Of a stretch of 64,000 bases of DNA, positions 1 to 64,000 are shown piece by piece (positions within the stretch are counted from its first letter, which is position 1; each line of letters opens with the position of its first letter). The DNA lies in the NCBI GenBank assembly GCA_000708835.1, contig DF237269.1, positions 39,061 through 103,060 on the forward strand, written 5' to 3'. The DNA is from Klebsormidium nitens. Taxonomy: Eukaryota > Plantae > Klebsormidiophyceae. The notes beneath the pieces are model-generated. The model was not told where the DNA came from. It was given only the letters and a program-made list of their open reading frames with translations, and did no database searches. Position numbers and translations under genes: made by a program.

Positions 1-100
1 ACGTCGCCTCCCGGCCCTATAATCTCTCAACTTCCTCGTACGTTCACAATGCAAAGCACGCCCAACGTCACCCTGACGTCAGCAACGCATTTTCCCGCAG

Positions 101-3100
101 GCCCTGCACTACGACGTCCGCCGCGGCCCGCACAGCGTGGGCGCCCACGTGCGGGACGCGGCCGCGTACGTGTGCTGGGCGTTCGTGCGCGCGTACACGC
201 CTGACGTCATGGCCGCCCCGCTGCGCCAGCTGGCGCCCGCGCTGCTCACCGTCGCCTGCTATGACCGGGAGGTGAGGTTGTGAAGTGCTCATTTTCCAGC
301 TGGAACAGTCCTGGGTACTAGGTTTCTAGATGACGGTTAGTAGGTTACCATATTGATCTCAAGCATTAGTTTTCGGGTGTTAGGATTTGATCAATTGAGA
401 CTGCAAAAACTGCTTGCTCAGAAACCTTCTTACGGACCTGATGATGGAACCTTTTCCGAGTGAGGAGTGTGCTAGTCCGATCACTATCACCCGCTGTGAC
501 CGCGAAGTGAGGTTCGGCCAAAACTGTACGATCCGGTGACAAAACAGTATAACAAACGCTGGCTTCAAATGCAAGTTTGTTTTCTGCTCGGCAGGTTGCA
601 CAGATTCGTGGGCTTCACTGGTTTCGCAAGAATTCGGCGGTGCAGGTCATTTTGAGGCATTGTGAGAATCACTTCCGGTTGCAAAGGTCATGATATATCT
701 CCTTGTACCAACAAGAGCCGCGCAGCTATGCGGAATTTCCACTATTGCCTGCCTTTGTTCCCACAGCATCTTCGACTTCTGCTTTTGTTTGCATAGGAGG
801 TTTGGACATCTATCTAGAGCGAGTCTGCCGCCGTCAATTCTGTTCCTCGTCTCAAAGGGACGGCTGCAGCAGGCGCTCTTGGACAGGAGTCACCTATTCT
901 TCAAATCTCGAGCCCCTTAACCTCGCACACAAGATGTTGTTTTCGACGGAGTTTTCCCACAGAGGCGGGGAGTATGGTATATCGTCAATTCCGTGAATTT
1001 CGCACCAAATGAATTGCAGACTGGCCGTGCAGCATCTTGAGAGTTTAAGGTGCCCAAGGATTCGTTTTCTCAAAGCTCATAACTGTGAATTGAATTTTCT
1101 AGTCCCCTGATCCACCGCTCGTCTTGTTTCCAGGTCAACTGCCGCCGCGCAGCTGCGGCAGCGTTCCAAGAGGCGGTCGGCCGCCAGGGCAACTTCGCGC
1201 ACGGGATCGAGATCGTGCAAAGGGCGGACTACTTTTCGTTAGGAACGCGGGCGCACGCCTACAAGCACGTGGCGCCCTTCGTGGCGCAGTTTGAGGAGTA
1301 CCGGCAGCCGCTGATCGACCACGTGATGGCGACCAAGATCAACCACTGGGTAAGAAAGTGGACAACTCGAAAGATTCGCCCGGACACTGAGGGGATCGAA
1401 AGATGTTGCTGTGCTGATGTTTGTAAACCGGCTTGATACCTGTTATCGTGCTGAAACTGGCTACTGAGCCGGCTTAAGGCGTTGAGGCCTTCAAAAATGG
1501 AGCGTAAAAATGGTAAAGACCACTTCTGGAAGGTTTCTTGATCTGCGTAGTGAGCATGCCGTCCGGCTATGGTAACAAGCTTAATCTCATACAACGAGGA
1601 CCGCTATTCTAATGTTCTGGCGTCCTTTCAGCACAGAAGCGAGCCCGCATGTAAAAGTCGGTATTTTCTGCTTCCTAATTCCCTGTCAAAGTAGCACTTT
1701 GTAAAGAAAGTAACAATGGCTTCCGCAGCACAAGCGTCGGAGGGACGTGATGTACCACATTATCATCAGCTCGAAAGATCGGAAGCTTTTATCCTAGCAG
1801 TGATAGGAAAGGTACGGAGCCTCATCGCCTTGTGGTTTCAGCCGATACCCCTTGTCTGCTTGACAACAACCGTTCGAAAACAAGTGTAACAAGCGGGAAG
1901 GGTTCTCTTTTTGAATGGACTCAAAAATCACACGCTCCCAACTTTGCTGTCCAGGAGAAGGCGCTCCGCGAGCTGGCGGCGGAAGCCCTCGCGCTTCTAG
2001 TTCCCCGCGATCCCGCCCTTTTCACCCTCAAGATTCTCCTACAGCTAGTTGCGTCCACGCTCTCGGCCGACCTGCCGCAAAGGCACGGGGCTACGCTGGC
2101 AGTCGGGGAGGTGCTGGTCGCGTTGAAGGCTGCTCACGTCGAGCTGACGTCAGGCATGTTGGCTACTGGTGCTTGAGTTTTCTTACTGCCCATTCGAGGT
2201 ACAGTGTTCTTAAGCGTGATAAAGGCTTCTCTGCCGCGAGCTGATGTGAATGGAGATCCGCCGCTGGAAGAGGCACGGCGTCTCTCTGTGTTGTGGTTGG
2301 CAGAAGGCTCCGAGCAAGGCTTTGAGAATCGTGGCCGAAGAAAGCAAGCGTTGAGTATGCTCTTTGGGGACGCTTTAAGGATGTTGGCCTTTTTCATGAA
2401 GGGGCTATGGGAAAGAATGCAGAACCGTTTCAAAGATGCAAGAATCGACCGCGTCAGTGAAGAACCAAATTGAATAATAGAGTAGGGTGTTAGCCAAGCT
2501 TTTCCTCCTGCTAAGAGAAGGTCCTTAGGATACTCATGTCAACTTATCTAAGTTGGGTCATCTGAAACTTACCTGCTGGTATCTCTACCAGAGATGCAAG
2601 CGTCGGTTGGCGGTGTGGTTCCCGCAATTGAGAAAGCGCGGCTGTACCGTGGCAAGGGCGGGGAGATGATGCGCGGCGCCGTGTGCCGGCTCATCGAGCG
2701 AACCGCCCACGTGGGCCTGCCGCTGCCGATCAAAACGCTCAAGCTGCTCGAGGGGTCGATTCTGGACAACTTGCAGCACCCGACGCCGGATATTCAGGTG
2801 AGAAAGACGGCCGATCACTTTAGCCTTTGTTCGGGGTAGCGCGCTAATTGTCCGACCATCGTATTTGTCTCAATTCGATCGTTCTGTCGTTCTGTGGTTG
2901 GCGTTCTGCTTTTGTTTTGCTTGCTGGCGTGTTTAGAAAGCTGATTTAAAGCCAAGGCGGGAAAGGAGAGGTGATCCAGTTTTTGAACTGAAAGGTGGTG
3001 TTGTTTCGCTTTGGGGCTGCACGTTCGTGGCGTCCCTGATGGTTTAGCAAGGGACTGGCAGAGATGGTCTTCCTGGATGCTCCCCATCTCAGACATGAAG

Positions 3101-6100
3101 CTCAAGAAAGATAAGTAAGCCCATGAAAATAAGCCTCGACTAGGCACTTGAAAACTCCAACCCAAAAGATACCTGCTCACACCTACCCACCCTAACCACC
3201 AAAGTAACCCTACCCGTCCCAGTGCGGTTCCCTTACTATCATCTCGGCTTATTATCATCATTTCTCATGAGGTCAACGTCTCAAATGATGAGAGGATCCT
3301 TTCTCAAACCAAGTGTTGCTAACTGACGGCCTAAATAGGGTCGTCCAGATCCAATCTGGACGCCTGTGACTCCGTCCACTTAGCAGAATACACGACCCTG
3401 AGTCTCGACACCTAGCCAATCTCATTCTTGACAACTTTTGTTTCTGATAGTCAACCAATTTTTATTCTCGACAGCTAACCAACTTTATTCTTCCCCACAG
3501 GCCTCAGCCGCGTCCGCTCTGTCCGCTTTCGCCGCCGCCTACCTCCTCCCCTCCAAACCCGAGCGGGTTAACCGAACCACGCTCAAATACGCTGCCATCA
3601 TCCGGGACGACCCAAACCCCGCGGCCAAGCGCGGATGCGCGCTCGCTCTCGGCGCCCTGCCCAAACCCTTACTAAATCCCGTCTGGAAAGAGGTTCTGGA
3701 CACGCTGTGTGGGGCGACCGTTCTGCAGGCGAACCCCGAGGAAAGGGACGCCGAGACGCGGGTTAACGCGGTTAGGGCGCTGGCAGTTGTGTGCGAAACC
3801 CTGGGGTTAGAGACGCGGGAAAACGGGTCGATGCCTGTGAGTACATCGGGGTCTCAAAACGAGTCAGGAACTCAGTCGGTGGCAGGAACGGTCAATGGAA
3901 ACCCTGATGGCCAAAAACGAGAGACTTTGGCACTGGGGGAAAGTAGCACTCAAAGGGAAGACTCGGGTCTGCCAGTTGGTGTCGTGTCGGGCCAGGTTAT
4001 GGAGCATCTTTTGGCAGCGTTGGACGATTACGCAACTGACAACCGGGGTGACGTCGGGTCATGGGTTCGGGAGGCAGCTATGGAATCAATTGAGAAGGTG
4101 ACGTATCTTTTGTGCCACGTGGCGGCATCAGAAACCTGCCACGTGGCAGGCGGAGAGGCTGTAAAAGAAATAGACGAGAACGGCTTCAGTACGTCTGGTT
4201 CCGGGAAAGAGGTTAAATGTAACGGGGACGCATTCACACCGGAGTTAGCGGCGCGGGTTATTGCCGGGTTAGCGAAACAGGCGGCCGAGAAGATTGACCG
4301 GGTGAGGAACGTGGCGGGGAGCGTTCTGCAGCGACTATTGGCCCGGAGCAATCCACCGGTCGCTGCAATTCCGCACGGGGGGGTTCTGCGGGGGATCATA
4401 CCCGCAGACGCAGTCATCAACTGGGCGGTGAGTACAGAGTGTAGATATCTGGAGAAGTGTGTGTTTTGTCCAGCTTTGGCGGTCCTTGTGCATTCAGAAA
4501 GAGTGCTTATGCATCATTGGTTCGTCTAGACCCAGATGCGCTAAAAGAGGCATCTCGGTTTTCACTGGTCGTGCTGCCAATATCACGGCTTGGCAGTTAT
4601 AGGTATCCTTGGGTTTCCGTCAACCCTGAAAGGGTTATTGCATAAATCAAATTTCTCCGATAGTTAGCCGTTCGTCAACTTGAATAGGGACCGGGATGAG
4701 TGCCCCATACAAGGAGATTGTTCTTCTTGATCCTTCTTCGTTGATGTGGTCAAGACCTTTCTTTCTCGGCAAACCTTGCGAATTCAAACATGAAGATCGG
4801 TAAATGTGGGCGTCTCTTTCTCGACGGAAGCATACTTGTTTGTGGAAAAGCATATTGCGGCCTGCCAATCGGATCTTCCTCTGGTTCCGCTGCAGGTCCC
4901 CAGCCAGACCTTTCCCCTCACTGTCCAGCTCCTCGCCTTCCGCCCCTTCCGCTCCGCTCTCCTGGCCGGACTCGTCATTTCCGTGGGCGGACTGGCGGAC
5001 TCTCTCGGAAAGGCGTCCGCATCGGCGCTACTCGACTTCCTGCAGACACGTGGCAGCATCCAGTTGGACGAAGCCGACAGGGGAGACTCGGGAGAGGAGT
5101 TGCTGAACGGTTTTGCGGACGCTTTCAAGGGCCTCTTCGATTCGGACGCTGGTTTGGATCGCGTTATCGTTCCTGCGCTTAAGGTACGAAGGCTTCCTGG
5201 ATCTGGTCTCGCTGACGTTGGCGCATGCCAGATTGACCTAAGCATGCCTGGTTTGAGCAATTTGAACGAAGGCTGTTGATAGAATCCCTTCACCGTCGCT
5301 AGATTTCCTCTAAAGTTTCAAAGATTGCTTTTTCAATCTCAGAGTTACCCAGGCTTTGAGAAACTCCGAGTTTGGACTGTAGAGGAAAATTGTTCGACAA
5401 GCTGAATAGGCTGCTTTGCGGTTGATATTACACCTTACATCTTTCCCAATTCCCTTGTTGCTGCAGACTCTGGCCATCCTTTTGGAGGATCGAACGCTCC
5501 AGAAGCTGCAGGTTAGTATCCTCTTGACGTCAGCCCTTCGTACGATGCGTCATGCGACTGATCGTCTTTCTCCAGCTCTCCGCTCTGATACTCTCGTTTG
5601 CCTGATGTCCACGCACCTATTCTCCCGCGGTTGCATCGAAGCCTTTGCATCTCCAATGTGTTACATGCAACTTCTCTAATACAAATAAAGAAATCTTTTT
5701 TGCAAGTCCTCTGGGTAGACTTGGTTTCCTCTTTGCCTCCAACTCCATTTTCATGGCGGCGTCTTTGTCATTCCCTTCGGTGCGCGTTTGCCATTCTTCT
5801 TTCCCCGTCCAGCATATTGCGTGTGCGGAGTATAACCTCGTCTCTCCTTCGGCCTCGTAATGCCTGCGCTCGTCGGCTCTATTTTTTTGTACACTCTGCT
5901 AAAGAAGTAGGTCATCAGATCCACGACGGTCTGATCAGGAAAATAAGAGCCAGGGATATTCCGCTTTCTACTAACACCACAAACCTAATCCAACACTTCA
6001 CCCTCTCTGCGGCCGTTCCCACCTTAAACCCCCAAAGTCACCCCAATCGTCCCAGGCTGGGGAGCTTATCACTCCTGCCGCTTATCATCCCTGTTTTAGA

Positions 6101-7745
6101 CCCTCACGTCAGGTTCCCAGCCGCAATACCTAAACCTCCCGAGTCCTTTCTCCGTCCAGCTCCCCGCCAAGCTCCACGCCCGGGGCATCCTCGACTCAGT
6201 CGGAACAGAGCTCCGGGGTTGCAAAGACATCCCCAAGCTGCTCGCCGGAGTCGACGTCCTGTGCAGCTTCGCCCGGTTGCCGGACCCCGACCGCTCGGCC
6301 GCTCTGCAACAGCTGCTGGGACTCCTCGGTAACCGATACCCGAAGGTGGGCTTGCGTCTCCGTTCCGCTTCCGCCCCCTTCGTTCCGATTCGTTCCGTTC
6401 TCTTGCGGATCCGTTCCTTCTTTTCCGCTTTTGTCCTAACTCCGGCCGCTTGAGCAGCTGCTGGGACTGCTCGGTAACCGGTACCCAAAGGTGGGCTCTC
6501 GTCTCCTTTCCGTTTCCGCTGCCTTTCGTTCCGGTTCCGTTTCTTCTCCCTCCATTCTGGTCCTAAATTCCGCACCGCTTGGGCGCTCTTCAATAGGTGC
6601 TGGAACTGCCCGGTAACTGGTACCCCTAGGTGGGCATTTTCCGCTCCGCTTCCGCTTCTCTTCGTTCCAGTCCGTTCGCTTCCGTTTTCCTTCTGCCCGT
6701 CTTCTTGTCCGTCTTCTTGTTCCGGGCCCATGCTGGGTCTTCGGATTATCTTTTCTGGTTCTACTCCGCGTTCGCTCCATCTTCCGGTCCCGGTTCGCAT
6801 ATTGGCTGCTGAATGTGCAGAAGTTTACATTATTACCAGTCTAGCCGCTGTGCATATTGTAGACGACGAACAAGGAGTTCACTTTTTGCCAACCTCCTAT
6901 CGATTGTACTCTTGGATCAGGTTGCCATCGCCAATTCCAAGGATAAGCGGAACGATCCTGGATGTGGAATTGGTATTTGTTCAATAGTTGTTGCAACCGG
7001 TCGGAAGTATTGGACCCGTTTAGCGAGTTGGCTGTACGTCTTGGTAATGTGCAGCATTGATAGCAGCCACAATCGGGTCCCCGTATCCATTCCCCGGAGT
7101 TCTTTCTGTTCATTAAAGGCCTGTTGCAATTCATTATCTCACGTTGCGCATATTTTCAGAGACGGACAGAATCCCATGTTGCGCATATTTTCGGAGACGA
7201 ATAGAATCCCCGGGGTGCATAGCAGAAAGAAGACGATGAAAAGTGAGCATGTCGAAGAGCGCATCAGTCCAGAAGTGTCGCTAACGGAAGGAAATTTTCA
7301 AAGGCTGCAGCCGAGATTGCTTATGCAGTCAGGTCTAGCGGAAGCCGTTCGGAACCAAGGCGGCCATTAGCAAGCCATCATTTTCTCCTGGCAGGTTCGA
7401 ATGCAATGCGCGGAGAAGCTGTATGACCTGCTTTACATCGAAGACTTGACGAGAGCTGAAGAGATTGCGGAGAGTCTTCCGGCTGGCCCGGAACAAGAAG
7501 CGTTGAGGTCTAGAATAGCGGACTTAGAAGCGGCCTGCGACCTGCTTTTGGAAACCAAGTGGAGCTCTCCGGTAAACGAGATCAAGGATAAAAGAGACGG
7601 CTTGTTTTGTTTGTTGAAAGTGGAAAAGCCGGTAGCTGTGGTGGGGAGTGTAGCAGCATCGGCCGGGGTTCGGAGGAAAGTGGAGGTAAAGTTTAGAGAT
7701 GAGAATGAGACTTACGGAGCATTGGTTGATGACGCAGGGTACTAG
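101..7745 (+). CDS. TBCD: Tubulin-folding cofactor D (TBCD/TITAN1-like), 5' part outside the window; 8 exons here
   Basis: Exons 101-271, 1134-1349, 1955-2153, 2592-2797, 3501-4427, 4896-5183, 5467-5511, 6160-6345 and 7395-7745 (9 in total including the terminal exon) join in frame. Peptides typical of TBCD: [119 protein letters not shown]; C-terminus [15 protein letters not shown]. Confidence 0.95.
6307..6760 (+). repeat. Three tandem ~140-nt units, each containing the 3' end of a TBCD exon, the GTGGGC donor and a (TTCCG)-rich tract
   Basis: Donor-like GTGGGC at 6346, 6491 and 6630, preceded by ggtaaccgatacccgaag, ggtaaccggtacccaaag and ggtaactggtacccctag respectively (periods 145 and 139 nt). 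Confidence 0.9.
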
Positions 7746-8394
7746 GAAACGTTGTTGATGAAAGAGTCTTTGCGCCTGCAAATGAATCAAATTACATGCA
7801 TCGAAGTGCATCTTACAGTTCATGATGTAGTACCTGCATGCGATTCTTACCACGTTGAGGTACCATGAAAGCTCCTAACAATGTTGCACTACTCTAAGGC
7901 TTGGAGTCTGTGGCGACCGCAGCATATTCCTATGGAATGAGTATCAACAAATCCAACGTGTGGAGGTCGATCACCATTGGTGATGTATAACTCATGAGAG
8001 CAAAGTTAGCAGAAATTTAGAGTACGTAGAGCATGCAGCCCATGACATTGCAATACTTTCTTAAGGAGCATGGCATGTGGTGATCTTATGAGGATTTGGC
8101 TTTAGTATTCAATGCGCATGTGGTGTGCCGCATATGAGCAGGAGGTTTCCAATGCTGCAGTGCGTTACAAGCTATCGCGCTATGGCAAGTTCTTTTCTTC
8201 TAACCATGTTTAGATAGTTGCATGCGATAACTAAGGTCGCGACGAGCCTAATGCGTTTCAAAAAGTGTAAACAGGCACTCACACCAATATGATCGTCTCA
8301 CACTCGAAGGTTTTGAAGAAGCACACTTTTGCGCATTTTCTGGCATTCATGTCTGCGCGGCTGCTGTCCGATCATCTTTTACGCGCCGCGCGCA

Positions 8395-8741
8395 TACAGT
8401 TATGGACGGTTTGGCGCGGCCCGGGACTCGAGTCTAGAGCGGCCGCGCTGACATAAGGAGCCGTCGGAAGCCGCCGGGTATACCCGAGTCGGACCGACGT
8501 GCGCCGCCGTACAAGAAGTATTTGGTACGGTAAAATCAAGACTCGGTATGGCGGGTATCCTGATGTCTAGGTTTCTACGGCCTGGATTCGACTGCTCGAC
8601 CGACGGACGGCGGGCCAGGAACAAACAATTACGGGACTCGGCGCCGGCGGACGTTTTTAAGAAAAAGTACGTTTGTGCGACAGCTTCACGCGAACGAACC
8701 ACACCTGGTCCCTGCATGGGCAATACAGTAGCACTACTGTA
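8395..8741. other. Intergenic CpG-rich segment dense in palindromes and inverted repeats; possible non-autonomous element remnant
   Basis: gcgcggcc...ggccgcgc flanks gactcgagtc. Also present: the 12-bp palindrome cgggtatacccg, ccgtac/gtacgg, five GACTCG/CGAGTC copies, and the terminal hairpin tacagtag-ca-ctactgta (8724-8741). No long TIR or transposase. Confidence 0.4.
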
Positions 8742-10281
8742 GGCTGCACGATCACTGGTACCTACCTATCCTTTTAATCAGCTCACAACGTGGTGTTCTA
8801 AAGTGTCCTTAGTACCTAGCTTTCCATTTCCTCGGGTCCATTTTCCGGTAAACACGCTGCCGCCAAGTTGATCATTGAACATTCGAGCCGCGGTGCTCAT
8901 TCCGTTGCTGCCCCACCGCAGGCTTTCAGTTTCACGAGCACGGACGCTCATATACCGTATATATAATTGCCGTAGTACTCATGGGCCTCATGCTGATCAT
9001 ACTCTCTTCTTCAAGACCACGTCAAGCTGGACAGAGGCCCTTGAAAAGCACTGAGCAATCTTTTGTGCCAAAGCACTTAGGTAGTACCAGATTCGCAGTA
9101 CTGCCTTGAGCGCACACTTACAGTACCTACGATCGTGTACTTTTAGGGATCAGCCAAAGGCGGCTCCCCTAACTTCAAAAGCTGCAAAATGCGGAGGCGC
9201 TTTCTTCAGGCGCTTTTAAGGGGACGCACCTGTTGTGAAGGCGCGCCCTCAAGCTGCTGCTCTAATGATAGAAATTCTCACAGCATTGCAGATCAGGTCG
9301 AGCCTCAAGATAATCCCGTCCTGATCAGTGCAGCTAGTACAAGACGGTCTTGATAGACATCGCTTGGGCGACAATTAAATCATTACAAGTTCTAATCCTC
9401 TGAAAAATAATATCCTGGGCCGCCCTCAACCCAATGCCATCAAACGCTCGTGACATGAATCCGAAACGGTCTCCCCAGATGAGCTGGCAACTCAGTACAA
9501 GCCTAAATTCTGCTCGTCAGTGCATGCAATGCCGTCGAATGCAGTACTTTTTTGCCGACAGTTACCTTCCGTCAGGCCAGGAATGCCGCCTCCCAGTCAC
9601 GCGGCACATTCAAGTCTACATGCACGAGCCCTAGCATTGGAGAAATGACGGTAGACTGTAGGTAAAGCCCAGTCACAGCCGCTTGACTGAGCCCAGGAAT
9701 CGCCACTCCGTGAAAGCTGCCCGCTTTACACGCTGGGGCTGCTTTTAGGATTTCTGGCGGCAGATTCAATACAGTGGCTGACTCTCTGACTGCATTTTCT
9801 CTCGTGTTATCTGATCATCCAAAGCGAAAGGAAGATCGTCAGATGTGCAAAACGAGGAAGATCAACAGATCAGTTGTGACAGCCTAGCTTTTTGGGTCCT
9901 TCCTTGCAAGTCCTTTGCCTTTTGAAGGGGGGAAGGACTCCGAATCCCGGCAATATTAGGGGAGTTATCAGCCTGAGATAGATCTGTTGAGATCACAACA
10001 TTGCAAGGGGGGAAAAGGACGCAGAAAGAAACAAGATAAGGAGAGGGTTGGGCTGAGACCCATTTTGCATAGGGCTTTCAGAAGGGAAAGAGCAGCAGAG
10101 GGCTACGACAGGGCAGCATTGGCAGGGAGCCTTTGCAAGCCGCATCTGGTTCTCATTTTCTGCATGAACAACGTGAGGCCTGGATTACAAGCAAGCAAAG
10201 CAGCATCAGCATCGGCAGGGTTTCTCTGTGAGGAAACTTTCTGGGGGGCCCTGTAAAGGGATCCGCTGCCCTCTTGCAACC

Positions 10282-12749
10282 ATGGCTCCCTCAGTGGGTC
10301 TCCTGGTTACCGTTCCCTACGGAGCCTTCTCCCAGGGGGGCGGCGCGGCCCTGGCTAAGACCCCCCCATCGCAGAGCAAACCGCCCTCCTTCCGCTACTC
10401 GTTCTCCGACCAATACCCTCTGCCGGTGAGCAAAGCCCGGTCACGTGCCACGTCAGTAAGCGCCTCCTTCGCTAAGGGGGGGAAGACGTCCACTCCTGCA
10501 GAGCCTGTCTGGAACCCCCCGGCAGAGTCACAGATGTGGTGGGGGGAGAACGAAGGGTTCCCACAAATGGGGGGGTCCGAGCAGGCTCAGGAGGAGCGCG
10601 TGTTGTCCCCCCAGAGGCTGCGGAGGGCGCAGTCTCTGCCAAACGAGAACCCCATTCGGCGGCTTATTAGGGAGGAGTCGCTGAGCAATAAGGACGCGTT
10701 TGTGGACCCGCTTCCGGAGGGGATGCCCGTGCTTATGAGGCATAAGGCGAGGTCGTATACGGTCGGGAGTTCCAACCGGGTGGCCTCAGAGGCGCCCATT
10801 GTGAGGGCGCAATCATTGCCGGCGCGGCTGCTGAAACCCCAGGTTAATCTCATCTCCTCCTCTTTTTGGAAGGTGACACCTGTATGACCTTTCGGTGGGG
10901 GAAGGGGCTCTTGGTTGGCTACATTTTACGGAACTGAATAGAATGCTGGGCATCTTTCCTGTTGGGATTCATGCAACAGATATTTGGCTTCATTCAGAGC
11001 AAGGTGGGTTTGGACGAAGGCAGCATGAGGCTTTTGCAGGGATACTCTACTTGCCCTGTCAGATACGATTGAGATGCTGACTTTGGAGCAGAGGATGTAA
11101 TGAAGACTTTGAAGCAAGCAGGCGGGAAATTGAGCAGGAACTTCTTTCTGGAAGCTCAAATCGTCTCACAAAGCCAGGCAAATTTATGAAAGTCCACAGT
11201 GTTGGCGTTGAATACGCTTTGCAAATGTCCTTTTCAGTATCCATGAAAGGGAGGGGTCAATATCTATGTAATGAAGCGGTCGATTCAACCCAACGCGTCG
11301 AAAATCGATAGGGTATCGGGTTGGAATTGTTCGCCCAAACACGAGACCTCTTGCGCCCATTGTACGAGCTTCTAAAAGAATGCACGCTGTAAAAACAACA
11401 AGTTGTAAAAAGAGAGCATTGCAAGTTTTGCCTCTAGGTGGTTTGAAAACATTAGGTTATACGGCCGACGACAGGTGTCAACAGGATGGATTGTGAACGT
11501 GGAGAAGCGGAGCAACTAGACTAGGCTCCAGAAGGAGAGGCGTCCAAATTCAAGAGTACCCAAAATAGGAAAGCAAACCACGAGACCCGCTCGTTCTCCG
11601 TGTTCATCGACGTTACGTGATGCCCCTGCAGATGCTGACGTCACTCAAGGAGGAAGAAGCTTTCATCGAAAGGGAGACGGTGGCCGGCGAGCAATGGCCC
11701 GCAGAAGAAGGACACACACTCGCCCGGACCAAATCCTGGGTCCCCGGCGCACCCCTTCCGGGTTTTCCGGCGGCCCCTCAGCCCGGCCCGGTCGCAAACT
11801 CCTCTAGGCGGCCCAGCTACATCTTCCGGTCGGAGAACCGCCGGTCGAGCTTATCCAACGGCGCAGATCTCGCGGCTGGACAGGTGGCGGCATCCCAGCC
11901 GTCGGGCCGGATGAGTTTCACTTATGGAGAGGCCGTTCCCCGAGGCAGGAGAAGGCTGAGCGCGGCGACCTCAAAGCGGTCTTCCCTCAGCCAGAGCGTC
12001 GCCCAAAATGAGACGTTACACGGGTTAGAGAACCGGGTTAGCGACAACGGAAACGGGTTGGGCGCAACGACGATGCGCAGGGCTTCGAGCATAGGGAGAC
12101 GGAGTTCGCTGTCGGTGGCAGGGCCGAGGCCGAGGGATCCCTCTGAATTACTCCAGTCCCTCTCCGAGCAGGTAAGATTTTAGGGCGGCATTCGAACAGC
12201 CAGTGATAATCAACGCTGACACATCGGAGTGAGCAATGATCCGAATGCAATACTCATTTTGTTGGAGTCCCGACCAGTTTCCAATCTCGTTTTAAAGACA
12301 AACCTAATTGCTTCGAAAAACGAGTCGTGAGATTGTCTTGAAGCGACCGACGTGCCGAAAGACTGTGGGACGCTTGGGAGCTCCGAGATAATAAGCGCTC
12401 GTTAAAGCTTCCCCGTGACAGGGGTTGATAAGCTCATTGTGCCCATACGCTTTGCGAACCTGGGCGGCCTGTCTCTGCCAGTACATTGGTGTTCCAATCG
12501 TTCGATGCGTCCTCGTATACTCTCTTTGAATTCCGTCCTTCTCTCCATATTGATGCATGCCGTTCCCTCGTTCTTGATCCAATCATTCCGCCTTGTTGAC
12601 AATTCCGTTTTTGGTCCGTTTCACAGGAGCGCCGGACGGTCGCTCTCCTGTCCGCCGCTATTGGGCTGCAGCTGACGTCAGCCATTGCGGGCGTGCTTGC
12701 GATGGCGACAGTGTCCGCGAGCGGCGCGCGCGCAGTTATGTTCGAGTAG
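10282..12749 (+). CDS. Hypothetical 407-aa Ser/Arg/Pro-rich disordered protein with a C-terminal hydrophobic segment
   Basis: Exons 10282-10842, 11632-12171 and 12627-12749 join at phase 0 with GT/AG boundaries (cccag|gttaat, cctgcag|atg, gagcag|gtaag, tcacag|gag). It ends ERRTVALLSAAIGLQLTSAIAGVLAMATVSASGARAVMFE*. No family recognised. Confidence 0.75.
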
Positions 12750-14379
12750 GAGCACTAAGCTGACGTCACAGGGCAAACGAGAAAACGACGCGTGTCGTTT
12801 TTTTTGGGACTGAATGAACGGCAGGATAGATACTAGGTGTCAAGCATCGCCAACTCTTTCCAGGCGACGAAGTTTCTGCGCTTGGGAAAAGGCTAGGACA
12901 TACTACTGATATGACGGACTCGATCAACATACGAAGTTGATCTGATCATTTCGTACTTTAATGCTCTGCATACGTAGAATATACGGCACAGGTTCTCAAC
13001 GGTAGCAAGGTAACGACGGCAGGCGCCGAGAATTTGACAAAGCAATTAAGGGCCTGTTATAGGACGGCGGCATAACCATAGGAGATTAGCAGACAGCGAG
13101 ATCAGACGGCAGTAATTTATAGAGATAGGCTATTGAACGCGGCAGGTGTGGACTCACAGTGCCAGCACGATTGTTCGATGAGGCCAGCCCTTGTACAGGT
13201 ATAAAAGAAGCGTTTATTGTTTCCAAATGAACAGCACGTTGAGAAGGCTGAACCGAACAAAGTACGCCTCAATCCTGGTCAGGGTAGTGCGCTTGGTGGA
13301 GGACCGTGCAATAGAGCCTCACGCTAAGAGTTCCTGTTTGCACGATTGAAAGCAGATTGCCACTTTGGCAGTAGTGCACTTCGCCTAAGATTTGGTGCCG
13401 AAGTCCCAGGCATCTCATTGTCTCCATTCTGCTGGGAAACAGTGCACGGTAAGGAGTCTACATGTGCTAAGACAAAGCGCGTTCTCTTCTAACGTGGGTC
13501 AAACGGATTCGATGATTGCAACTCGTGCAGTAGCTCGCGTCATTCGCAATGCGGCTGAAGCTCCTGCATAAAGTCTAGCTCCCTTGCAGATGACACACGA
13601 CCGACTGGACAACTCCTTGCACATGTGAGCAATTGAAGTTTTACCCGATAATTGGCTCTTTTCATTGAAGCTTCGATGTAGCCTAGCCGGGCCTCCCACG
13701 TTCAACCTACAATTAACACAGGCATGCAGTCACATGCATGTGCGCATGTGATGGTATAACCTTTACTAAAAAGAGGCTCATGCTGGATACTAACATGCGC
13801 GACGGTGCGTCAGCCAGTTCAAAACGCGCGCGTTCAAAATGAAACGTGGGCGGCCCGGCAAGAAGCAAGACCACGTGCCAGCTTTTGCACATCATTGCTG
13901 ACCGGACCATCATTGCACGCACCGCGCCCCACGATGACATGCATGGGCACTATAACGACAGATGACCCACTAGGTATTATAGAACACACAAAAATGCAAG
14001 AATAAAAATCACCTGTCGCCGTATGCGAAAATGTGCTGCAGAATTACCAAGATCAAGACAGAGACTCTGAGCAGAGCCAAGCTCTGTGGAGCTTTGAACC
14101 CATGTCGCACATACTGCCACCTTTTCAATCTGTTGATACCTTCAGGAAGGTGCGCGCCATCCATTCGCCCGTCTACATAACATCACGTGCAGAAGCGACT
14201 CAAAGGCTTCCCACTTCCGGCATACACAAGGTACAAAAATGCTGTGTTCTTCCTTCTCAGGTTAGTCAAAGTGGAAACGAACACTTGTACTACTGACAGA
14301 TTGAACCAGGACTGAGAAAGCGTCTCCCATAGCCGCCCTCGTATCCTGACCGGATTTGTCTAAAGTGTACGTCCCCTCA

Positions 14380-17300
14380 CTATTCGGCCGCATCGGGCAG
14401 CTCCTCGTCCTTGCCCCCCTCTTTGCTTTCGGCTTCCTTCGAGGATCCTTCGCCTGCCTTCTTGGCTGGGGAAACGGGGTCAAGCAGAAGGAATCAGCAA
14501 TCGAACCATCTCTAGATTGGGCGAACGAAAGGAAGCACCAGCAGCGGGCTTGCGCCCAAGACGTCAGCAGATCCTCAGGACCATACTTCAGCACAAGACA
14601 CGATACGGTAATCGTCGCTGAGAAACACAGGTTAACAGTATGCAAGTCAGCACAACAAAACAAATCCGCCTACGTAACTCTTCCAATCCACCATCCAAAG
14701 ACTCTAAGGACCTGAAAAACTGGCTCTTTCGTACGCTGATATGCCCAACTAGACCACTGGGCGACACAATACTCCAAACGCAGCGGCAGGCTTACCTTTC
14801 TTCTTTGCGCCGCCCCCCTTCTTCTTCGACTTGGTTCCGAGCGCCAGCCAGGCCTTGATCTCGGGGTCGTCCACCTCCTTGTCCGGCTTCAGCTCCTGGA
14901 CTGGATGCCCCGTGATCCGGTCCGAACCGTTGGGCATCAGCAGCACCGTGAACTTGAAGTGCGCAACAATGTCGCCTGCAGCAGTTGCTCAATCAGTTTG
15001 AGTTTCTAGGGCTTTCTATTTCACGACTTTGGAGTCGAACGAAGAGGGTGCGGAATTCGTAGGTCGACCTCGGTGAATTCTGGTTGACAAATATTGAATT
15101 CAGCAGTCGCAGATTCAGCAGACGCGTTTCTCCCTGTTCGATTCATGTACCCTAAGAAAAGCGGGCTTAGGGCAATTTCTCAAGGCTTCTTCAGAGCTGA
15201 GGTTTCCTCAAAGGAAGTCGCCGTTCATTACGATCCGAGGTGAGTATCTTCCGTGCATACGAATAGCTGGCAGCGTCGAGATACGGACGGAGCCGGCAAA
15301 CACGGGGTCAAGTAGTCGTGAACTTGAAACCCGTGTCTGTGGTTCAAAGCCAAGTGAGACTGACTCGCTGCTGAGCTGACTTCAAAAGCAGATCAGAAAG
15401 GCAGGCTACCTACTGCTCAAAGGCTTCATGTTTCCTCAAAGTCCATGCTTCTTCGACCACCTCGATCCGAACCAGATGGTTGTTGCCAAAGGCATTGGCA
15501 TCTAGTAGCGAACTCATCGGAGTGATCTTGATCTGCTTGAGATGACAGTGCCAGCAGATGACGAAGGAACCAAAGGTAACACCAAGAGAAAGAGCTGACG
15601 CCAAGCTCCTTTTGAAACTCCTCTTATGCTTTTTTACCTTGCTTTTCGTGCAGAACAGGGTATGGCGTCAGCAGTTCGTGCGTGACGCAGTCCTTGACCC
15701 CTAGCTTCGCTTGCTTGTCCTTCAACTCCCTGAACGAATCACAACAATGTCACTTTACCAGCTTTGAAAGATGGCATTCGCTTCACGGAAGCCAGGAACT
15801 TGAAAAGACAAGCAGGCATAAAGATCAGTGGGGGAAGGGAGTGAACGACAGAGCTTCCAACAATAGTCGCAGCTACCGGGTAGCAGGAAACGAGAGCTTG
15901 ATCGGCGAACGACGGCCCTGACGCAATCTCTTATGGTCAGATGCACGTTTGCGGCTTCAATTCTAAGAACGCAACAAAAACACAATCGGCTCACCGCCGA
16001 ATCGAATCACTAAACGCTAGATACAACTCAATGGCTAGCTGGGGTGGCTACCCATAAGAAGGTAATCGGGGCGCACGATTTTCAGAGGGTTGGGCGAAGG
16101 CGAGAGGCATCACAAATCAAGAGACAAATTGTGGGAACATACAAAAATGTCATCCTGCGCTTGATGGGGGCAAACACCATTAGACTGGAAATCATTCAGA
16201 CCAACTCCGTGCAAACGAAGCCACAGTCCAGCATATCATGCCACTGATAGAACAATCATAAAATTGATGCTATCTCTGTTTAGACATCACCGCGGCTCAC
16301 CTTATTGTGAAGGGCATAACAGGGAACCGTTGGTTGATTTCGCTAAGGGTAGCCCGAGATGCCTTCAGCTTCAGCTTGTACTCCTTGTCGAGCGCCCTTT
16401 TGTAGACAGACGTCTGCTTCTCGTCCAGGATCCGGGGCTGCACAAAACAGCGGACCGCTCTTAGGCTTCACACAAAGTTCAACCAGTTCACGATCTCGTG
16501 CAACAACTGGAGGACCATACTCTCCCATTCTTGGCTGTCGACAAGGTAACAGCCGCTGTGTCGTGTGTCCTCGCAAAGATGAGCTGAGAGCTCTCTGGCT
16601 GTCAACGCAAGTGTCTGATGAGCTCCGAGCTCCAATCGAACCTCGCCATTCTCTGCACTGCATCAATGCTGTTACACAGAGGATGCCAGTATTCGACTTC
16701 TCTGTCTGAGTTGACACTTCGGTAAATTACTGGAATCACCAGGTAATGCTCGGTGCTGTGCTGGATGAGAAGGAAGCAGGCTCACCACTCATGTGGAAAC
16801 AAGCTCTACTAAACAACCTTAGGCAACAGCCGGCAAACCCAGAACGGACTGCATTTACAAGGACTGCTGAGCCGATAGGATACGTCGGTCTTAACCACCA
16901 CTACTCCCGGTTTGAGATGGGAGCCACACTACTGTCGCTACAATAGAATTGCTTAGTAAAAGCCTCCGTGATTACTGACCGAGTGTCAATAACACTGGCA
17001 AGGCAATGTACTCGAAAACGAGCCTCACCTTCCCCTCTCCGCTGCTGACCACTACGTCGACTGCATACACCTCATTCTCCTCAAACTCCGCCTCATCCAC
17101 TTTCGCCTCCGGGCCCGCTACTGTGATGACCACCTTGTTCCCGTCAATCACAAACTGCTTCATCTGGTGACTGAGCACTCCCTCCACCATCTTGACATCG
17201 TACGCCTCCGCAACCTTCTTGAAAGCCTCGGTCACGCTCATGTTCTGCACACCGATAAGACGGGTGCCTGGATTCTAGAACTAGTCGTAACTATCACTTG

Positions 17301-18979
17301 AAGTGCAGGCGGTTTCCCCATCGTGCAAAGGAACAACCAGCAGTAGGAATGCATCTTGTTTGGACTCAACACACTCTTAAAGGGCCCTGAAGTATAGAAC
17401 GCAAACTGAGGCTGCTCAGGGAGTCCCCAAAATGTACGGGGGCCGGTGCGACCCCCTGTAACCTTTCAATGCACGTAAGAAATCGCTCTTGAGTACATAA
17501 TCGCATACCCAGCTTCTAGGGTTCGCTTGCTCTGCCTGCTTGGAACATGCTCAACTGATCACCAGCCGGTGTCAACGTTTGTCAGAAAACCAAACCCACC
17601 TTCTTCCCTGGCCTCACCAACCGCAGCGCCACCTCTGCGGCAGTGTTTGCTGCGGCTATGACATCAGCGGTCTTTCCAGTCACAGGGCCCTCTTGCAGGA
17701 CAAGTGTGTGCGCCACCACAGCGGCAAAGCCGTCAATGTGAGCCCCCAAGTCACTGCAGCAAAAGATAACAACACACTCGCGCAATGACATTTGGAGGGG
17801 CCCCTGTGAGTGCGAAAGCTTCCGCAGGATGTTAGGATCCAGACTTCACTCTCTCTCTTTCTTCTCACACTCCTTGTCTCGACCAGCAAGCCGTTTTAGA
17901 AAAAACAACTTAGGGACTTCTACATTGACGTGATATGACCCGTCTCAGACGCACTTTTTGGGGCACAATCCAATACTCTCCGAGGTGCAACAGAATCCAT
18001 CAAGGGCGCTCTGACAGTACGCACATTTTGACAACGTCCCCCTCCTTCAGCTCCAGAGTGTCTCCTTCCAGGGCGGAGTAGTGTCCAACAACATTGTTGA
18101 GAGACACCGAGGTGGGAAACGCAACGCCCTTGTCAATCTTGACTTTTGCCTTGGTGTACAGAGTCGACACCTGCCTGGATGAAAGGAAACAGAGAAATAA
18201 GTGAGTCAACATTTCAATGCCTACTTCAGCTTCACCACCTTCAAACAACCGTCATGCGTTACGCAGATCGGACCAGGTGAGACAACTGGCAAGCAGCAAA
18301 CAGCAATATCTTGAAGCGCTCTTGTGCTTCCATTCGCATGCTACATGTATATGCACATTGTACATCCCTCAGCTTTGCATATTGTATGTCCCTTAGCTTT
18401 GCATGTCAAATGACCGGAGCAGATAGATGCATATTTACGATTGGAAAGAATTGATGGAGTAGTGGTGGCACATCTAAACTTCAAGCTTACAAGCTCACTT
18501 ACTTTGTGATGAATTCGTCCCCTTTCTGACACAGGTCAAAGACCTTCACGCCTGGCTTAGCCTCTGAAATTACCAAGGCAAGAGCCTCTGCAAAGAGGTG
18601 GGATGAAGTAATTGAGAGAGATGAAAGATCACAGATAGCCAAACCATTGCCACAAGCAAAAAACTGCCAGTACACCGCGCGATGAACACCACTGGCACTT
18701 TCCAACCATTGTCAATTTGCAAGCGAGGCTGCCAACACCCATGAGGCCCATGCAAGCTGAAGTATCAAGCTGCCACTCCAGGGTGTCAGAAATTCTCAGC
18801 AAAGATGAATGCAGGATAGGTTGCAAGATGATGCATTCCAGGATTCCAACCAGAACTCTCATCAGAAGTCTCCTGCGCTCACTGTTTGCAATCTCGGCGG
18901 CCAGCTTGTACTTCGTAACCACGTCATTGGAGCTCAAGTCCAACTCCTTCTTCTCCTCCTCATTCTCAGAGTCCGACAT
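14380..18979 (-). CDS. EBP1: ERBB3-binding protein 1 / proliferation-associated 2G4 (M24-fold, non-peptidase), 398 aa, 9 exons
   Basis: Exons 18979-18883, 18587-18503, 18174-18025, 17753-17600, 17244-17029, 16437-16301, 15729-15638, 14975-14796 and 14465-14380 total 1197 nt. Peptides: [93 protein letters not shown], plus a Lys-rich tail. Confidence 0.96.
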
Positions 18980-19559
18980 TTTGCCTTCTTCCCTTGACCC
19001 TTTAGCAAGAGACGTTCACAAGCAACAAGTGGCGTCTGAGTGCCACCTCGTTTCCTGATTGCTGCTGTGCAGTGCGAGCTCCCTTTGCTCAATATTAGAA
19101 ATTGCACCCTGCTTGAACACGAGAGAACTCCTCCAACTTCGAACTTCAACTTCAAGTGCAGATTGGGGACAAAATCCTTGGCGCAAATCAATAATTTGGT
19201 CTTAACTTAAACCCAGATGCTGTTTCGCGGTTCCGGAAATTCAGGAAGAAAGCTTTTTGAGGCGGTAGACACTTTCCGGTGTATTTTTTGCAAGACGTTA
19301 ACTCACGAACTGACTACATCGCAACCGTTAAACAAAGCAATTTCTGCCCGGGCCCCGGGGTCGTGTACTTTATAAACAGCCGGTCAGGTCCGTTACGGTT
19401 ACCCCGGGGTTTAGGCGCGTAGAATCTCAGGGTTCGAAAGCAACCAGAAATTATTTTCTGCGCGCCAGCCCTCAAGCTAGTGGCCTGTGCTGAGGTGTCC
19501 TTTCCGCCCTCCCAGAAGCAGCGCCCTGCATTTTGCGCCACCCTTCTTGGGTGCCTGCA
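18980..19559. promoter_or_regulatory. Divergent promoter/5' UTR region shared by EBP1 and the MBD gene
   Basis: The head-to-head ATGs are 580 nt apart. The region contains GGGCCC (site-II-like, about 19350) and ggggtttagg (telo-box-like, about 19407), motifs associated in plants with translation and ribosome-biogenesis genes. The motifs are short and function is untested. Confidence 0.35.
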
Positions 19560-22500
19560 ATGGAAGTGGTTGGCACGGAGCGTGTCTTCCCTCACCTTGA
19601 CTTGCGCGCCTTCACCCATGATGAGCTCCTCCTTGCTGCTCAATTGACTGCCCCCGGCAACACGGCTTCCTGGACTTGGCCCCCCCCTCCGCCTCCTGCG
19701 GCAGGGTTCGTGCTTTCCGCTTCCAGCTTAAAGCAAACGTGCACTCAGGCGGCTGATGTAGCGAGTGACGGAGACGCTAACCTTGTCTTCGACAACGACG
19801 TCCCTTTGCCTGGCGCAAAAAGGGGGAGGATGTCTGGGGGTATGGCGGACCCCCTGGCGATGTTAGCGGATGCGAGTCTTCACGTGACCACGGACGAGGG
19901 GGGGGGTCTGCGAAGGAACATGGGGAGCGCTGCTGACCTCCTGGGAGAGAGCCTGCTTATGCTGAGTCAGCGTGTGGAGCTCGCCCCCCCGGTTAAGAAG
20001 ACAAAAACTGCGCCGAATACCCCTGCGCTGTCCCAGGAGGAGCGTCTCATCGCATCTCTGCATAACACATTGGCGAAGGACCGACACCACGGGGGGGAAG
20101 CGTCTGAGAGCTTGTCGGACGGGTGGAAACCGGACGCTGAGGTCGACTTCCGGAAACCAAAGGGGGGGAAGCCAAAGGCGCCCCCTCCCGTGCGAGGGGC
20201 CCCCGCGCCAGACATGCCCAAGGGCTGGCTGATGGACATTCGCTATCGAGGGAGCGGCAATCGCGTCGACAAGCTGTGGACGTCGCCGGAGGGGGTGCAG
20301 CTGCGCTCAATCAAGGAGTGCGAGAGCTTCCTGCTGGGAAAGGCGCGCCGGCAGCCGGTGACCCCCGTATTGAAGGGCAAGTTTGGGTGCCCCACGTGCG
20401 GACTCCGCTTTGCCGCCGCGCTCGACTTGGGCAACCACATGGCGGCACATTTGGAGCCAGCGCACAAGAGCGCCTCTCCAAAAATGAAGAGCGAGGACGT
20501 TCCAGGTGTGGCGCTAGGGGTCAAGGAGCGGATTGAGGAAGGGAGCGTGCTGCGGGGCGCAAAGAGCGAGGATGACGAAGGAGGGGAGGGGCACGTGAGC
20601 GGGCGGACGGCGCGGTGGCTGCAGCGCGTGGGGCTGTGGAAGGGGCCCGGTGAGGGACTGCTCTTGAACGCTCCCAGTCTAGTTCACGAAGTCAGACACA
20701 GCGAGAATGCACCCCTCTGAGCAACCCTAACAGCAAGGTCTGCTGGCCGTTTGTGTTAGGGCATGCATGTGGCGCAGAGCTGATGCAATTTGGCAGCAAT
20801 AGACTGTGAAACCTCTCGGGAGGCCCATACCCTTTGCCGTTGCTGCCTGGTTCTGGTTGCAACTCTTGCAAAGTGTGAAACACTGGTTTGCTGGTGCCGC
20901 TCTCGATGTTCCTCTCGTAAGAGCTCCCCTCAAGCCATACTGATGACCATGTAGGGGGAAATCGTCTGATTGAGCAAGTCGTTGCTGTGCGGTTCTTATG
21001 AAGATGTCTCTCCCGTGCAGAGACCGGCGATACCCCGCGAGATGTGGAGGAATGTGCAGAGTCCGATGAGAAGGTGTGTCTCTGTGCGTTCCTCTCAAGT
21101 TCAATATGTTCCAGGGTTTGGTTCATGCATTATACTCTGCGTCTCATCTTTATCTTTCGATGACGACAAGACACACTAGCGTCCTCCGTGTGTGGAGGAT
21201 TAACAGGGTACTCGAAGTTGAGAGCAAAGGACACGAGGCCTGAAGGGGCTGATCCCTCTGGCCGGGTGGTGCCTTTAACCTCGTTTGGGGAACAGTTTCT
21301 TGTGGGGCTCAGGGTTGTGAGAACGCTGCACACTGTGCGGAGGGCTTCGTTCTCATACCCCTGTCACTGAGCTAATGTAGCTACAGCAAGGATTATTGAC
21401 AGTCTATCCGCCAGCCTCACAGACGGAGCAGAAGCGGAAGCTCCATGGGGATGCTGCCGCATCCAAGGTTGCGTGTCACCCTTCACTTCAGTGCCTCTGA
21501 CCGCTCCAAGAAAAGCAAACCCTAGTGGCAAGACGCGCGGGGGTGCCTATCATTGTAGGGACCGGAGGTGCATACCCTATGGGGCCCTCTCTAGTCGCTG
21601 TCCGGTCGAGGCCAGCTCCTCCTTCCTCAGTGCCAGAGTTCGTGGGGACTGGGCGATTGCGATATCCTTTCTGCTTTGGAGAAATTTGGCATTTGTCGCT
21701 TTATCTGGTTGCTTCTTTTCTCAACATCATCTAGGATTGTCCCGCTACTCCAAAGCCGCTTTGAGAAGGGTTGCAGAAAGGGTTGTGGATGGGAGGCAGT
21801 GCACATTTGTTGCCTGCAACCAAGCTCTACGGTGCTTGCATAAAGTAGAGCGTTCCTGAGCATGCTTTTTGGGCAGATCAATCTTTTGTTATCCGAGCAG
21901 AGTGTCTGAATTGCTTGTATGACATAACTCTTACCTATTCACCAACTCCTGGCACTTCTGAATAGCCTCTCATGATCTCCTGCAGGGACCAGCCGGAACT
22001 GGTGCTGAGCTCTCCTTGATCTTACTCCTTATCCTTTTCAAATCTTCCTTCTGTGAGGTCGATCCTCTCTGCATTCTAACCTGGGGCAGAACAGGAAAGT
22101 CAGCGGACCTGATCTTAGAGTCATGCACAAATTTCCCCTCCAGATTGACAGGAACATCCTGCCATTCATAAAAACCTAACGTTTGCATCCCCCCGCAGGC
22201 ATCCCACCTCGCCTGGCGCAACTTTGAGGCTCTGCTGCACGACCCCGCCAGCTGGTACGGTCTCGACCTGCTCTCCACCCCCCAGGCTTGTGCCGTCCAG
22301 CGGCTCATCTGCGCACACGGCCGCGAGCGTGCGTGTGCCACGCTCCTCCAGCAGCGCCACCGCATCACCGCTGACCTCATCAACGCCCTCTACCGGCCCA
22401 TCTTGTCCGTGCTGCTATTCATCCTGGACGGGACGAATGACATCAGCGAGGGGAAGCTGGGGACTCTGGCCCTCAAGCGGCGGGTGTGCCGCGCTCTGGG

Positions 22501-24121
22501 GCTGAACCGCAAGGGGGGGGACAATTTCCTCTCTCCGGAGACCCCCTCCCCGCCGGAGTCGCCCCCTCTGAACGCGCTGTCTGAGGATGACGTCAGCAGG
22601 CCCCTGAAAGCTGACGTCAGCAAGCTCCCGGCGCTGATGGAAGCAGAGCGGCCGAGGCGGTTGCACAGAGAAGCAGCACTGGCGCTTCCAGCGCCGGAGT
22701 GGGGGGGTGCACATGAGGAGGGGTCGCCTCCCCCGAAGGAGGAGTGGGGGTTTTGTTCCAGGAAGGAGGAGCCTGTTCACATTGACGCTGAGAGGGCACA
22801 CCACAGGGATGTGAATGGGGCACAGCCAGGCGACGAGTCAGCGGTGGACGAAAAGCTGTCAACATGGGAGTCAGATGCGCTGGGGGTGCCCAAGTGTGAA
22901 CTGGACGTGGTCGAGAGCCCACCTCCCCGGGTGACAAGGAAACGCACGCGCGTCGACACAATCTGGCCCGAGGCGCTGACAGCACAGCTGATGTCAGCGC
23001 ACACGCAGGTTCCGGCGACGATCGAGGCCCAAGTTGCGGCACTGAGCCCGAGGCAGGACCAGAGGGGTGCCGCTGCTGACTGGCACTCAGTGCGAGCGCA
23101 GCCCCCCGGAAAGTTGCGGTGGCTAGGGCCGAGGGCGCATGCGGTTTGGGGGGGGCTGCCACACTCAGCTGAGCGTCCGATCGCAGAGCGTCTGGCGAGC
23201 GGTTCTGTTTTGGGAGCTGCGGACCAGCCCTTGATAGATGGGGATGTAAGGGACTTCCCGTCCAACTCTGGTGGGGGTGAGAAACCCTGCGGCGAGCACC
23301 CCTCCAGGAGAGAAGATGAGCGGGGCGGCGAGGCGGCAGCGGCAGAGCTGCGGGCGCGGGCGGCAGCGCAGCGGAATGAAGCGGAGGAGCTGCGGGAGAT
23401 GATGGAACGGAAGCTGCGGCTGGCGGATAGTTTGGAGGCGCAGGCGGCGGCGCTAGAGACCAAGTGCCACGTGGATGGCGAGGGGAAAGAGCGTCCAGAT
23501 CTGCGGCGGGCTAAATCCGCCGGTATGTGTGCGGCAGAGGAGGGAAAGGGACGTTTGGACGTTGGGAAAGGGGAGCCGGACGTTTCAGGCTCCGGGATGG
23601 CTGGCCTGGATGACCAAATGGCGGGTTCGGACGTATGGAAGGTACGTGCGGACACGGGGAAAGCTGGTGCGGACGCCGAAATGGCTGAGCTGGCGGGTCT
23701 GGATGCTGAATTGGCGAGCGCCAAAGCTGTTCGGACGTGTCCGGACGGTTTGGGGACACAACTGGAGGACGGGAGCCGGGGCAAGATGGACGCTTTCTGC
23801 TTGGATTCGGACACATTGTGGAGGGATGCGGACGCAACTGCCGGGGTTTCGGACGCGAAGGCAGCTCCTGAAGGGGGCTCGTGGGTGAATGGCAGTGTCA
23901 GGAAAGTGATGATGGCTCATGTGTGGAGTGGTTGGGGTTCGGAGGGTTTTAGCAAGAAGGGCTCTGCGGGGGACTTTGCTGGGGAGAGTGCGAATGATGA
24001 GGGAATGGAGACGGAGCCCTGCTTTGAAGGGGCCCAAGAGAAGCGGTTGAGAGGCTTTCCTTCCTTGGGTGGGGTATCGGACGAGAAGAGAGACGTTAGG
24101 GGCTTGGGAGCGAACTGTTGA
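19560..24121 (+). CDS. Methyl-CpG-binding-domain protein with a C2H2 zinc finger, an unassigned helical domain and a long acidic low-complexity tail (~1068 aa)
   Basis: Proposed exons 19560-20649, 21387-21467, 21735-21831, 21986-22001 and 22199-24121 are phase-consistent (3207 nt). MBD-like segment DMPKGWLMDIRYRGSGNRVDKLWTSPEGVQLRSIKECESFL at about 20211-20335. C2H2 CPTC-x12-H-x3-H at 20388-20450. The N-terminal FPHLDLRAFTHDELLL resembles the N-terminus of plant MBD8-type proteins as I recall it. The middle exons are less certain. Confidence 0.75.
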
Positions 24122-26132
24122 GGAATGGGTGCCGGCTTAAGGAGACCCTTGCAAGGAGTGAGATCTTATCTAGCGGCAAGTAGTAGGCCAAGTATTAGGC
24201 CCTATTAGGCACGTCGCTCCGGGCAGGGGATTTTTGGCCTGAGAAGCGTCTGTACAGGTATACATCGAGTCTCTGCAGCAGCGGGCGTTTCAAAAGCGTG
24301 CTACTTTGGATGGCTGTTGCTTTGGCGGGCTGCCAGCAGTTAGGTCAAGGCGTCTGGTTAAAAGACGTGATGGAAGGTACTCCAACCGGGCAGTGAAATG
24401 TGAGAATAATAGGGAACAAGGTGACGTGATGGCCATTTTTGTCGATGCTATGGGTAGGGTAGGTATTGAGCATGAATCAATTAGACTCTGCGTAAGCAGC
24501 AGTGTCGGGAGTGCTCTGATCGAGTTAGTGACTAGATCGTTTCTGTTTGAAGCAAGTCAAATCTTGACGCTGAGCTGCGGATGTCAGCTAAGGTGAGACA
24601 AAATTTGTACTTAAAGAAATGTATACATTCCTGGCTTGCAGTTCATGCTGACTTTCAGTCGACTAGCTCCGTTCAGAGGTTTTCAAGTCCTTATGCATGG
24701 CGTTTTGTGCATATGGTATCCAAGCAACTCTGCCCATGGTCGCCCCCATGTACGGCAAATGCTGTGGCACCTCGATTGATCTGAGCGCGGCACAACTCTT
24801 GGTCGGATTGCGTTTGCACATGCAGGCAATTATGGGCACGGCACTGAAAGATAGTTATTGGGCGCGGGGCCCATATGATGCATGTGAGCTGCCGCTGGCA
24901 CCTCGTTCACGTGCGGCCTGCAAAACACCGCAATTCGTAGGACCGTCCGGCGCGTGCAATTCGGCCTAGCCTAAGTACGTTAAGGTGCACCAGATAGGTA
25001 ATATGGTCATTCCACATGCGTAGCTCTAGGTGCCGCCATGCCAGACGTACAATCAGTCAATAATCTGGCAAACTCGAATAACTGAGCAACGGCAGCTCTT
25101 TTATGTGATTATTCTCACAAATCCGCTGTGTAATTCATGCACTGCATAAGCATGCGCGCAGTACAGAGTTCCGACAGGATTAACTGACTATACCGTCTAG
25201 CTTGGAGTTCCAATCATGGTGCATGTCAAAGCATCGTGCAAGAACGGCCTTGCTACTGTAAAAGAGCACCGGCGAGCTAGCCAGCATGTTCCAAAGACCA
25301 ACCGGCCATGTACGTCCTATGTGGATGACTGGATTCCGCTTTTGACTGGCCACCAAGGCCGTCGTTTGATGCACGCAGCCGCAAGCGCCACTCTGGCGCC
25401 CCCCGTGCCAGCGGCCGCGCTCTCAGCTTCACTGAGGAAGTTGTCCGAACCCGTCATCGCCGCGCTGTGCTGAACTTCGGGTCGCGCATGACTGGCGTCT
25501 CGCCAACCTGCCAGCAATAAAGTTTCGCGCGGCCCCAACTCAAGCGCGCGCCGAAACCGAACCTCAGCGTTGGGGCACTGGAGCACTGCTCCCTGGGCCT
25601 GGACTTCGTGAACGAACTGAAACAAAAAAGGGATCACCGATAGTGCAGAGGACGCACTTTTGAGCGGGGTAAACTCAAGGCCGTGCGAACCCCAAGCGGA
25701 GCTGGTCCGTTTACTAAACACGTAGGACCAATTGAGAATCCTTCGAAGCAGGCATGCATGGTTCTCCATGCAAGATTTGTTCTGTGCTTTCAATCCGACC
25801 TTTGACTGAGTCAAATACTCGGCTCGCCAGGGTTTGTTCAAGCGGTCGTTCTTCTTGTTCGTGATTCCCTTTGATTTGACGGTTTCCAGAACGCAAACGC
25901 AGCGGCAGGGCAACTTCGAGTCAAGCCTGGCGCTCGAATAGAAGCAATTGAGGTATTTGTTTCTTTTCATAGTTCTACGGAATAAGCCCCACTTGACAAG
26001 GTTATCACTTCAGTACTGCAAGTCTGCTACAGGCGGAGGAGCGGCCTGGAGAAGGACGTGCAAGGTTGAACTCTTGTTGCGCACGAAAATTCTCCGCTGC
26101 TGTGAACTCAGCTGAAACCAATCATAGTCAGG

Positions 26133-27301
26133 ATGGCGTACCTTGAACAAAGAGAAAAGAAGGAGCTGGATGCAATTGAACGGCAGGTGTCTGCTGCTCT
26201 TCAACAAGTTGAGAAAGCTGAAGTCTTGCTGCAGAGAGAGGAGGCCAAAGCAGGTGACGCGCCTTTCCCTGATATTCATGGTTGAGCCACCACGCACTGT
26301 ACCTCCTTTCAAGTATAAAGATGCTCGTAGTACTGTGTATAGGAATAGCTAGGCTGGCATGTTTGAATGTGGAGTTATACTAGAGTTCCCGCTTAGGCGG
26401 AGCAGACCAGTGGAAGTTCCAAACCATTGTAGATCAGAAACTTTACTTAGGAATCAACTCAGGATTGCGTTGGTTGCGAGGGCGCTATGGGCCTCGTACA
26501 TTTGTTCAGGCCAAATCTACCTGACGCCGCTCCGGTCATTCGGTCGAACAATCACTTGCAGGAAGCACAGAACCAAGCATGAGCATACAACATTTTTTTT
26601 CAGCAGAGACCATGATTCTTCTGAAGATATCCGAAGGGCCGCAAGGCTGATCACAATGAGTGCATGCTGGAATGGTACTTTTCCTTTTCTCTGAATGGCC
26701 CTTCGTATCTGGTCTTGACTCCCTTCTGCCATTCTCTTGCAATTCACTGGAGGATCAGTGCCAAAATTATGCCCAGTTGCTCCTGCACATCTCACAATTG
26801 CGACCACGCTAAGAGTAAATAATTGAGTGACCTTTTCGATCAAGCCTCGCCTTGTCTGCTGACAAGTACTGCTATGTGGCTGTTTTGCAGGAAAAATTAA
26901 CGGTGAGATCGATTACGACAACGGGTCCGAGTCACTCAAGGCAGCGGTGCGAGCATACAATGCTGCTGCTTCCAAGTACACGAAGTCAATTGATTGGAAA
27001 GTTGCTTGGTTGAAAGCTCGGATTCTAGGTAAAGCTTTGGTTGTCGTCAGTACTGCCTCTCTTCAATGTTCGTTTGGTCAAGGGAGGACTCCACTGTTGG
27101 TCGTGGTTGTGGTCTGTTAGTCACGAGGACAATCGCATCAATGAGTAGACTTCGAGGAGAGGAGACTACAGCACAGCCTTGTAGTTCGGCACAAGACGTT
27201 GACTTCGTTCTTTGTTTATGCGTTCCCGTACAGGCTTCGTATTAGGACGGCTCCTGCTGGAGCATACTACGCTGTTACCTTGGAGATTCTCTTTGAGCTG
27301 A
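26133..27301 (+). CDS. Small hypothetical protein (~108 aa) with an N-terminal coiled coil
   Basis: Exons 26133-26253 (MAYLEQREKKELDAIERQVSAALQQVEKAEVLLQREEAKA), 26891-27028 and 27234-27301 join at phase 1 with canonical GT/AG boundaries. No homolog recognised. Confidence 0.4.
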
Positions 27302-28549
27302 GGAGAACCTTTGCAAGTTCGCGCACGCATCAAGAGACAGGCTGTGCAGCCAGACTGCCTTCAAGATATCCGTAGGTCCTAACATGAGCGCTCTGTCAAT
27401 GCAGCGTTTCCGCTATTCCAGTGGTTTTGTGGAAAGCCGAGCCATGCGGACCCCGCAGGTAGACTTTCCTTCCGGTCATTTCACTCATCTCCTTAGTGGA
27501 TCCACTGATGCTCGTTCCGTCTCTAGCATGCTGCAGCCGCCAATTGTTTGTTGCTTGCTTTTCCAACGCCAGAAAAGGGCCCCGTACTCAACGCATAAGG
27601 GACTGATCGTGTTCTGTCGACCTCTGCAGGCAGTCAGGATTTGAAGATCTGCTGAGCCGTTCGTCAGCCAGCCGAGCCGCGTCACCTTCTGATAGTCCAA
27701 AGTTACGAGCACTCAGCTCTTATACGAGCACTCAGATTATGGACAATCCATGAAGCAGACTGTTCCCGTACAAGCACTTAACTGAATTAGAATGCAGGGA
27801 GGGCGACTCCGACAGCGCCTCCTCTGGCACATATCTCAGGTGGTTTGATTTTGGACATACCTAGCTCCTCACTCGAGTCGTGTTGTTGTGCATATTATTT
27901 AGGATTGAAGTGGCGGCAGAGGACTCGCCTATTCAGGCCGGAGCCTGAAGCTACGACAGGTTTGATCGACATGGGAGGCGGATTTCTGTCTTCGCCAGGT
28001 CGCCTGACTCACGACTTGATTGAACTAACTTCAAGCCTCTGCGGTGAAAGCTGCCTAATACGTCAATCAGTCTATTTACGAATCATATGCTCGAAGAATC
28101 CTAAGGTTTATATTCAATCATGCGCCGCGCCAGGCAATGGTACACTCGACGTGTGCACTGATGGCTGTAGTACAGTCACGTTTTGACCGCAAACTGCTGT
28201 CAATAAGCGCTCAAGCGATAGAATGAACCATGCATGCAAAGCTCAACATCAGACCTAGAACAAGCATTTCTTATACAAGCCTACATAAGATAATGGCATC
28301 ATTCCATGGGCAACAAGTACGAAATCCCGGCGGCCAGCATGCATGGTGTCGATCCAAGTGCATTCTCCCGCACGCTGTACTAGACGGTAAGCGATCGCTG
28401 TTGGTGATGGGCCCTCAAGCAGCTTGTCGAGGGCAACGCGCGACACATTAGTTGACACGTGGCGTCTATTTAAAGAGTCGTGCTGGGCTGTTCTTTCGGC
28501 TTGTTACGCCAGTGGAAGGGTCGAAAGGCCGCACTCTCAAGGTGCATTT

Positions 28550-31500
28550 TCAGAAATGCTGCCACTGATGCGCATCCGCCCCCTCGTCAAAACCCTGCGA
28601 TGGTCCTAGAACACTGAAGTCGAGCTGCCGCCCATACTTCTCCTTTCGCCGCTCGTCAAAAACGGCCCAACTCTCCGTCTGCACCAAATAAGGAAGCAGA
28701 ATTTCCGTTGGAGTAGTCAAGTAGCAAAGCTTGCTGAGTCCTGTGCACTTGACGAGCTGGCTGAGATTCGATCGATCTGCACTGGAAAAGTGTGCAATTG
28801 ATGTATCAGCTCGCAGCACACATGGCAGGCTTCTTTGAACTTGAATTAGAACGTCCCCGAGGCAAAACGGATGGATCCAGATGACAGACGTTCTGAAATG
28901 TTTGAGCGCAGCCCTGGCTCGAGAGACATGCACAGGGCCAATAACTCATTCCGCCAGCAACTTTCAACCTGCCTCACTTCCACTACGAGGAACACGCAGC
29001 ACGCGGATTTCTGTATGTTCATATGTTCGTGCACAATTTCGTTTAACATAGCCACTCTTCGTCTCTTACCATACTCGAGACATAGCCCAGCGCACCTCCA
29101 CACTTCTATCTCGAAAAGTTTTTCATGTGTACAAAGTGAATGAAGTTCCGCGGTCACGACTGTTCCTGTGTTCCGGAACGAAGGCAAACAACCCTCACCT
29201 CTCGTAGATTCTCCACGGTGATTGGGTTCCCGTGCAAAGCGAGCGTGCACAGAGAAGCGCAGTCTCGCAAAATTCCCGGTGGTACTGCGCTTATATTGTT
29301 GTTGCTTAGCCGCAGCGTCTGCAACGGAAGGAGACAATCAGCGATATGCAAAGGCGAGGCAATGATAAGCGAGGCCATGAAAAGTCGTGCAGGCATGAAG
29401 ACACTAAAAGGTAACTTCGTGTCAGCACCTACGACAAAATGATCCAAAAGTTTAACGAGTGCAAGGCTCAGATGGGGACAGGAGGCTCTGACCTTTAGCT
29501 TCAGGAGGGCGTTGAAACTGGACGGTATCCTGTCGACGAAGTTCCCCTCGAAATCCGCCTGCGAAATAGAGCACGCTCCTTGAGCTCGGGAAACGCCGAG
29601 CTTTGAGTCGTTACGTTTGCGCACGTCTTGTTTATTGCATTATCTTGTTCGTTTCCAAGGTGCCAATCTGGACTGGTTGTAGCCAAGGACCAGCTGATAA
29701 AGTCCTAGAATCTGAAACAGAAGAAGAGAACGTTCTGGTTACAAATATAAACCCCGACATCACAAAAGGGAAGAGCTTTAACGAACGTAGCAGCGGTTTT
29801 GGGGTGGACGATGCGTCAAGGAAACATTCGAATGCTTTTTCTTTGCGAAGCCTCAACCGACGTTTTCACCACTTGAAGAATATAACGGGAAAGCGTACTT
29901 CAAACCGGCTAGCTTCTCATTGAACCCTAGATACTGACGGTACGGCAGATCCACTGAACCTGTCCGTACTCCATGAGTCGTTTTTCTCTTGGAATCGACC
30001 GGTGGAGACGACTTATTGTGTTTCCAGCTAAAACGTGGCCAGTCAGAAAGGCGGAGCATCTCACTCGTCCAAGCGGCTTAAATCCTGGAGCGCCTGATGA
30101 AGCCGCGTTACTCATTTTTCAGCCTGAGAAGCTCCCGGTGCAATGTTAAGCTCTTACCTCAACTAGGGAAGAGCAGCTTCCGAGCGTGGTCGGGAGCTCC
30201 TTGAGCCTGCAGTTGAACGCCAATGAACGGTTGAATTTCTCAATGTTTTAAAGAAAGATCGTAAACGACGGATAAACGCTTGTACAGGCTTTCGTCGGCC
30301 TTGAAGCATTATCTGGTGTATTATCACCGCTCAATATTCTCATATAAGACCCAAAAAAATCACCGTCGCACAGTAAGGATACGGGAGGACTCAGCATCTA
30401 CCACCTTCCTGGAAGGGCTCGACAAACTCCTCAGATCAGAGGACGTCTTTGGAAGGCCACTCATCACGAACTCAGACAGTCTACGCATCAAACACGACCA
30501 TGTCAAGCGCACGGGTCCCTGCTTACTTGTTACTCGCCGCCTCCAGCCTTTCCAGCCCGGTTAAGCGGCCAATCTCTTCCGGAAGACTCTCAAGTTGGTT
30601 GTGGGAGACGTTGAGATGGCGGAGCGATTGCAGGTGGCCTATCAATGGAGAGGCGGAGAGCAGTCTGCATGTGCACTGAGCGCTGTTACATCGCAACAGA
30701 ACCACGCCTGATAGTGGCCAAGCTTATCGATGCTTCTGTTCTTCTTCAAGCTTGTTCTAAGTCGTTCCTTTTTGAATACACAGCGTAGATGCATACCACA
30801 GAGGAGTGCCCCAAAGCTGTATCCTGATAAATGCTTCAGAGCAACGCAGTATGCCCTAGAATACTGGCGGAATATAACGTACTTATGTCTACGGCTTTTT
30901 GTGCTGAAATAACGTTGTTGAGATCTCGACCGTTATGTCATGCAAAGTGCGCATAGTTGAGAACTCCAAGAATCATCAGAGAACATGGACGCCTCAGATT
31001 TAAGGTGCTATGTACCTTCGGATTTTGTTAACTTCGTTACCCAGTGATACTTTGCCCAATTGAAGACTCACCTGTTGTCGTCCAATGCTAGAACAGTGAG
31101 CTGTCGTAGGCCGCAAAGTGCTTCCCAGGGGACTCCCTCCGAAGTGAGCTGGTTATAGCTTAACCGGAGACGCTGCAAAACACAATTCTTCTTCAAAGCT
31201 ATCCAAAAGGAACAGTGATTTCGTTTTTCTGGTCGTTGATTGATGCCGATGACAGGGGACCACAGTTCTTCGTAGGCGATTCTTGGAGGTTATGTTGCGG
31301 TCTCCATTTCACCAATAATTGCAGCTGTTTCAGAAAATATTGTGAAGGAAATAGGTAGAAAATGGAGGAGACTCCGATCTAGAAGGTCAATTCGAGACAT
31401 TGATCATGCGAATGACAAGACTCGCCTCAGATAAGTTCCGGCTCAGAAGATCATCATATTGGCAGTCAGGAACATGACCAGTCCTCTTCAAGCAGCTCTG

Positions 31501-32985
31501 CAACTGAGCATAAGAATCCTTCCTGAGCCAATGAGTATTTGAAAAACATTTCGCTCACCTGGAGTTTTGCGAGGTGGCCCAGCAAAGGCGGAAGCTTCTG
31601 CAGAACGTTCCCTCCTAGATCCAAGACTCGCACTGCTTCGCCGACTTTCCATGCGGTGCTCGGTACCGCTTCTAGACCAGCGTTGTGAAAGGATACAACG
31701 CCTGTCTGTTCCCAGGCCTTTTTGCGTGCCTCTTCTTGGCTCAAACTTAGTGGTGGCTGAGGCCTCGGTCTCTTTGGCGGTGCGGCTCTTGGTGCTGCCG
31801 CCTTTGTGGAAGGATTGGTCGCCTGTAACACAGAAGAAGAGAGATTGTATGCCAGCTCATCCTCTTGAATTAACAGAGAACCTGCGTATGCAACCACTCC
31901 AAGAGTTGCTTGCTGAGAGGGTTCAGAAGGGATAGCTAACCTACCTAATCAGCTATTGCGAATGGGATGTGAGCTTCTGGTCAGGGCAACTCTAAGGCAA
32001 ACGCTTCTAGACCCCGTAAAGCCAGGTCCTGGCTTAACACATAGCTTCTTTGTGTCTGCAGTACACATGCTGAGAGTTTTGCTTCTTGAGTCCCTAACGA
32101 GGACAATTGACCTGGCACTGTTAAGAAGACCTGCCTCGGCTCGCATGAGAAGCTCTTGCTGCCAATTTCAAGCTTCTTACCCCCTGGTGCACCCCCGCTG
32201 ACGCCATCAGCATGATCTTGGAGCTTGTTTCAATTCCTGCATCCTTCAACGATGAAGAAGCTGCCAGTATTTTGCCTGCCACATCAATAAAAGTCAAGGA
32301 TTCTGGTCAGTTATCTATTGGTGATACTTACATTGAAAAGCTCCCCCCACGGCAGATTGACGCCTAAGATGTGCCATCTAGGCCCGTGCCAAAGAGTTGC
32401 TTTGACATGTCTATTGAAGTTGTCTATTCGTTGTCCTCAAGGCACCACCTTATACTTCAGGCATACTTGACGCCCACCAGGCCTGTGCCATTTATGCGTC
32501 ACTTAGTCGCCCAAGACATAGATGGTGCTCTCTACACGTCAAACAAGTGCATTGATTGGTGCCATTTGCTGGCAACCTTTCTGGATCTGTTGGGGGGTGA
32601 ATTTCCTGATATACCACCACCTAAGAAACTTTCTTGAAACACTAGAAGGTTTGTCATGAGACAGTACTTTTGAAAGAGCCACTGCCACCAGCTGCCAATG
32701 CAGGCATGACGTACACATGTTGCCTGAGCTGAATAACACAATACCATCGCTACTCTCAAAGTAGAGTCCAAAGTCCACGGTGAATAGAAATCAGCTTTTC
32801 TTTGAAGCAGACCCGAGCTTGCCTTTGTGGATGAGCTTCTGACCCCGTGGGTGGACGTTGGTGACCTTCTGGATCGCCTCCATCAGGTTCTGAACTTTCC
32901 AACCAGCTTCAGCTTCGATAGACAACGTTTCCTTGCCATACTTTATGGTCACCGTGAGCATCATCTGCGGTGGGGACTCCATCAT
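28550..32985 (-). CDS. Ubiquitin-like domain + leucine-rich repeat protein (Arabidopsis At2g30105-like), 9 exons
   Basis: Exons 32985-32823, 32275-32181, 31822-31559, 31172-31072, 30664-30527, 30206-30158, 29558-29493, 29318-29199 and 28678-28550. UBL domain: LTVTIKYGKET...TNVHPRGQKLIHKGKIL...KIMLMAS.GVHQG. LRRs: VRVLDLGGNVLQKLP, LRHLNVSHNQLESLPEEIG, LRLSNNNISAVP. C-terminus FDERRKEKYGRQLDF...FDEGAD. Confidence 0.93.
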
Positions 32986-33174
32986 CAGCACCACAGGCAA
33001 AAAAAGAACACGCTTTGCAGTCAGGAAATTATCAACATCCTTCTCAGCAGCTCACGCGAAAGCTGAGAGGCTGGAGGCGCAATCTCATGCATTACAGGCA
33101 GGTCAGCACTTCCGAGGAAGCTGCCAAGCTCGATGATGGCACAATGGCGCAACGGCACAATCGCGGAGTGGCGT

Positions 33175-33204
33175 AATGCCAATGCCAATGCCAATGGCAA
33201 TGGC
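33175..33204 (+). repeat. Hexamer microsatellite (AATGCC)3(AATGGC)2
   Basis: aatgccaatgccaatgccaatggcaatggc, read directly, upstream of the UBL-LRR start codon. Confidence 0.85.
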
Positions 33205-34363
33205 GCTCAGCTCCCTCTCCAACACCAAACCGGTCCAAACGAGCTAGAGAGGCGAGGGAGACGTGCGGCCGCCAGCAGTAGCGCGGCCGCTGCCCAAGAG
33301 TGGTAATGGATTACGAACCCTGGATAGGTTCAGAAAAGCGCAGAGCGGCTGCTTTCTATATTGCAATGGCCGCTGACAGCAGCAAGCTTTCGATTAGAAC
33401 AAGTACAGTGGAGCGGTGAGTATATTCTCGGAATCTTCTAGAAGGGTGAGCAGGGGGGCCAATCGCGTCGCATCGTCTTCATGATGTTCTTGAGTTGATT
33501 CATCGTCTTCCGACTCTTCACCGTTGTGAACAGAGATCTCGGTTTGGCGGAGAAGATCGAAAAGGGTTTTCTTGATGATGCTGAGCCGCTCCTGTGCTGC
33601 AGCACTCTGTTTCTTGCCAATGGCTGCCGTAGAGGGGTTCTGCTAGCAGCAGCTGCGAGCTGTCTGGCCTGTGTGGTGCCAACAGCTCAGGAGCAGAAAT
33701 TTCCTCCCCTGCTGTTGCGATGGAGGCGCTTGGGGTTCGCGCGAGCTTCAGCAGGTACTTTTGACGAAGTGTTCAAAAGCTTTTTGTCTTTGTGGTTGCA
33801 AGTGTGTACTCGCCACACTCTTCATCATTTTGGCACCGGCCACAATGCCCTGCTGTAGACGTCAGCATGGTGCTCTCCTTGCATTCCTTTACCACTGTCG
33901 TGCAGTTGTAGACCTCACAATGTGGAAGCCCTCAGGTTGGTGTCAAATGTAGCATTTGTCAACTGTGGCTTTCAGCCTTGTTGATACCTTTTAGTTGTTA
34001 CAAATGTGCCGTCCTGGTTACTCAACTGCTCTTCACATTGCTTAGTGTCATTCTTCCGTACTCTCTCCAGATCTGAGTCCAAAGTTGGCTTTTTGACAGG
34101 TGCGACGGAGCAGGCTTCACAGTGACCACTTGCACTAGACCAAATGCCAGGTTCCAAACGGTAAGCTGTTGGTCTGCTATTCCAGTTTCATGCCAGCTTC
34201 GTTAACCTCGTGTGCTGTGGTTGTCTTTGTCGATCAAATGCTCTTGACAATGGTATAGCCCGTATCCCACCACTCTGGCTAGAAACGGCGCTTGACATCG
34301 GGGTTTCTTTGATGAATGTGCTACGGGAATTGCGCAACTCAATGGTCAGAATTTCGTGCGCAG

Positions 34364-37300
34364 GCGTCTTACCCTCTTCCGGGAAGGTTAGGCCTGGGAG
34401 AGGCGCTCCCAGTTGCAAGCAGGAAGGCATTCTTGGGCAGGTCGGGACTGTCTCAGGGGAGGTTTCCTTCCTGGAAGAATTCGCGTGGGTAAGAGTTCTC
34501 CCATATCTCAAGTGGTGGAATTCTGTACAGTCTCCCTCAGTGGGTCCACAAATTCCATACACCAGCATAAAGCAGGTTCTAGATCCCTAACGATCTACGG
34601 TCCGCAATGAATGAGGGTTTGCTCAGGAAGAATTTCTCGAAGGCCTAATTTCATATGAGTTCAAAGTCACCCAAGTTCGAAGAAATAATATCTCTCGAAG
34701 TAAGAGAATTCGAAGAAAGAGAATTTTAGCACGATCACGCGCAATACAAATTATGGTCAAGCAAAGCCCCGCTTTGGCTTGATGATGTCGCAGGTGCTTA
34801 CGTTCAGAAGCTCTGTGTCCAGGTTAGCTGACACTGATCCTGAAAACCCGCAGAACACTTTCAGACTCGTACGTACTATCTTACCTCTGATTGTTTTCAG
34901 GGTGGGAACTCAGAATTCAAGTCTTTCAAAAAGATGAAAGAAGAAAGGACAAACTGCGAATCTGCGCATTTTTTTCCCTCATTGCCTCCTTTCCCTTCTT
35001 CTCAGCGGTGTCCGGGCCGAGTCAGACTTGCCCCACAACAACGGCATCTCCCAACCCATCACAGTCCCTGCAAGCAGCACCCCTCCCAAATCCAAAAAAA
35101 GCGCCGACAAACGCGCCGAAGCAAACGTGCGTCACGCCGGAAGCGAGGGCTCCGAGTCCCGCCAAAATCTCCGCTCCGAGGAACCGTCGAGCTCGGACGA
35201 TGAATCCGGCATGCCTGCGAGCGTGCACTTGGCATCACGAGCGGCAGCGGTAGCTTTTGCGGAGGCCGCGGCACGTAATGCCGCGGCAGGGGGGGAGCAT
35301 GTTGCCGACGAGATGCCGGTGGACGACGATTTCTTACCGGGGAACACGACATTGGGGGCGCACGAGGGGGACTTTGCGGTGCGGCTGGCGAATGCGAGCG
35401 TTGCGGGGCTGACGGTGATTACCGTGCATGGAGTGGACCAGGAGAATTTGCTGGCGGACGTGTCGAGCACGTTGAGCTCAGCGGGGCTACGGTGAGGGGC
35501 TGGAGACTATCATTTCTAAGTAGACTTGGTAGGTACATATGGGCATTTAAGGTGCTTGGAAGCTTCCAACCATAACCAACCTGGTATGCGTAAGGCAGTT
35601 GGGAGAGCAGCCCCAATGTTTGAGGAAAGCACATGGTGAGGTTTTCTGTGGTGAAGGATCTAGCCGGTTCCATGTAGTGAGACGGAAACTTTACCTATGC
35701 CATTCTGGGGCCCTCCACCAAATTGCGCGCTGTGCTATATACTTGTTTCAACAGTAGGGCCCTGAAGCAGTTTTGAAGAATCTTTGGTTGAGATATGATA
35801 TTTGACCAGATTATAGCAGCACATCAAGGGATAAGCTTCCAGCCTATCGTTCCCCACCCATCGCACCATGTACCTTACATTCAATCAGTGGCATTTGCAC
35901 AGCTAGACCACCTTGAAACGGGGCTAGATCACATTGACAGCACCTGATACTCCCTTGTTCTGTCCCAACTAGTGTGGAGAGTGCCCGGGCCGACATGGAA
36001 GAGGACTCCAACCTGATCCTCGACATTTTTGTGGTGCGCGATCTGGAGACGCAGAAGGAGCTTTCCCAGGAGCGCTTTTCCGAGATCCAGGACCGCATCC
36101 TCACAAAGCTGGCGGTGCGGCGCAACCGCATGAAGCCTGTGTTGGGGGACGACCCCCGCCTCTGGGAACAGGTGCAACTTCACAAGTACACGGACTGCTT
36201 TGCTGGGTATTTGGAGGCAGTGGACCAATGTTTGATGCTGGTTGTGACTGAACGTGGATCCCTTTTCAAAGAGCATTGATTTCGTCAATCAGATGGAGCA
36301 CTAAGCTTTTTGATGCCAAGAATGAGTTGATGACAGTCAATGAGCATTGAGACAGAGTGTGTCAGCAGTGCTCTGCTGACTGCATGTATACACTTGCTTT
36401 CTGTCGGTCAATCGAGCTGAGAAATCCTGCACTGCCCATATTTCGTGCGGGTGAACCACTCTGTTAACGCGCTCTGTCCAATATCCTACCTTCTCACCTC
36501 AAGCTCAGAGAAAAGACTCTTAAGAACATTCCCCTCACGCAGGTCAACTTCCTGATTGCGACACTGGACAAGGTGGTCGTCAAGCACGCGGGCACGGAGG
36601 TGCACGAGGCGGTGCAGTATCTGATCCGCGGCTTCGACGGGCTGCGCGAGAAGGAGGACATCCGCAAGCGCGCAGAGCTGCTGCGCTACATCACGAACAT
36701 GGACTGCCCTACGGTGAGGCGATAGGCTCTGGGGTTGGTTCATGGCTTACGCGTTCAGGCCAAGGGCTTATATGGTGCTGTAAGAAAGAGCAAAGCACGC
36801 AGAGCTGCCTCGCTACATCTTGAAGGTGGACGGGTGCCGGGGTTGGCAGTGCTTCAGACCGCTGGGAGGTCATAGCTTATGCTGACTCGCCTTAAGAGAC
36901 TTTGTCAAGCCAGCAGAGTAGGGGGTGCAAGGGGTGGTCTGCAAGTTGGGGAACTTCCCGGTTAATCTCAAACACTCAAAGCACAAAATACTCCATGGTG
37001 AGCCCGCAGTTTGAGTGACGGGTACATCCCCCCCTGCTTGAGGCACAGGCCTCGTCAGTATCATCTGAAAAAGAGCATGACAGCACGATTCCCCACGGCT
37101 CTCTTTCTCAACACTCAACACACCTTCGTCATGCCCCATCCTCTTCGCTTCGCGCCTCAACATGCTCATCTCAACACACCCTTACTTCTTCCTGGTGACC
37201 ACACAAATGCCTATGCTCGAGCTAATAGCTAATTTAAGCCTTCCTTTCCATTGACCGCAGCTGAACGCCGTCGTGCGCAGCCTCTACAGCTACTCCTCCC

Positions 37301-40300
37301 TCCTCAACGCTGTTTCTCTGTCCTCCTTCCCTATCCTTCTCATATAGCATCCCCCCTGAGTCATGTGCCAACCTACTTCCCCTTCTCACTTTATGTTCCT
37401 CACTACACCCAATGCTACACCAATCGGTCCCCTCACTCCATTCGCTGCACAGCTGACGGCCATTGTATGAGTCTACTAAATCTATGTTTCCCTCGCTCCT
37501 CAACTCAGTTCTTCGTTCTCCTCCCCTCAGTCTGTCCAGGTGCTTTCCCCCCTTGAATCACACGCCAGCCTCGATCCACTCCCCCTCCTCACAATGTCGT
37601 CTCCTTGCACTCAAATCTCCTGCAGTACCGTAGTATAATCCTCACATCGTTCCCTGCGCAGGTGACGGCCGTCGTGCGCGTTCTCTACATCTACTCCTCG
37701 CTCCTCAACGTCGCCGACGAGGCCCACAAGCACCGCCTGCGCCGCGAGGAGATCTGGCTGTCCCGCGGGGCGACCCCCACGTGGGAGGGCTCCTTCGAGG
37801 GCACGCTCCGTGAATTCCGGAACGCCGACATCGGCCCCAAAGAGCTGCAGCTGCTGTTGAACCGCCTGGAGTACAGCCCGGTGTTTACGGCGCATCCGAC
37901 GGAGGCGCGGCGGCGCGAGATCCTGACGACGCTCCACCGGATCTTCTACATGTGCGAGAGGCGGGAGGACAACCGGCTGAGCCCCGCGCAGAAGAGCAAG
38001 GTGGAGCAGGAAATTGAGGCCGAGGTGAGGGGGTGGGGACATGTTTTTTGACATTTTTTGCATCTGAATTTAGGTATAGATGTTGTTAACACCTGACCCT
38101 GGGCTGCGAAGCGTGATTGCGTTTGTGAGCAGATGAGAGAAAGGCAGACTCACGTCAAGGTTCACTTCTCCCAAGCTCTACATTCGAAAGAGCCCCCTGG
38201 GGGTCTATCAGAAGAACTTACGAAGTATAGCTTTGGGGTTCGAAATATTCGAGCCCATCAGTTGTGGTGCTCGAAGATGGGTCCATCAACAGTCAAGCGT
38301 AGTGTAGCTGTATGGAAACCCGTCAGGGTAGTCGTGTGTCCTGTGTCTACTTTTGTCTGCGGGCAAGTGCATTTACACCTGCGCATATGGTCTGGCGAAG
38401 CTCTCCCCACGACTTGAACTTTCGAGCTCGACAATATGACATATGCAGCCTTATCGTGGTCACTTCCGCCATTAGAGAGCAATTCAGGTTTCCTGTTCCT
38501 GTGTTTGTTCTGCTTATTCGTGGTCAAGCGTCGAGTCGCATTGACGAGCTCCTGCAACCTGCGCCATTGTGTTTGTTACGAAATACGAACCTTCTAAAAA
38601 CCCGATTTTTAAGTCGGACGCTCAAATCTGCAGGTCTACGTGCTGTGGCGCACAGACGAGATGCGGCAGCAGAAGCCGACGGTGCTGGAAGAGATCCAGG
38701 CGGGGCTGGACTACTTCCGCTACTCGCTCTTCGAAGCAGTCTGCACCACGTACCGGTATGCAGAGAACAGCCTGGAGGTGAGCGTCCGAGATCATCTGCG
38801 CTTCTTCAAGCTCGTTGGAGGACTCACTGGAAAGTCCATTGAGCATATAGAGCTATTCTTACGCGGGCCCCTTGTAGGGGCACATTGTCATCGCACACAA
38901 TGCAGAGTAATGTGTTTCGATTTGAAAGATGAAGTTGAGCAACTTGAGCCTTACAGTCCGTTCAACGATCTCGAGTCGGCCCCTAGACGTCTGAATACGA
39001 ACCTTCAGTGAAACGTCGATGCAAGTCCTGATAGGACACTCGTCAGACGTCTCATTAGCCGTAAAATGCCGACGTGAAGAGAAAGTCCTCACAGCACTTC
39101 GCTCAAACGTCCTGATTTGATCAACACGTGGCGAGTTTACAATTTACATGTTCGCTATCATTGCAGCACGTCTACCCAAAGGCTGGCGTGACGCTGCCTA
39201 GCTTCATCAAGTTCGGCTCCTGGATCGGAGGCGACCGGGATGGCAACCCGTTTGGTGAGGGACTTTGCCGCTTTTAACGTTTTTCCTTAGGCGCACACAG
39301 TCTGTATTCCTACATGAGCAGGCGACCAAGCTACTTGGTATGTCAAACCCCTTTCTGAGATTGTGGTTACGGTACCTCCCCTTGAAGGGCGAGGGTTGGA
39401 GCGGACAGGTTGCGGTCAGATTAGGAAAAGAGGGAGAATGGCGCTTTCCGGCTGACCGAGAAAAGTTCCCCCTCTGCTCCATGACCCGCGACTCTGTGTG
39501 CAATCTTTCAAAGATGACCGAGGCAGCCACGCTCCCTCAGAGCCGCTTCGTCCACGCTTAAACTTCGCTTGTTCGTCAACACCCCTGAGTTCTGATACCC
39601 TAAACCCAGCTTATAATAACCATCATTTTGAATTCCACTCCCAACACGGCTCATCGAACCTCCCACCATTTCCCGCAGTCCTCCCAAAGACAACCGAACC
39701 TCCAGAGCCGCCTGGTGCTCACGGAGTCCATCCGGTACTCATGTAACGACTAATTTTCCAAAGTTGAGCCAAAACTTTGACCGAGAAGCTCTATCGTGCG
39801 ACGGGACCCTCTCTGACCCGCCACATTTCTGTGCAGTTCTGCCCAAGACCACCGAAACCGCGGCGCTCCTCCAGAGCCGGCTGGTGCTCGCGGAGTACAT
39901 CCGGCGTGCGCGCGCGTGCCAGGACATGCTGACGCACTCCGTCCTCATCTGCAAAGTCAACCAGGAGCTGCTGGACAGCATCGCAGAGGACAAGAAACTG
40001 ATGGCCCGGATCCCCGCGCTGAACAAGGATATTGAATTATATGCGCAAGAGCCGTACCGGCTGAAGCTGCGCATGATCCGGCACCGCTTGGAGCAGAACC
40101 TGCGGATCATAAACAAGCGGCTCAAGGCCATTGGACTGGAGGATGAGGTGAGGGGCGGCGGACGAAGATTCGATAAGCAGCGTGCCTGAGGCTATCATCG
40201 TCACGCCTCCTTATCATTGTTGAACTCCTCGAGCTGCGAATCGCCTGCGTCTAACGACGGACTGGGAAAGGAAGCATCGGGAATGCTGTTACTCACATCG

Positions 40301-43300
40301 ATTGGGTTCAGACCAGAGCGGTAACAGTTGGACCGCGGATTTTGCGCGTGGGCGCTTGTACTTGCGTGGGTCAGGTTGGGAGCAGTTGTGTTTATTTTAA
40401 TTCATCTTTTATTTGGGTTTACCCTAGACGGATCGAAGCTCTGGTCCGTCCCCTGTCCGTCAAATAAAAATCAATGGCCATCATACCACGAAAGCATGCC
40501 AGGGTAATTGCTGACCACTTCCGAGGCCTGCCCGTTATCAGGACCACCCTATTGAAAGGACATAAAGCTTCAGAACGGATGGTCTGACAAAGTTCGCGAA
40601 CCTCGAAGACTCATCCCTTTCCTTCCCATCCCAACCCCGTCCCCATGGACCTCCCCAATCTGTCTCAATTTTTGTAGTGGTGCCTCAACCAAGTCTTTCA
40701 TGGTCTCAGATGCTGATTGACATCGAGTTCAATTTAGACGAGATCCTCCATGCAACCCCTTACATACAAAATTCCTGATTTATGAGTTTTTTCCTGGTTT
40801 CAGATGCTGATTGACATCGAGTACAACTTGGACGAGATCCCCGGCGTCGACCCCCGCGACGACTGCTACTCCGACGAGGCCGCCTTCATTTCGGACCTCC
40901 GCCTCATTGACGCGTCCCTGCGCGACCGGGGGGATGCCAGGCTGGCGGACGCCAAACTCAAAGACCTGGTAGGTTACTTTGAAAACCTTCGAGTAATATC
41001 TAGTTTAATATGGACTTACAGTTGCTCCGCTTAGCCATTCTAAGCTAGCAAGCTTAGGGGCTTGACCCTTGTCCCGTCGCTGTTCTGAAGATAGGGGGCT
41101 GAAGCTCAAGAGCGTCCCTCCATTTGGTTCTGTCCGACGATAAGAAAGTCGTGGTAGCCGCAAAAGGCGGCTCTCTCTTGTACTTTGACCATCCACAAAA
41201 TCAGTCTGAGATCGAGGACTACCCAAAGAAAGACGGATGGTGAATCTTTGGGGACCAGCCACAGTTTATAGCTCTTTGCGGGAAGATTTTTGTCAGCTTT
41301 TCAAAGTCCCGGAGCATAGTTCCAGATCTTGGAACGTGCGATTGACGATGGAAGGCATCCAACGGCTGAGGATTGCGGACCACAGTGCGGAACGTAAGAG
41401 ACACTGAATAGGCAGGTTTGACGAGAATCGCTGTAAACGGGACCCTTTTTCTCCAGGTCCGCATGGCGGAGACCTTCGGCTTCTACCTCATGACGTTGGA
41501 TGTCCGGCAAGAGTCGGATGTGCACACGGACGCCGTGTCCGAAGTGGTGGGCGAGTCGGTCCTCGGCTTGTGCGCCAACTACAAGGACCTCAACGTCGCG
41601 GAGCGCATCGAGCTGCTGTCAGAAGCCATTGCGTCGCCGCCACCCGTCGAGCGTATTGAGGTGAGCTCGCCCGCGACTTGCTTCTGTCTTTCCGTTGTCC
41701 TCTTGTAGTCCGGTTCATTGGGTTGCCTGCGCCTTTGTGTTGTTTCATAATCATTGACTTGAATATGAAAGCGAGCCCTTACTATCAAGCGCAGCGGAGG
41801 TAAGCTGGTGGTATTCTGAGTGAGGACACCCGCCCAGTGAACTTTGTGTTTATCGCCATTGCACGCGACTGGTGCTTCGGATCTCCTCGCCCGGAAACTA
41901 AAGCAAGCATATGGGTTTCTGAAGAAACTTTGATCCGGCTTCTTTTGTCTAGAGTACTCCGGGTTACCCTGAGAGAGGGCACCTTCACGCGTTCACTTTC
42001 AGCATGGTCACTTCAAACTGAGGGTCCTTCCTTGGGTCTGAAGGATCTCAAGATCATGAAGAAACAACCGCCTTTCCCTTCCATTTCAGGAGATCTTGGC
42101 CAAGCTGAGCGAGAGCACTCGCCAGGTGGTGGAAGTGTTCATCGCGATCGCTAACATCATCGAGGCCATCAGCCCAGGGGCGGTCTCGTCCTACGTCATC
42201 TCCATGACGCGCAATGCCAGCCACGTCCTCGAGGTGAGCTCAGAGTGACGTCACTGGTCGTCAGTCTCGCTTTCCTGTGGCGAAACGAATTGTTGATCGG
42301 TCCTATATTGCACTCGCCCTTTGGAACCGGCGGCCACTTCTAAGAAGGGAACCTGTTGGATGTAGGGTCTGAGGGTGTGATAACGATCGTGCAGATTAAG
42401 AGAAGGGGACGTCTTGAGAGTCACTGCCTTCAAATTTGATCTGACGGTCGTTAGAACCGTATGACATCAGCATTGGTAGACTGCCAGACTAAATAACATC
42501 GGCGGACTGGTGCGTTTCGTCCAGACTGAATGACGTCAGCATCGGCAGATTGGGTCGTTTGGTCCCAGGTGTTGTTCTTTGCATGGCTGTCCTGCCGCAA
42601 ACTCAGCAACTCGCAATTCAGCAGTGTATCGACATTGTGACCCAGCACATTTTTACTTCCAAACCCAGTCTCAAAACCTGGGTCTGAATTAACCCGTAAC
42701 TTGTCCGTTCTCCTCAGGTTATGTTCTTGGCGTGGCTGTCGTGCCGCAACATCGTGGGGCGCACTGCCGAGGGCAAGTGGTACTCCCAGATTACCGTAGC
42801 ACCGCTCTTTGAGACTATCCCGGATCTAGAGGTTATGCCGCAGGCGCTAACCCAGATCCTGACCAACGACACGTACAAGAGTCTGCTGGCTGCGTCTGGG
42901 AACATTCAGGAGGTGAGTCTGTCACTTATGCAATTTTTGGGTTACGGTAATTGTGAACCTTGGCATGCTTTGTTGGGGTCTGGACAAGGGTAAGATCCAA
43001 TCCGAGACTGCCGAGACTTTGATCAACCCCCTGACAACCGGGCTCCAGAACAGGGCGTCTGTAATTGCGATTCCAGCCAAAGGTACGGGAACTTCCGGCA
43101 CTCAACTGTGACCAAGAAGACAGCTTAAACGTTCCGCTTGAGAGTCTTCCAGGGCGGAGGGCTTCTACAAGCCTTGTCCAACTTCGTGATCGTATGCGCT
43201 TTGGATGGCCAGGAAATGGATTAAAGGCCTGTGCTACGCTCATTCGCCGGGCCCGTTTCCGAAAGCCTTTCTGGGAGACGATCCTGCGTGTTGCATCGTT

Positions 43301-46300
43301 TATATTGTGCTGTCACTCTCCCTGAAATTTTTTTTGGTCACTGGGACACGTGCTTTCACTGCTTCAAACTTAACAATGACTTCTGGCTGTTCTCCTCCCC
43401 AGGTCATGCTCGGCTACTCGGACTCGTGCAAAGACGGCGGCATCACCGCCAGTGCCTTCAACCTCTACAAAGCCCAGCAGCTGCTGCGGCAGATCAGCAG
43501 CGATGCGGGGGTCCAGTGCCGGATCTTCCACGGCCGGGGGGGTACGGTTGGCAGGGGCGGCGGCCCCACGCACGAGAGCATTTTGTCGCAACCCCCTGGA
43601 AGCGTCCAGGGGACCATTAAATTCACGGAGCAGGGGGAGGTCATAACTTATCGGTATGGGAACAGCGAGACGGCGACGTATGAGCTGACGGTGAGCGAAG
43701 CTTTTTGTACTTGTGACCGAGCCTGTCAAAACGTTTGTTGAGATCTTGTCCTGCGCGTCAGTAAAGACAAAGAGCTGAGATTACGTTTAGTCGAGAAAGT
43801 CTGTCTTGGGGCGGACGAGAAAGCGGCTATTTCTCTTGGCAACAAACGCTTTCTGCTATCACGAGTTGCTCCACAGCATAAACGCTCGCAGAAGTAGCAC
43901 GGTGGTCGGTCATTTAGCAGCAGGCAGCACCCCTGCTCTCCTGCTTCATCCCCGGAAGCGGAACAGTAGCAATGACATCATTTTGCTGTCACAATCACCA
44001 CCACTTAAGTTCCTTGAAACTCGTTGATTGCAGGTGGGTATTACGGGTCTGATGAAAGCGAGCCATCCGGCGACTAGGTCGATTCCAGACGACAATCCCA
44101 AGGTGACCATTGCACCCTTGCTTGCCTCGTTCTTAACCTTACCAGCAGAGCCGCTCTTTCCAGTTCCAGGTTCCCGTGCATGATTTCCAGAAGTCAGCCG
44201 AACCGTAAACCTGGCTTCTGGATTCTCCAGTGTTACTGGGAGTTGTTCTCTTGGAGCAAATCCACAATCCGACCTTTGGAGGCGCAGTCCATACGTGCCA
44301 CATACAACTTTAAGGGCTGCAAAGTAGAGTTGGAGTTTCTCAATCTGTTAACTTCCAAACCGCTGAACAAAGCTCCCCTAGTAGTGTTAAACTTGCTCGT
44401 GAGTCATGCGTTGCTCTAACCTTGACTCTTGCGTGCAATCCGCAGTACATCGACATCATGAACGAGCTTGCCAAGGAGGGCGAGCGGGCGTACCGAGAGC
44501 TGACGGACGCCACCGAGGGCTTCTACGACTATTTTTATGTGAGTCCCTCCTCTGCACAGCTTTAGGGTTGCGTCTAAAAACGCTTTTTGAGCCTTCTGAA
44601 GCGGACAACCTAGCTATAACCCGCTTTGAAATGCCTTTGCTTCTCGTTTTGATGGCGTACCAGCTGCTTTGTGACCAGAGCAGCTTTGTCACTACCCTCC
44701 TGACCGGGCAATCGTCTGCTGCAACGGAAGCAACAGGCTGGTATTGAGATGGGCCTCTTTCTGCGAACAAAAGCTGCTGGCAATCTGCACTATATGTACT
44801 CCTGGATAGATACCCCTGCCTCTTTCTCCTCTCCAATGCCCGACACGGTCGATGTTTAGCAAAGCGACTAACGCCCTGCCCACTGACGCCCTCTTCGAGA
44901 TTTGAAACTGGCATTCTTCCAGCGCCCTCTCATGCTCTCATTGGAGAGGCAAACACTCCTGCATTAATACCCCGCAGGAGGGCACGATTGTATTCGTCAT
45001 TGCGTTCATGAACACAACTATTTCTTGACTCAATCGATGCTCCTCTTCAAGTGGCAAGAGAGTTCCTCAGATAGTGGTCAAGTTTGAGTCTCAAATCCTG
45101 ACACCCCGCTATCTCCTTCGCCTTACCGCAGGAGGGCACGATCGTGAACGAGATCGGGATGATGAACATGGGCAGCCGCCCCGCGCGGCGCAAGGTCGCA
45201 GTCCGCGACAAAACGTCCCTCCGCGCGATCCCGTGGGTGTTCGGCTGGGCGCAGTCGCGGCACACGCTCCCGGCGTGGTATGGCGTCGGCAGCGGGATTG
45301 CGGCGTACACGCAGGGGGATCCCTCGAAGATGGCGGAGCTGCAGGAGATGTACCAGAACTGGCCTTTCTTCCGGACGTTCCTGAGCAACGTCCGGATGAG
45401 CCTGCAGAAGGCGTCCATGGAGATCGCGCGCGAGTACGCCAGGTGAGGGGTTGCTCTTCTAATCTTGTACTTTTCTTTCCGTAAGTTGAAGGGAGCTCTT
45501 AGGTCAGGGTACCTCGGTTTGGACATCGCCAAGGGTAATAGTTGGGACGAAAATTGTGGCGGAGAGAGTATGAAGTATGAAGCAATTGGACAGTTGCGGG
45601 AAACAAGACGTTCAAAGTGGGGGTGCTTGCGGGTCAAACGCCAGACAGATCAGGACGAGCGACTGAATGGTGGTGTCACAGTGCGGAGTAAACGGTTGGG
45701 CCTTCCAGGCGCCCTCCAAATAGCAATCCAAGGCGAAGCATACCACCGCGATTATGGGAGCTTGCTAATCTGCATTCCGACGGACCGACGTTGTCTGCCG
45801 CTTCAGAAGCAGATGAATTCAGCTGTCAAAGCATTCACGAGCGGGTTTAAGCATCCGACACAAATGTGGCCTGCTTCCCCGGGGCGCATTTCCGCTGCCC
45901 ACATCAGCAAGCGCAAGTGACGGGTAACTCAGACTGTCACTTGTTCCTGCAGGCTCGTGTCGGACCGCATCACGGAGAAGCTAGTGTTTGGTTTGGTGGA
46001 AAAAGAGTTCCAGCAGACGATCGCCCAGATTTTGGCGGTCTCCCAAATAACCCGGCTGCTGGAAGACAACCGCACGCTGGAGATGTCCATCGACGCCCGG
46101 CGGCGGTACCTGGATCCGCTCAACCACATACAGGTTAGCGCTTACCCTGAATTGCTGATATGGGATGGTGTGCTTAGCGGCAAAGAAGGCCTTTAGTGCA
46201 CACAATTCAGCAACTTAAGCCAGACGTGTTGCGTCAAATCATACACCCTGCAGATGATCCCGCAGTCGATGACCGGAGTTTATGTGCTATTCTGAAGCTT

Positions 46301-46490
46301 CTGGTCTGCGAATTGTGCATGCTAACAAGCCAAGCTTCGATTCATGCTAACAACCAAGCTCGACCGGTAGGTGATCTTGCTTGGCCGCCGCCGCGACTCG
46401 TCCTTGTCTGAGGAAGAACGCCAGATGTGGGTCGGGCCCCTTCTTCGGTCCATCAAAGCCATCTCTAGCAACATGCGGAACACTGGTTAG
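34364..46490 (+). CDS. ppc: Phosphoenolpyruvate carboxylase with an N-terminal ACT domain (>1170 aa; true start not resolved)
   Basis: Exons: 34364-34488 (tentative), 35006-35491, 35973-36171, 36543-36713, 37662-38024, 38634-38777, 39167-39254, 39837-40147, 40804-40968, 41457-41660, 42090-42233, 42718-42912, 43403-43690, 44034-44102, 44446-44538, 45132-45442, 45953-46133, 46371-46490. All phases are consistent from 35006 onward. PEPC motifs: [98 protein letters not shown], terminal MRNTG*. Confidence 0.95.
35410..36115 (+). other. ACT domain (ACR/GlnD-type) encoded across two exons at the PEPC N-terminus
   Basis: [28 protein letters not shown]|[46 protein letters not shown] fits the ACT pattern T.I.V.G.D..GLL..I...L...GL.V..A.....D.F.V.D. 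Confidence 0.8.
36790..36831 (+). repeat. Intronic degenerate copy of the 3' part of PEPC exon 36543-36713
   Basis: gcaaagcacgcagagctgcctcgctacatcttgaaggtggac versus exon gcaagcgcgcagagctgctgcgctacatcacgaacatggac (36664-36704). Confidence 0.85.
39666..39735 (+). repeat. Intronic degenerate copy of the acceptor and 5' part of PEPC exon 39837-40147
   Basis: ccatttcccgcag|tcctcccaaagacaaccgaa..cctccagagccgcctggtgctcacggagtccatccgg versus ccacatttctgtgcag|ttctgcccaagaccaccgaaaccgcggcgctcctccagagccggctggtgctcgcggagtacatccgg. The copy has a frameshifting deletion. Confidence 0.9.
40706..40747 (+). repeat. Intronic degenerate copy of the acceptor and 5' part of PEPC exon 40804-40968
   Basis: tcag|atgctgattgacatcgagttcaatttagacgagatcc versus tcag|atgctgattgacatcgagtacaacttggacgagatcc. 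Confidence 0.92.
42565..42601 (+). repeat. Intronic degenerate copy of the acceptor and 5' part of PEPC exon 42718-42912
   Basis: ccag|gtgttgttctttgcatggctgtcctgccgcaa versus tcag|gttatgttcttggcgtggctgtcgtgccgcaa. Confidence 0.85.
44968..44991 (+). repeat. Intronic short copy of the acceptor and 5' end of PEPC exon 45132-45442
   Basis: taccccgcag|gagggcacgattgt versus taccgcag|gagggcacgatcgt. Confidence 0.7.
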
Positions 46491-47512
46491 GAAAGTCTGA
46501 TAAGTTGGTTGGTTGGGTTTCGATTTGGGGCAAGCCCCCACCCATTGTTGCAACGTTCCTCAAATTTGGTTTTATAGAAACTTTCAATGCGAGGTGGGGT
46601 ATCTGAAAGACCCCCGGCCTGATTATTGCAATTGGTAGATTGTTGTGGTCTTCTTAGGAGCTGTGAACCACAGTCTCCGCATTCTACCCGCTCATTTGAG
46701 GGTTGTGAATATTTGTGGGCAGTTAGCGAGCGGAAGCCTCAAGCTTCAGTCAGGATTGACTTGGACCGTTGTACATCTGGCTTCTGAGCCGTACTGCATT
46801 CGCGCTAGCAAAGAAATCGTGTAGGTTTGATAAGCTAGATTGATAGTGCAGGCCTTTGCTACCTAGGTGGAGCCATTTGCCATTTCCTACTTGCTCTTGC
46901 ACTTTGCGTTGTGGTGGCCGCATTCCATCCTACGTCCCACCCCCGGCGACCTACCATCTCCATGCTTCAATGTACCAAAACAAATCCTACTAGGCTGGGT
47001 CAATATGAGGCCTCATGCATGGGCAGTGGACATATGGGCTTAATATTTCGAACGGGTATGTAATCTAGAGCTTGCGCGCGACAGGCATGACCATGCACTG
47101 TCATGTTGTTATTGCATAGATGTCCTTCCGGTTTAAGCAATATAAGCTTCACACGTGCTTGATATACTTCACGCGTGCTTGGCATACTACGGAGTCTACA
47201 GCTGAATTCACATTAATAGTGGTGACGGTGTCGTTCAGGAGCTCCACCTGAGAGCTTTGATTGGCATCTGCATTTTTCCGGATCACTTTGATGCAAGCTT
47301 TTAGACTCCTTTTCAAAGCGTGCCGCCAAATTTAGATCATGCTGTATAACCCAGCCATATATCTTTGAGTGTGGGAATTAATCCGCGTGAGGATTAAGCC
47401 GCTGTCGCAACACTCCTATTCATTGACTATAGTTGTCCTGTTGGCCGGTGGTCTCCTTAAGGCTCTCTCATATATACAGGTACATAGTGACCTCTGCGGG
47501 CGTCTGTAGCTC

Positions 47513-47584
47513 CAACAACAAGAACAACAACAACAACAACACAACAACAACAACACAACAACAACAAACCAGCAAACCAACAAC
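47513..47584 (+). repeat. Imperfect (CAA)n microsatellite
   Basis: caacaacaagaacaacaacaacaacaacacaacaacaacaacacaacaacaacaaacc..., read directly; intergenic. Confidence 0.92.
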
Positions 47585-47857
47585 GTCATCAATAGCACTA
47601 GGGAGTCGGGGAACCTAAAGGCTAGGCCAAGTGCAGGTTCGCAGGTTGTCAATGTGAGCCTTCGAACAGCAGATATTATCACCGCAAGTGGTGAGAATCT
47701 TCCGGCTCTGCCAGGGGCTCTGCCATTCGTATTATAGGATAACAAAGATCCTTCGTGTATCGGGGTGTCGTCGCTATTGAATTTAGTATAGGGCCCTGGG
47801 TCCCAGGGGTGCGTTCAAAGGGATAAGCACCCGGGGACCGGGTGGCTTAGCTAGGGG

Positions 47858-47911
47858 TTTAGGGTAGATGCGGGTGCGAAGCGCGTAATATTTTAGGTTA
47901 GGGCTTTTAGG
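47858..47911 (+). repeat. Small cluster of telomere-like units (TTTAGGG, TTTTAGG, TTAGGG, TTTTAGG)
   Basis: Four units at 47858, 47891, 47898 and 47905; they do not form a perfect array. Confidence 0.35.
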
Positions 47912-48879
47912 TAGTTGAGGTGCCCGGTGCTCCTGTGTCCCCCGGTCACAAGCAACTTGGATGGGTTGCCAGTGATGTGTTGGATCGGACGGTGCTGACG
48001 GAGAGGTCATGATGTCATGCAGCTATCGTACGGTTCGATACAGTCCCGATATTCGATGACGTCAAAGTATCGAAGTTACCGTTGCTGAGCGGATCGAAGT
48101 GCTCTCTGGTTGCCAGCTGGCTTTCTGGGCCTAACGACTTTATGAAATTGCGCCGTCGGGGACTCGCTGTCATCTTGGTGTCAATCTGCGAGTGGATGAG
48201 TGCATGTACTGTTCGATTGTCCAATAGACTTGGGATCTGACATTGATTGCTCGATAATGCTGATGTGATTTGACACCAGAATTGAAGGGTGGCTCGGAAA
48301 GTGCTGCACGGAGCTTACGAGAACCGGAAGGAGCAGCCCGGGATCTTGCTGCAGTCCTTGGACTTGGCAAAGTCTGGGGCGGCGGCGGTCTGTCCACCCG
48401 GGGACAGACTCCTTCACAACGCACCTGAGGACAATGCACTGTAGTACTGTACTCTTTCAGTCTGCGGTAAGACTAGGTATACATACCAAGTTCCAACCTT
48501 CCTTTGCATCATGCTCTAATTTTTAAATCCAAGTTTGCAGAAACTGAAAGTGCTGCCGATTTCATTTTTGAGCAGCATACTTCTTAGGTACTTGAAGGTG
48601 CAGGCTAGGAAGCAGAGTCCTTGTGCAATCACTGGCACCAACTGTTTTGAGATTGAAAGGAAGATTGCGAGAACGTTGGCGGCGGCACCTTGATCCTATG
48701 GTTTGAGGAACTTCTGCCGGTAGTAGCAAAGTGGATAAGGTAGTGGCACGCCTTTGCTTTTAGAGGAGATTCCTCAGCAGAGAGGAAAAAGGGAAGCTGC
48801 CTTGCAGAAGATCAGATCGGCAGGAAGCTAAAGAGAGCAGAAGCGAAAAGCACTACCATAACATCTGGCAGCGAAAGGG

Positions 48880-51800
48880 ATGAAGTCACCGCAGACCTCA
48901 GTGCAAGCGGCACTGAAAGTGGTGGTGGTCCTTCTATTCATGAACAAACTTGCGGTGGCAGACTATCTTGCTATCAACTGTGGTGGTCTCACATATCCTG
49001 ATGGCAGCATTCCCCAGTAAGTGGTGCACCAGGCAGCCGGTGGTGGATGACTTAGTCTTCTTGCAGTTTGAAGACGCTTGTAGAAAAAGAAAGGGCACTC
49101 TCTGTGTTGAATCTGATTGTCCTTGTTTCTCAGACAGCTTATAGAGGAAAAGCTCAATGCAATCTCTACATGACATCATTGCTCAAGCTCTCTCAGCAAT
49201 TGGAAGCTGGATCTGACACATTCCTCCATTGAGATAATATTGACGGGCCCCAGACTTTATTTTGTTACATTTTTGCCTGTCATACTGTGAAAAGAAAGAC
49301 ATGTCACCATCAAGAATCCTGTAGCAAAAGTGCTTGCCATCAAATGTCATCTTTCCTGAATTGGAAGGACCAGACGTGACATCAATGTGCTTCCTGACAC
49401 CAGCTCCTGACACCAGCAATCTCTTTGAGCTGAGAGCTGTGCTCTTCCTTCAGGTACTATGACGGTGTTACATATGGCCCTGGGCCCGACTACAAACCTG
49501 CTGGCGATCATACAGACTCTGCTGGAATCAACTGGAGATCAGACAGTTTCTATTCTGGCACTTCAACTCATGTCACTGATTACCGGGGCATCAACTATGC
49601 AAACACTAATGACCAGCTCACCTACAGAACTGAGCGATATGGTGAGCAACTGGCTCTTGGTGATCTCTGGATTTGGAACTGGATCTCATCCGTTGCTCAA
49701 TATCTGTGGACAGTCTGGTTCCAAGGTTGGCACAAAGCAGTTACGAGGTTTGCTTTCAACTCCCACTAGGTAGCCTCTTGATAGGCTGTTGTGAATTTTG
49801 CGTCAAGCCGCTCCAGAACAGGCTTCAGGTGCTGTCAAGGTTCTTGACCATCTTTCTTGCTGCGTCTTCAGGTATGGACTTCTACTACAGTCTCAACCTA
49901 CCAAATGGTGCTTACACCGTTGAGATGAGGTTTGCAGAGACCCGCTTCAACAGTGCAGGGTCGCGAACATTCACAATCTCAATCAATGGACAGCAGGTTG
50001 AAAGTAGCTTGGACATCTTTGCGAGGGCTGGAGGTCAGAATGTTGCATACACGAGTCAGTATCAGGCTAGCGTGAGCAATGGTCTTCTGGATATCTTCTT
50101 CAACTCAATCGTGTATGAAGCCAAAGTAGACGCCATCAGGGTTTTCTCCAATGGAGGCGGAAACCCTCTACCGGGTCCTCCATCAACTGTGAGTCTCTTC
50201 AAATCTCCTGACGAGACCATCTTTTGGCAGTAAGCTGGCAATTCTTTGGAGCGATACCGTTTGACAACCTGCTAGGATGCAGTTTGGCAACCCAATCTTG
50301 CAGCCAGCTATTCAGTTCTATCAGGACTTTTTCTTTGGCAAACGTTGTAAGTTGCAAGTTAGTGATGCTTGCGTACTCACATGGACAATCATGTTGCATC
50401 TTGGCACATTCGGTTACCTTTTGAGGTGTAAGCTACACACTCTTGAGGAGTATGCGGAGTCAGGTTCTGTCTGAGGATCATTACTTACTTCCCTACATGA
50501 GCAGCCGTCTTCACTTGCCTTTTCAACGCTGTTCTTCTGGCATCAACCAGGCAGCTGACAATCTATCTTGGACATTCCAGATAAGCATTGCTGCTGGAGG
50601 GAGCAGTGACAAATACTACAAGGGAGGCTCGACAGGTGCAACACAATCAGCCACCTACCCTAACTACCGCAGCGGCGCCCTTTTTGAGTATCTTCTCAAC
50701 CTCCAGAACGGCGACTACGTGGTCCAGTTCGCATTTGTGGAGCCTCAGTTCACATCCCCTGGCTCGCGTTCATTTGACGTCTACATTCAGAACTTCAAAC
50801 GGATCTCTGGATATGACATCGTTGCAAAAGGGGGCAGCGCAAGCAATGCGGTGACAGTGCAGAGGACTGTGCACGTTTCTAATGGCTTGCTCAGGCTCAA
50901 GTTCCAAGATGCTGGCTCTGATGCCATAGTCTCTGGCATCACTGTCTCCCCACTCTCCAGGTGAGCTCCCGATGGTTTGTAATCCAGAGTCAGTCTAGCC
51001 AAGAACCTCCTGTACTTTTGTTTCTGGCGAAGTCTGCTCTTGGATCCATTACAGGCAAGCACGAGGTGTTAGTATTTGCAGTGTGCTTCTAATGAACACT
51101 CCGATTGGAGTTGCTATCCAATCCCTCCACATGCATACAGTTCAATCTGTTTTTCTATTGTCAAGAAAACTTGCAGGCAAGCTCCAGGTCAGCCTGGTGT
51201 GCGTGAGGCTGCTGCTCAATACCCTGGCCAATGTCCAGGTCTTTCTCATGCCTTGCCGTGTCAGCTTAGGTGTCCGTTGAACATTATCATGCTTCGTTGG
51301 TAGCACTTGGAGCTTTGGCATCTCACATATGCGCACACTTCAGTAGCTCGCTTTGTTTCTGGACAAATTTGTGACCAGCTTCGAGCCAAAATCTCAGGGA
51401 ATCCCTAGCTCAGAAGAAGGTCGATCTTCTGACCCTCCTTCCACAAAAAATCAGAAGAAAGCAACCGACAATCATTGTGTGCTGCAGCTCAACAGGGGTT
51501 CAAGTCGCCATCAACTGCGGCGCCCCACTGGACGTCCTCTCTGGCCTGGGCATCATCTTCCAGAAGGATGTCTACAACTCTGGCGGCAACTCGGCTATCA
51601 CAAAGCCGTACGAAGTGTTCCTTCCCTTTGGCGGCTTCTGGGACGACTTCCTCTACACCAGCGCTCGCACTGGTGGCGCCTTCTCCTATTCAGTGCCGGT
51701 GCCAAATGGGGCCTACCAAGTAGAGATGCACTTTACAGAGACGGAAGGCAAGCAAGCAGGCCAGCGCGTCTTCAACGTGAACGTCCAGGTAAGGAGAGGT

Positions 51801-54800
51801 TGCAGGCTCGGGATTGCAGTTCAGGTCTGGTTTTCTGGAGCAGTTGCCAAGTTGCTTTGCTTTTTGGGAGAAACTGCAAACTTTGCCTGATGCCAGCCAT
51901 GACAATCTGAAGTGAAGTATGAGGATCGGCCGACAAGAACAGGAACAAATTGTTGTCACTCATGCCAATCTTCTAACAAGCTCGGCGCCTGATGCAGGGT
52001 CAATCCGCCATCCAGAACCTGGACATTGTCGCTGCCACGGGCGGCCAGCTGCGCCCCATCGTCTTGACTGCAGACGCCACTGTCTCGGGCGGCACGTTGA
52101 ATATTGACTTTACCAACAACGCAATCGTTATGGCACTCTTCATCTACCCTGGCCTGGTGAGCCCCCTCTCCGCATGGATTTGCTGAGAAAGGTCGTAATG
52201 CCACGTTAAAAGCAAGCTCGTGTTCGTCGCGTTCAAAGCTGCTGCTCTGCTCTCCATTCCAGCAAATCTTGACAGACGGTTTCTGAGCTTTTCATCAAGA
52301 ACGCACTTTCGTGACAAGAATTACACTTATCACACCATTCCCTTCACTCCACAACCAGAGGTGTGATCCATCAAGGGCTTTTTTGCTGGTCCATGCAAGT
52401 TTGACATGTTCACGAAGTCGTTGTTCTTACAGCAGGCTTCATCGATACGCCTTGCTCCTCACGCTTTTGACCTTCACCTTCCTGGAAACGTTCACGGTTT
52501 TGCACAATCTATGCTTACAAGCTTTCCGCACGAATGCACAGCTCCACGAATCACGTGGTCTCACTCCCACCAATCACCTTGTCTTCTACGCACTCTTAAC
52601 AGCAGTGGTGGCATGCTGACCACGGCAATGACGTCACAGCACCGCACTCACCTTGCGACACTGGCAGTCTTAAGTTTCTGGAGATGATTACTCACACTGG
52701 CACACGCCGTTCACAATTCGAGAGGTAGGTCACGCGAATCACGCACAATATACTGCTACTGTTCTGAAAGTGTGCAGTCGAGACCAGCAAGGTGTTTGGT
52801 TCACTTCAGTAGCAGAGGAAACGTGCTTACAAACAGTCGCTTCAGACCCTACATCGCTTGCGCACAGGCTTCCAAGACGCATCCGGATATTCAATCGGCA
52901 CCATCAAAGTCACATTGATAGAAGTCACTTACGACATAGATTTTTGAAAGTTTTTCGCTTCTGTTCTGCTGCCTCTGTATGCGTGGCTTCGTTGACCCTG
53001 GTCAGAAACGGGCTTTACCTTGGTCAGAAGCGAATTACTTACAACACTTTTGTTCGTTCTGCAGTCTGGCGGTAGCCAAACCGTGATCTCGAGCCCCGCA
53101 GCAGCACCAGCGAGCAGCACAGTGCCGAGCAGCGCCCCGTCCCCTGGAAGCGCCCCGTCCCCTGGAAGCGCCCCGTCAACTGGAAGCGCCCCGTCACCTG
53201 GAAGCGCCCCGTCAACTGGAAGCGCCCCGTCAAATGGAAGCGCCCCGTCAACTGGAAGCGCCACTTGCCCCGCCAACGGGGGTGGCTCTGCAATCAACTG
53301 CGCTGGTATGTAAACATATGCTGGGCCGATTGTGCAACTCAGGTGGTAAGCGAGGTGTCTTTCTTGGTGACGTTGAGTATCTGTAAGTTCTGTAACTAGC
53401 CTTCATAAGCTAGTAGTGAAACAATTCTGAATGATTAGGTTGACTATCTTTATCAGCGCATTGATGTGGCTTTTGTGCGAGCTTCACAAGCTGGTCCAAA
53501 ATTCTTCTGATGGAGTAGGTCGACGCAAGTCCTTTCCAGACCGTCACACTTCTCCTCAAGGAATCTGCAGTTTCCTCATCACCTTTGATAGACGTCCTTG
53601 CGATACGTATACTCAACAACGGCGCCGAATCTGAACGACTAAACGACCTCAATAGTTTTGCTGTTCTGAGCTCTCCTAAGAACCTCCTCTTTCGATCGGA
53701 CACAATTTCGTCCGTATAAGATCTTTCTTCCCAAAACAAAACAACAAAAACACTCCCCTGCGAGAACATCAAACTGAACCCGGGCAGCTTGTTGCATTCA
53801 AAAGAACAGCGGAACAAGCACTATCGCCCCAGACCACTATACGAAGCACATGAACCGAAAGTAAAGCAGTGCTTCTCTGCAGGTGGCTGCCCCGCCTACT
53901 CCGCCTCCAACTCGGTCGCCGTGAATTGCGGGGGCGACGACTACGTGTCCACCTGCGGCGTGCGCTTCCTGCCGGACACCACGGCGTGCAACCCGGGGGA
54001 CACCATACCAGATGGCGAGCCCTACTGCCGGACCAACATCAAGGGACCCGCCGGGGGTTACTCGTACTTCAAGCCGTCGACGGACCCGCCAATCACGGGA
54101 ACGGCAGATCCGCACATCTTTGAGGTGAGAGTTGCAGCGCAAGGAGAGGGAAGAGTCTCGCTGGAAAGAGCGTCTGGATACTGGGAGGAGAGGAGACTGG
54201 AAGCGGAAACTTTTCGATTCTTCGGACGAGACGCCCTATTTTGTTCAAATTAGATAAATTGTTATTAAGAAGACGAAGCATTGCGAGAAAGAGACAAAAC
54301 GAGGGAGGGAACTTTAAACGGTTGAGAATTGTCAAGAAGGGGTAATGTTTTGGGTGGGAGTGGTCTGCATGGAGAAGCTCGGCCCCACGCTCGCTCAGAG
54401 ATCTACCAAAAAACCGCGAAATGGTCTGATTGTTAAGTTGTTGAAGAATCCGAAAAGTCGCTTTCGTGGCCGACCAAACTGCCACGCGCGCTTACTCAAA
54501 GCGCAATCTGCGCGCGCAGTCGGAGCGCATCGGCTTCAACACCTACTTCTTCCGCGTGGACAACGGCGTGTACACTGTAGCGACGTACTTCGCCGAGATC
54601 TCCGGCAGCGACCCGTCCATCGACGTCAATGCGGAAGGTCTCAGGCGCTTCACCCTCATCTTCAACGACAACCCCAACTCGCCCAACCCGAACATCGACC
54701 CATTCGCGGTGAGCTTCTTCAACACGTGAGCGGCGCGCTTTTGAGATTACATCGGTTGCATTTGTTGCTGTGCTTATGTCGGAGGGGGATGAATGCAAAG

Positions 54801-55283
54801 TTACTGTTCGACCAACGAGGACGTCAGTCTGCTTACAGGGGGCCAAATATCAGAGACAGTGGACTTTTTGTGGAATTGAGGAACCCAGTATGAGAGGTTC
54901 TGAAGCTCAGCCTGTCCGTATGCAACGTGATGTCCTTATCACAGAATCTTCCGTGGTCGCATGGACTGACTTGCAAACGCGACGGGACGTCCAAGTTTTT
55001 CTCAGCGCTGCTTCAATGCCAGAAACGGAGCCAAGCGGACCATATTTCGTAGGGAGTCGGTAACAAATGCGTGCACAGACTCTGAGCGTCGCTTTGAGAT
55101 CTTTCCGGCTGACTCGGCATCGTACGGATCTCGCAGCTGGCTGGCGACCAGAAGTTCAAGGCGGATCCCGTCCAAATGGCCCAGATTCCTGTGAGCAATG
55201 GAGTCCTGAAGATGCAACTGTTCCCCACTGGCATACGCGATGCACCAGCCATCAAAGGCATCTGGATCCGCAAGACGGGCTAG
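48880..55283 (+). CDS. Secreted protein with four malectin-type carbohydrate-binding domains and a Ser/Ala/Pro linker (766 aa, 10 exons)
   Basis: Exons 48880-49016, 49454-49641, 49872-50188, 50581-50960, 51488-51788, 51998-52156, 53065-53305, 53883-54124, 54520-54708 and 55137-55283 total 2301 nt. Signal-peptide-like start MKSPQTSVQAALKVVVVLLFMNKLAVA. The malectin pattern recurs four times: (A/S)IN(C/A)GG...Y.(T/S)ER.G..Y...(L/V)PNG.Y.V...F(A/T)E....G.R.F.V.I...V(S/T)NG.L...F. No transmembrane helix or kinase domain before the stop. Confidence 0.85.
53131..53262 (+). repeat. Coding 18-bp minisatellite, 7 units, encoding (SAPSxG)7
   Basis: agcgccccgtc(c/a)(c/a)(c/a)tgga x7 within the malectin-gene exon 53065-53305. 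Confidence 0.95.
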
Positions 55284-56357
55284 GTTGATGATTTTACCGA
55301 TCTTTCAGCAGTCTCTGTAAGGCAGTCACTATCGGAATTTGGAGAAGGCGATCGGAGTTGCATCGGTCAGTCAAATTAGCAGGATTGTGAGAAGGCGCTT
55401 GACGTTCTGCAAAACTGGAAGTTTCGCACCTAGAGCTAGGTCAGGTCTTTTGAATGCAGATGTTGAGGGATAGACGGACGCGTGTCACGAGTTGAAGATA
55501 TGCTCAGTAGAATGAAGCAGGGTCACTTTGAAGAAAAAGAGACGAGTGGATTATGTAGATCGACGTTCTTAGGATTTCAACTGCTTTAGGTTTGTGATTG
55601 AATAGTTGCATTGACTGCATAAGCGATTGAGTACGTGTCAAGATTTTGCATCCTCCGAAAAGCTGAGCTCACCTCGACGGCATCCGCAATTATGCATCGG
55701 TGTTGGTATCTAGACGAACGTACAGAGAGTAAGCAAAGTTTTTTCTCGCCAGCTCGACTCAGGTCCCCTTCGCCTTGCAGGTATGTTCTCCTGCAACATA
55801 CTGATAGCCATTACTCTACATTGAACATGCAATTAGATCGTTGAGTGCATGACGCCGCTTCCCTGCACGCTGACTTTACGTGTGGCGAGGTGACCAGTGT
55901 ATGTGTACAATGTATCGAATTAAAGGTGGGATCACCATCCTCATTGCGGAACTGCATGCATGGATTTCAAGGCGGGCTCGCCCGGCGTCTCCGTCGTGTG
56001 CACCTCAATGATTTCGGATGGATTTGCGGCCGAGGTTGCGCAACAACAGCGTTACTGTGCACTTCCATGAATCTTACAACGTACGCGTTGGGATTCGGGG
56101 AGGAGGTAAGTGCGCAATTAATTGTTTGTGCGGGCCAGACTGAGATCGAGTCCATTGCATGGTTTGCAAAACGCATGGCAACTAAGTTCCGGCGACGAAC
56201 TTAGCTCGACAAGGAGAGGACTGCACAGTACTCTTGCATGTGTGCATTGTTTGTCACCCTCCAGGTTCCAACACCGAGGGTGCTGCAGATTTCACCCGCC
56301 GACTCATGAGCTGGTGCAGACTGTAGCATCCAACATCGGCCCAACCTTTGTATTTGT

Positions 56358-56397
56358 TTCATCACTTTTCAATTCATCACTTTTCAAATGAAAAGTG
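56358..56397. repeat. 15-nt tandem duplication overlapping a 9-bp hairpin
   Basis: ttcatcacttttcaa x2 (56358-56387); cacttttca-aa-tgaaaagtg (56378-56397). Confidence 0.7.
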
Positions 56398-56582
56398 GTT
56401 ATTCAAACTCATGCTGGGCCGGGGCTATATGAATCGTTAAGTGGCTTTCACAGAACGGTGGAGTTCTGAACTCAATCAGTAACATGTACCAGGCGGAGAA
56501 CGTTCGGAGAAAGCCATGTAATACCAGCAGTCTGAGGGTACGTTTTTTGTCGAATGTTCACAATTCGCGAATCGTTGAGCAA

Positions 56583-56648
56583 TGACATGCTTCGCAAAAA
56601 AAGTGTTCACATTTCGTGCATCGCGAAGCAGTGACATGCTTCGCAAAA
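56583..56648 (+). repeat. 17-nt direct repeat pair
   Basis: tgacatgcttcgcaaaa at 56583 and 56632. Confidence 0.75.
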
Positions 56649-56927
56649 GAAGAGGTGATAATAAATAAGAGAAGACCAGCATATCCGTCAGCTTCTAAAC
56701 GTCAGTACAGGGGTCCAATTCACAGTCACCTATCATAACTTAGGTCAGAAAAGGCTGGGCACTACTAAAGTGAAGATACTAGTGCAGATTCTTGACTAAG
56801 GGTCTATTCTCTCCTGTCCCGACTTCGCCGGGGCAAGAATTCCCTAACACGCTTCCTATTCTACGATCGACACTACACGCTGAAACGCGCGTCATCTTCG
56901 CATATGTTAACCTTCTGCGTATCACTC

Positions 56928-59900
56928 TTAAACGCCGGTTGGGGCGAACGCGGGGCCACCCGCGGCTGTGGATGTAGTCGCAGCAGGCGCGTTGGCGGTC
57001 GTGGCGGCGGGAGCCTCGGTCGAAGCACCCTGGGTAGGGGCGGGAGCAGGAGCGGAACCCGGAGCGGAAACCGGAGCCCCCGCGACGACCGCTCCTGGAG
57101 CGGCGGAATTCGGGGCCAGATTGACGGAAGCGAAGGTCAATTGCCAGGTCTGGGCCAAGGGCGCGGTGGTCGTGTTGGTCGGGATGGTGGTATTGACCCC
57201 GGTTGTGGTGTTGGAACCAGTCGAGGCGTTGAGGAGCTGCCACAGCTGGATGACGTACACGTCACCAATCTGCACAAAAAAAGGCGCGAGACGTTTCAGC
57301 TCCTGCTACCTCGGTGATCCAAATCAACCGTTATAATGATCGTTTCTCTAGCGACACTGAACGAGAAGAGTAGCAGCGACAAATCACCGCTAGGGGAGAG
57401 GATATGGGCCAAAGAGGCCACTGTGGAACACCGACCCCAAAGTCAAGTTTCTCAAAGGATCTGTCGTTAGGTTGAAACGCGTGCCTTATTTGGGACTGTA
57501 CGATGCCAAAACAGAACTTCATTTATTTGAAGAATGTCACTTCTCAGGGTCGGGGGTCGGCTTTCCAGGATCGGCTTACAATTGACAGCAGATGTGTAGA
57601 GGCTAACTTCGACATGAAGAGCCAAGGAAAGGCGGCACCTTCACGGACACAGTAGCTTTGCATCCAAGCCACAGCGACGTGAAACAAATCAGAGCCAGTT
57701 CGTCGCAGCTCTGGGTCTGCGGTCCTCACCGACGGCAGAGCAGGCACCAGAGTCGTCAGAATGGCCGACTGGTTGTTGAGCTGCTTGTACGAAACCACGG
57801 TCTGGGGAGCAGCGTTGCCAGTGGCATTGCGGCCTTGCAGCAGGTTGAAGAAAGTCAGGATGATGGGGTCTGTCAAGTTGAGCCTGCAAATGAGACATGC
57901 TTTGTGAGAGAATGTAACACAGGCTTATATGAAGTATGCAAACAACTTCGGACCTTCTAAAACCAATCTTGTTTACATCTGTGTGTTGCAAGTGCTGGGT
58001 CACCAAGCAACCCTACGAAGGGATCCGAGGGATTACCAATTCTGGTTTATCCTTCTGTTTCCACTGCTTCCGTGACCTCATGACCACTTTCATGAACAGC
58101 TGATGTGAGCAGCCTTGACAGTTCTATGGAAGAATCAAGGGGTTCAGTCTTCTCATAGGACCTGGAAAAGTAGTACACCACTGCCTCATTCACCCTTCCA
58201 ACCAATTCAAACTCTCAACCAAATGTGAAGCGCTATAACCACCATCCCCAGCAAATCTGTCCCCTCAGTAAGAGAAACAACTTGCACTTCTGTATCATAA
58301 GGAGAAAAGCCAGCAAGAAAAGGTCAAAATCTACTCACGGTGTCGGGCTCGGGAGTGTTGGCAGCACCACTTGGAAGAAGGGGGCAAAGTACTGGCTGGT
58401 CACATTTACAGGGCTCAGGCTGGCATTGCTGAATGCAGCCTGAAGACCGTTTGAAACGGAAACCACAGTGGCTTCAATTGTGAGATTTGTGGGGATGCTA
58501 GTGTTTTGGGGAGCGGTGGTGACGTTGCTGCTAATGGTCACGTTAGGGGTGGCAGCAAAGACTGGGAGGGTCTGGGAAATGAAGGGACCGCTAGGAGCGG
58601 GGGTCATGCTGGCAAGGGCGACAACCCAGGTGCCGTTGGGAGAGGTGGTGCTATTGAGCAATTGCCAAAAACCCGTGATGTACACATTGCCAAGCTGCAG
58701 AAAACAAAGGGCACCAGTGAGTTCTTCAAAGGGAGCTGCTATGATATCATTCTTTGGAATTTCATCAATTGTGATGTCAACAAATGCTGGCCAAAGGATC
58801 AATGCAGTATTGTGCGCTCCCCACAACAAGTCTTGGCTCTCCAGCCCCTCTTTTCCCTGTGAGAATTCTAGAAACCTTGGACTCGTTGTAGTCAAGAGAC
58901 GATGCTGATCAGGCATATTTACATACAGATCTGAAAGGCAATCGAGCTTTCAGCAGAATTGATTATCATGTAGCAGCATCTGCAAAAATCTTAGAGCAAC
59001 AAGCTCAAAAAGATTGCCATTCAAGAAAGCAGAACCCTCGTATGCTAAAAGTACTGCTGGCCAGCTTTATACAACAATACACTTGTTCACCAGCTGAAAT
59101 TGACATAATCATTGTCTATACATCACTAATCCATCATTGTATCATGATGGATCTAAAACAAGATTGAACCTTGCATGCAAATCCCCTCTCCATCTTTCCA
59201 GAACAAACACTATATACTACACAGAACTGCACTTCTGACCTTCTTCCTTCCCGCAAAAGTGACCACCTGTCCTTCTAAGATCCTCGAAAAAACTGCAAAA
59301 CGTCTTCAAGTAATGTTTCACATTGATGACTTGCTCTTCCAAAGCTTTCGAAGGGTTGAGAAGAGATGGACTTATGTCGGCCAAGGTCAAGTTACTCAAG
59401 TTCAGGAGTTCTCAATTTCTTACACAAGGCATTACCAGAAGCTTCATCAGGTGCGGTAACACTCACCTGTCCAAGAGTCGCTTCAAAAACAGTCAGCACA
59501 TTTGTACTGTCAACTGTGTAGAAGTAGAGGTCCGACACATTGTTCACAGTCACGTTGGAGCCTGCTGGCGGTGTCAGAAGGGAAATGAAAGGAAGAAGAG
59601 CAGTGACATTGTTCAACCTGCAACCCAAAAAGCACTAACTGAATCTTGGTAGTACTGTCGTAGTACTGTGGCAAGAAAGCAGTTCATAGGGTCACATGCA
59701 AGCAAACAAAATAGAGAGGAAGCTGCTTGTCTGTTCTGCAGTGGACCCTGATGACCAAACCAAGTTATAATCTCCTCTTCAGCTGAGAAGAGACGGCCTT
59801 CTCCACTTCTCACCTATGATCTAGAAAGCTGACTCTGAACAAAAGCATGTTGAACACTAGTCTGAAAGACTTACGTGACTGGGGCTGTTGTGTTGGGAAG

Positions 59901-60239
59901 CACCAGCTGAACATCAGGGGACAAATAACTTGCTACCCCACTGAAATTGCCAGCGGAAAAGGCACCAATAAGCGCAAGGGCCTGAGACCGCACTGCTCTG
60001 TAAACGGCCAGCGTAGCATTTGATGGAAGAGAGGCGTTCGTACTGTTTGCAGCAGGGGGGACTGTGGCATTCACTGGAACAGGGGTAATTACAGGGGCCG
60101 TGGTGTTTACAGGCGTGGTGGCATTCAGTGGAGCTGTCCCGTTAAGCAGAGTGGAATTCGCAGTTGTGTTCAACTGCGCGCATGCTGAGGAAAGAAGCAG
60201 AGCGGCGGACAGCACAAACAGCAACTTTGCGGAAGCCAT
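56928..60239 (-). CDS. Secreted glycoprotein (455 aa): signal peptide, two tandem NTF2/SnoaL-like domains, Ala/Pro/Thr-rich AGP-like tail
   Basis: Exons 60239-59875, 59617-59467, 58694-58339, 57883-57730 and 57269-56928 total 1368 nt with consistent phases. Signal peptide MASAKLLFVLSAALLLSSACA. Internal repeat LGNVYITGFWQLLNST...W / IGDVYVIQLWQLLNAS...W. 29 N-x-S/T sequons by my count. The fold assignment is by pattern only. Confidence 0.8.
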
Positions 60240-61422
60240 TGTCTTTGCTGGCGGCGGCGGCTGGAAGCACTCCTGAGAATTCTGCGAGCCACAAAACAAG
60301 CGCTTTTCGCTAAACGGTTGCCGAAAAAGGAACGAACTTTATCGCTAGCCCCTGCTGGGATTTGACCAAAGCCTTGACATCAGAAAGGGGGAAGGAACCA
60401 GCGGGTATCATTCTCTCACTGGGAAATTCCCATGTGCTGCAGAGTGGCGCTATTAACTAACTACACTGTAGTATACAGCTACTACTAGGTAGCTTCCTTC
60501 TGGGCACCGGAGGACAGCCCGAGCAGGTTCCAACTGTCTTTGCATGCGCGTTCCCCATGCAGTTGAGCGGTCGAAGTGTCACGACTCAGAACTCAGAGTC
60601 AAGCTTTCGAAGGGCGACCGGGGACTAGTACTCGCTGGGTGGTATCTGACTGAATGATTGTTGGACCTTTTAGCAGGTTTTGGAGTGCTCTGATTGGTCG
60701 CCGGAGGCTTTGGAAACTTCCAGATGTCGCTAAAAGGAAAAGTGGACAGCAAAGCCAATCAAAACTCGGCACTTGTGGTGCGGATGGAGCAGTACCTGAC
60801 AAGTGGAGTAAGTATCGACCGTCCGAGCAATCGGCGGCGCCAAGCAGGTGTCAGATACAAGAGATCTCCAGATCTGACGGTACTACACCTATGTCTTTGG
60901 GCAGCCGCCCGATCCTTGACTTCGAGAATGAACGTCCCAGATGACGACAAACTTATTTTGGTTTGCTAATTGAGACGGTCTATCTCTGATCTCTGCGTTA
61001 CTTTCTGAACCGTCGGATTCGTAAAGCAGCTCGCGCGCGGCGCCACCAAGAAGCCGGGAGTATTGAAATGCACAATGGGGGAGTTCTACGCGGTCCATGG
61101 GCCACGTGGAAGGTCAAGTGACCCTCACCTTCCATCAAAAGCGCGTTCCTCCGGTTTGAATTTGCCGAGCTGGCATGGCGTGGAACGTGGCCCGTTCATT
61201 GCAGGACTGGGCGCCATGGCTGAAAAGGAAAGCATGATGCTGAGCTGTGTTTGCGGCAGAGTCTGAAAGCAGAGGTGAAAGCACATTGAGAGCTCCTGAC
61301 TTGGTGACAGTTGGTAAAGTTCTTATGCTAATGCAGGGTGCACGAGCCTGCTTCTTATGTTCTCAGCTGGTGTAAGCAAAACGCTCGCGAGCTCTGCGGT
61401 TGGACTACGCTCAGCTGTGAAA

Positions 61423-62920
61423 ATGGCTCTCCTCCGCGTACTGTCACAAAGTCGACAAGGTAGCAGCTCGCTACTGGGGTCCATGGGGTTGAGGATGTTC
61501 TCGGGGCGTGCCTCAGCCAGAGTAGAACCTGGCCCTGCTGGGTGGTATGAACACAAGCGGATATCAAACCTTGGCAAGTTGGAAGATCTGATGTATGACG
61601 GGCGTGTGCAGTGGGTTTTCCTGGGGATGCCTGGGGTCGGGAAGGGCACGTACGCAAGCAGAGTTGCAGATCTGATGCAGGTGCCTCATATATCGGCGGG
61701 AGACTTGGTCAGGGAAGAGCTGAGGAAAGGGTCAGCATATGCTCAGGAGATGCAGGAGGTGATACAGGCGGGTCAGCTGTTGCCAGACAGCATGATCCTA
61801 GATCTGATAAAGGCGAGGTTGCACCAGGGACAGCAGATGGGGGAGCGGGGTTTCATTCTGGATGGGTTTCCGAGGACTGCTCTCCAGGCGGCAGCTCTGG
61901 AAGACATAGCGGAGATTACGCTGGCGCTCAATCTGCGTCTAAGGGAGGACGTTTTGGTGCAGAAGTGCCTCGGCAGGCGGACGTGCGGTCAGTGCGGAAA
62001 AGGTTTCAATCTCGCGGATATCAACGTTGCAGGGGTCAATGGAGCCCCCCGGATAGTGATGCCTCCCATGAGTCCTCCCTCCGCCTGTATAGGCAAGATG
62101 GTAATGAGATCAGATGACACAGAGGAGATCGTAAGGAAGCGGCTGGCGGTGTACAAGGAGCAGGTAAGACGGCAAGACGGCCTGTCACATTATTATCATG
62201 CCCTTTACTCTGCATGTTTTGTGTTCAACATGGTAATGCTTGAAAGTATGCTGACATCTGCTTGGGTGTAGCCAGGGTGGGGGTAGTTACGCAAAGGCAG
62301 CAATTGCATCTCATTTTGAGTTGCTGGCAACTTTGTGATGTGCTTTGTTTATCATCATTAATGGTGTGGTTTCCCTGTCTTTGGGGCAGGCTTGAAATGG
62401 ATTTGTCTTTGCTCAGTTACTCGTATTTTGCTCATTCGATTCAAAACGATGTCGCAAGTCAAAACGTGATCTCGTTCATAAATGACTGAGGGTCAGGAGC
62501 TAGTCACGGTGCATTTAAAGGATCTTGGTATCTGCATCTTCAGCTTTTACTGCTCCTGAAGCCAGAACCTGCGCATGACATGGTTCGGAAGCAGCGATTG
62601 TGCTTGCTACTTCTCTGTTAAGTTTTTTGGACTCCTGTCCTGAGTGCCCTCTAGAGTCGTCCGTAGATAGCGTATGGGTCTAGGCCGCAGCCGCATCCTA
62701 CTTTGCTCCGGTGCTTGATTCCTGTTGTCATTGTAATCAGATGGTCCGGTTCTATGCTTTACAGAGCCAACCAGTGGAGGACTTCTACCGGCGAAGAGAC
62801 GTTCTTTTAGATTTTGACGTTGGTGGTGGTATACCGGAGACATGGCCCCGGTTGTTGAAGGCTTTGTACGATGAGAACCGGGAAAGGGAGTTACTAGAAC
62901 CTGAGCCAAGAGCTGCCTGA
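61423..62920 (+). CDS. ADK: Adenylate kinase, plant organellar type (Arabidopsis ADK6/7-like), with an N-terminal targeting peptide
   Basis: Exons 61423-62163 and 62765-62920. Motifs: VQWVFLGMPGVGKGTYASR (P-loop), HISAGDLVREE, GFILDGFPRT, KCLGRRTCGQCGKGFNLADI, RSDDTEEIVRKRL, GGIPETWPRLL. The start could instead be the upstream in-frame ATG at 61357. Confidence 0.93.
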
Positions 62921-64000
62921 ATGTCTTGAATTCCGTACTTGCTGCTGCTCGCAAACAGAATGGAATATCATCTGAGTAGTCAATGTCTAGCTGCCCACTG
63001 ATATGACAGGTAAAAGGTATACATACAAGTTTACGAGGTTATAGAGCGACTCATGGATCATCATTCTTTGCTCGGGCCATTGCCTAGAGCCAAATATAGA
63101 AGAACCAAAGAGCACTTGATAAACAGTTTACGCGTCCATGTCGGTTGAGTCTTCATTTGCTGCAAATCGCAGTCAAATCCAGAGTGTTTTGCGGTGCATA
63201 TTGACCTAAGTAACATGCTTGAAGGAGGGCTCAATTCAGAGGGGGGGGGCGGTTCGTCTGTTTTGGAAGAGCCACTCATTTCAGAAGGAGAACTGTTTGC
63301 CTTTTCAATCCATGCAAAGGCAAGGGGTCCTGCCAACCAAGATAGTTCCCGGGGTTTGCTCAAGTTGACAAACAACAACATTTCTTTGAAGCTGCACATA
63401 GATGAACCGCATGCATGCTCACTCACAGGGTGCTATTGACATCATGTTATATTAAGCCTGCAAGTGACCTAGTAGTGGCACAATCGCTACTGAGCCTAGT
63501 GCTCCTGCCACTTGTTAATTGCACTAAAATCTACAGCGAATTGCAGACATGACGCGGAAATGCATGCATTCCGATTAGATATACGTTATGCAGTGGTAGT
63601 GTTGTGGCATGGCCAATTGAACTTGCAGATGTAGACGATATTTGACATACATATTTGCTAGGTCCGCGCAAGCTCAGGCTACTGAATATGTGCACACAAT
63701 GCAAGTCAAGCTGCCAACCCGCAGCCTGCAGCCAATAGGAACCCACAACAATTCAACATTTGACAGTTGCGTGGCGATGATGGGCGGGGTATGACGAGGT
63801 GAAAGCCACGATGCCAACTGCAAAGCGAAAAAGCATATCCAAGCGACAAGAGTAATCATGCTTTTGAGAGACACCAAAGTAAAGTACGACCACATTGTAG
63901 ACCAGGCCTTCCAGCCTGCTTCTCACTCTGGCACATGGCCCTTATTGTGGAACTAGCAAAAAACATTCCCTCTAGTCCTCGAGCATCTCCTCGAAGGCGG

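What the first reader, a model, noticed from the sequence alone, without database searches (positions are those of the whole stretch)
35006..46490. PEP carboxylase fused to an N-terminal ACR/GlnD-type ACT domain
Seen in the sequence: the exons carrying the ACT-like segment (35410-36115) splice in frame directly into the PEPC N-terminus (…[14 protein letters not shown]|[10 protein letters not shown]…). Established: plant-type PEPCs are regulated through an N-terminal SIDAQLR phosphosite, which is absent here. Plant bacterial-type PEPCs and E. coli Ppc have no ACT domain. ACT domains of this class (GlnD, plant ACR proteins such as plastid ACR11) bind or sense amino acids. Inference: this may be a ligand-sensing anaplerotic enzyme that couples oxaloacetate supply to nitrogen or amino-acid status. 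I do not know of a described ACT-PEPC architecture but could not search for one.
Basis: partly seen in the sequence, partly recalled or inferred. Interest (0 to 1): 0.85.

Follow-up and report, generated by a model that had tools for sequence, protein, structure and literature searches.

The report
PEP carboxylase with built-in ACT domain
This is a real, expressed algal gene for a carbon-fixing enzyme (PEP carboxylase) of bacterial ancestry joined to a small regulatory ACT domain; the same design is conserved from green algae to mosses and clubmosses, and no paper I could search describes or tests it.

Summary
Spliced contigs from four sequencing runs in four studies join the ACT exons to the PEPC exons exactly at 35491/35973 and 36171/36543. 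They also add three 5' exons. The gene has 20 exons (ATG 33720, stop 46490) and encodes 1250 aa. Its parts are a basic, non-conserved presequence, one ACR-type ACT-like domain (aa 194-290), a four-residue linker (in a model of the Marchantia orthologue) and a complete PEPC ending in RNTG.

The same architecture occurs in Mesostigma, Chlorokybus, Zygnematophyceae, liverworts, mosses, a lycophyte and prasinophyte-like algae. These proteins form one clade whose branching follows the species tree. It is sister to gammaproteobacterial PEPCs. In Marchantia, Anthoceros and Spirogloea this gene sits beside both a plant-type and a bacterial-type PEPC, so it is a third class.

ACT Pfam families hit 18 of 18 orthologue segments. 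The predicted fold matches ACT and ACT-like domains. The ACT exons are under purifying selection (dN/dS 0.05-0.10).

The moss PEPC part was reported in 2012 as a bacterial transfer. I found no description of the ACT fusion. Whether the domain senses a ligand or only pairs subunits is open. Another first-stage note on this same stretch flagged the proteobacterial PEPC.

The parts
33550..33754 (+). Exon 1: 5' UTR plus start codon at 33720 (MEALGV...). The 5' end is approximate, at or upstream of about 33550.
   Evidence: The loose 5' ends of the RNA contigs map to 33722-33751. An in-frame stop lies upstream and the first ATG is at 33720. The relative L001 also begins MEALGV.
34100..34160 (+). 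Exon 2, part of the presequence.
   Evidence: Contig joints in 4 runs; junction refined.
34364..34488 (+). Exon 3, part of the presequence.
   Evidence: Contig joints 34160/34364 and 34488/35006 with GT..AG ends. Weakly conserved in L001 (47% identity).
35006..35491 (+). Exon 4: low-complexity Ser/Ala/acidic stretch, then the first half of the ACT-like domain from about 35364 (strands b0 and b1, helix a1).
   Evidence: For 35355-35489, dN/dS against L001 is 0.049.
35973..36171 (+). Exon 5: second half of the ACT-like domain (strands b2 and b3, helix a2, to about 36129) and the short linker ...DDPRLWEQ.
   Evidence: Joints 35491/35973 and 36171/36543. HMM match runs across the junction. dN/dS 0.10.
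36543..36713 (+). Exon 6: start of the PEPC domain ([10 protein letters not shown]...).
   Evidence: In the orthologue P0002, the Pfam PEPcase match starts at the equivalent position.
37662..39254 (+). Exons 7-9 (37662-38024, 38634-38777, 39167-39254), carrying the TAHPTE and [12 protein letters not shown] motifs.
   Evidence: Joints; motifs; representative search.
39837..46490 (+). Exons 10-20: 39837-40147, 40804-40968, 41457-41660, 42090-42233, 42718-42912, 43403-43690, 44034-44102, 44446-44538, 45132-45442, 45953-46133, 46371-46490 (stop included). This is the rest of the PEPC, ending MRNTG.
   Evidence: GT-AG ends and frame. The loose 3' end of the contigs matches 39837 exactly. Exon-only conservation in L001. 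Alignment to orthologues and to solved PEPCs.

Best explanation
The locus encodes a nuclear, intron-rich, expressed PEP carboxylase of gammaproteobacterial ancestry. It is a third class, distinct from plant-type and AtPPC4-type bacterial-type PEPCs. The protein has a fast-evolving basic presequence (probably an organelle transit peptide), then one ACR-type ACT-like domain, then the first PEPC helix almost without a linker.

Shown: the splicing, the domain identity, the conservation of the fusion across streptophyte algae, bryophytes, a lycophyte and prasinophyte-like algae, purifying selection on the ACT exons, and intact catalytic motifs. Of the four aspartate-site residues, Lys773 was checked against the solved E. 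coli chain. The Arg581/587 loop (GRGG..GRGG) and Asn881 (RNTG) are visibly present. Arg832 was placed only from a remembered E. coli sequence.

Inferred: PEPC is a tetramer, so the four ACT domains pair across subunits as ACT domains usually do. This pairing, tuned by a small ligand bound at the ACT interface (most plausibly an amino acid such as Asp, Glu or Gln), shifts the enzyme between more and less active or inhibitor-sensitive states. In this reading the domain takes the place that the N-terminal phosphoserine holds in plant-type PEPC.
For: Transcript joints in 4 runs from 4 studies.

A full ORF of 1250 aa with an upstream in-frame stop.

An HMM built from orthologue N-terminal domains alone matches the spliced window protein at aa 194-305 with 78 bits, E 2e-26.

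ACT families hit 18 of 18 orthologue segments: PF01842 best 1e-10, PF24931 ACT_ACR9_3rd 18/18, PF22754 18/18.

The domain profile hits the Rel/RelA ACT domain among solved structures at 2.5e-6.

The AF2 model of the Marchantia domain is b-b-a-b-b-a. Its best matches are the GL3 and maize R ACT-like domains (TM by target 0.72), then the SerA, SerB2 and large-GDH ACT domains.

In the full-length model, residues 1-138 are disordered, the ACT domain is 141-232, and PEPC starts at 237.

The same architecture is found in 21 clusters, with bit scores of 1411-1998 against at most 1232 for bacteria.

The clade has 100% SH-aLRT support, follows the species tree, and is sister to gammaproteobacterial PEPCs.

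dN/dS of the ACT exons is 0.05-0.10, against 0.01-0.11 for PEPC exons.

PTPC, BTPC and this type coexist in Marchantia, Anthoceros and Spirogloea.

Presequences are basic and rich in Ser/Thr/Ala in most orthologues.

Catalytic motifs and Lys773 are present.
Against: No ligand has been shown. Streptophyte members, this one included, carry DQ(E/D)NLL where canonical ACT domains have D/N-R-P-G-LL, so the loop glycine is missing. This lineage also has A for D in the conserved DN motif.

The nearest solved structures are ligand-free dimerisation domains.

Pfam could not be run on the window's own spliced domain, because it has no reference. Its ACT assignment is transitive, through orthologues.

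Organelle targeting rests on composition only.

The position of the ACT domain relative to the PEPC body in the AF2 monomer could not be evaluated.
Confidence: 0.5

Rival explanations
1. The ACT-like domain binds no ligand. It is a structural pairing module, as in plant bHLH factors GL3 and R. It stabilises or alters the PEPC dimer or tetramer, or mediates hetero-oligomers, without sensing a metabolite.
For: The top structural matches are the GL3 and maize R ACT-like domains. PF22754 (bHLH ACT-like) hits 18/18. The topology is b-b-a-b-b-a rather than b-a-b-b-a-b. The loop glycine is lost in streptophyte members.
Against: Prasinophyte-like members and Mesostigma keep the N/D-R/K-x-G-LL loop. 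ACR-specific and general ACT profiles hit as strongly. SerA and SerB2 ACT domains, which bind amino acids, are also among the matches. Bacterial PEPC forms tetramers without any such module (established knowledge).
Confidence: 0.33
2. The ACT domain docks the enzyme to another protein. Candidates are plastid nitrogen-assimilation enzymes (as reported for ACR11 with GS2 and Fd-GOGAT) or another PEPC class, in analogy to Class-2 PTPC/BTPC complexes.
For: ACR-type sequence signature. Transit-peptide-like presequence. PTPC and BTPC are present in the same species. ACR11 partners and Class-2 complexes come from my own knowledge and from the citation in PMC8566536.
Against: There is no interaction data. 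The four-residue linker to the first PEPC helix in the Marchantia orthologue's model fits coupling within the molecule better than a free docking module.
Confidence: 0.1
3. The fusion is an artefact: two neighbouring genes joined by read-through or a wrong gene model, or bacterial contamination.
For: None found. The runs are only guessed to be RNA.
Against: Eight GT..AG joints are identical in 4 studies within single contigs of 3.5-4.3 kb. The fusion is present in at least 20 other taxa. The domain continues across the junction. There are 19 spliceosomal introns and eukaryotic neighbour genes. Exon-only conservation in L001.
Confidence: 0.02

Closest known systems
Gammaproteobacterial PEPC (Ppc; e.g. 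Thiohalobacter, Sulfurivermis, E. coli 1FIY)
   Same: 46-50% identity over the whole PEPC part. RNTG C-terminus, no N-terminal phosphoserine motif, catalytic motifs and Lys773 conserved.
   Different: The bacterial enzymes are 930-950 aa and start at the PEPC domain. This one has about 300 extra N-terminal residues (presequence plus ACT) and 19 introns.
Plant bacterial-type PEPC (BTPC; AtPPC4, At1g68750)
   Same: (R/K)NTG C-terminus, no SIDAQLR phosphosite, many exons. The exon count of BTPC genes is from my own knowledge of Sanchez & Cejudo 2003.
   Different: BTPCs match CDD PRK00009 from residue 19 and have no N-terminal domain. They are separate genes in Marchantia, Anthoceros and Spirogloea, which also carry this type. 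No BTPC appeared among the 120 best hits of the clade profile. A joint tree with BTPC sequences could not be built here.
Plant-type PEPC (PTPC) with N-terminal phosphoserine
   Same: Same enzyme family. Regulation through an N-terminal appendage that modulates feedback inhibition (established knowledge).
   Different: PTPC ends in QNTG and carries the SIDAQLR phosphoserine. Here an ACT-like domain is in that place.
ACR proteins and GlnD C-terminal ACT domains
   Same: Sequence signature x-DN-x6-T-x-(V/I)-x5-(LL)-D...A...T...D-x-F. Hits to the ACR-specific Pfam families PF24931, PF24914 and PF24926.
   Different: ACRs are stand-alone proteins with 2-4 ACT repeats. Here a single copy is fused to an enzyme, and the DRPGLL loop is DQENLL.
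ACT-regulated enzymes (SerA 3-phosphoglycerate dehydrogenase, SerB2, aspartate kinase)
   Same: An ACT domain fused to a metabolic enzyme. Fold matches to SerA and SerB2. Oligomeric enzymes in which ACT pairs form effector sites (established knowledge).
   Different: In those enzymes the ACT domain is usually C-terminal and the ligand is known. No PEPC of this kind has been characterised.
ACT-like domains of plant bHLH factors GL3 and R (9c7n, 9c7o)
   Same: Best structural match and the same b-b-a-b-b-a order. PF22754 hits 18/18.
   Different: Those sit at the C-terminus of transcription factors and act in dimerisation. Sequence identity is only 14-19%.

Membership tests
Phosphoenolpyruvate carboxylase (Pfam PF00311 PEPcase) | Full-length match to the PEPcase profile | tested here: met
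   The orthologue P0002 matches PF00311 positions 1-919 of 919, E 1.6e-269. The window protein aligns with it at 62% over aa 194-1250. Window exon 18 matches solved plant and E. coli PEPCs at about 1e-21 to 1e-19.
Phosphoenolpyruvate carboxylase (Pfam PF00311 PEPcase) | Catalytic and loop motifs ([14 protein letters not shown], DxRQES, GYSDSxKDxG, FHGRGGxxGRGG, LRAIPWxFxWxQxR) | tested here: met
   All are present in the spliced protein and invariant in the clade alignment A2.
Phosphoenolpyruvate carboxylase (Pfam PF00311 PEPcase) | Aspartate/malate inhibitor site (E. coli Lys773, Arg832, Arg587, Asn881) | tested here: inconclusive
   Lys773 maps to the K of SLQKAS by the coordinates of the 1FIY alignment. 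The GRGG..GRGG loop and RNTG are present. Arg832 was placed only from a remembered E. coli sequence, because exon 19 gave no PDB hit.
ACT domain (Pfam clan; PF01842, PF13291, ACR-type PF24931) | Significant profile match | tested here: met
   18 of 18 orthologue segments hit ACT families, with a best E of 1e-10. The closest relative P0157 scores 29 bits against a cut-off of 27 on PF01842. The window's own spliced domain has no reference, so Pfam was not run on it. It matches the orthologue-only HMM at 78 bits.
ACT domain (Pfam clan; PF01842, PF13291, ACR-type PF24931) | Ferredoxin-like ACT fold | tested here: met
   AF2 model of the orthologue domain: pLDDT 77.6, order b-b-a-b-b-a. Foldseek finds GL3 and R ACT-like domains, and SerA, SerB2 and large-GDH ACT domains. 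This was tested on the Marchantia paleacea orthologue, not on the window protein.
ACT domain (Pfam clan; PF01842, PF13291, ACR-type PF24931) | Small-molecule binding at the b1-a1 loop or ACT interface | not testable with these tools
   The loop is DQENLL here (no glycine) and N/D-R/K-x-G-LL in prasinophyte-like members and Mesostigma. Binding needs experiment.
Plant bacterial-type PEPC (BTPC, AtPPC4 clade) | Orthology with AtPPC4; PEPC domain starts at the N-terminus; large internal disordered insert | tested here: not met
   Species with this gene also have a separate PRK00009-type BTPC (PTQ41595 against PTQ42341; AANG012509 against AANG007402; SM000031S11583 against SM000126S26288). The window protein aligns to bacterial PEPCs with about 10 gap columns over 956 residues (963-column alignment). 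No joint phylogeny with BTPC sequences was possible.
Plant-type PEPC (PTPC) | N-terminal SIDAQLR phosphoserine motif and QNTG C-terminus | tested here: not met
   No such motif; the C-terminus is RNTG.

The most novel reading that the evidence does not exclude
This is an undescribed third class of green-lineage PEPC. Its activity would be set directly by an amino acid bound to its own ACT domain inside an organelle. That would be a hard-wired link between carbon-skeleton supply and nitrogen status, replacing the kinase-based control of plant-type PEPC. The class would have been acquired once from a gammaproteobacterium before streptophytes and prasinophytes diverged, and later lost in seed plants.
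Probability: 0.35. Interest if true: 0.8.

Novelty: new variant of a known kind. Interest (0 to 1): 0.62.

Why it matters
PEPC regulation is a textbook case of allostery plus phosphorylation, and plant PEPCs are said to fall into two clades (PMC8566536). Here is a conserved third clade that comparative studies set aside as left-over "PEPcase superfamily" hits (PMC8784020). It carries its own sensor-type domain.

If the ACT domain binds a metabolite, it shows how early green algae and bryophytes coupled anaplerotic carbon flow to nitrogen status. It would also offer a compact, kinase-independent regulatory module for engineering.

The gene tree also moves the date of the "land-plant" bacterial transfer proposed for the moss gene (PMC3493653) back to before the split of the streptophyte algae.

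Marchantia and Physcomitrium carry orthologues, so the question is directly testable.

Tried and rejected
Alternative donors at 36033 and 36114 scored higher in my crude splice scoring. The RNA contigs do not use them.

My first model started at the ATG at 35211. I rejected it because the contigs continue upstream in frame.

My first joint 43653/44385 was wrong. A 69-nt exon at 44034-44102 restores homology.

The window's own full-length protein was not found in the protein collections. Only a 175-aa mispredicted fragment from a relative was found (P0001).

Pfam, structure prediction and database searches on the window's own spliced protein were left out. The spliced sequence has no reference and I did not type it. 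I used orthologue ids and local HMMs instead.

Exon 19 alone gave no PDB hit.

The ESM Atlas look-up added nothing.

No plant BTPC or PTPC sequence could be fetched for a joint tree. The separation from BTPC rests on the published CD-search table.

Seven literature searches found no description of an ACT-PEPC. Subscription papers, for example Deng et al. 2016 in Mol Phylogenet Evol, were not searchable.
Full report
**What is in the sequence**

The region is a GC-rich-exon, intron-rich eukaryotic gene on the + strand. I built a splice model from open frames and GT-AG sites and tested it with public reads. Twenty runs hold the stretch. Many hold exactly one third of its sampled words, which equals the exon share.

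I laid four runs from four studies on 34000-39300. Each gave a single contig of 3.5-4.3 kb without mismatches. Each contig skips the following introns with GT..AG ends:
- 34161-34363
- 34489-35005
- 35492-35972
- 36172-36542
- 36714-37661
- 38025-38633
- 38778-39166

The runs are only guessed to be RNA, but contigs that lack eight introns come from spliced transcripts.

**The true 5' end**

Position 35006 is an acceptor site. Exons 34364-34488 and 34100-34160 precede it. A loose end of 70-202 nt maps to 33722-33751, so the first exon ends at 33754. In the joined mRNA the PEPC frame is open back to a stop codon. The first ATG is at 33720, which gives 20 coding exons and 1250 aa.

The 3' loose end of the contigs matches 39837 exactly, which confirms exon 10. 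The later exons rest on four things:
- frame and GT-AG ends;
- a 69-nt exon at 44034-44102 that restores homology;
- near-gapless alignment to orthologues;
- the contig length, 4323 nt against 3914 nt of exons plus a 3' UTR.

**Protein anatomy**

- aa 1-190: basic at the start (net +8 in the first 80 residues), rich in Ala, Ser, Gly and Arg, then Ser- and acid-rich. This part is not conserved between orthologues. It is only weakly conserved in a close relative, which also starts MEALGV.
- aa 194-290: the ACT-like domain, split by the intron 35492-35972.
- aa 291-302: linker (...DDPRLWEQ).
- aa 303-1250: PEPC with all catalytic motifs, ending MRNTG and lacking SIDAQLR.

Lys773 of the E. coli aspartate site is conserved, by the coordinates of the 1FIY alignment. 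The GRGG..GRGG loop and Asn of RNTG are present. I could place Arg832 only from memory (one search gave no hit).

**Is the N-terminal domain an ACT domain?**

A search of 1.84 billion representatives with exon 7 found a 1180-aa moss protein whose PEPC part starts at about residue 229. Word-based searches with that protein and with a clade profile found 21 clusters of 945-1215 aa with the same N-terminal domain.

The aligned domains show the ACR/GlnD signature: DN, T, LL-D, V..A, D-F. Evidence for the ACT assignment:
- Scanned one by one, 18 of 18 orthologue segments hit ACT families: PF22754 and PF24931 18/18, PF13291 15, PF01842 14 (best 1e-10), and ACR10_N and ACR9_C in some. The closest relative passes the curated PF01842 cut-off.
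- The domain profile hits the ACT domain of Rel/RelA among solved structures (2.5e-6).
- An AF2 model of the Marchantia paleacea domain (pLDDT 77.6) has the order b-b-a-b-b-a.
- Its best matches are the GL3 and maize R ACT-like domains, followed by the ACT domains of SerA, SerB2 and the large glutamate dehydrogenase.

The window's own spliced domain has no reference, so I did not send it to Pfam. Instead, an HMM built only from the 18 orthologue segments matches the spliced window protein at aa 194-305 with 78.4 bits (E 2e-26 for one sequence). The match runs straight across the splice junction.

A full-length AF2 model of the Marchantia orthologue shows:
- a disordered region at 1-138;
- the ACT domain at 141-232;
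- a four-residue linker;
- the first PEPC helix from 237.

**Is the fusion under selection?**

A 93-kb metagenome contig from a close relative carries the orthologous gene (L001). Only exons align, at 76-89% nucleotide identity. Introns do not align, and exon boundaries coincide.

| Region | dN/dS |
|---|---|
| First half of the ACT domain | 0.049 |
| Second half plus linker | 0.10 |
| PEPC exons | 0.01-0.11 |
| Pre-ACT part of exon 4 | 0.12 |

dS is 0.5-2.6 across these regions.

**Where it belongs**

Members occur in:
- Ceratodon (two copies), Physcomitrium (XP_024391121), Sphagnum;
- Marchantia paleacea, Riccia, Calypogeia;
- the lycophyte Diphasiastrum;
- Spirogloea, Mesotaenium, Chlorokybus, Mesostigma;
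- Pterosperma and other marine transcriptomes.

In a maximum-likelihood tree the 20 ACT-bearing proteins form one clade (SH-aLRT 100). Its branching follows the species tree. The prasinophyte-like set branches first, then Chlorokybus plus Mesostigma, then the window, then Zygnematophyceae, then land plants. The sister group is a set of gammaproteobacterial PEPCs, with support of 90. The profile search shows a clear gap in bit scores: 1411-1998 within the clade against at most 1232 for the best bacterial PEPCs. No seed-plant, fern or core-chlorophyte member appeared.

**Relation to the two known plant classes**

The literature speaks of two clades, plant-type and bacterial-type (PMC8566536). 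The CD-search table of PMC8784020 lists three kinds of gene for Marchantia polymorpha, Anthoceros and Spirogloea. These are a pfam00311 PTPC, a PRK00009 BTPC that starts at residue 19 as AtPPC4 does, and a "PEPcase superfamily" protein of about 1150-1213 aa whose match starts at about residue 360-410.

The third kind comprises PTQ42341, AANG007402, SM000126S26288 and SM000312S11989, plus Pp3c12_10250 in Physcomitrella. SM000126S26288 and SM000312S11989 are my P0159 and P0161. That study set these genes aside. So this is a third class, coexisting with the other two. I could not fetch BTPC sequences for a joint tree.

**Earlier literature**

Yue et al. 2012 listed a Physcomitrella PEPCase as acquired from Gamma-proteobacteria with no Arabidopsis orthologue (PMC3493653). 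Its main text mentions no ACT domain. Searches for PEPC or PEPcase with "ACT domain", for the gene identifiers, and for related term sets found no description of the fusion. Subscription papers were not covered. Another first-stage note on this same stretch had flagged the proteobacterial character of the PEPC. The tree and searches here agree with it.

**How it probably works**

Shown: an expressed, conserved, constrained single ACT-like domain, joined almost rigidly to an intact PEPC, behind a presequence that looks like a transit peptide.

Inferred, from the general behaviour of ACT domains (SerA, aspartate kinase and others) and of tetrameric PEPC: the ACT domains pair across subunits and an effector at their interface tunes activity or feedback sensitivity.

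Against this reading:
- the streptophyte members have DQ(E/D)NLL instead of the glycine-containing loop;
- this lineage has A for D in the DN motif;
- the closest solved structures are ligand-free dimerisation modules.

I therefore give ligand sensing about even odds. A purely structural pairing role gets about one third. Protein docking gets about one tenth. An artefact is practically excluded.

**Verdict**

It is a new variant of a known enzyme kind. It is present in databases and partly noticed (as a gene transfer), but its defining ACT fusion is uncharacterised in what I could search. It can be tested directly in Marchantia or Physcomitrium.

Noticed in passing
window 36793-36831, 37256-37309, 39699-39735, 40696-40746, 44972-45014 (also about 37452 and 42530); L001 10613-10670 and 10793-10826: Introns of this gene hold decayed tandem copies (77-92% identity) of the adjacent exon end. 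Several include the acceptor site (CGCAG, TTTCAG, CCGCAG) and lie 94-401 nt from the real one. The relative has its own extra copies of the exon-7 end. The RNA contigs use only the true sites. This looks like recurrent small tandem duplications across exon-intron borders in this lineage.
   Followed up: partly
window 44094-44102 and 44437-44445: The last nine bases of the 69-nt exon (AATCCCAAG, followed by GT) recur as AATCCGCAG just before the next exon. It may be a trace of how that intron arose, or chance.
   Followed up: no
window 3438-4526, 19533-20717, 61357-62268: The neighbouring ORFs hit tubulin folding cofactor D, a methyl-CpG-binding domain (weak, 21.2 bits against a cut-off of 21) and adenylate kinase. 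These are ordinary eukaryotic nuclear genes, so the PEPC gene is not contamination.
   Followed up: partly
window 22403-24118: A 572-aa open frame in the most GC-rich part of the window (GC 0.63) has no Pfam hit. ORFs on the opposite strand overlap it.
   Followed up: no
P0159 and P0161 (Spirogloea), P0163 (Mesotaenium): Published gene models of orthologues look faulty inside or next to the ACT domain. P0159 has a 28-residue insert, P0161 lacks half the domain, and P0163 lacks the linker and about 90 aa of the PEPC part (its alignment to the window protein skips window residues 744-831). These are probably splice-model errors.
   Followed up: no
P0069 (894 aa): A PEPC-like protein has a 208-residue His/Ser/Leu-rich N-terminal extension without any Pfam hit and a truncated C-terminus. 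It is unrelated to the ACT class.
   Followed up: no

Follow-up and report, generated by a model that had tools for sequence, protein, structure and literature searches.

In reviews and recent genome papers, plant PEPC is treated as two clades, PTPC and BTPC (e.g., PMC8566536). Enzymes of the first clade (maize, Arabidopsis PPC1-3, the Flaveria structures) end in QNTG and begin with a SIDAQ or SFDAQ phosphorylation motif, whereas those of the second (Arabidopsis PPC4 type) end in RNTG, carry no N-terminal regulatory phosphoserine motif and contain a long mid-protein insertion, which in the Marchantia protein lies between two BLAST blocks at about residues 310-475. One survey of the family left genes of Marchantia, Spirogloea and other taxa outside its classes, under the label "PEPCase superfamily" (PMC8784020, Table 1), and the transfer candidates of Peng et al. 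(2012) include the Physcomitrella protein A9SLH0. Our literature searches found no description of an ACT-PEPC fusion or of a third plant PEPC class.

Here we describe a gene of the streptophyte alga Klebsormidium nitens that fits neither clade, located in a window of 64 kb (the whole stretch of DNA analysed). Its product joins an N-terminal ACT domain to a PEPC core, and we call it and its orthologs ACT-PEPC, with the Ceratodon protein KAG0580420 as type member. The closest known system is the PEPC of sulfur-oxidising gammaproteobacteria (Sulfurivermis fontis, Thiohalobacter thiocyanaticus, Thiohalomonadaceae, Kaarinaea, Ectothiorhodospira, Thioalkalivibrio and Halothiobacillus), which shares with ACT-PEPC the motif SDSCKDGG, the ending MRNTG and all catalytic motifs, but is about 930 aa long and has no ACT domain, leader or introns. 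We put at roughly 80% the probability that ACT-PEPC forms a third class of PEPC in the green lineage, with a transferred gammaproteobacterial core and an ACT domain, expressed from 17 exons.

Gene structure and transcripts

The gene lies on the + strand at 35208-46490 and comprises 1109 codons in 17 exons, separated by 16 introns that are all GT..AG. The stop codon occupies 46488-46490; the first in-frame ATG, at 35208, is given as a predicted start because the transcript continues upstream of 35100 by 470 nt or more. Splice junctions were picked by comparison with six orthologs, using short junction peptides for the choice, and the exons were searched against databases individually, not as a joined protein. 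An earlier note on this DNA had placed the gene at 36543-46490 with at least 16 introns. The PEPC part is indeed found there, but the gene begins further upstream, with two exons encoding the ACT domain, and the count of 16 introns is right for the whole coding sequence, the narrower interval holding 14.

Exon 1 (35208-35491) encodes about 70 residues of unknown role, followed by strand 1 and helix 1 of the ACT domain; it aligns to the ACT region of the orthologs, and its donor (35491|GT) is confirmed by spliced contigs. The second half of the domain and a linker are encoded by exon 2 (35973-36171), as judged by ortholog alignment and spliced contigs. The PEPC core starts in exon 3 (36543-36713), which contains an 18-residue peptide quoted in the earlier note, and continues through exon 4 (37662-38024), with the catalytic TAHPTE at 37887-37904 and a Pfam match; the junctions of both are contig-confirmed. 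Exon 5 (38634-38777) and exon 6 (39167-39254), the latter with a 13-residue motif, combine Pfam matches with spliced contigs, both being bounded by GT..AG. Exon 7 (39837-40147), also with contig-confirmed junctions, covers the site of the long insertion of plant BTPC, which is absent here. At exon 8 (40804-40968) the acceptor is confirmed, and a loose contig end continues into exon 9 (41457-41660). Exon 9, exon 10 (42090-42233), exon 11 (42718-42912), exon 14 (44446-44538) and exon 16 (45953-46133) have Pfam matches and homology-guided GT..AG junctions, and exon 13 (44034-44102) was likewise placed by homology-guided GT..AG. The catalytic core lies in exon 12 (43403-43690), with a 10-residue motif at 43412-43441 and a 14-residue loop; this exon matches Pfam at 165 bits, has PEPC matches in the PDB and is 65-75% identical to gammaproteobacterial sulfur oxidisers. 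Exon 15 (45132-45442; Pfam, 151 bits) contains a 22-residue peptide and, on the + strand at 45240-45284, a 15-residue peptide beginning FGWAQSR. Exon 17 (46371-46490) encodes the C-terminal MRNTG, directly followed by the stop codon. All four peptides quoted in the earlier note are thus present in + strand stop-free stretches at the positions it gave. The neighbours of the gene are eukaryote-like, with an LRR gene on the - strand (29.1-29.6 kb) and malectin exons on the other side (49.7-51.0 kb).

Spliced contigs from four runs in four studies reproduce introns 1-7 exactly, with 0 mismatches; read support covers these seven, and introns 8-16 are homology-guided predictions. On the same contigs ACT exons 1-2 are joined to PEPC exons 3-8, placing the fusion on one transcript, and individual contigs (4278 and 4355 nt) cover both ACT and PEPC exons, in agreement with the length of the full predicted mRNA. 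ACT-PEPC is an expressed nuclear gene of Klebsormidium nitens. The best non-plant similarity of the protein is to gammaproteobacteria, as would be expected of bacterial contamination or of a very recent, undomesticated insertion. This explanation is contradicted by the 16 spliceosomal introns and by the spliced transcripts of four independent studies. Furthermore, the G+C content of the gene is similar to that of the remainder of the window, the flanking genes are of LRR and malectin type, the Spirogloea orthologs are intron-rich (gene spans of 8.7-8.9 kb, from source names), and ACT-PEPC orthologs sit on plant chromosomes. We regard contamination as scarcely credible, in line with the earlier note, which had dismissed it.

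Catalytic motifs and placement of the PEPC core

With the exons scanned separately, PF00311 (PEPcase) matches 12 stop-free stretches, colinear over profile positions 60-880 of 919. The translations contain TAHPTE, GYSDSxKDxG, FHGRGGxxGRGG and LRAIPW...QxR, as well as three residues of the aspartate/malate site (K, R and N); the roles of these catalytic and inhibitor-site motifs are presumably those assigned from E. coli PEPC structures. The same catalytic and inhibitor-site positions recur in an alignment of the moss ortholog with E. coli PEPC. With its catalytic motifs intact, the product would carboxylate PEP with bicarbonate to give oxaloacetate. Among the fetched proteins of at least 800 aa, the combination of SDSCKDGG and MRNTG occurs in 106, which are gammaproteobacterial PEPCs and ACT-PEPCs; the corresponding motif is SDSGKDAG in maize and SDSAKDAG in E. 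coli, as checked in PDB matches, and the earlier note had quoted both correctly. That note had also counted the C-terminal end among its proteobacterial signatures. The RNTG ending is present, but it equally marks plant BTPC and the PEPCs of E. coli and other bacteria, and therefore does not by itself separate proteobacterial from bacterial-type plant enzymes.

The protein belongs to the same enzyme family as PTPC and has the same catalytic residues, but it ends in MRNTG rather than QNTG, and its N-terminus consists of a leader and the ACT domain, with no SIDAQLR-type phosphorylation motif. Its resemblance to BTPC comprises the PEPcase fold, the catalytic motifs, the RNTG ending and the absence of the phosphorylation motif; BTPC differs in having SDSGKDAG and the long insertion and in lacking an ACT domain.

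To place the core (exons 3-17, 946 aa) we used pairwise identities on one 37-row MAFFT alignment, rotated to bring each reference to the first row, together with four-point sums of Kimura distances worked by hand. Four QNTG-ending proteins occurred among the exon-4 matches of at least 800 aa; in three of these (P0052, P0054 and P0144) cluster members bear names, which are bacterial in two cases (Vicinamibacteria and Chromatiales) and those of a plant in none. The plant PEPC references were therefore drawn from metatranscriptomes, where they were located by a degenerate GYSDSGKDAG pattern. The PTPC reference scored 1665 bits against Arabidopsis PPC3, and the PTPC references carry both SIDAQ/SFDAQ and QNTG.

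The core is 66% identical to moss ACT-PEPC, 52% to that of the prasinophyte Pterosperma, 51% to Sulfurivermis and Thiohalobacter, 40% to Salinisphaera, 33% to Marchantia BTPC and 31% to both PTPC and E. coli. In the same alignment E. coli is 44% identical to BTPC and 41% to PTPC, the two plant clades are 45% identical to each other, and the E. coli and Sulfurivermis types form two deep bacterial PEPC subfamilies that are 36% identical. By these identities PTPC and BTPC group with E. coli-type PEPC, not with ACT-PEPC. Four-point sums, which like pairwise identities can mislead if rates or composition are unequal and which compare unrooted groupings, favour ((window,Sulfurivermis),(BTPC,E. coli)) at 1.75 versus 2.71 and 2.91, and ((window,Sulfurivermis),(Salinisphaera,E. 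coli)) at 2.11 versus 2.38 and 2.39. The internal branch that nests ACT-PEPC among gammaproteobacteria is short (~0.13). The core thus lies outside both plant clades (31-33%, against 51% to bacteria and 66% to moss), where nesting inside either would have spoken against the earlier note. Its proposal of bacterial acquisition and domestication is likewise supported by the identities and four-point tests; the transfer was probably old and probably ran from bacterium to alga.

Searches with single proteins and exons point the same way. Moss ACT-PEPC finds Sulfurivermis by BLASTP at 851 bits, compared with 313+100 for BTPC, 358 for PTPC and 353 for E. coli, and its alignment to Sulfurivermis is near gap-free (49% identity, with 44 gaps in 962 columns). 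For exon 4, identity to the moss protein is 68%, with the next full-length match at 44%; the values for Sulfurivermis, BTPC and PTPC are 44%, 29% and 23%, and no plant-type sequence appears among the best 150 exon-4 matches from 1.84 billion representatives. Exon 7 is colinear with Sulfurivermis at 36% identity and gives no significant alignment with either BTPC or PTPC. The best bacterial matches that bear names are Halothiobacillus, Ectothiorhodospira, Thioalkalivibrio, Chromatiaceae, Thiomicrospira and Thiohalomonadaceae, which fall in the lithotroph groups named in the earlier note.

A divergent copy of the known plant and chlorophyte BTPC (PPC4 type) would account for the RNTG C-terminus and for the missing SIDAQLR-type motif. 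This reading is contradicted by the lower identity to Marchantia BTPC than to Sulfurivermis, by exon 7, by the absence of both the BTPC insertion and SDSGKDAG, and by the clustering of BTPC with the E. coli type; moreover, Marchantia paleacea, Calypogeia, Diphasiastrum and Spirogloea hold both genes. We consider it highly improbable. It is because these four species have ACT-PEPC beside true BTPC that we regard ACT-PEPC as a third class, as the earlier note had suggested.

Bacterial likeness could also reflect slow evolution of an old vertical paralog, inherited for example from an organelle ancestor or an early eukaryote and mostly lost, with no horizontal transfer at all. The existence of two deep bacterial subfamilies, the unrooted comparison and a family age at least that of the chlorophyte-streptophyte split are compatible with such a history. 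Against it, the eukaryotic members among named matches come from the green lineage only, and the four-point tests put the core nearer to Sulfurivermis than Salinisphaera is, nested within gammaproteobacterial diversity. Furthermore, the named bacterial matches are all gammaproteobacteria, with no alphaproteobacterium or cyanobacterium among them, although most listed matches are nameless. A vertical paralog is therefore an unlikely account, though the least unlikely of the alternatives weighed here.

The ACT domain and the distribution of the fusion

Neither exon 1 nor exon 2 by itself gave a Pfam ACT match, because intron 1 splits the domain. In the orthologs ACT-family matches are found, exceeding the curated cut-off in five of the nine scanned, and the N-terminal domain matches the Pfam ACT, ACT_ACR9_3rd and bHLH ACT-like models; the window exons align to this region. 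The modelled ACT domain of the Mesostigma ortholog (pLDDT 78) has the elements E-E-H-E-E-H with a beta-alpha-beta-beta-alpha core, and the window pieces lie within the alignment. Its best PDB matches are the ACT-like domains of GL3 and maize R and the serine-binding ACT domain of E. coli PGDH. Read through this model, the N-terminal domain is predicted to have the ferredoxin-like (beta-alpha-beta-beta-alpha-beta) ACT fold. The domain is of the same type as in plant ACR and bHLH ACT-like proteins; the difference is that ACT-PEPC carries just one such domain, attached to an enzyme of metabolism.

The closest full-length relatives are other members of the clade, 59-60% identical by tblastn. Proteins of 1100-1200 aa from Ceratodon, Spirogloea and Chlorokybus, together with P0180 (a metatranscriptome protein) and P0185 (a EukProt transcript), are about 60% identical and colinear with the gene, also across the N-terminal region, and the Mesostigma ortholog is colinear at 50%. 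Matches to the moss protein add Marchantia paleacea, Calypogeia, Riccia, Diphasiastrum and Mesotaenium, and also Pterosperma. ACT-PEPC therefore ranges from a prasinophyte and Mesostigma to mosses, liverworts and one lycophyte, with no seed plant or fern among the matches in the ranked lists; it was probably lost in seed plants.

Alternatively, the gene could have passed from a green alga to gammaproteobacteria, or been gained separately by prasinophytes and streptophytes with convergent ACT fusion. The core is about as close to Pterosperma as to bacteria, which would suit either scenario, and for this reason a single green origin leans partly on the shared ACT fusion. However, an intron-less, ACT-less form occurs in hundreds of gammaproteobacterial species of several orders, a Pterosperma query ranks every streptophyte ACT-PEPC above all bacteria, and the four-point sums prefer ((window,Pterosperma),(Sulfurivermis,Salinisphaera)), at 1.61 versus 2.01 and 2.02. 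In addition, the ACT domain occupies the same position in prasinophyte and streptophyte proteins. We judge these scenarios very unlikely.

Proposed history and significance

The sequence comparisons are best explained by an old gammaproteobacterial transfer and a later fusion with an ACT domain of the plant ACR type. The PEPC core would have entered an early green alga from a gammaproteobacterium, been fused to a host ACT domain and gained introns, with vertical inheritance thereafter and loss in seed plants. The encoded polypeptide consists of a brief N-terminal leader, a single ACT domain of ACR type and a full PEPC, which would make oxaloacetate from PEP for anaplerosis. Through the ACT domain a small ligand, probably an amino acid, may control the enzyme, or the domain may control oligomerisation, tying carbon flow to nitrogen status. 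The fuller proposal, of an undescribed third class whose sulfur-oxidiser-like core is independent of PTPC and BTPC, made sensitive to amino acids or nitrogen by an early ACR-type ACT fusion and then lost in seed plants, is one that we hold with the balance tipping slightly in its favour.

For the annotation of the family, ACT-PEPC genes can be misfiled when PEPCs are classed by a PRK00009 match or by whether they end in QNTG or RNTG. A third class with a bacterial affinity of its own and an inbuilt ACT sensor would revise the received history of an enzyme central to C4, CAM and anaplerotic metabolism and provide a dated example of bacterial gene gain and domain fusion in the green lineage. It would also offer an easily testable case of carbon-nitrogen coupling in algae and early land plants.

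Gene structure and expression

The PEP carboxylase (PEPC) gene lies on the + strand at ∼35.2–46.5 kb of the window, where the Pfam PEPcase profile (PF00311) matches 12 stop-free stretches in colinear profile order and the catalytic exon matches the solved enzymes of maize, Arabidopsis, Flaveria, and E. coli. With intron placement guided by six full-length relatives, the gene has 17 exons and 16 introns, every intron being GT..AG with strong consensus; its reading frame runs from the first in-frame ATG (35208) to the stop codon at 46488–46490 (exon total 3327 nt; 1109 codons). All peptides quoted in the earlier note were found where it had placed them. Exon 3 begins precisely at the gene start given there, 36543, and two further exons lie upstream; the note's count of at least 16 introns holds for the whole gene, introns 1 and 2 falling before 36543.

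Contigs from four public runs (four studies) align to 35100–41000 with zero mismatches and omit exactly the predicted introns 1–7 (+ strand junctions 35491/35973, 36171/36543, 36713/37662, 38024/38634, 38777/39167, 39254/39837, and 40147/40804). The library type of these runs is recorded as "RNA?", and their coverage is confined to exons (word share 0.26–0.30; exon share 0.29), as would fit RNA. Exons 1–8 lie together on single contigs of 4278 and 4355 nt, a length consistent with a 5′ UTR, the full ∼3330-nt reading frame, and ∼370 nt of 3′ UTR; a loose contig end past exon 8 continues into exon 9, and introns 8–16 are placed by homology and splice consensus only. The transcript begins at least 470 nt upstream of 35100, so ATG 35208 is only a candidate start codon, although the best one. 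Between 34630 and 35207 the frame is open from 34938 and holds no ATG; there may be an upstream exon, or the 5′ UTR may be long and contain upstream reading frames.

The flanking stop-free stretches, with an LRR match upstream (29154–29621, − strand) and two Malectin-matching exons downstream (49673–50230 and 50443–50961, both + strand), probably belong to receptor-like genes of plant type. A 572-codon open frame at 22403–24121 (+ strand) has no Pfam match; G+C reaches its window peak, 0.63, at 22–24 kb.

An ACT domain ahead of the carboxylase

Scanned separately, exons 1 and 2 have no Pfam match, because intron 1 splits the ACT domain. The N termini of orthologs match ACT, ACT_ACR9_3rd, ACT_4, and the bHLH ACT-like model of plants; nine were scanned, and five exceed a curated cut-off for an ACT-family match. 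This region aligns residue for residue with the last part of exon 1 and the first part of exon 2. The Mesostigma domain was modelled from an alignment that included the pieces from the window (mean pLDDT 78); the best PDB matches of this model are the ACT-like domains of GL3 and maize R, as well as SerB2, Rel, and the serine-binding ACT of E. coli phosphoglycerate dehydrogenase. Thus, one mRNA encodes a leader, an ACT domain, and PEPC. By type, this ACT domain belongs with those of plant ACR and bHLH ACT-like proteins. In the Spirogloea protein P0186 (SM000126S26288), 28 inserted residues stand precisely at the window's intron 1 site (columns 58–85 of A1, the alignment of the window's ACT exons with orthologs); they probably represent a shared intron left unspliced in that gene model, a hint at a common intron 1 position.

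A green-lineage class distinct from PTPC and BTPC

A search with exon 4 against 1.84 billion representative sequences gave as top match an environmental fragment (94% identical), followed by a moss protein (Ceratodon KAG0580420, 1180 aa, 68%), below which matches fall to ≤47%; the plant motif SDSGKDAG occurs in none of the listed matches of at least 800 aa. P0001, a 175-aa gene call on a 93.8-kb JGI metagenome contig, is 94% identical to exon 4 and 87% identical over a stretch running past the exon; it probably represents a close Klebsormidium relative, called on unspliced DNA.

The best matches to the moss protein are ∼950–1215 aa long (mostly 1100–1200) and come from land plants (Ceratodon, two loci; Diphasiastrum, Calypogeia, Riccia, and Marchantia paleacea), algae (Spirogloea, two; Chlorokybus, Mesotaenium, Mesostigma, and two MMETSP algae, one clustering with the prasinophyte Pterosperma), and metatranscriptomes. 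Every listed match below these is bacterial (45%–49% identity), and those that carry a name all belong to gammaproteobacteria (Sulfurivermis, Thiohalomonadaceae, Kaarinaea, and unnamed gammaproteobacterial MAGs). The moss-query matches outranking bacteria include no seed plant or fern, although a BTPC search recovered a large number of angiosperms. With Pterosperma as query, all streptophyte ACT-PEPCs outrank all bacteria. The gene in the window is colinear with seven ACT-PEPC proteins over their full length at ∼60% identity (Mesostigma 50%), and the placement of its protein fits a streptophyte alga. Spirogloea orthologs span 8.7–8.9 kb and are therefore intron-rich too. The Ceratodon loci, on chromosomes 4 (P0002/P0153) and 1 (P0179), are 87% identical, with several annotated isoforms of 1019–1180 aa.

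Plant-type (PTPC) and bacterial-type (BTPC) references were taken from metatranscriptome contigs via a degenerate GYSDSGKDAG pattern: three PTPCs (one with SIDAQ and an IQNTG end, two with SFDAQ and an IQNTG or MQNTG end), one of which scores 1665 bits against Arabidopsis PPC3, and a single BTPC, which has named relatives in many plants, all called "phosphoenolpyruvate carboxylase 4." Among its relatives are true BTPCs of Calypogeia, Diphasiastrum, Marchantia paleacea, and Spirogloea, which also carry ACT-PEPC; these are therefore two different genes, in agreement with the third PEPC class proposed in the earlier note. In BLASTP comparisons, moss ACT-PEPC is closer to Sulfurivermis (851 bits, 49% over 962 columns) than to BTPC (313 + 100 bits, 37% and 33% in two blocks), PTPC (358 bits, 32%), or E. 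coli (353 bits, 30%); E. coli PEPC itself reaches 512 + 198 bits with BTPC and 630 bits with PTPC. Window exon 4 scores 108 bits against Sulfurivermis, 34 against BTPC, and 33 against PTPC, and exon 7 scores 60 bits against Sulfurivermis with nothing significant against BTPC or PTPC. QNTG ends also occur in bacterial PEPCs (P0300, Vicinamibacteria; P0312, a Chromatiales MAG), so the literature's QNTG/RNTG call of plant type or bacterial type is unreliable.

Our literature searches turned up neither an ACT-PEPC fusion nor a third class of plant PEPC; the sequences are already public under the automatic names "ACT domain-containing protein" and "phosphoenolpyruvate carboxylase." The plant family has been described as two clades (Wickell et al., 2021), both traced to gammaproteobacteria in a study whose list of transfer candidates includes, without comment, a protein of Physcomitrella (Peng et al., 2012). 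Unclassified "PEPCase superfamily" genes of Marchantia (1), Spirogloea (4), Anthoceros (2), and Physcomitrella (10) were set aside (Shu et al., 2022).

Bacterial affinity, origin, and expected function

When one genome from each bacterial species was scanned with patterns taken from the query itself, which biases the outcome, the catalytic exon was closest (65%–75%) to Halothiobacillus, Guyparkeria, Ectothiorhodospira, Thioalkalivibrio, Chromatiaceae, and Thiomicrospira. Identities were then taken from one 37-row MAFFT alignment (first row rotated), with exons 3–17 weighted by length as the window core (946 residues). The core is 66% identical to moss and 52% to Pterosperma ACT-PEPC, 51% to both Sulfurivermis and Thiohalobacter, 40% to Salinisphaera, 33% to BTPC, and 31% to both PTPC and E. 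coli, which bears out its proteobacterial rather than plant signatures. Sulfurivermis is 48% identical to Salinisphaera, 34% to BTPC, and 32% to PTPC; BTPC and PTPC share 45%. E. coli PEPC (L201, compared with P0208, P0339, and L089) is nearer BTPC (44%) and PTPC (41%) than Sulfurivermis (36%), so gammaproteobacteria have two deep PEPC subfamilies. Four-point sums with Kimura distances favored ((window, Sulfurivermis), (BTPC, E. coli)) at 1.75 (alternatives 2.71 and 2.91), ((window, Sulfurivermis), (Salinisphaera, E. coli)) at 2.11 (2.38 and 2.39), and ((window, Pterosperma), (Sulfurivermis, Salinisphaera)) at 1.61 (2.01 and 2.02). The picture from these unrooted distances, as distinct from likelihood, is of two deep subfamilies, with PTPC, BTPC, and E. 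coli-type enzymes on one side and Sulfurivermis-type gammaproteobacterial enzymes on the other, with green ACT-PEPCs as one group among the latter.

The bacterial relatives are ∼930 aa long and, unlike ACT-PEPC, carry no ACT domain. In the simplest history, a gammaproteobacterial ppc gene would have entered an early green alga, fused to a host ACT domain, gained introns, been inherited vertically, and been lost in seed plants. Vertical descent would fit identities to the window that drop with species distance (moss 66% by alignment, Chlorokybus ∼59%, prasinophyte core 52%, Mesostigma 50%), and seed-plant loss would fit the ranked match lists.

The N terminus of the moss ortholog, seen in fragments, is rich in Ser and Thr and may serve organelle targeting, whereas the alga has a short, Ala-rich leader. 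All catalytic motifs are intact in the window PEPC, and an active enzyme is therefore expected. Also intact are the lysine, arginine, and asparagine of the E. coli aspartate-inhibitor site, which we take from E. coli structures to bind inhibitor aspartate. The usual role of ACT domains is amino-acid binding at dimer interfaces, or dimerization itself, and the closest folds to the ACT model include both kinds. Our best guess is that the PEPC part would act as an anaplerotic enzyme, to which the ACT part may add control by an amino-acid or nitrogen-status signal, or control of oligomeric state.
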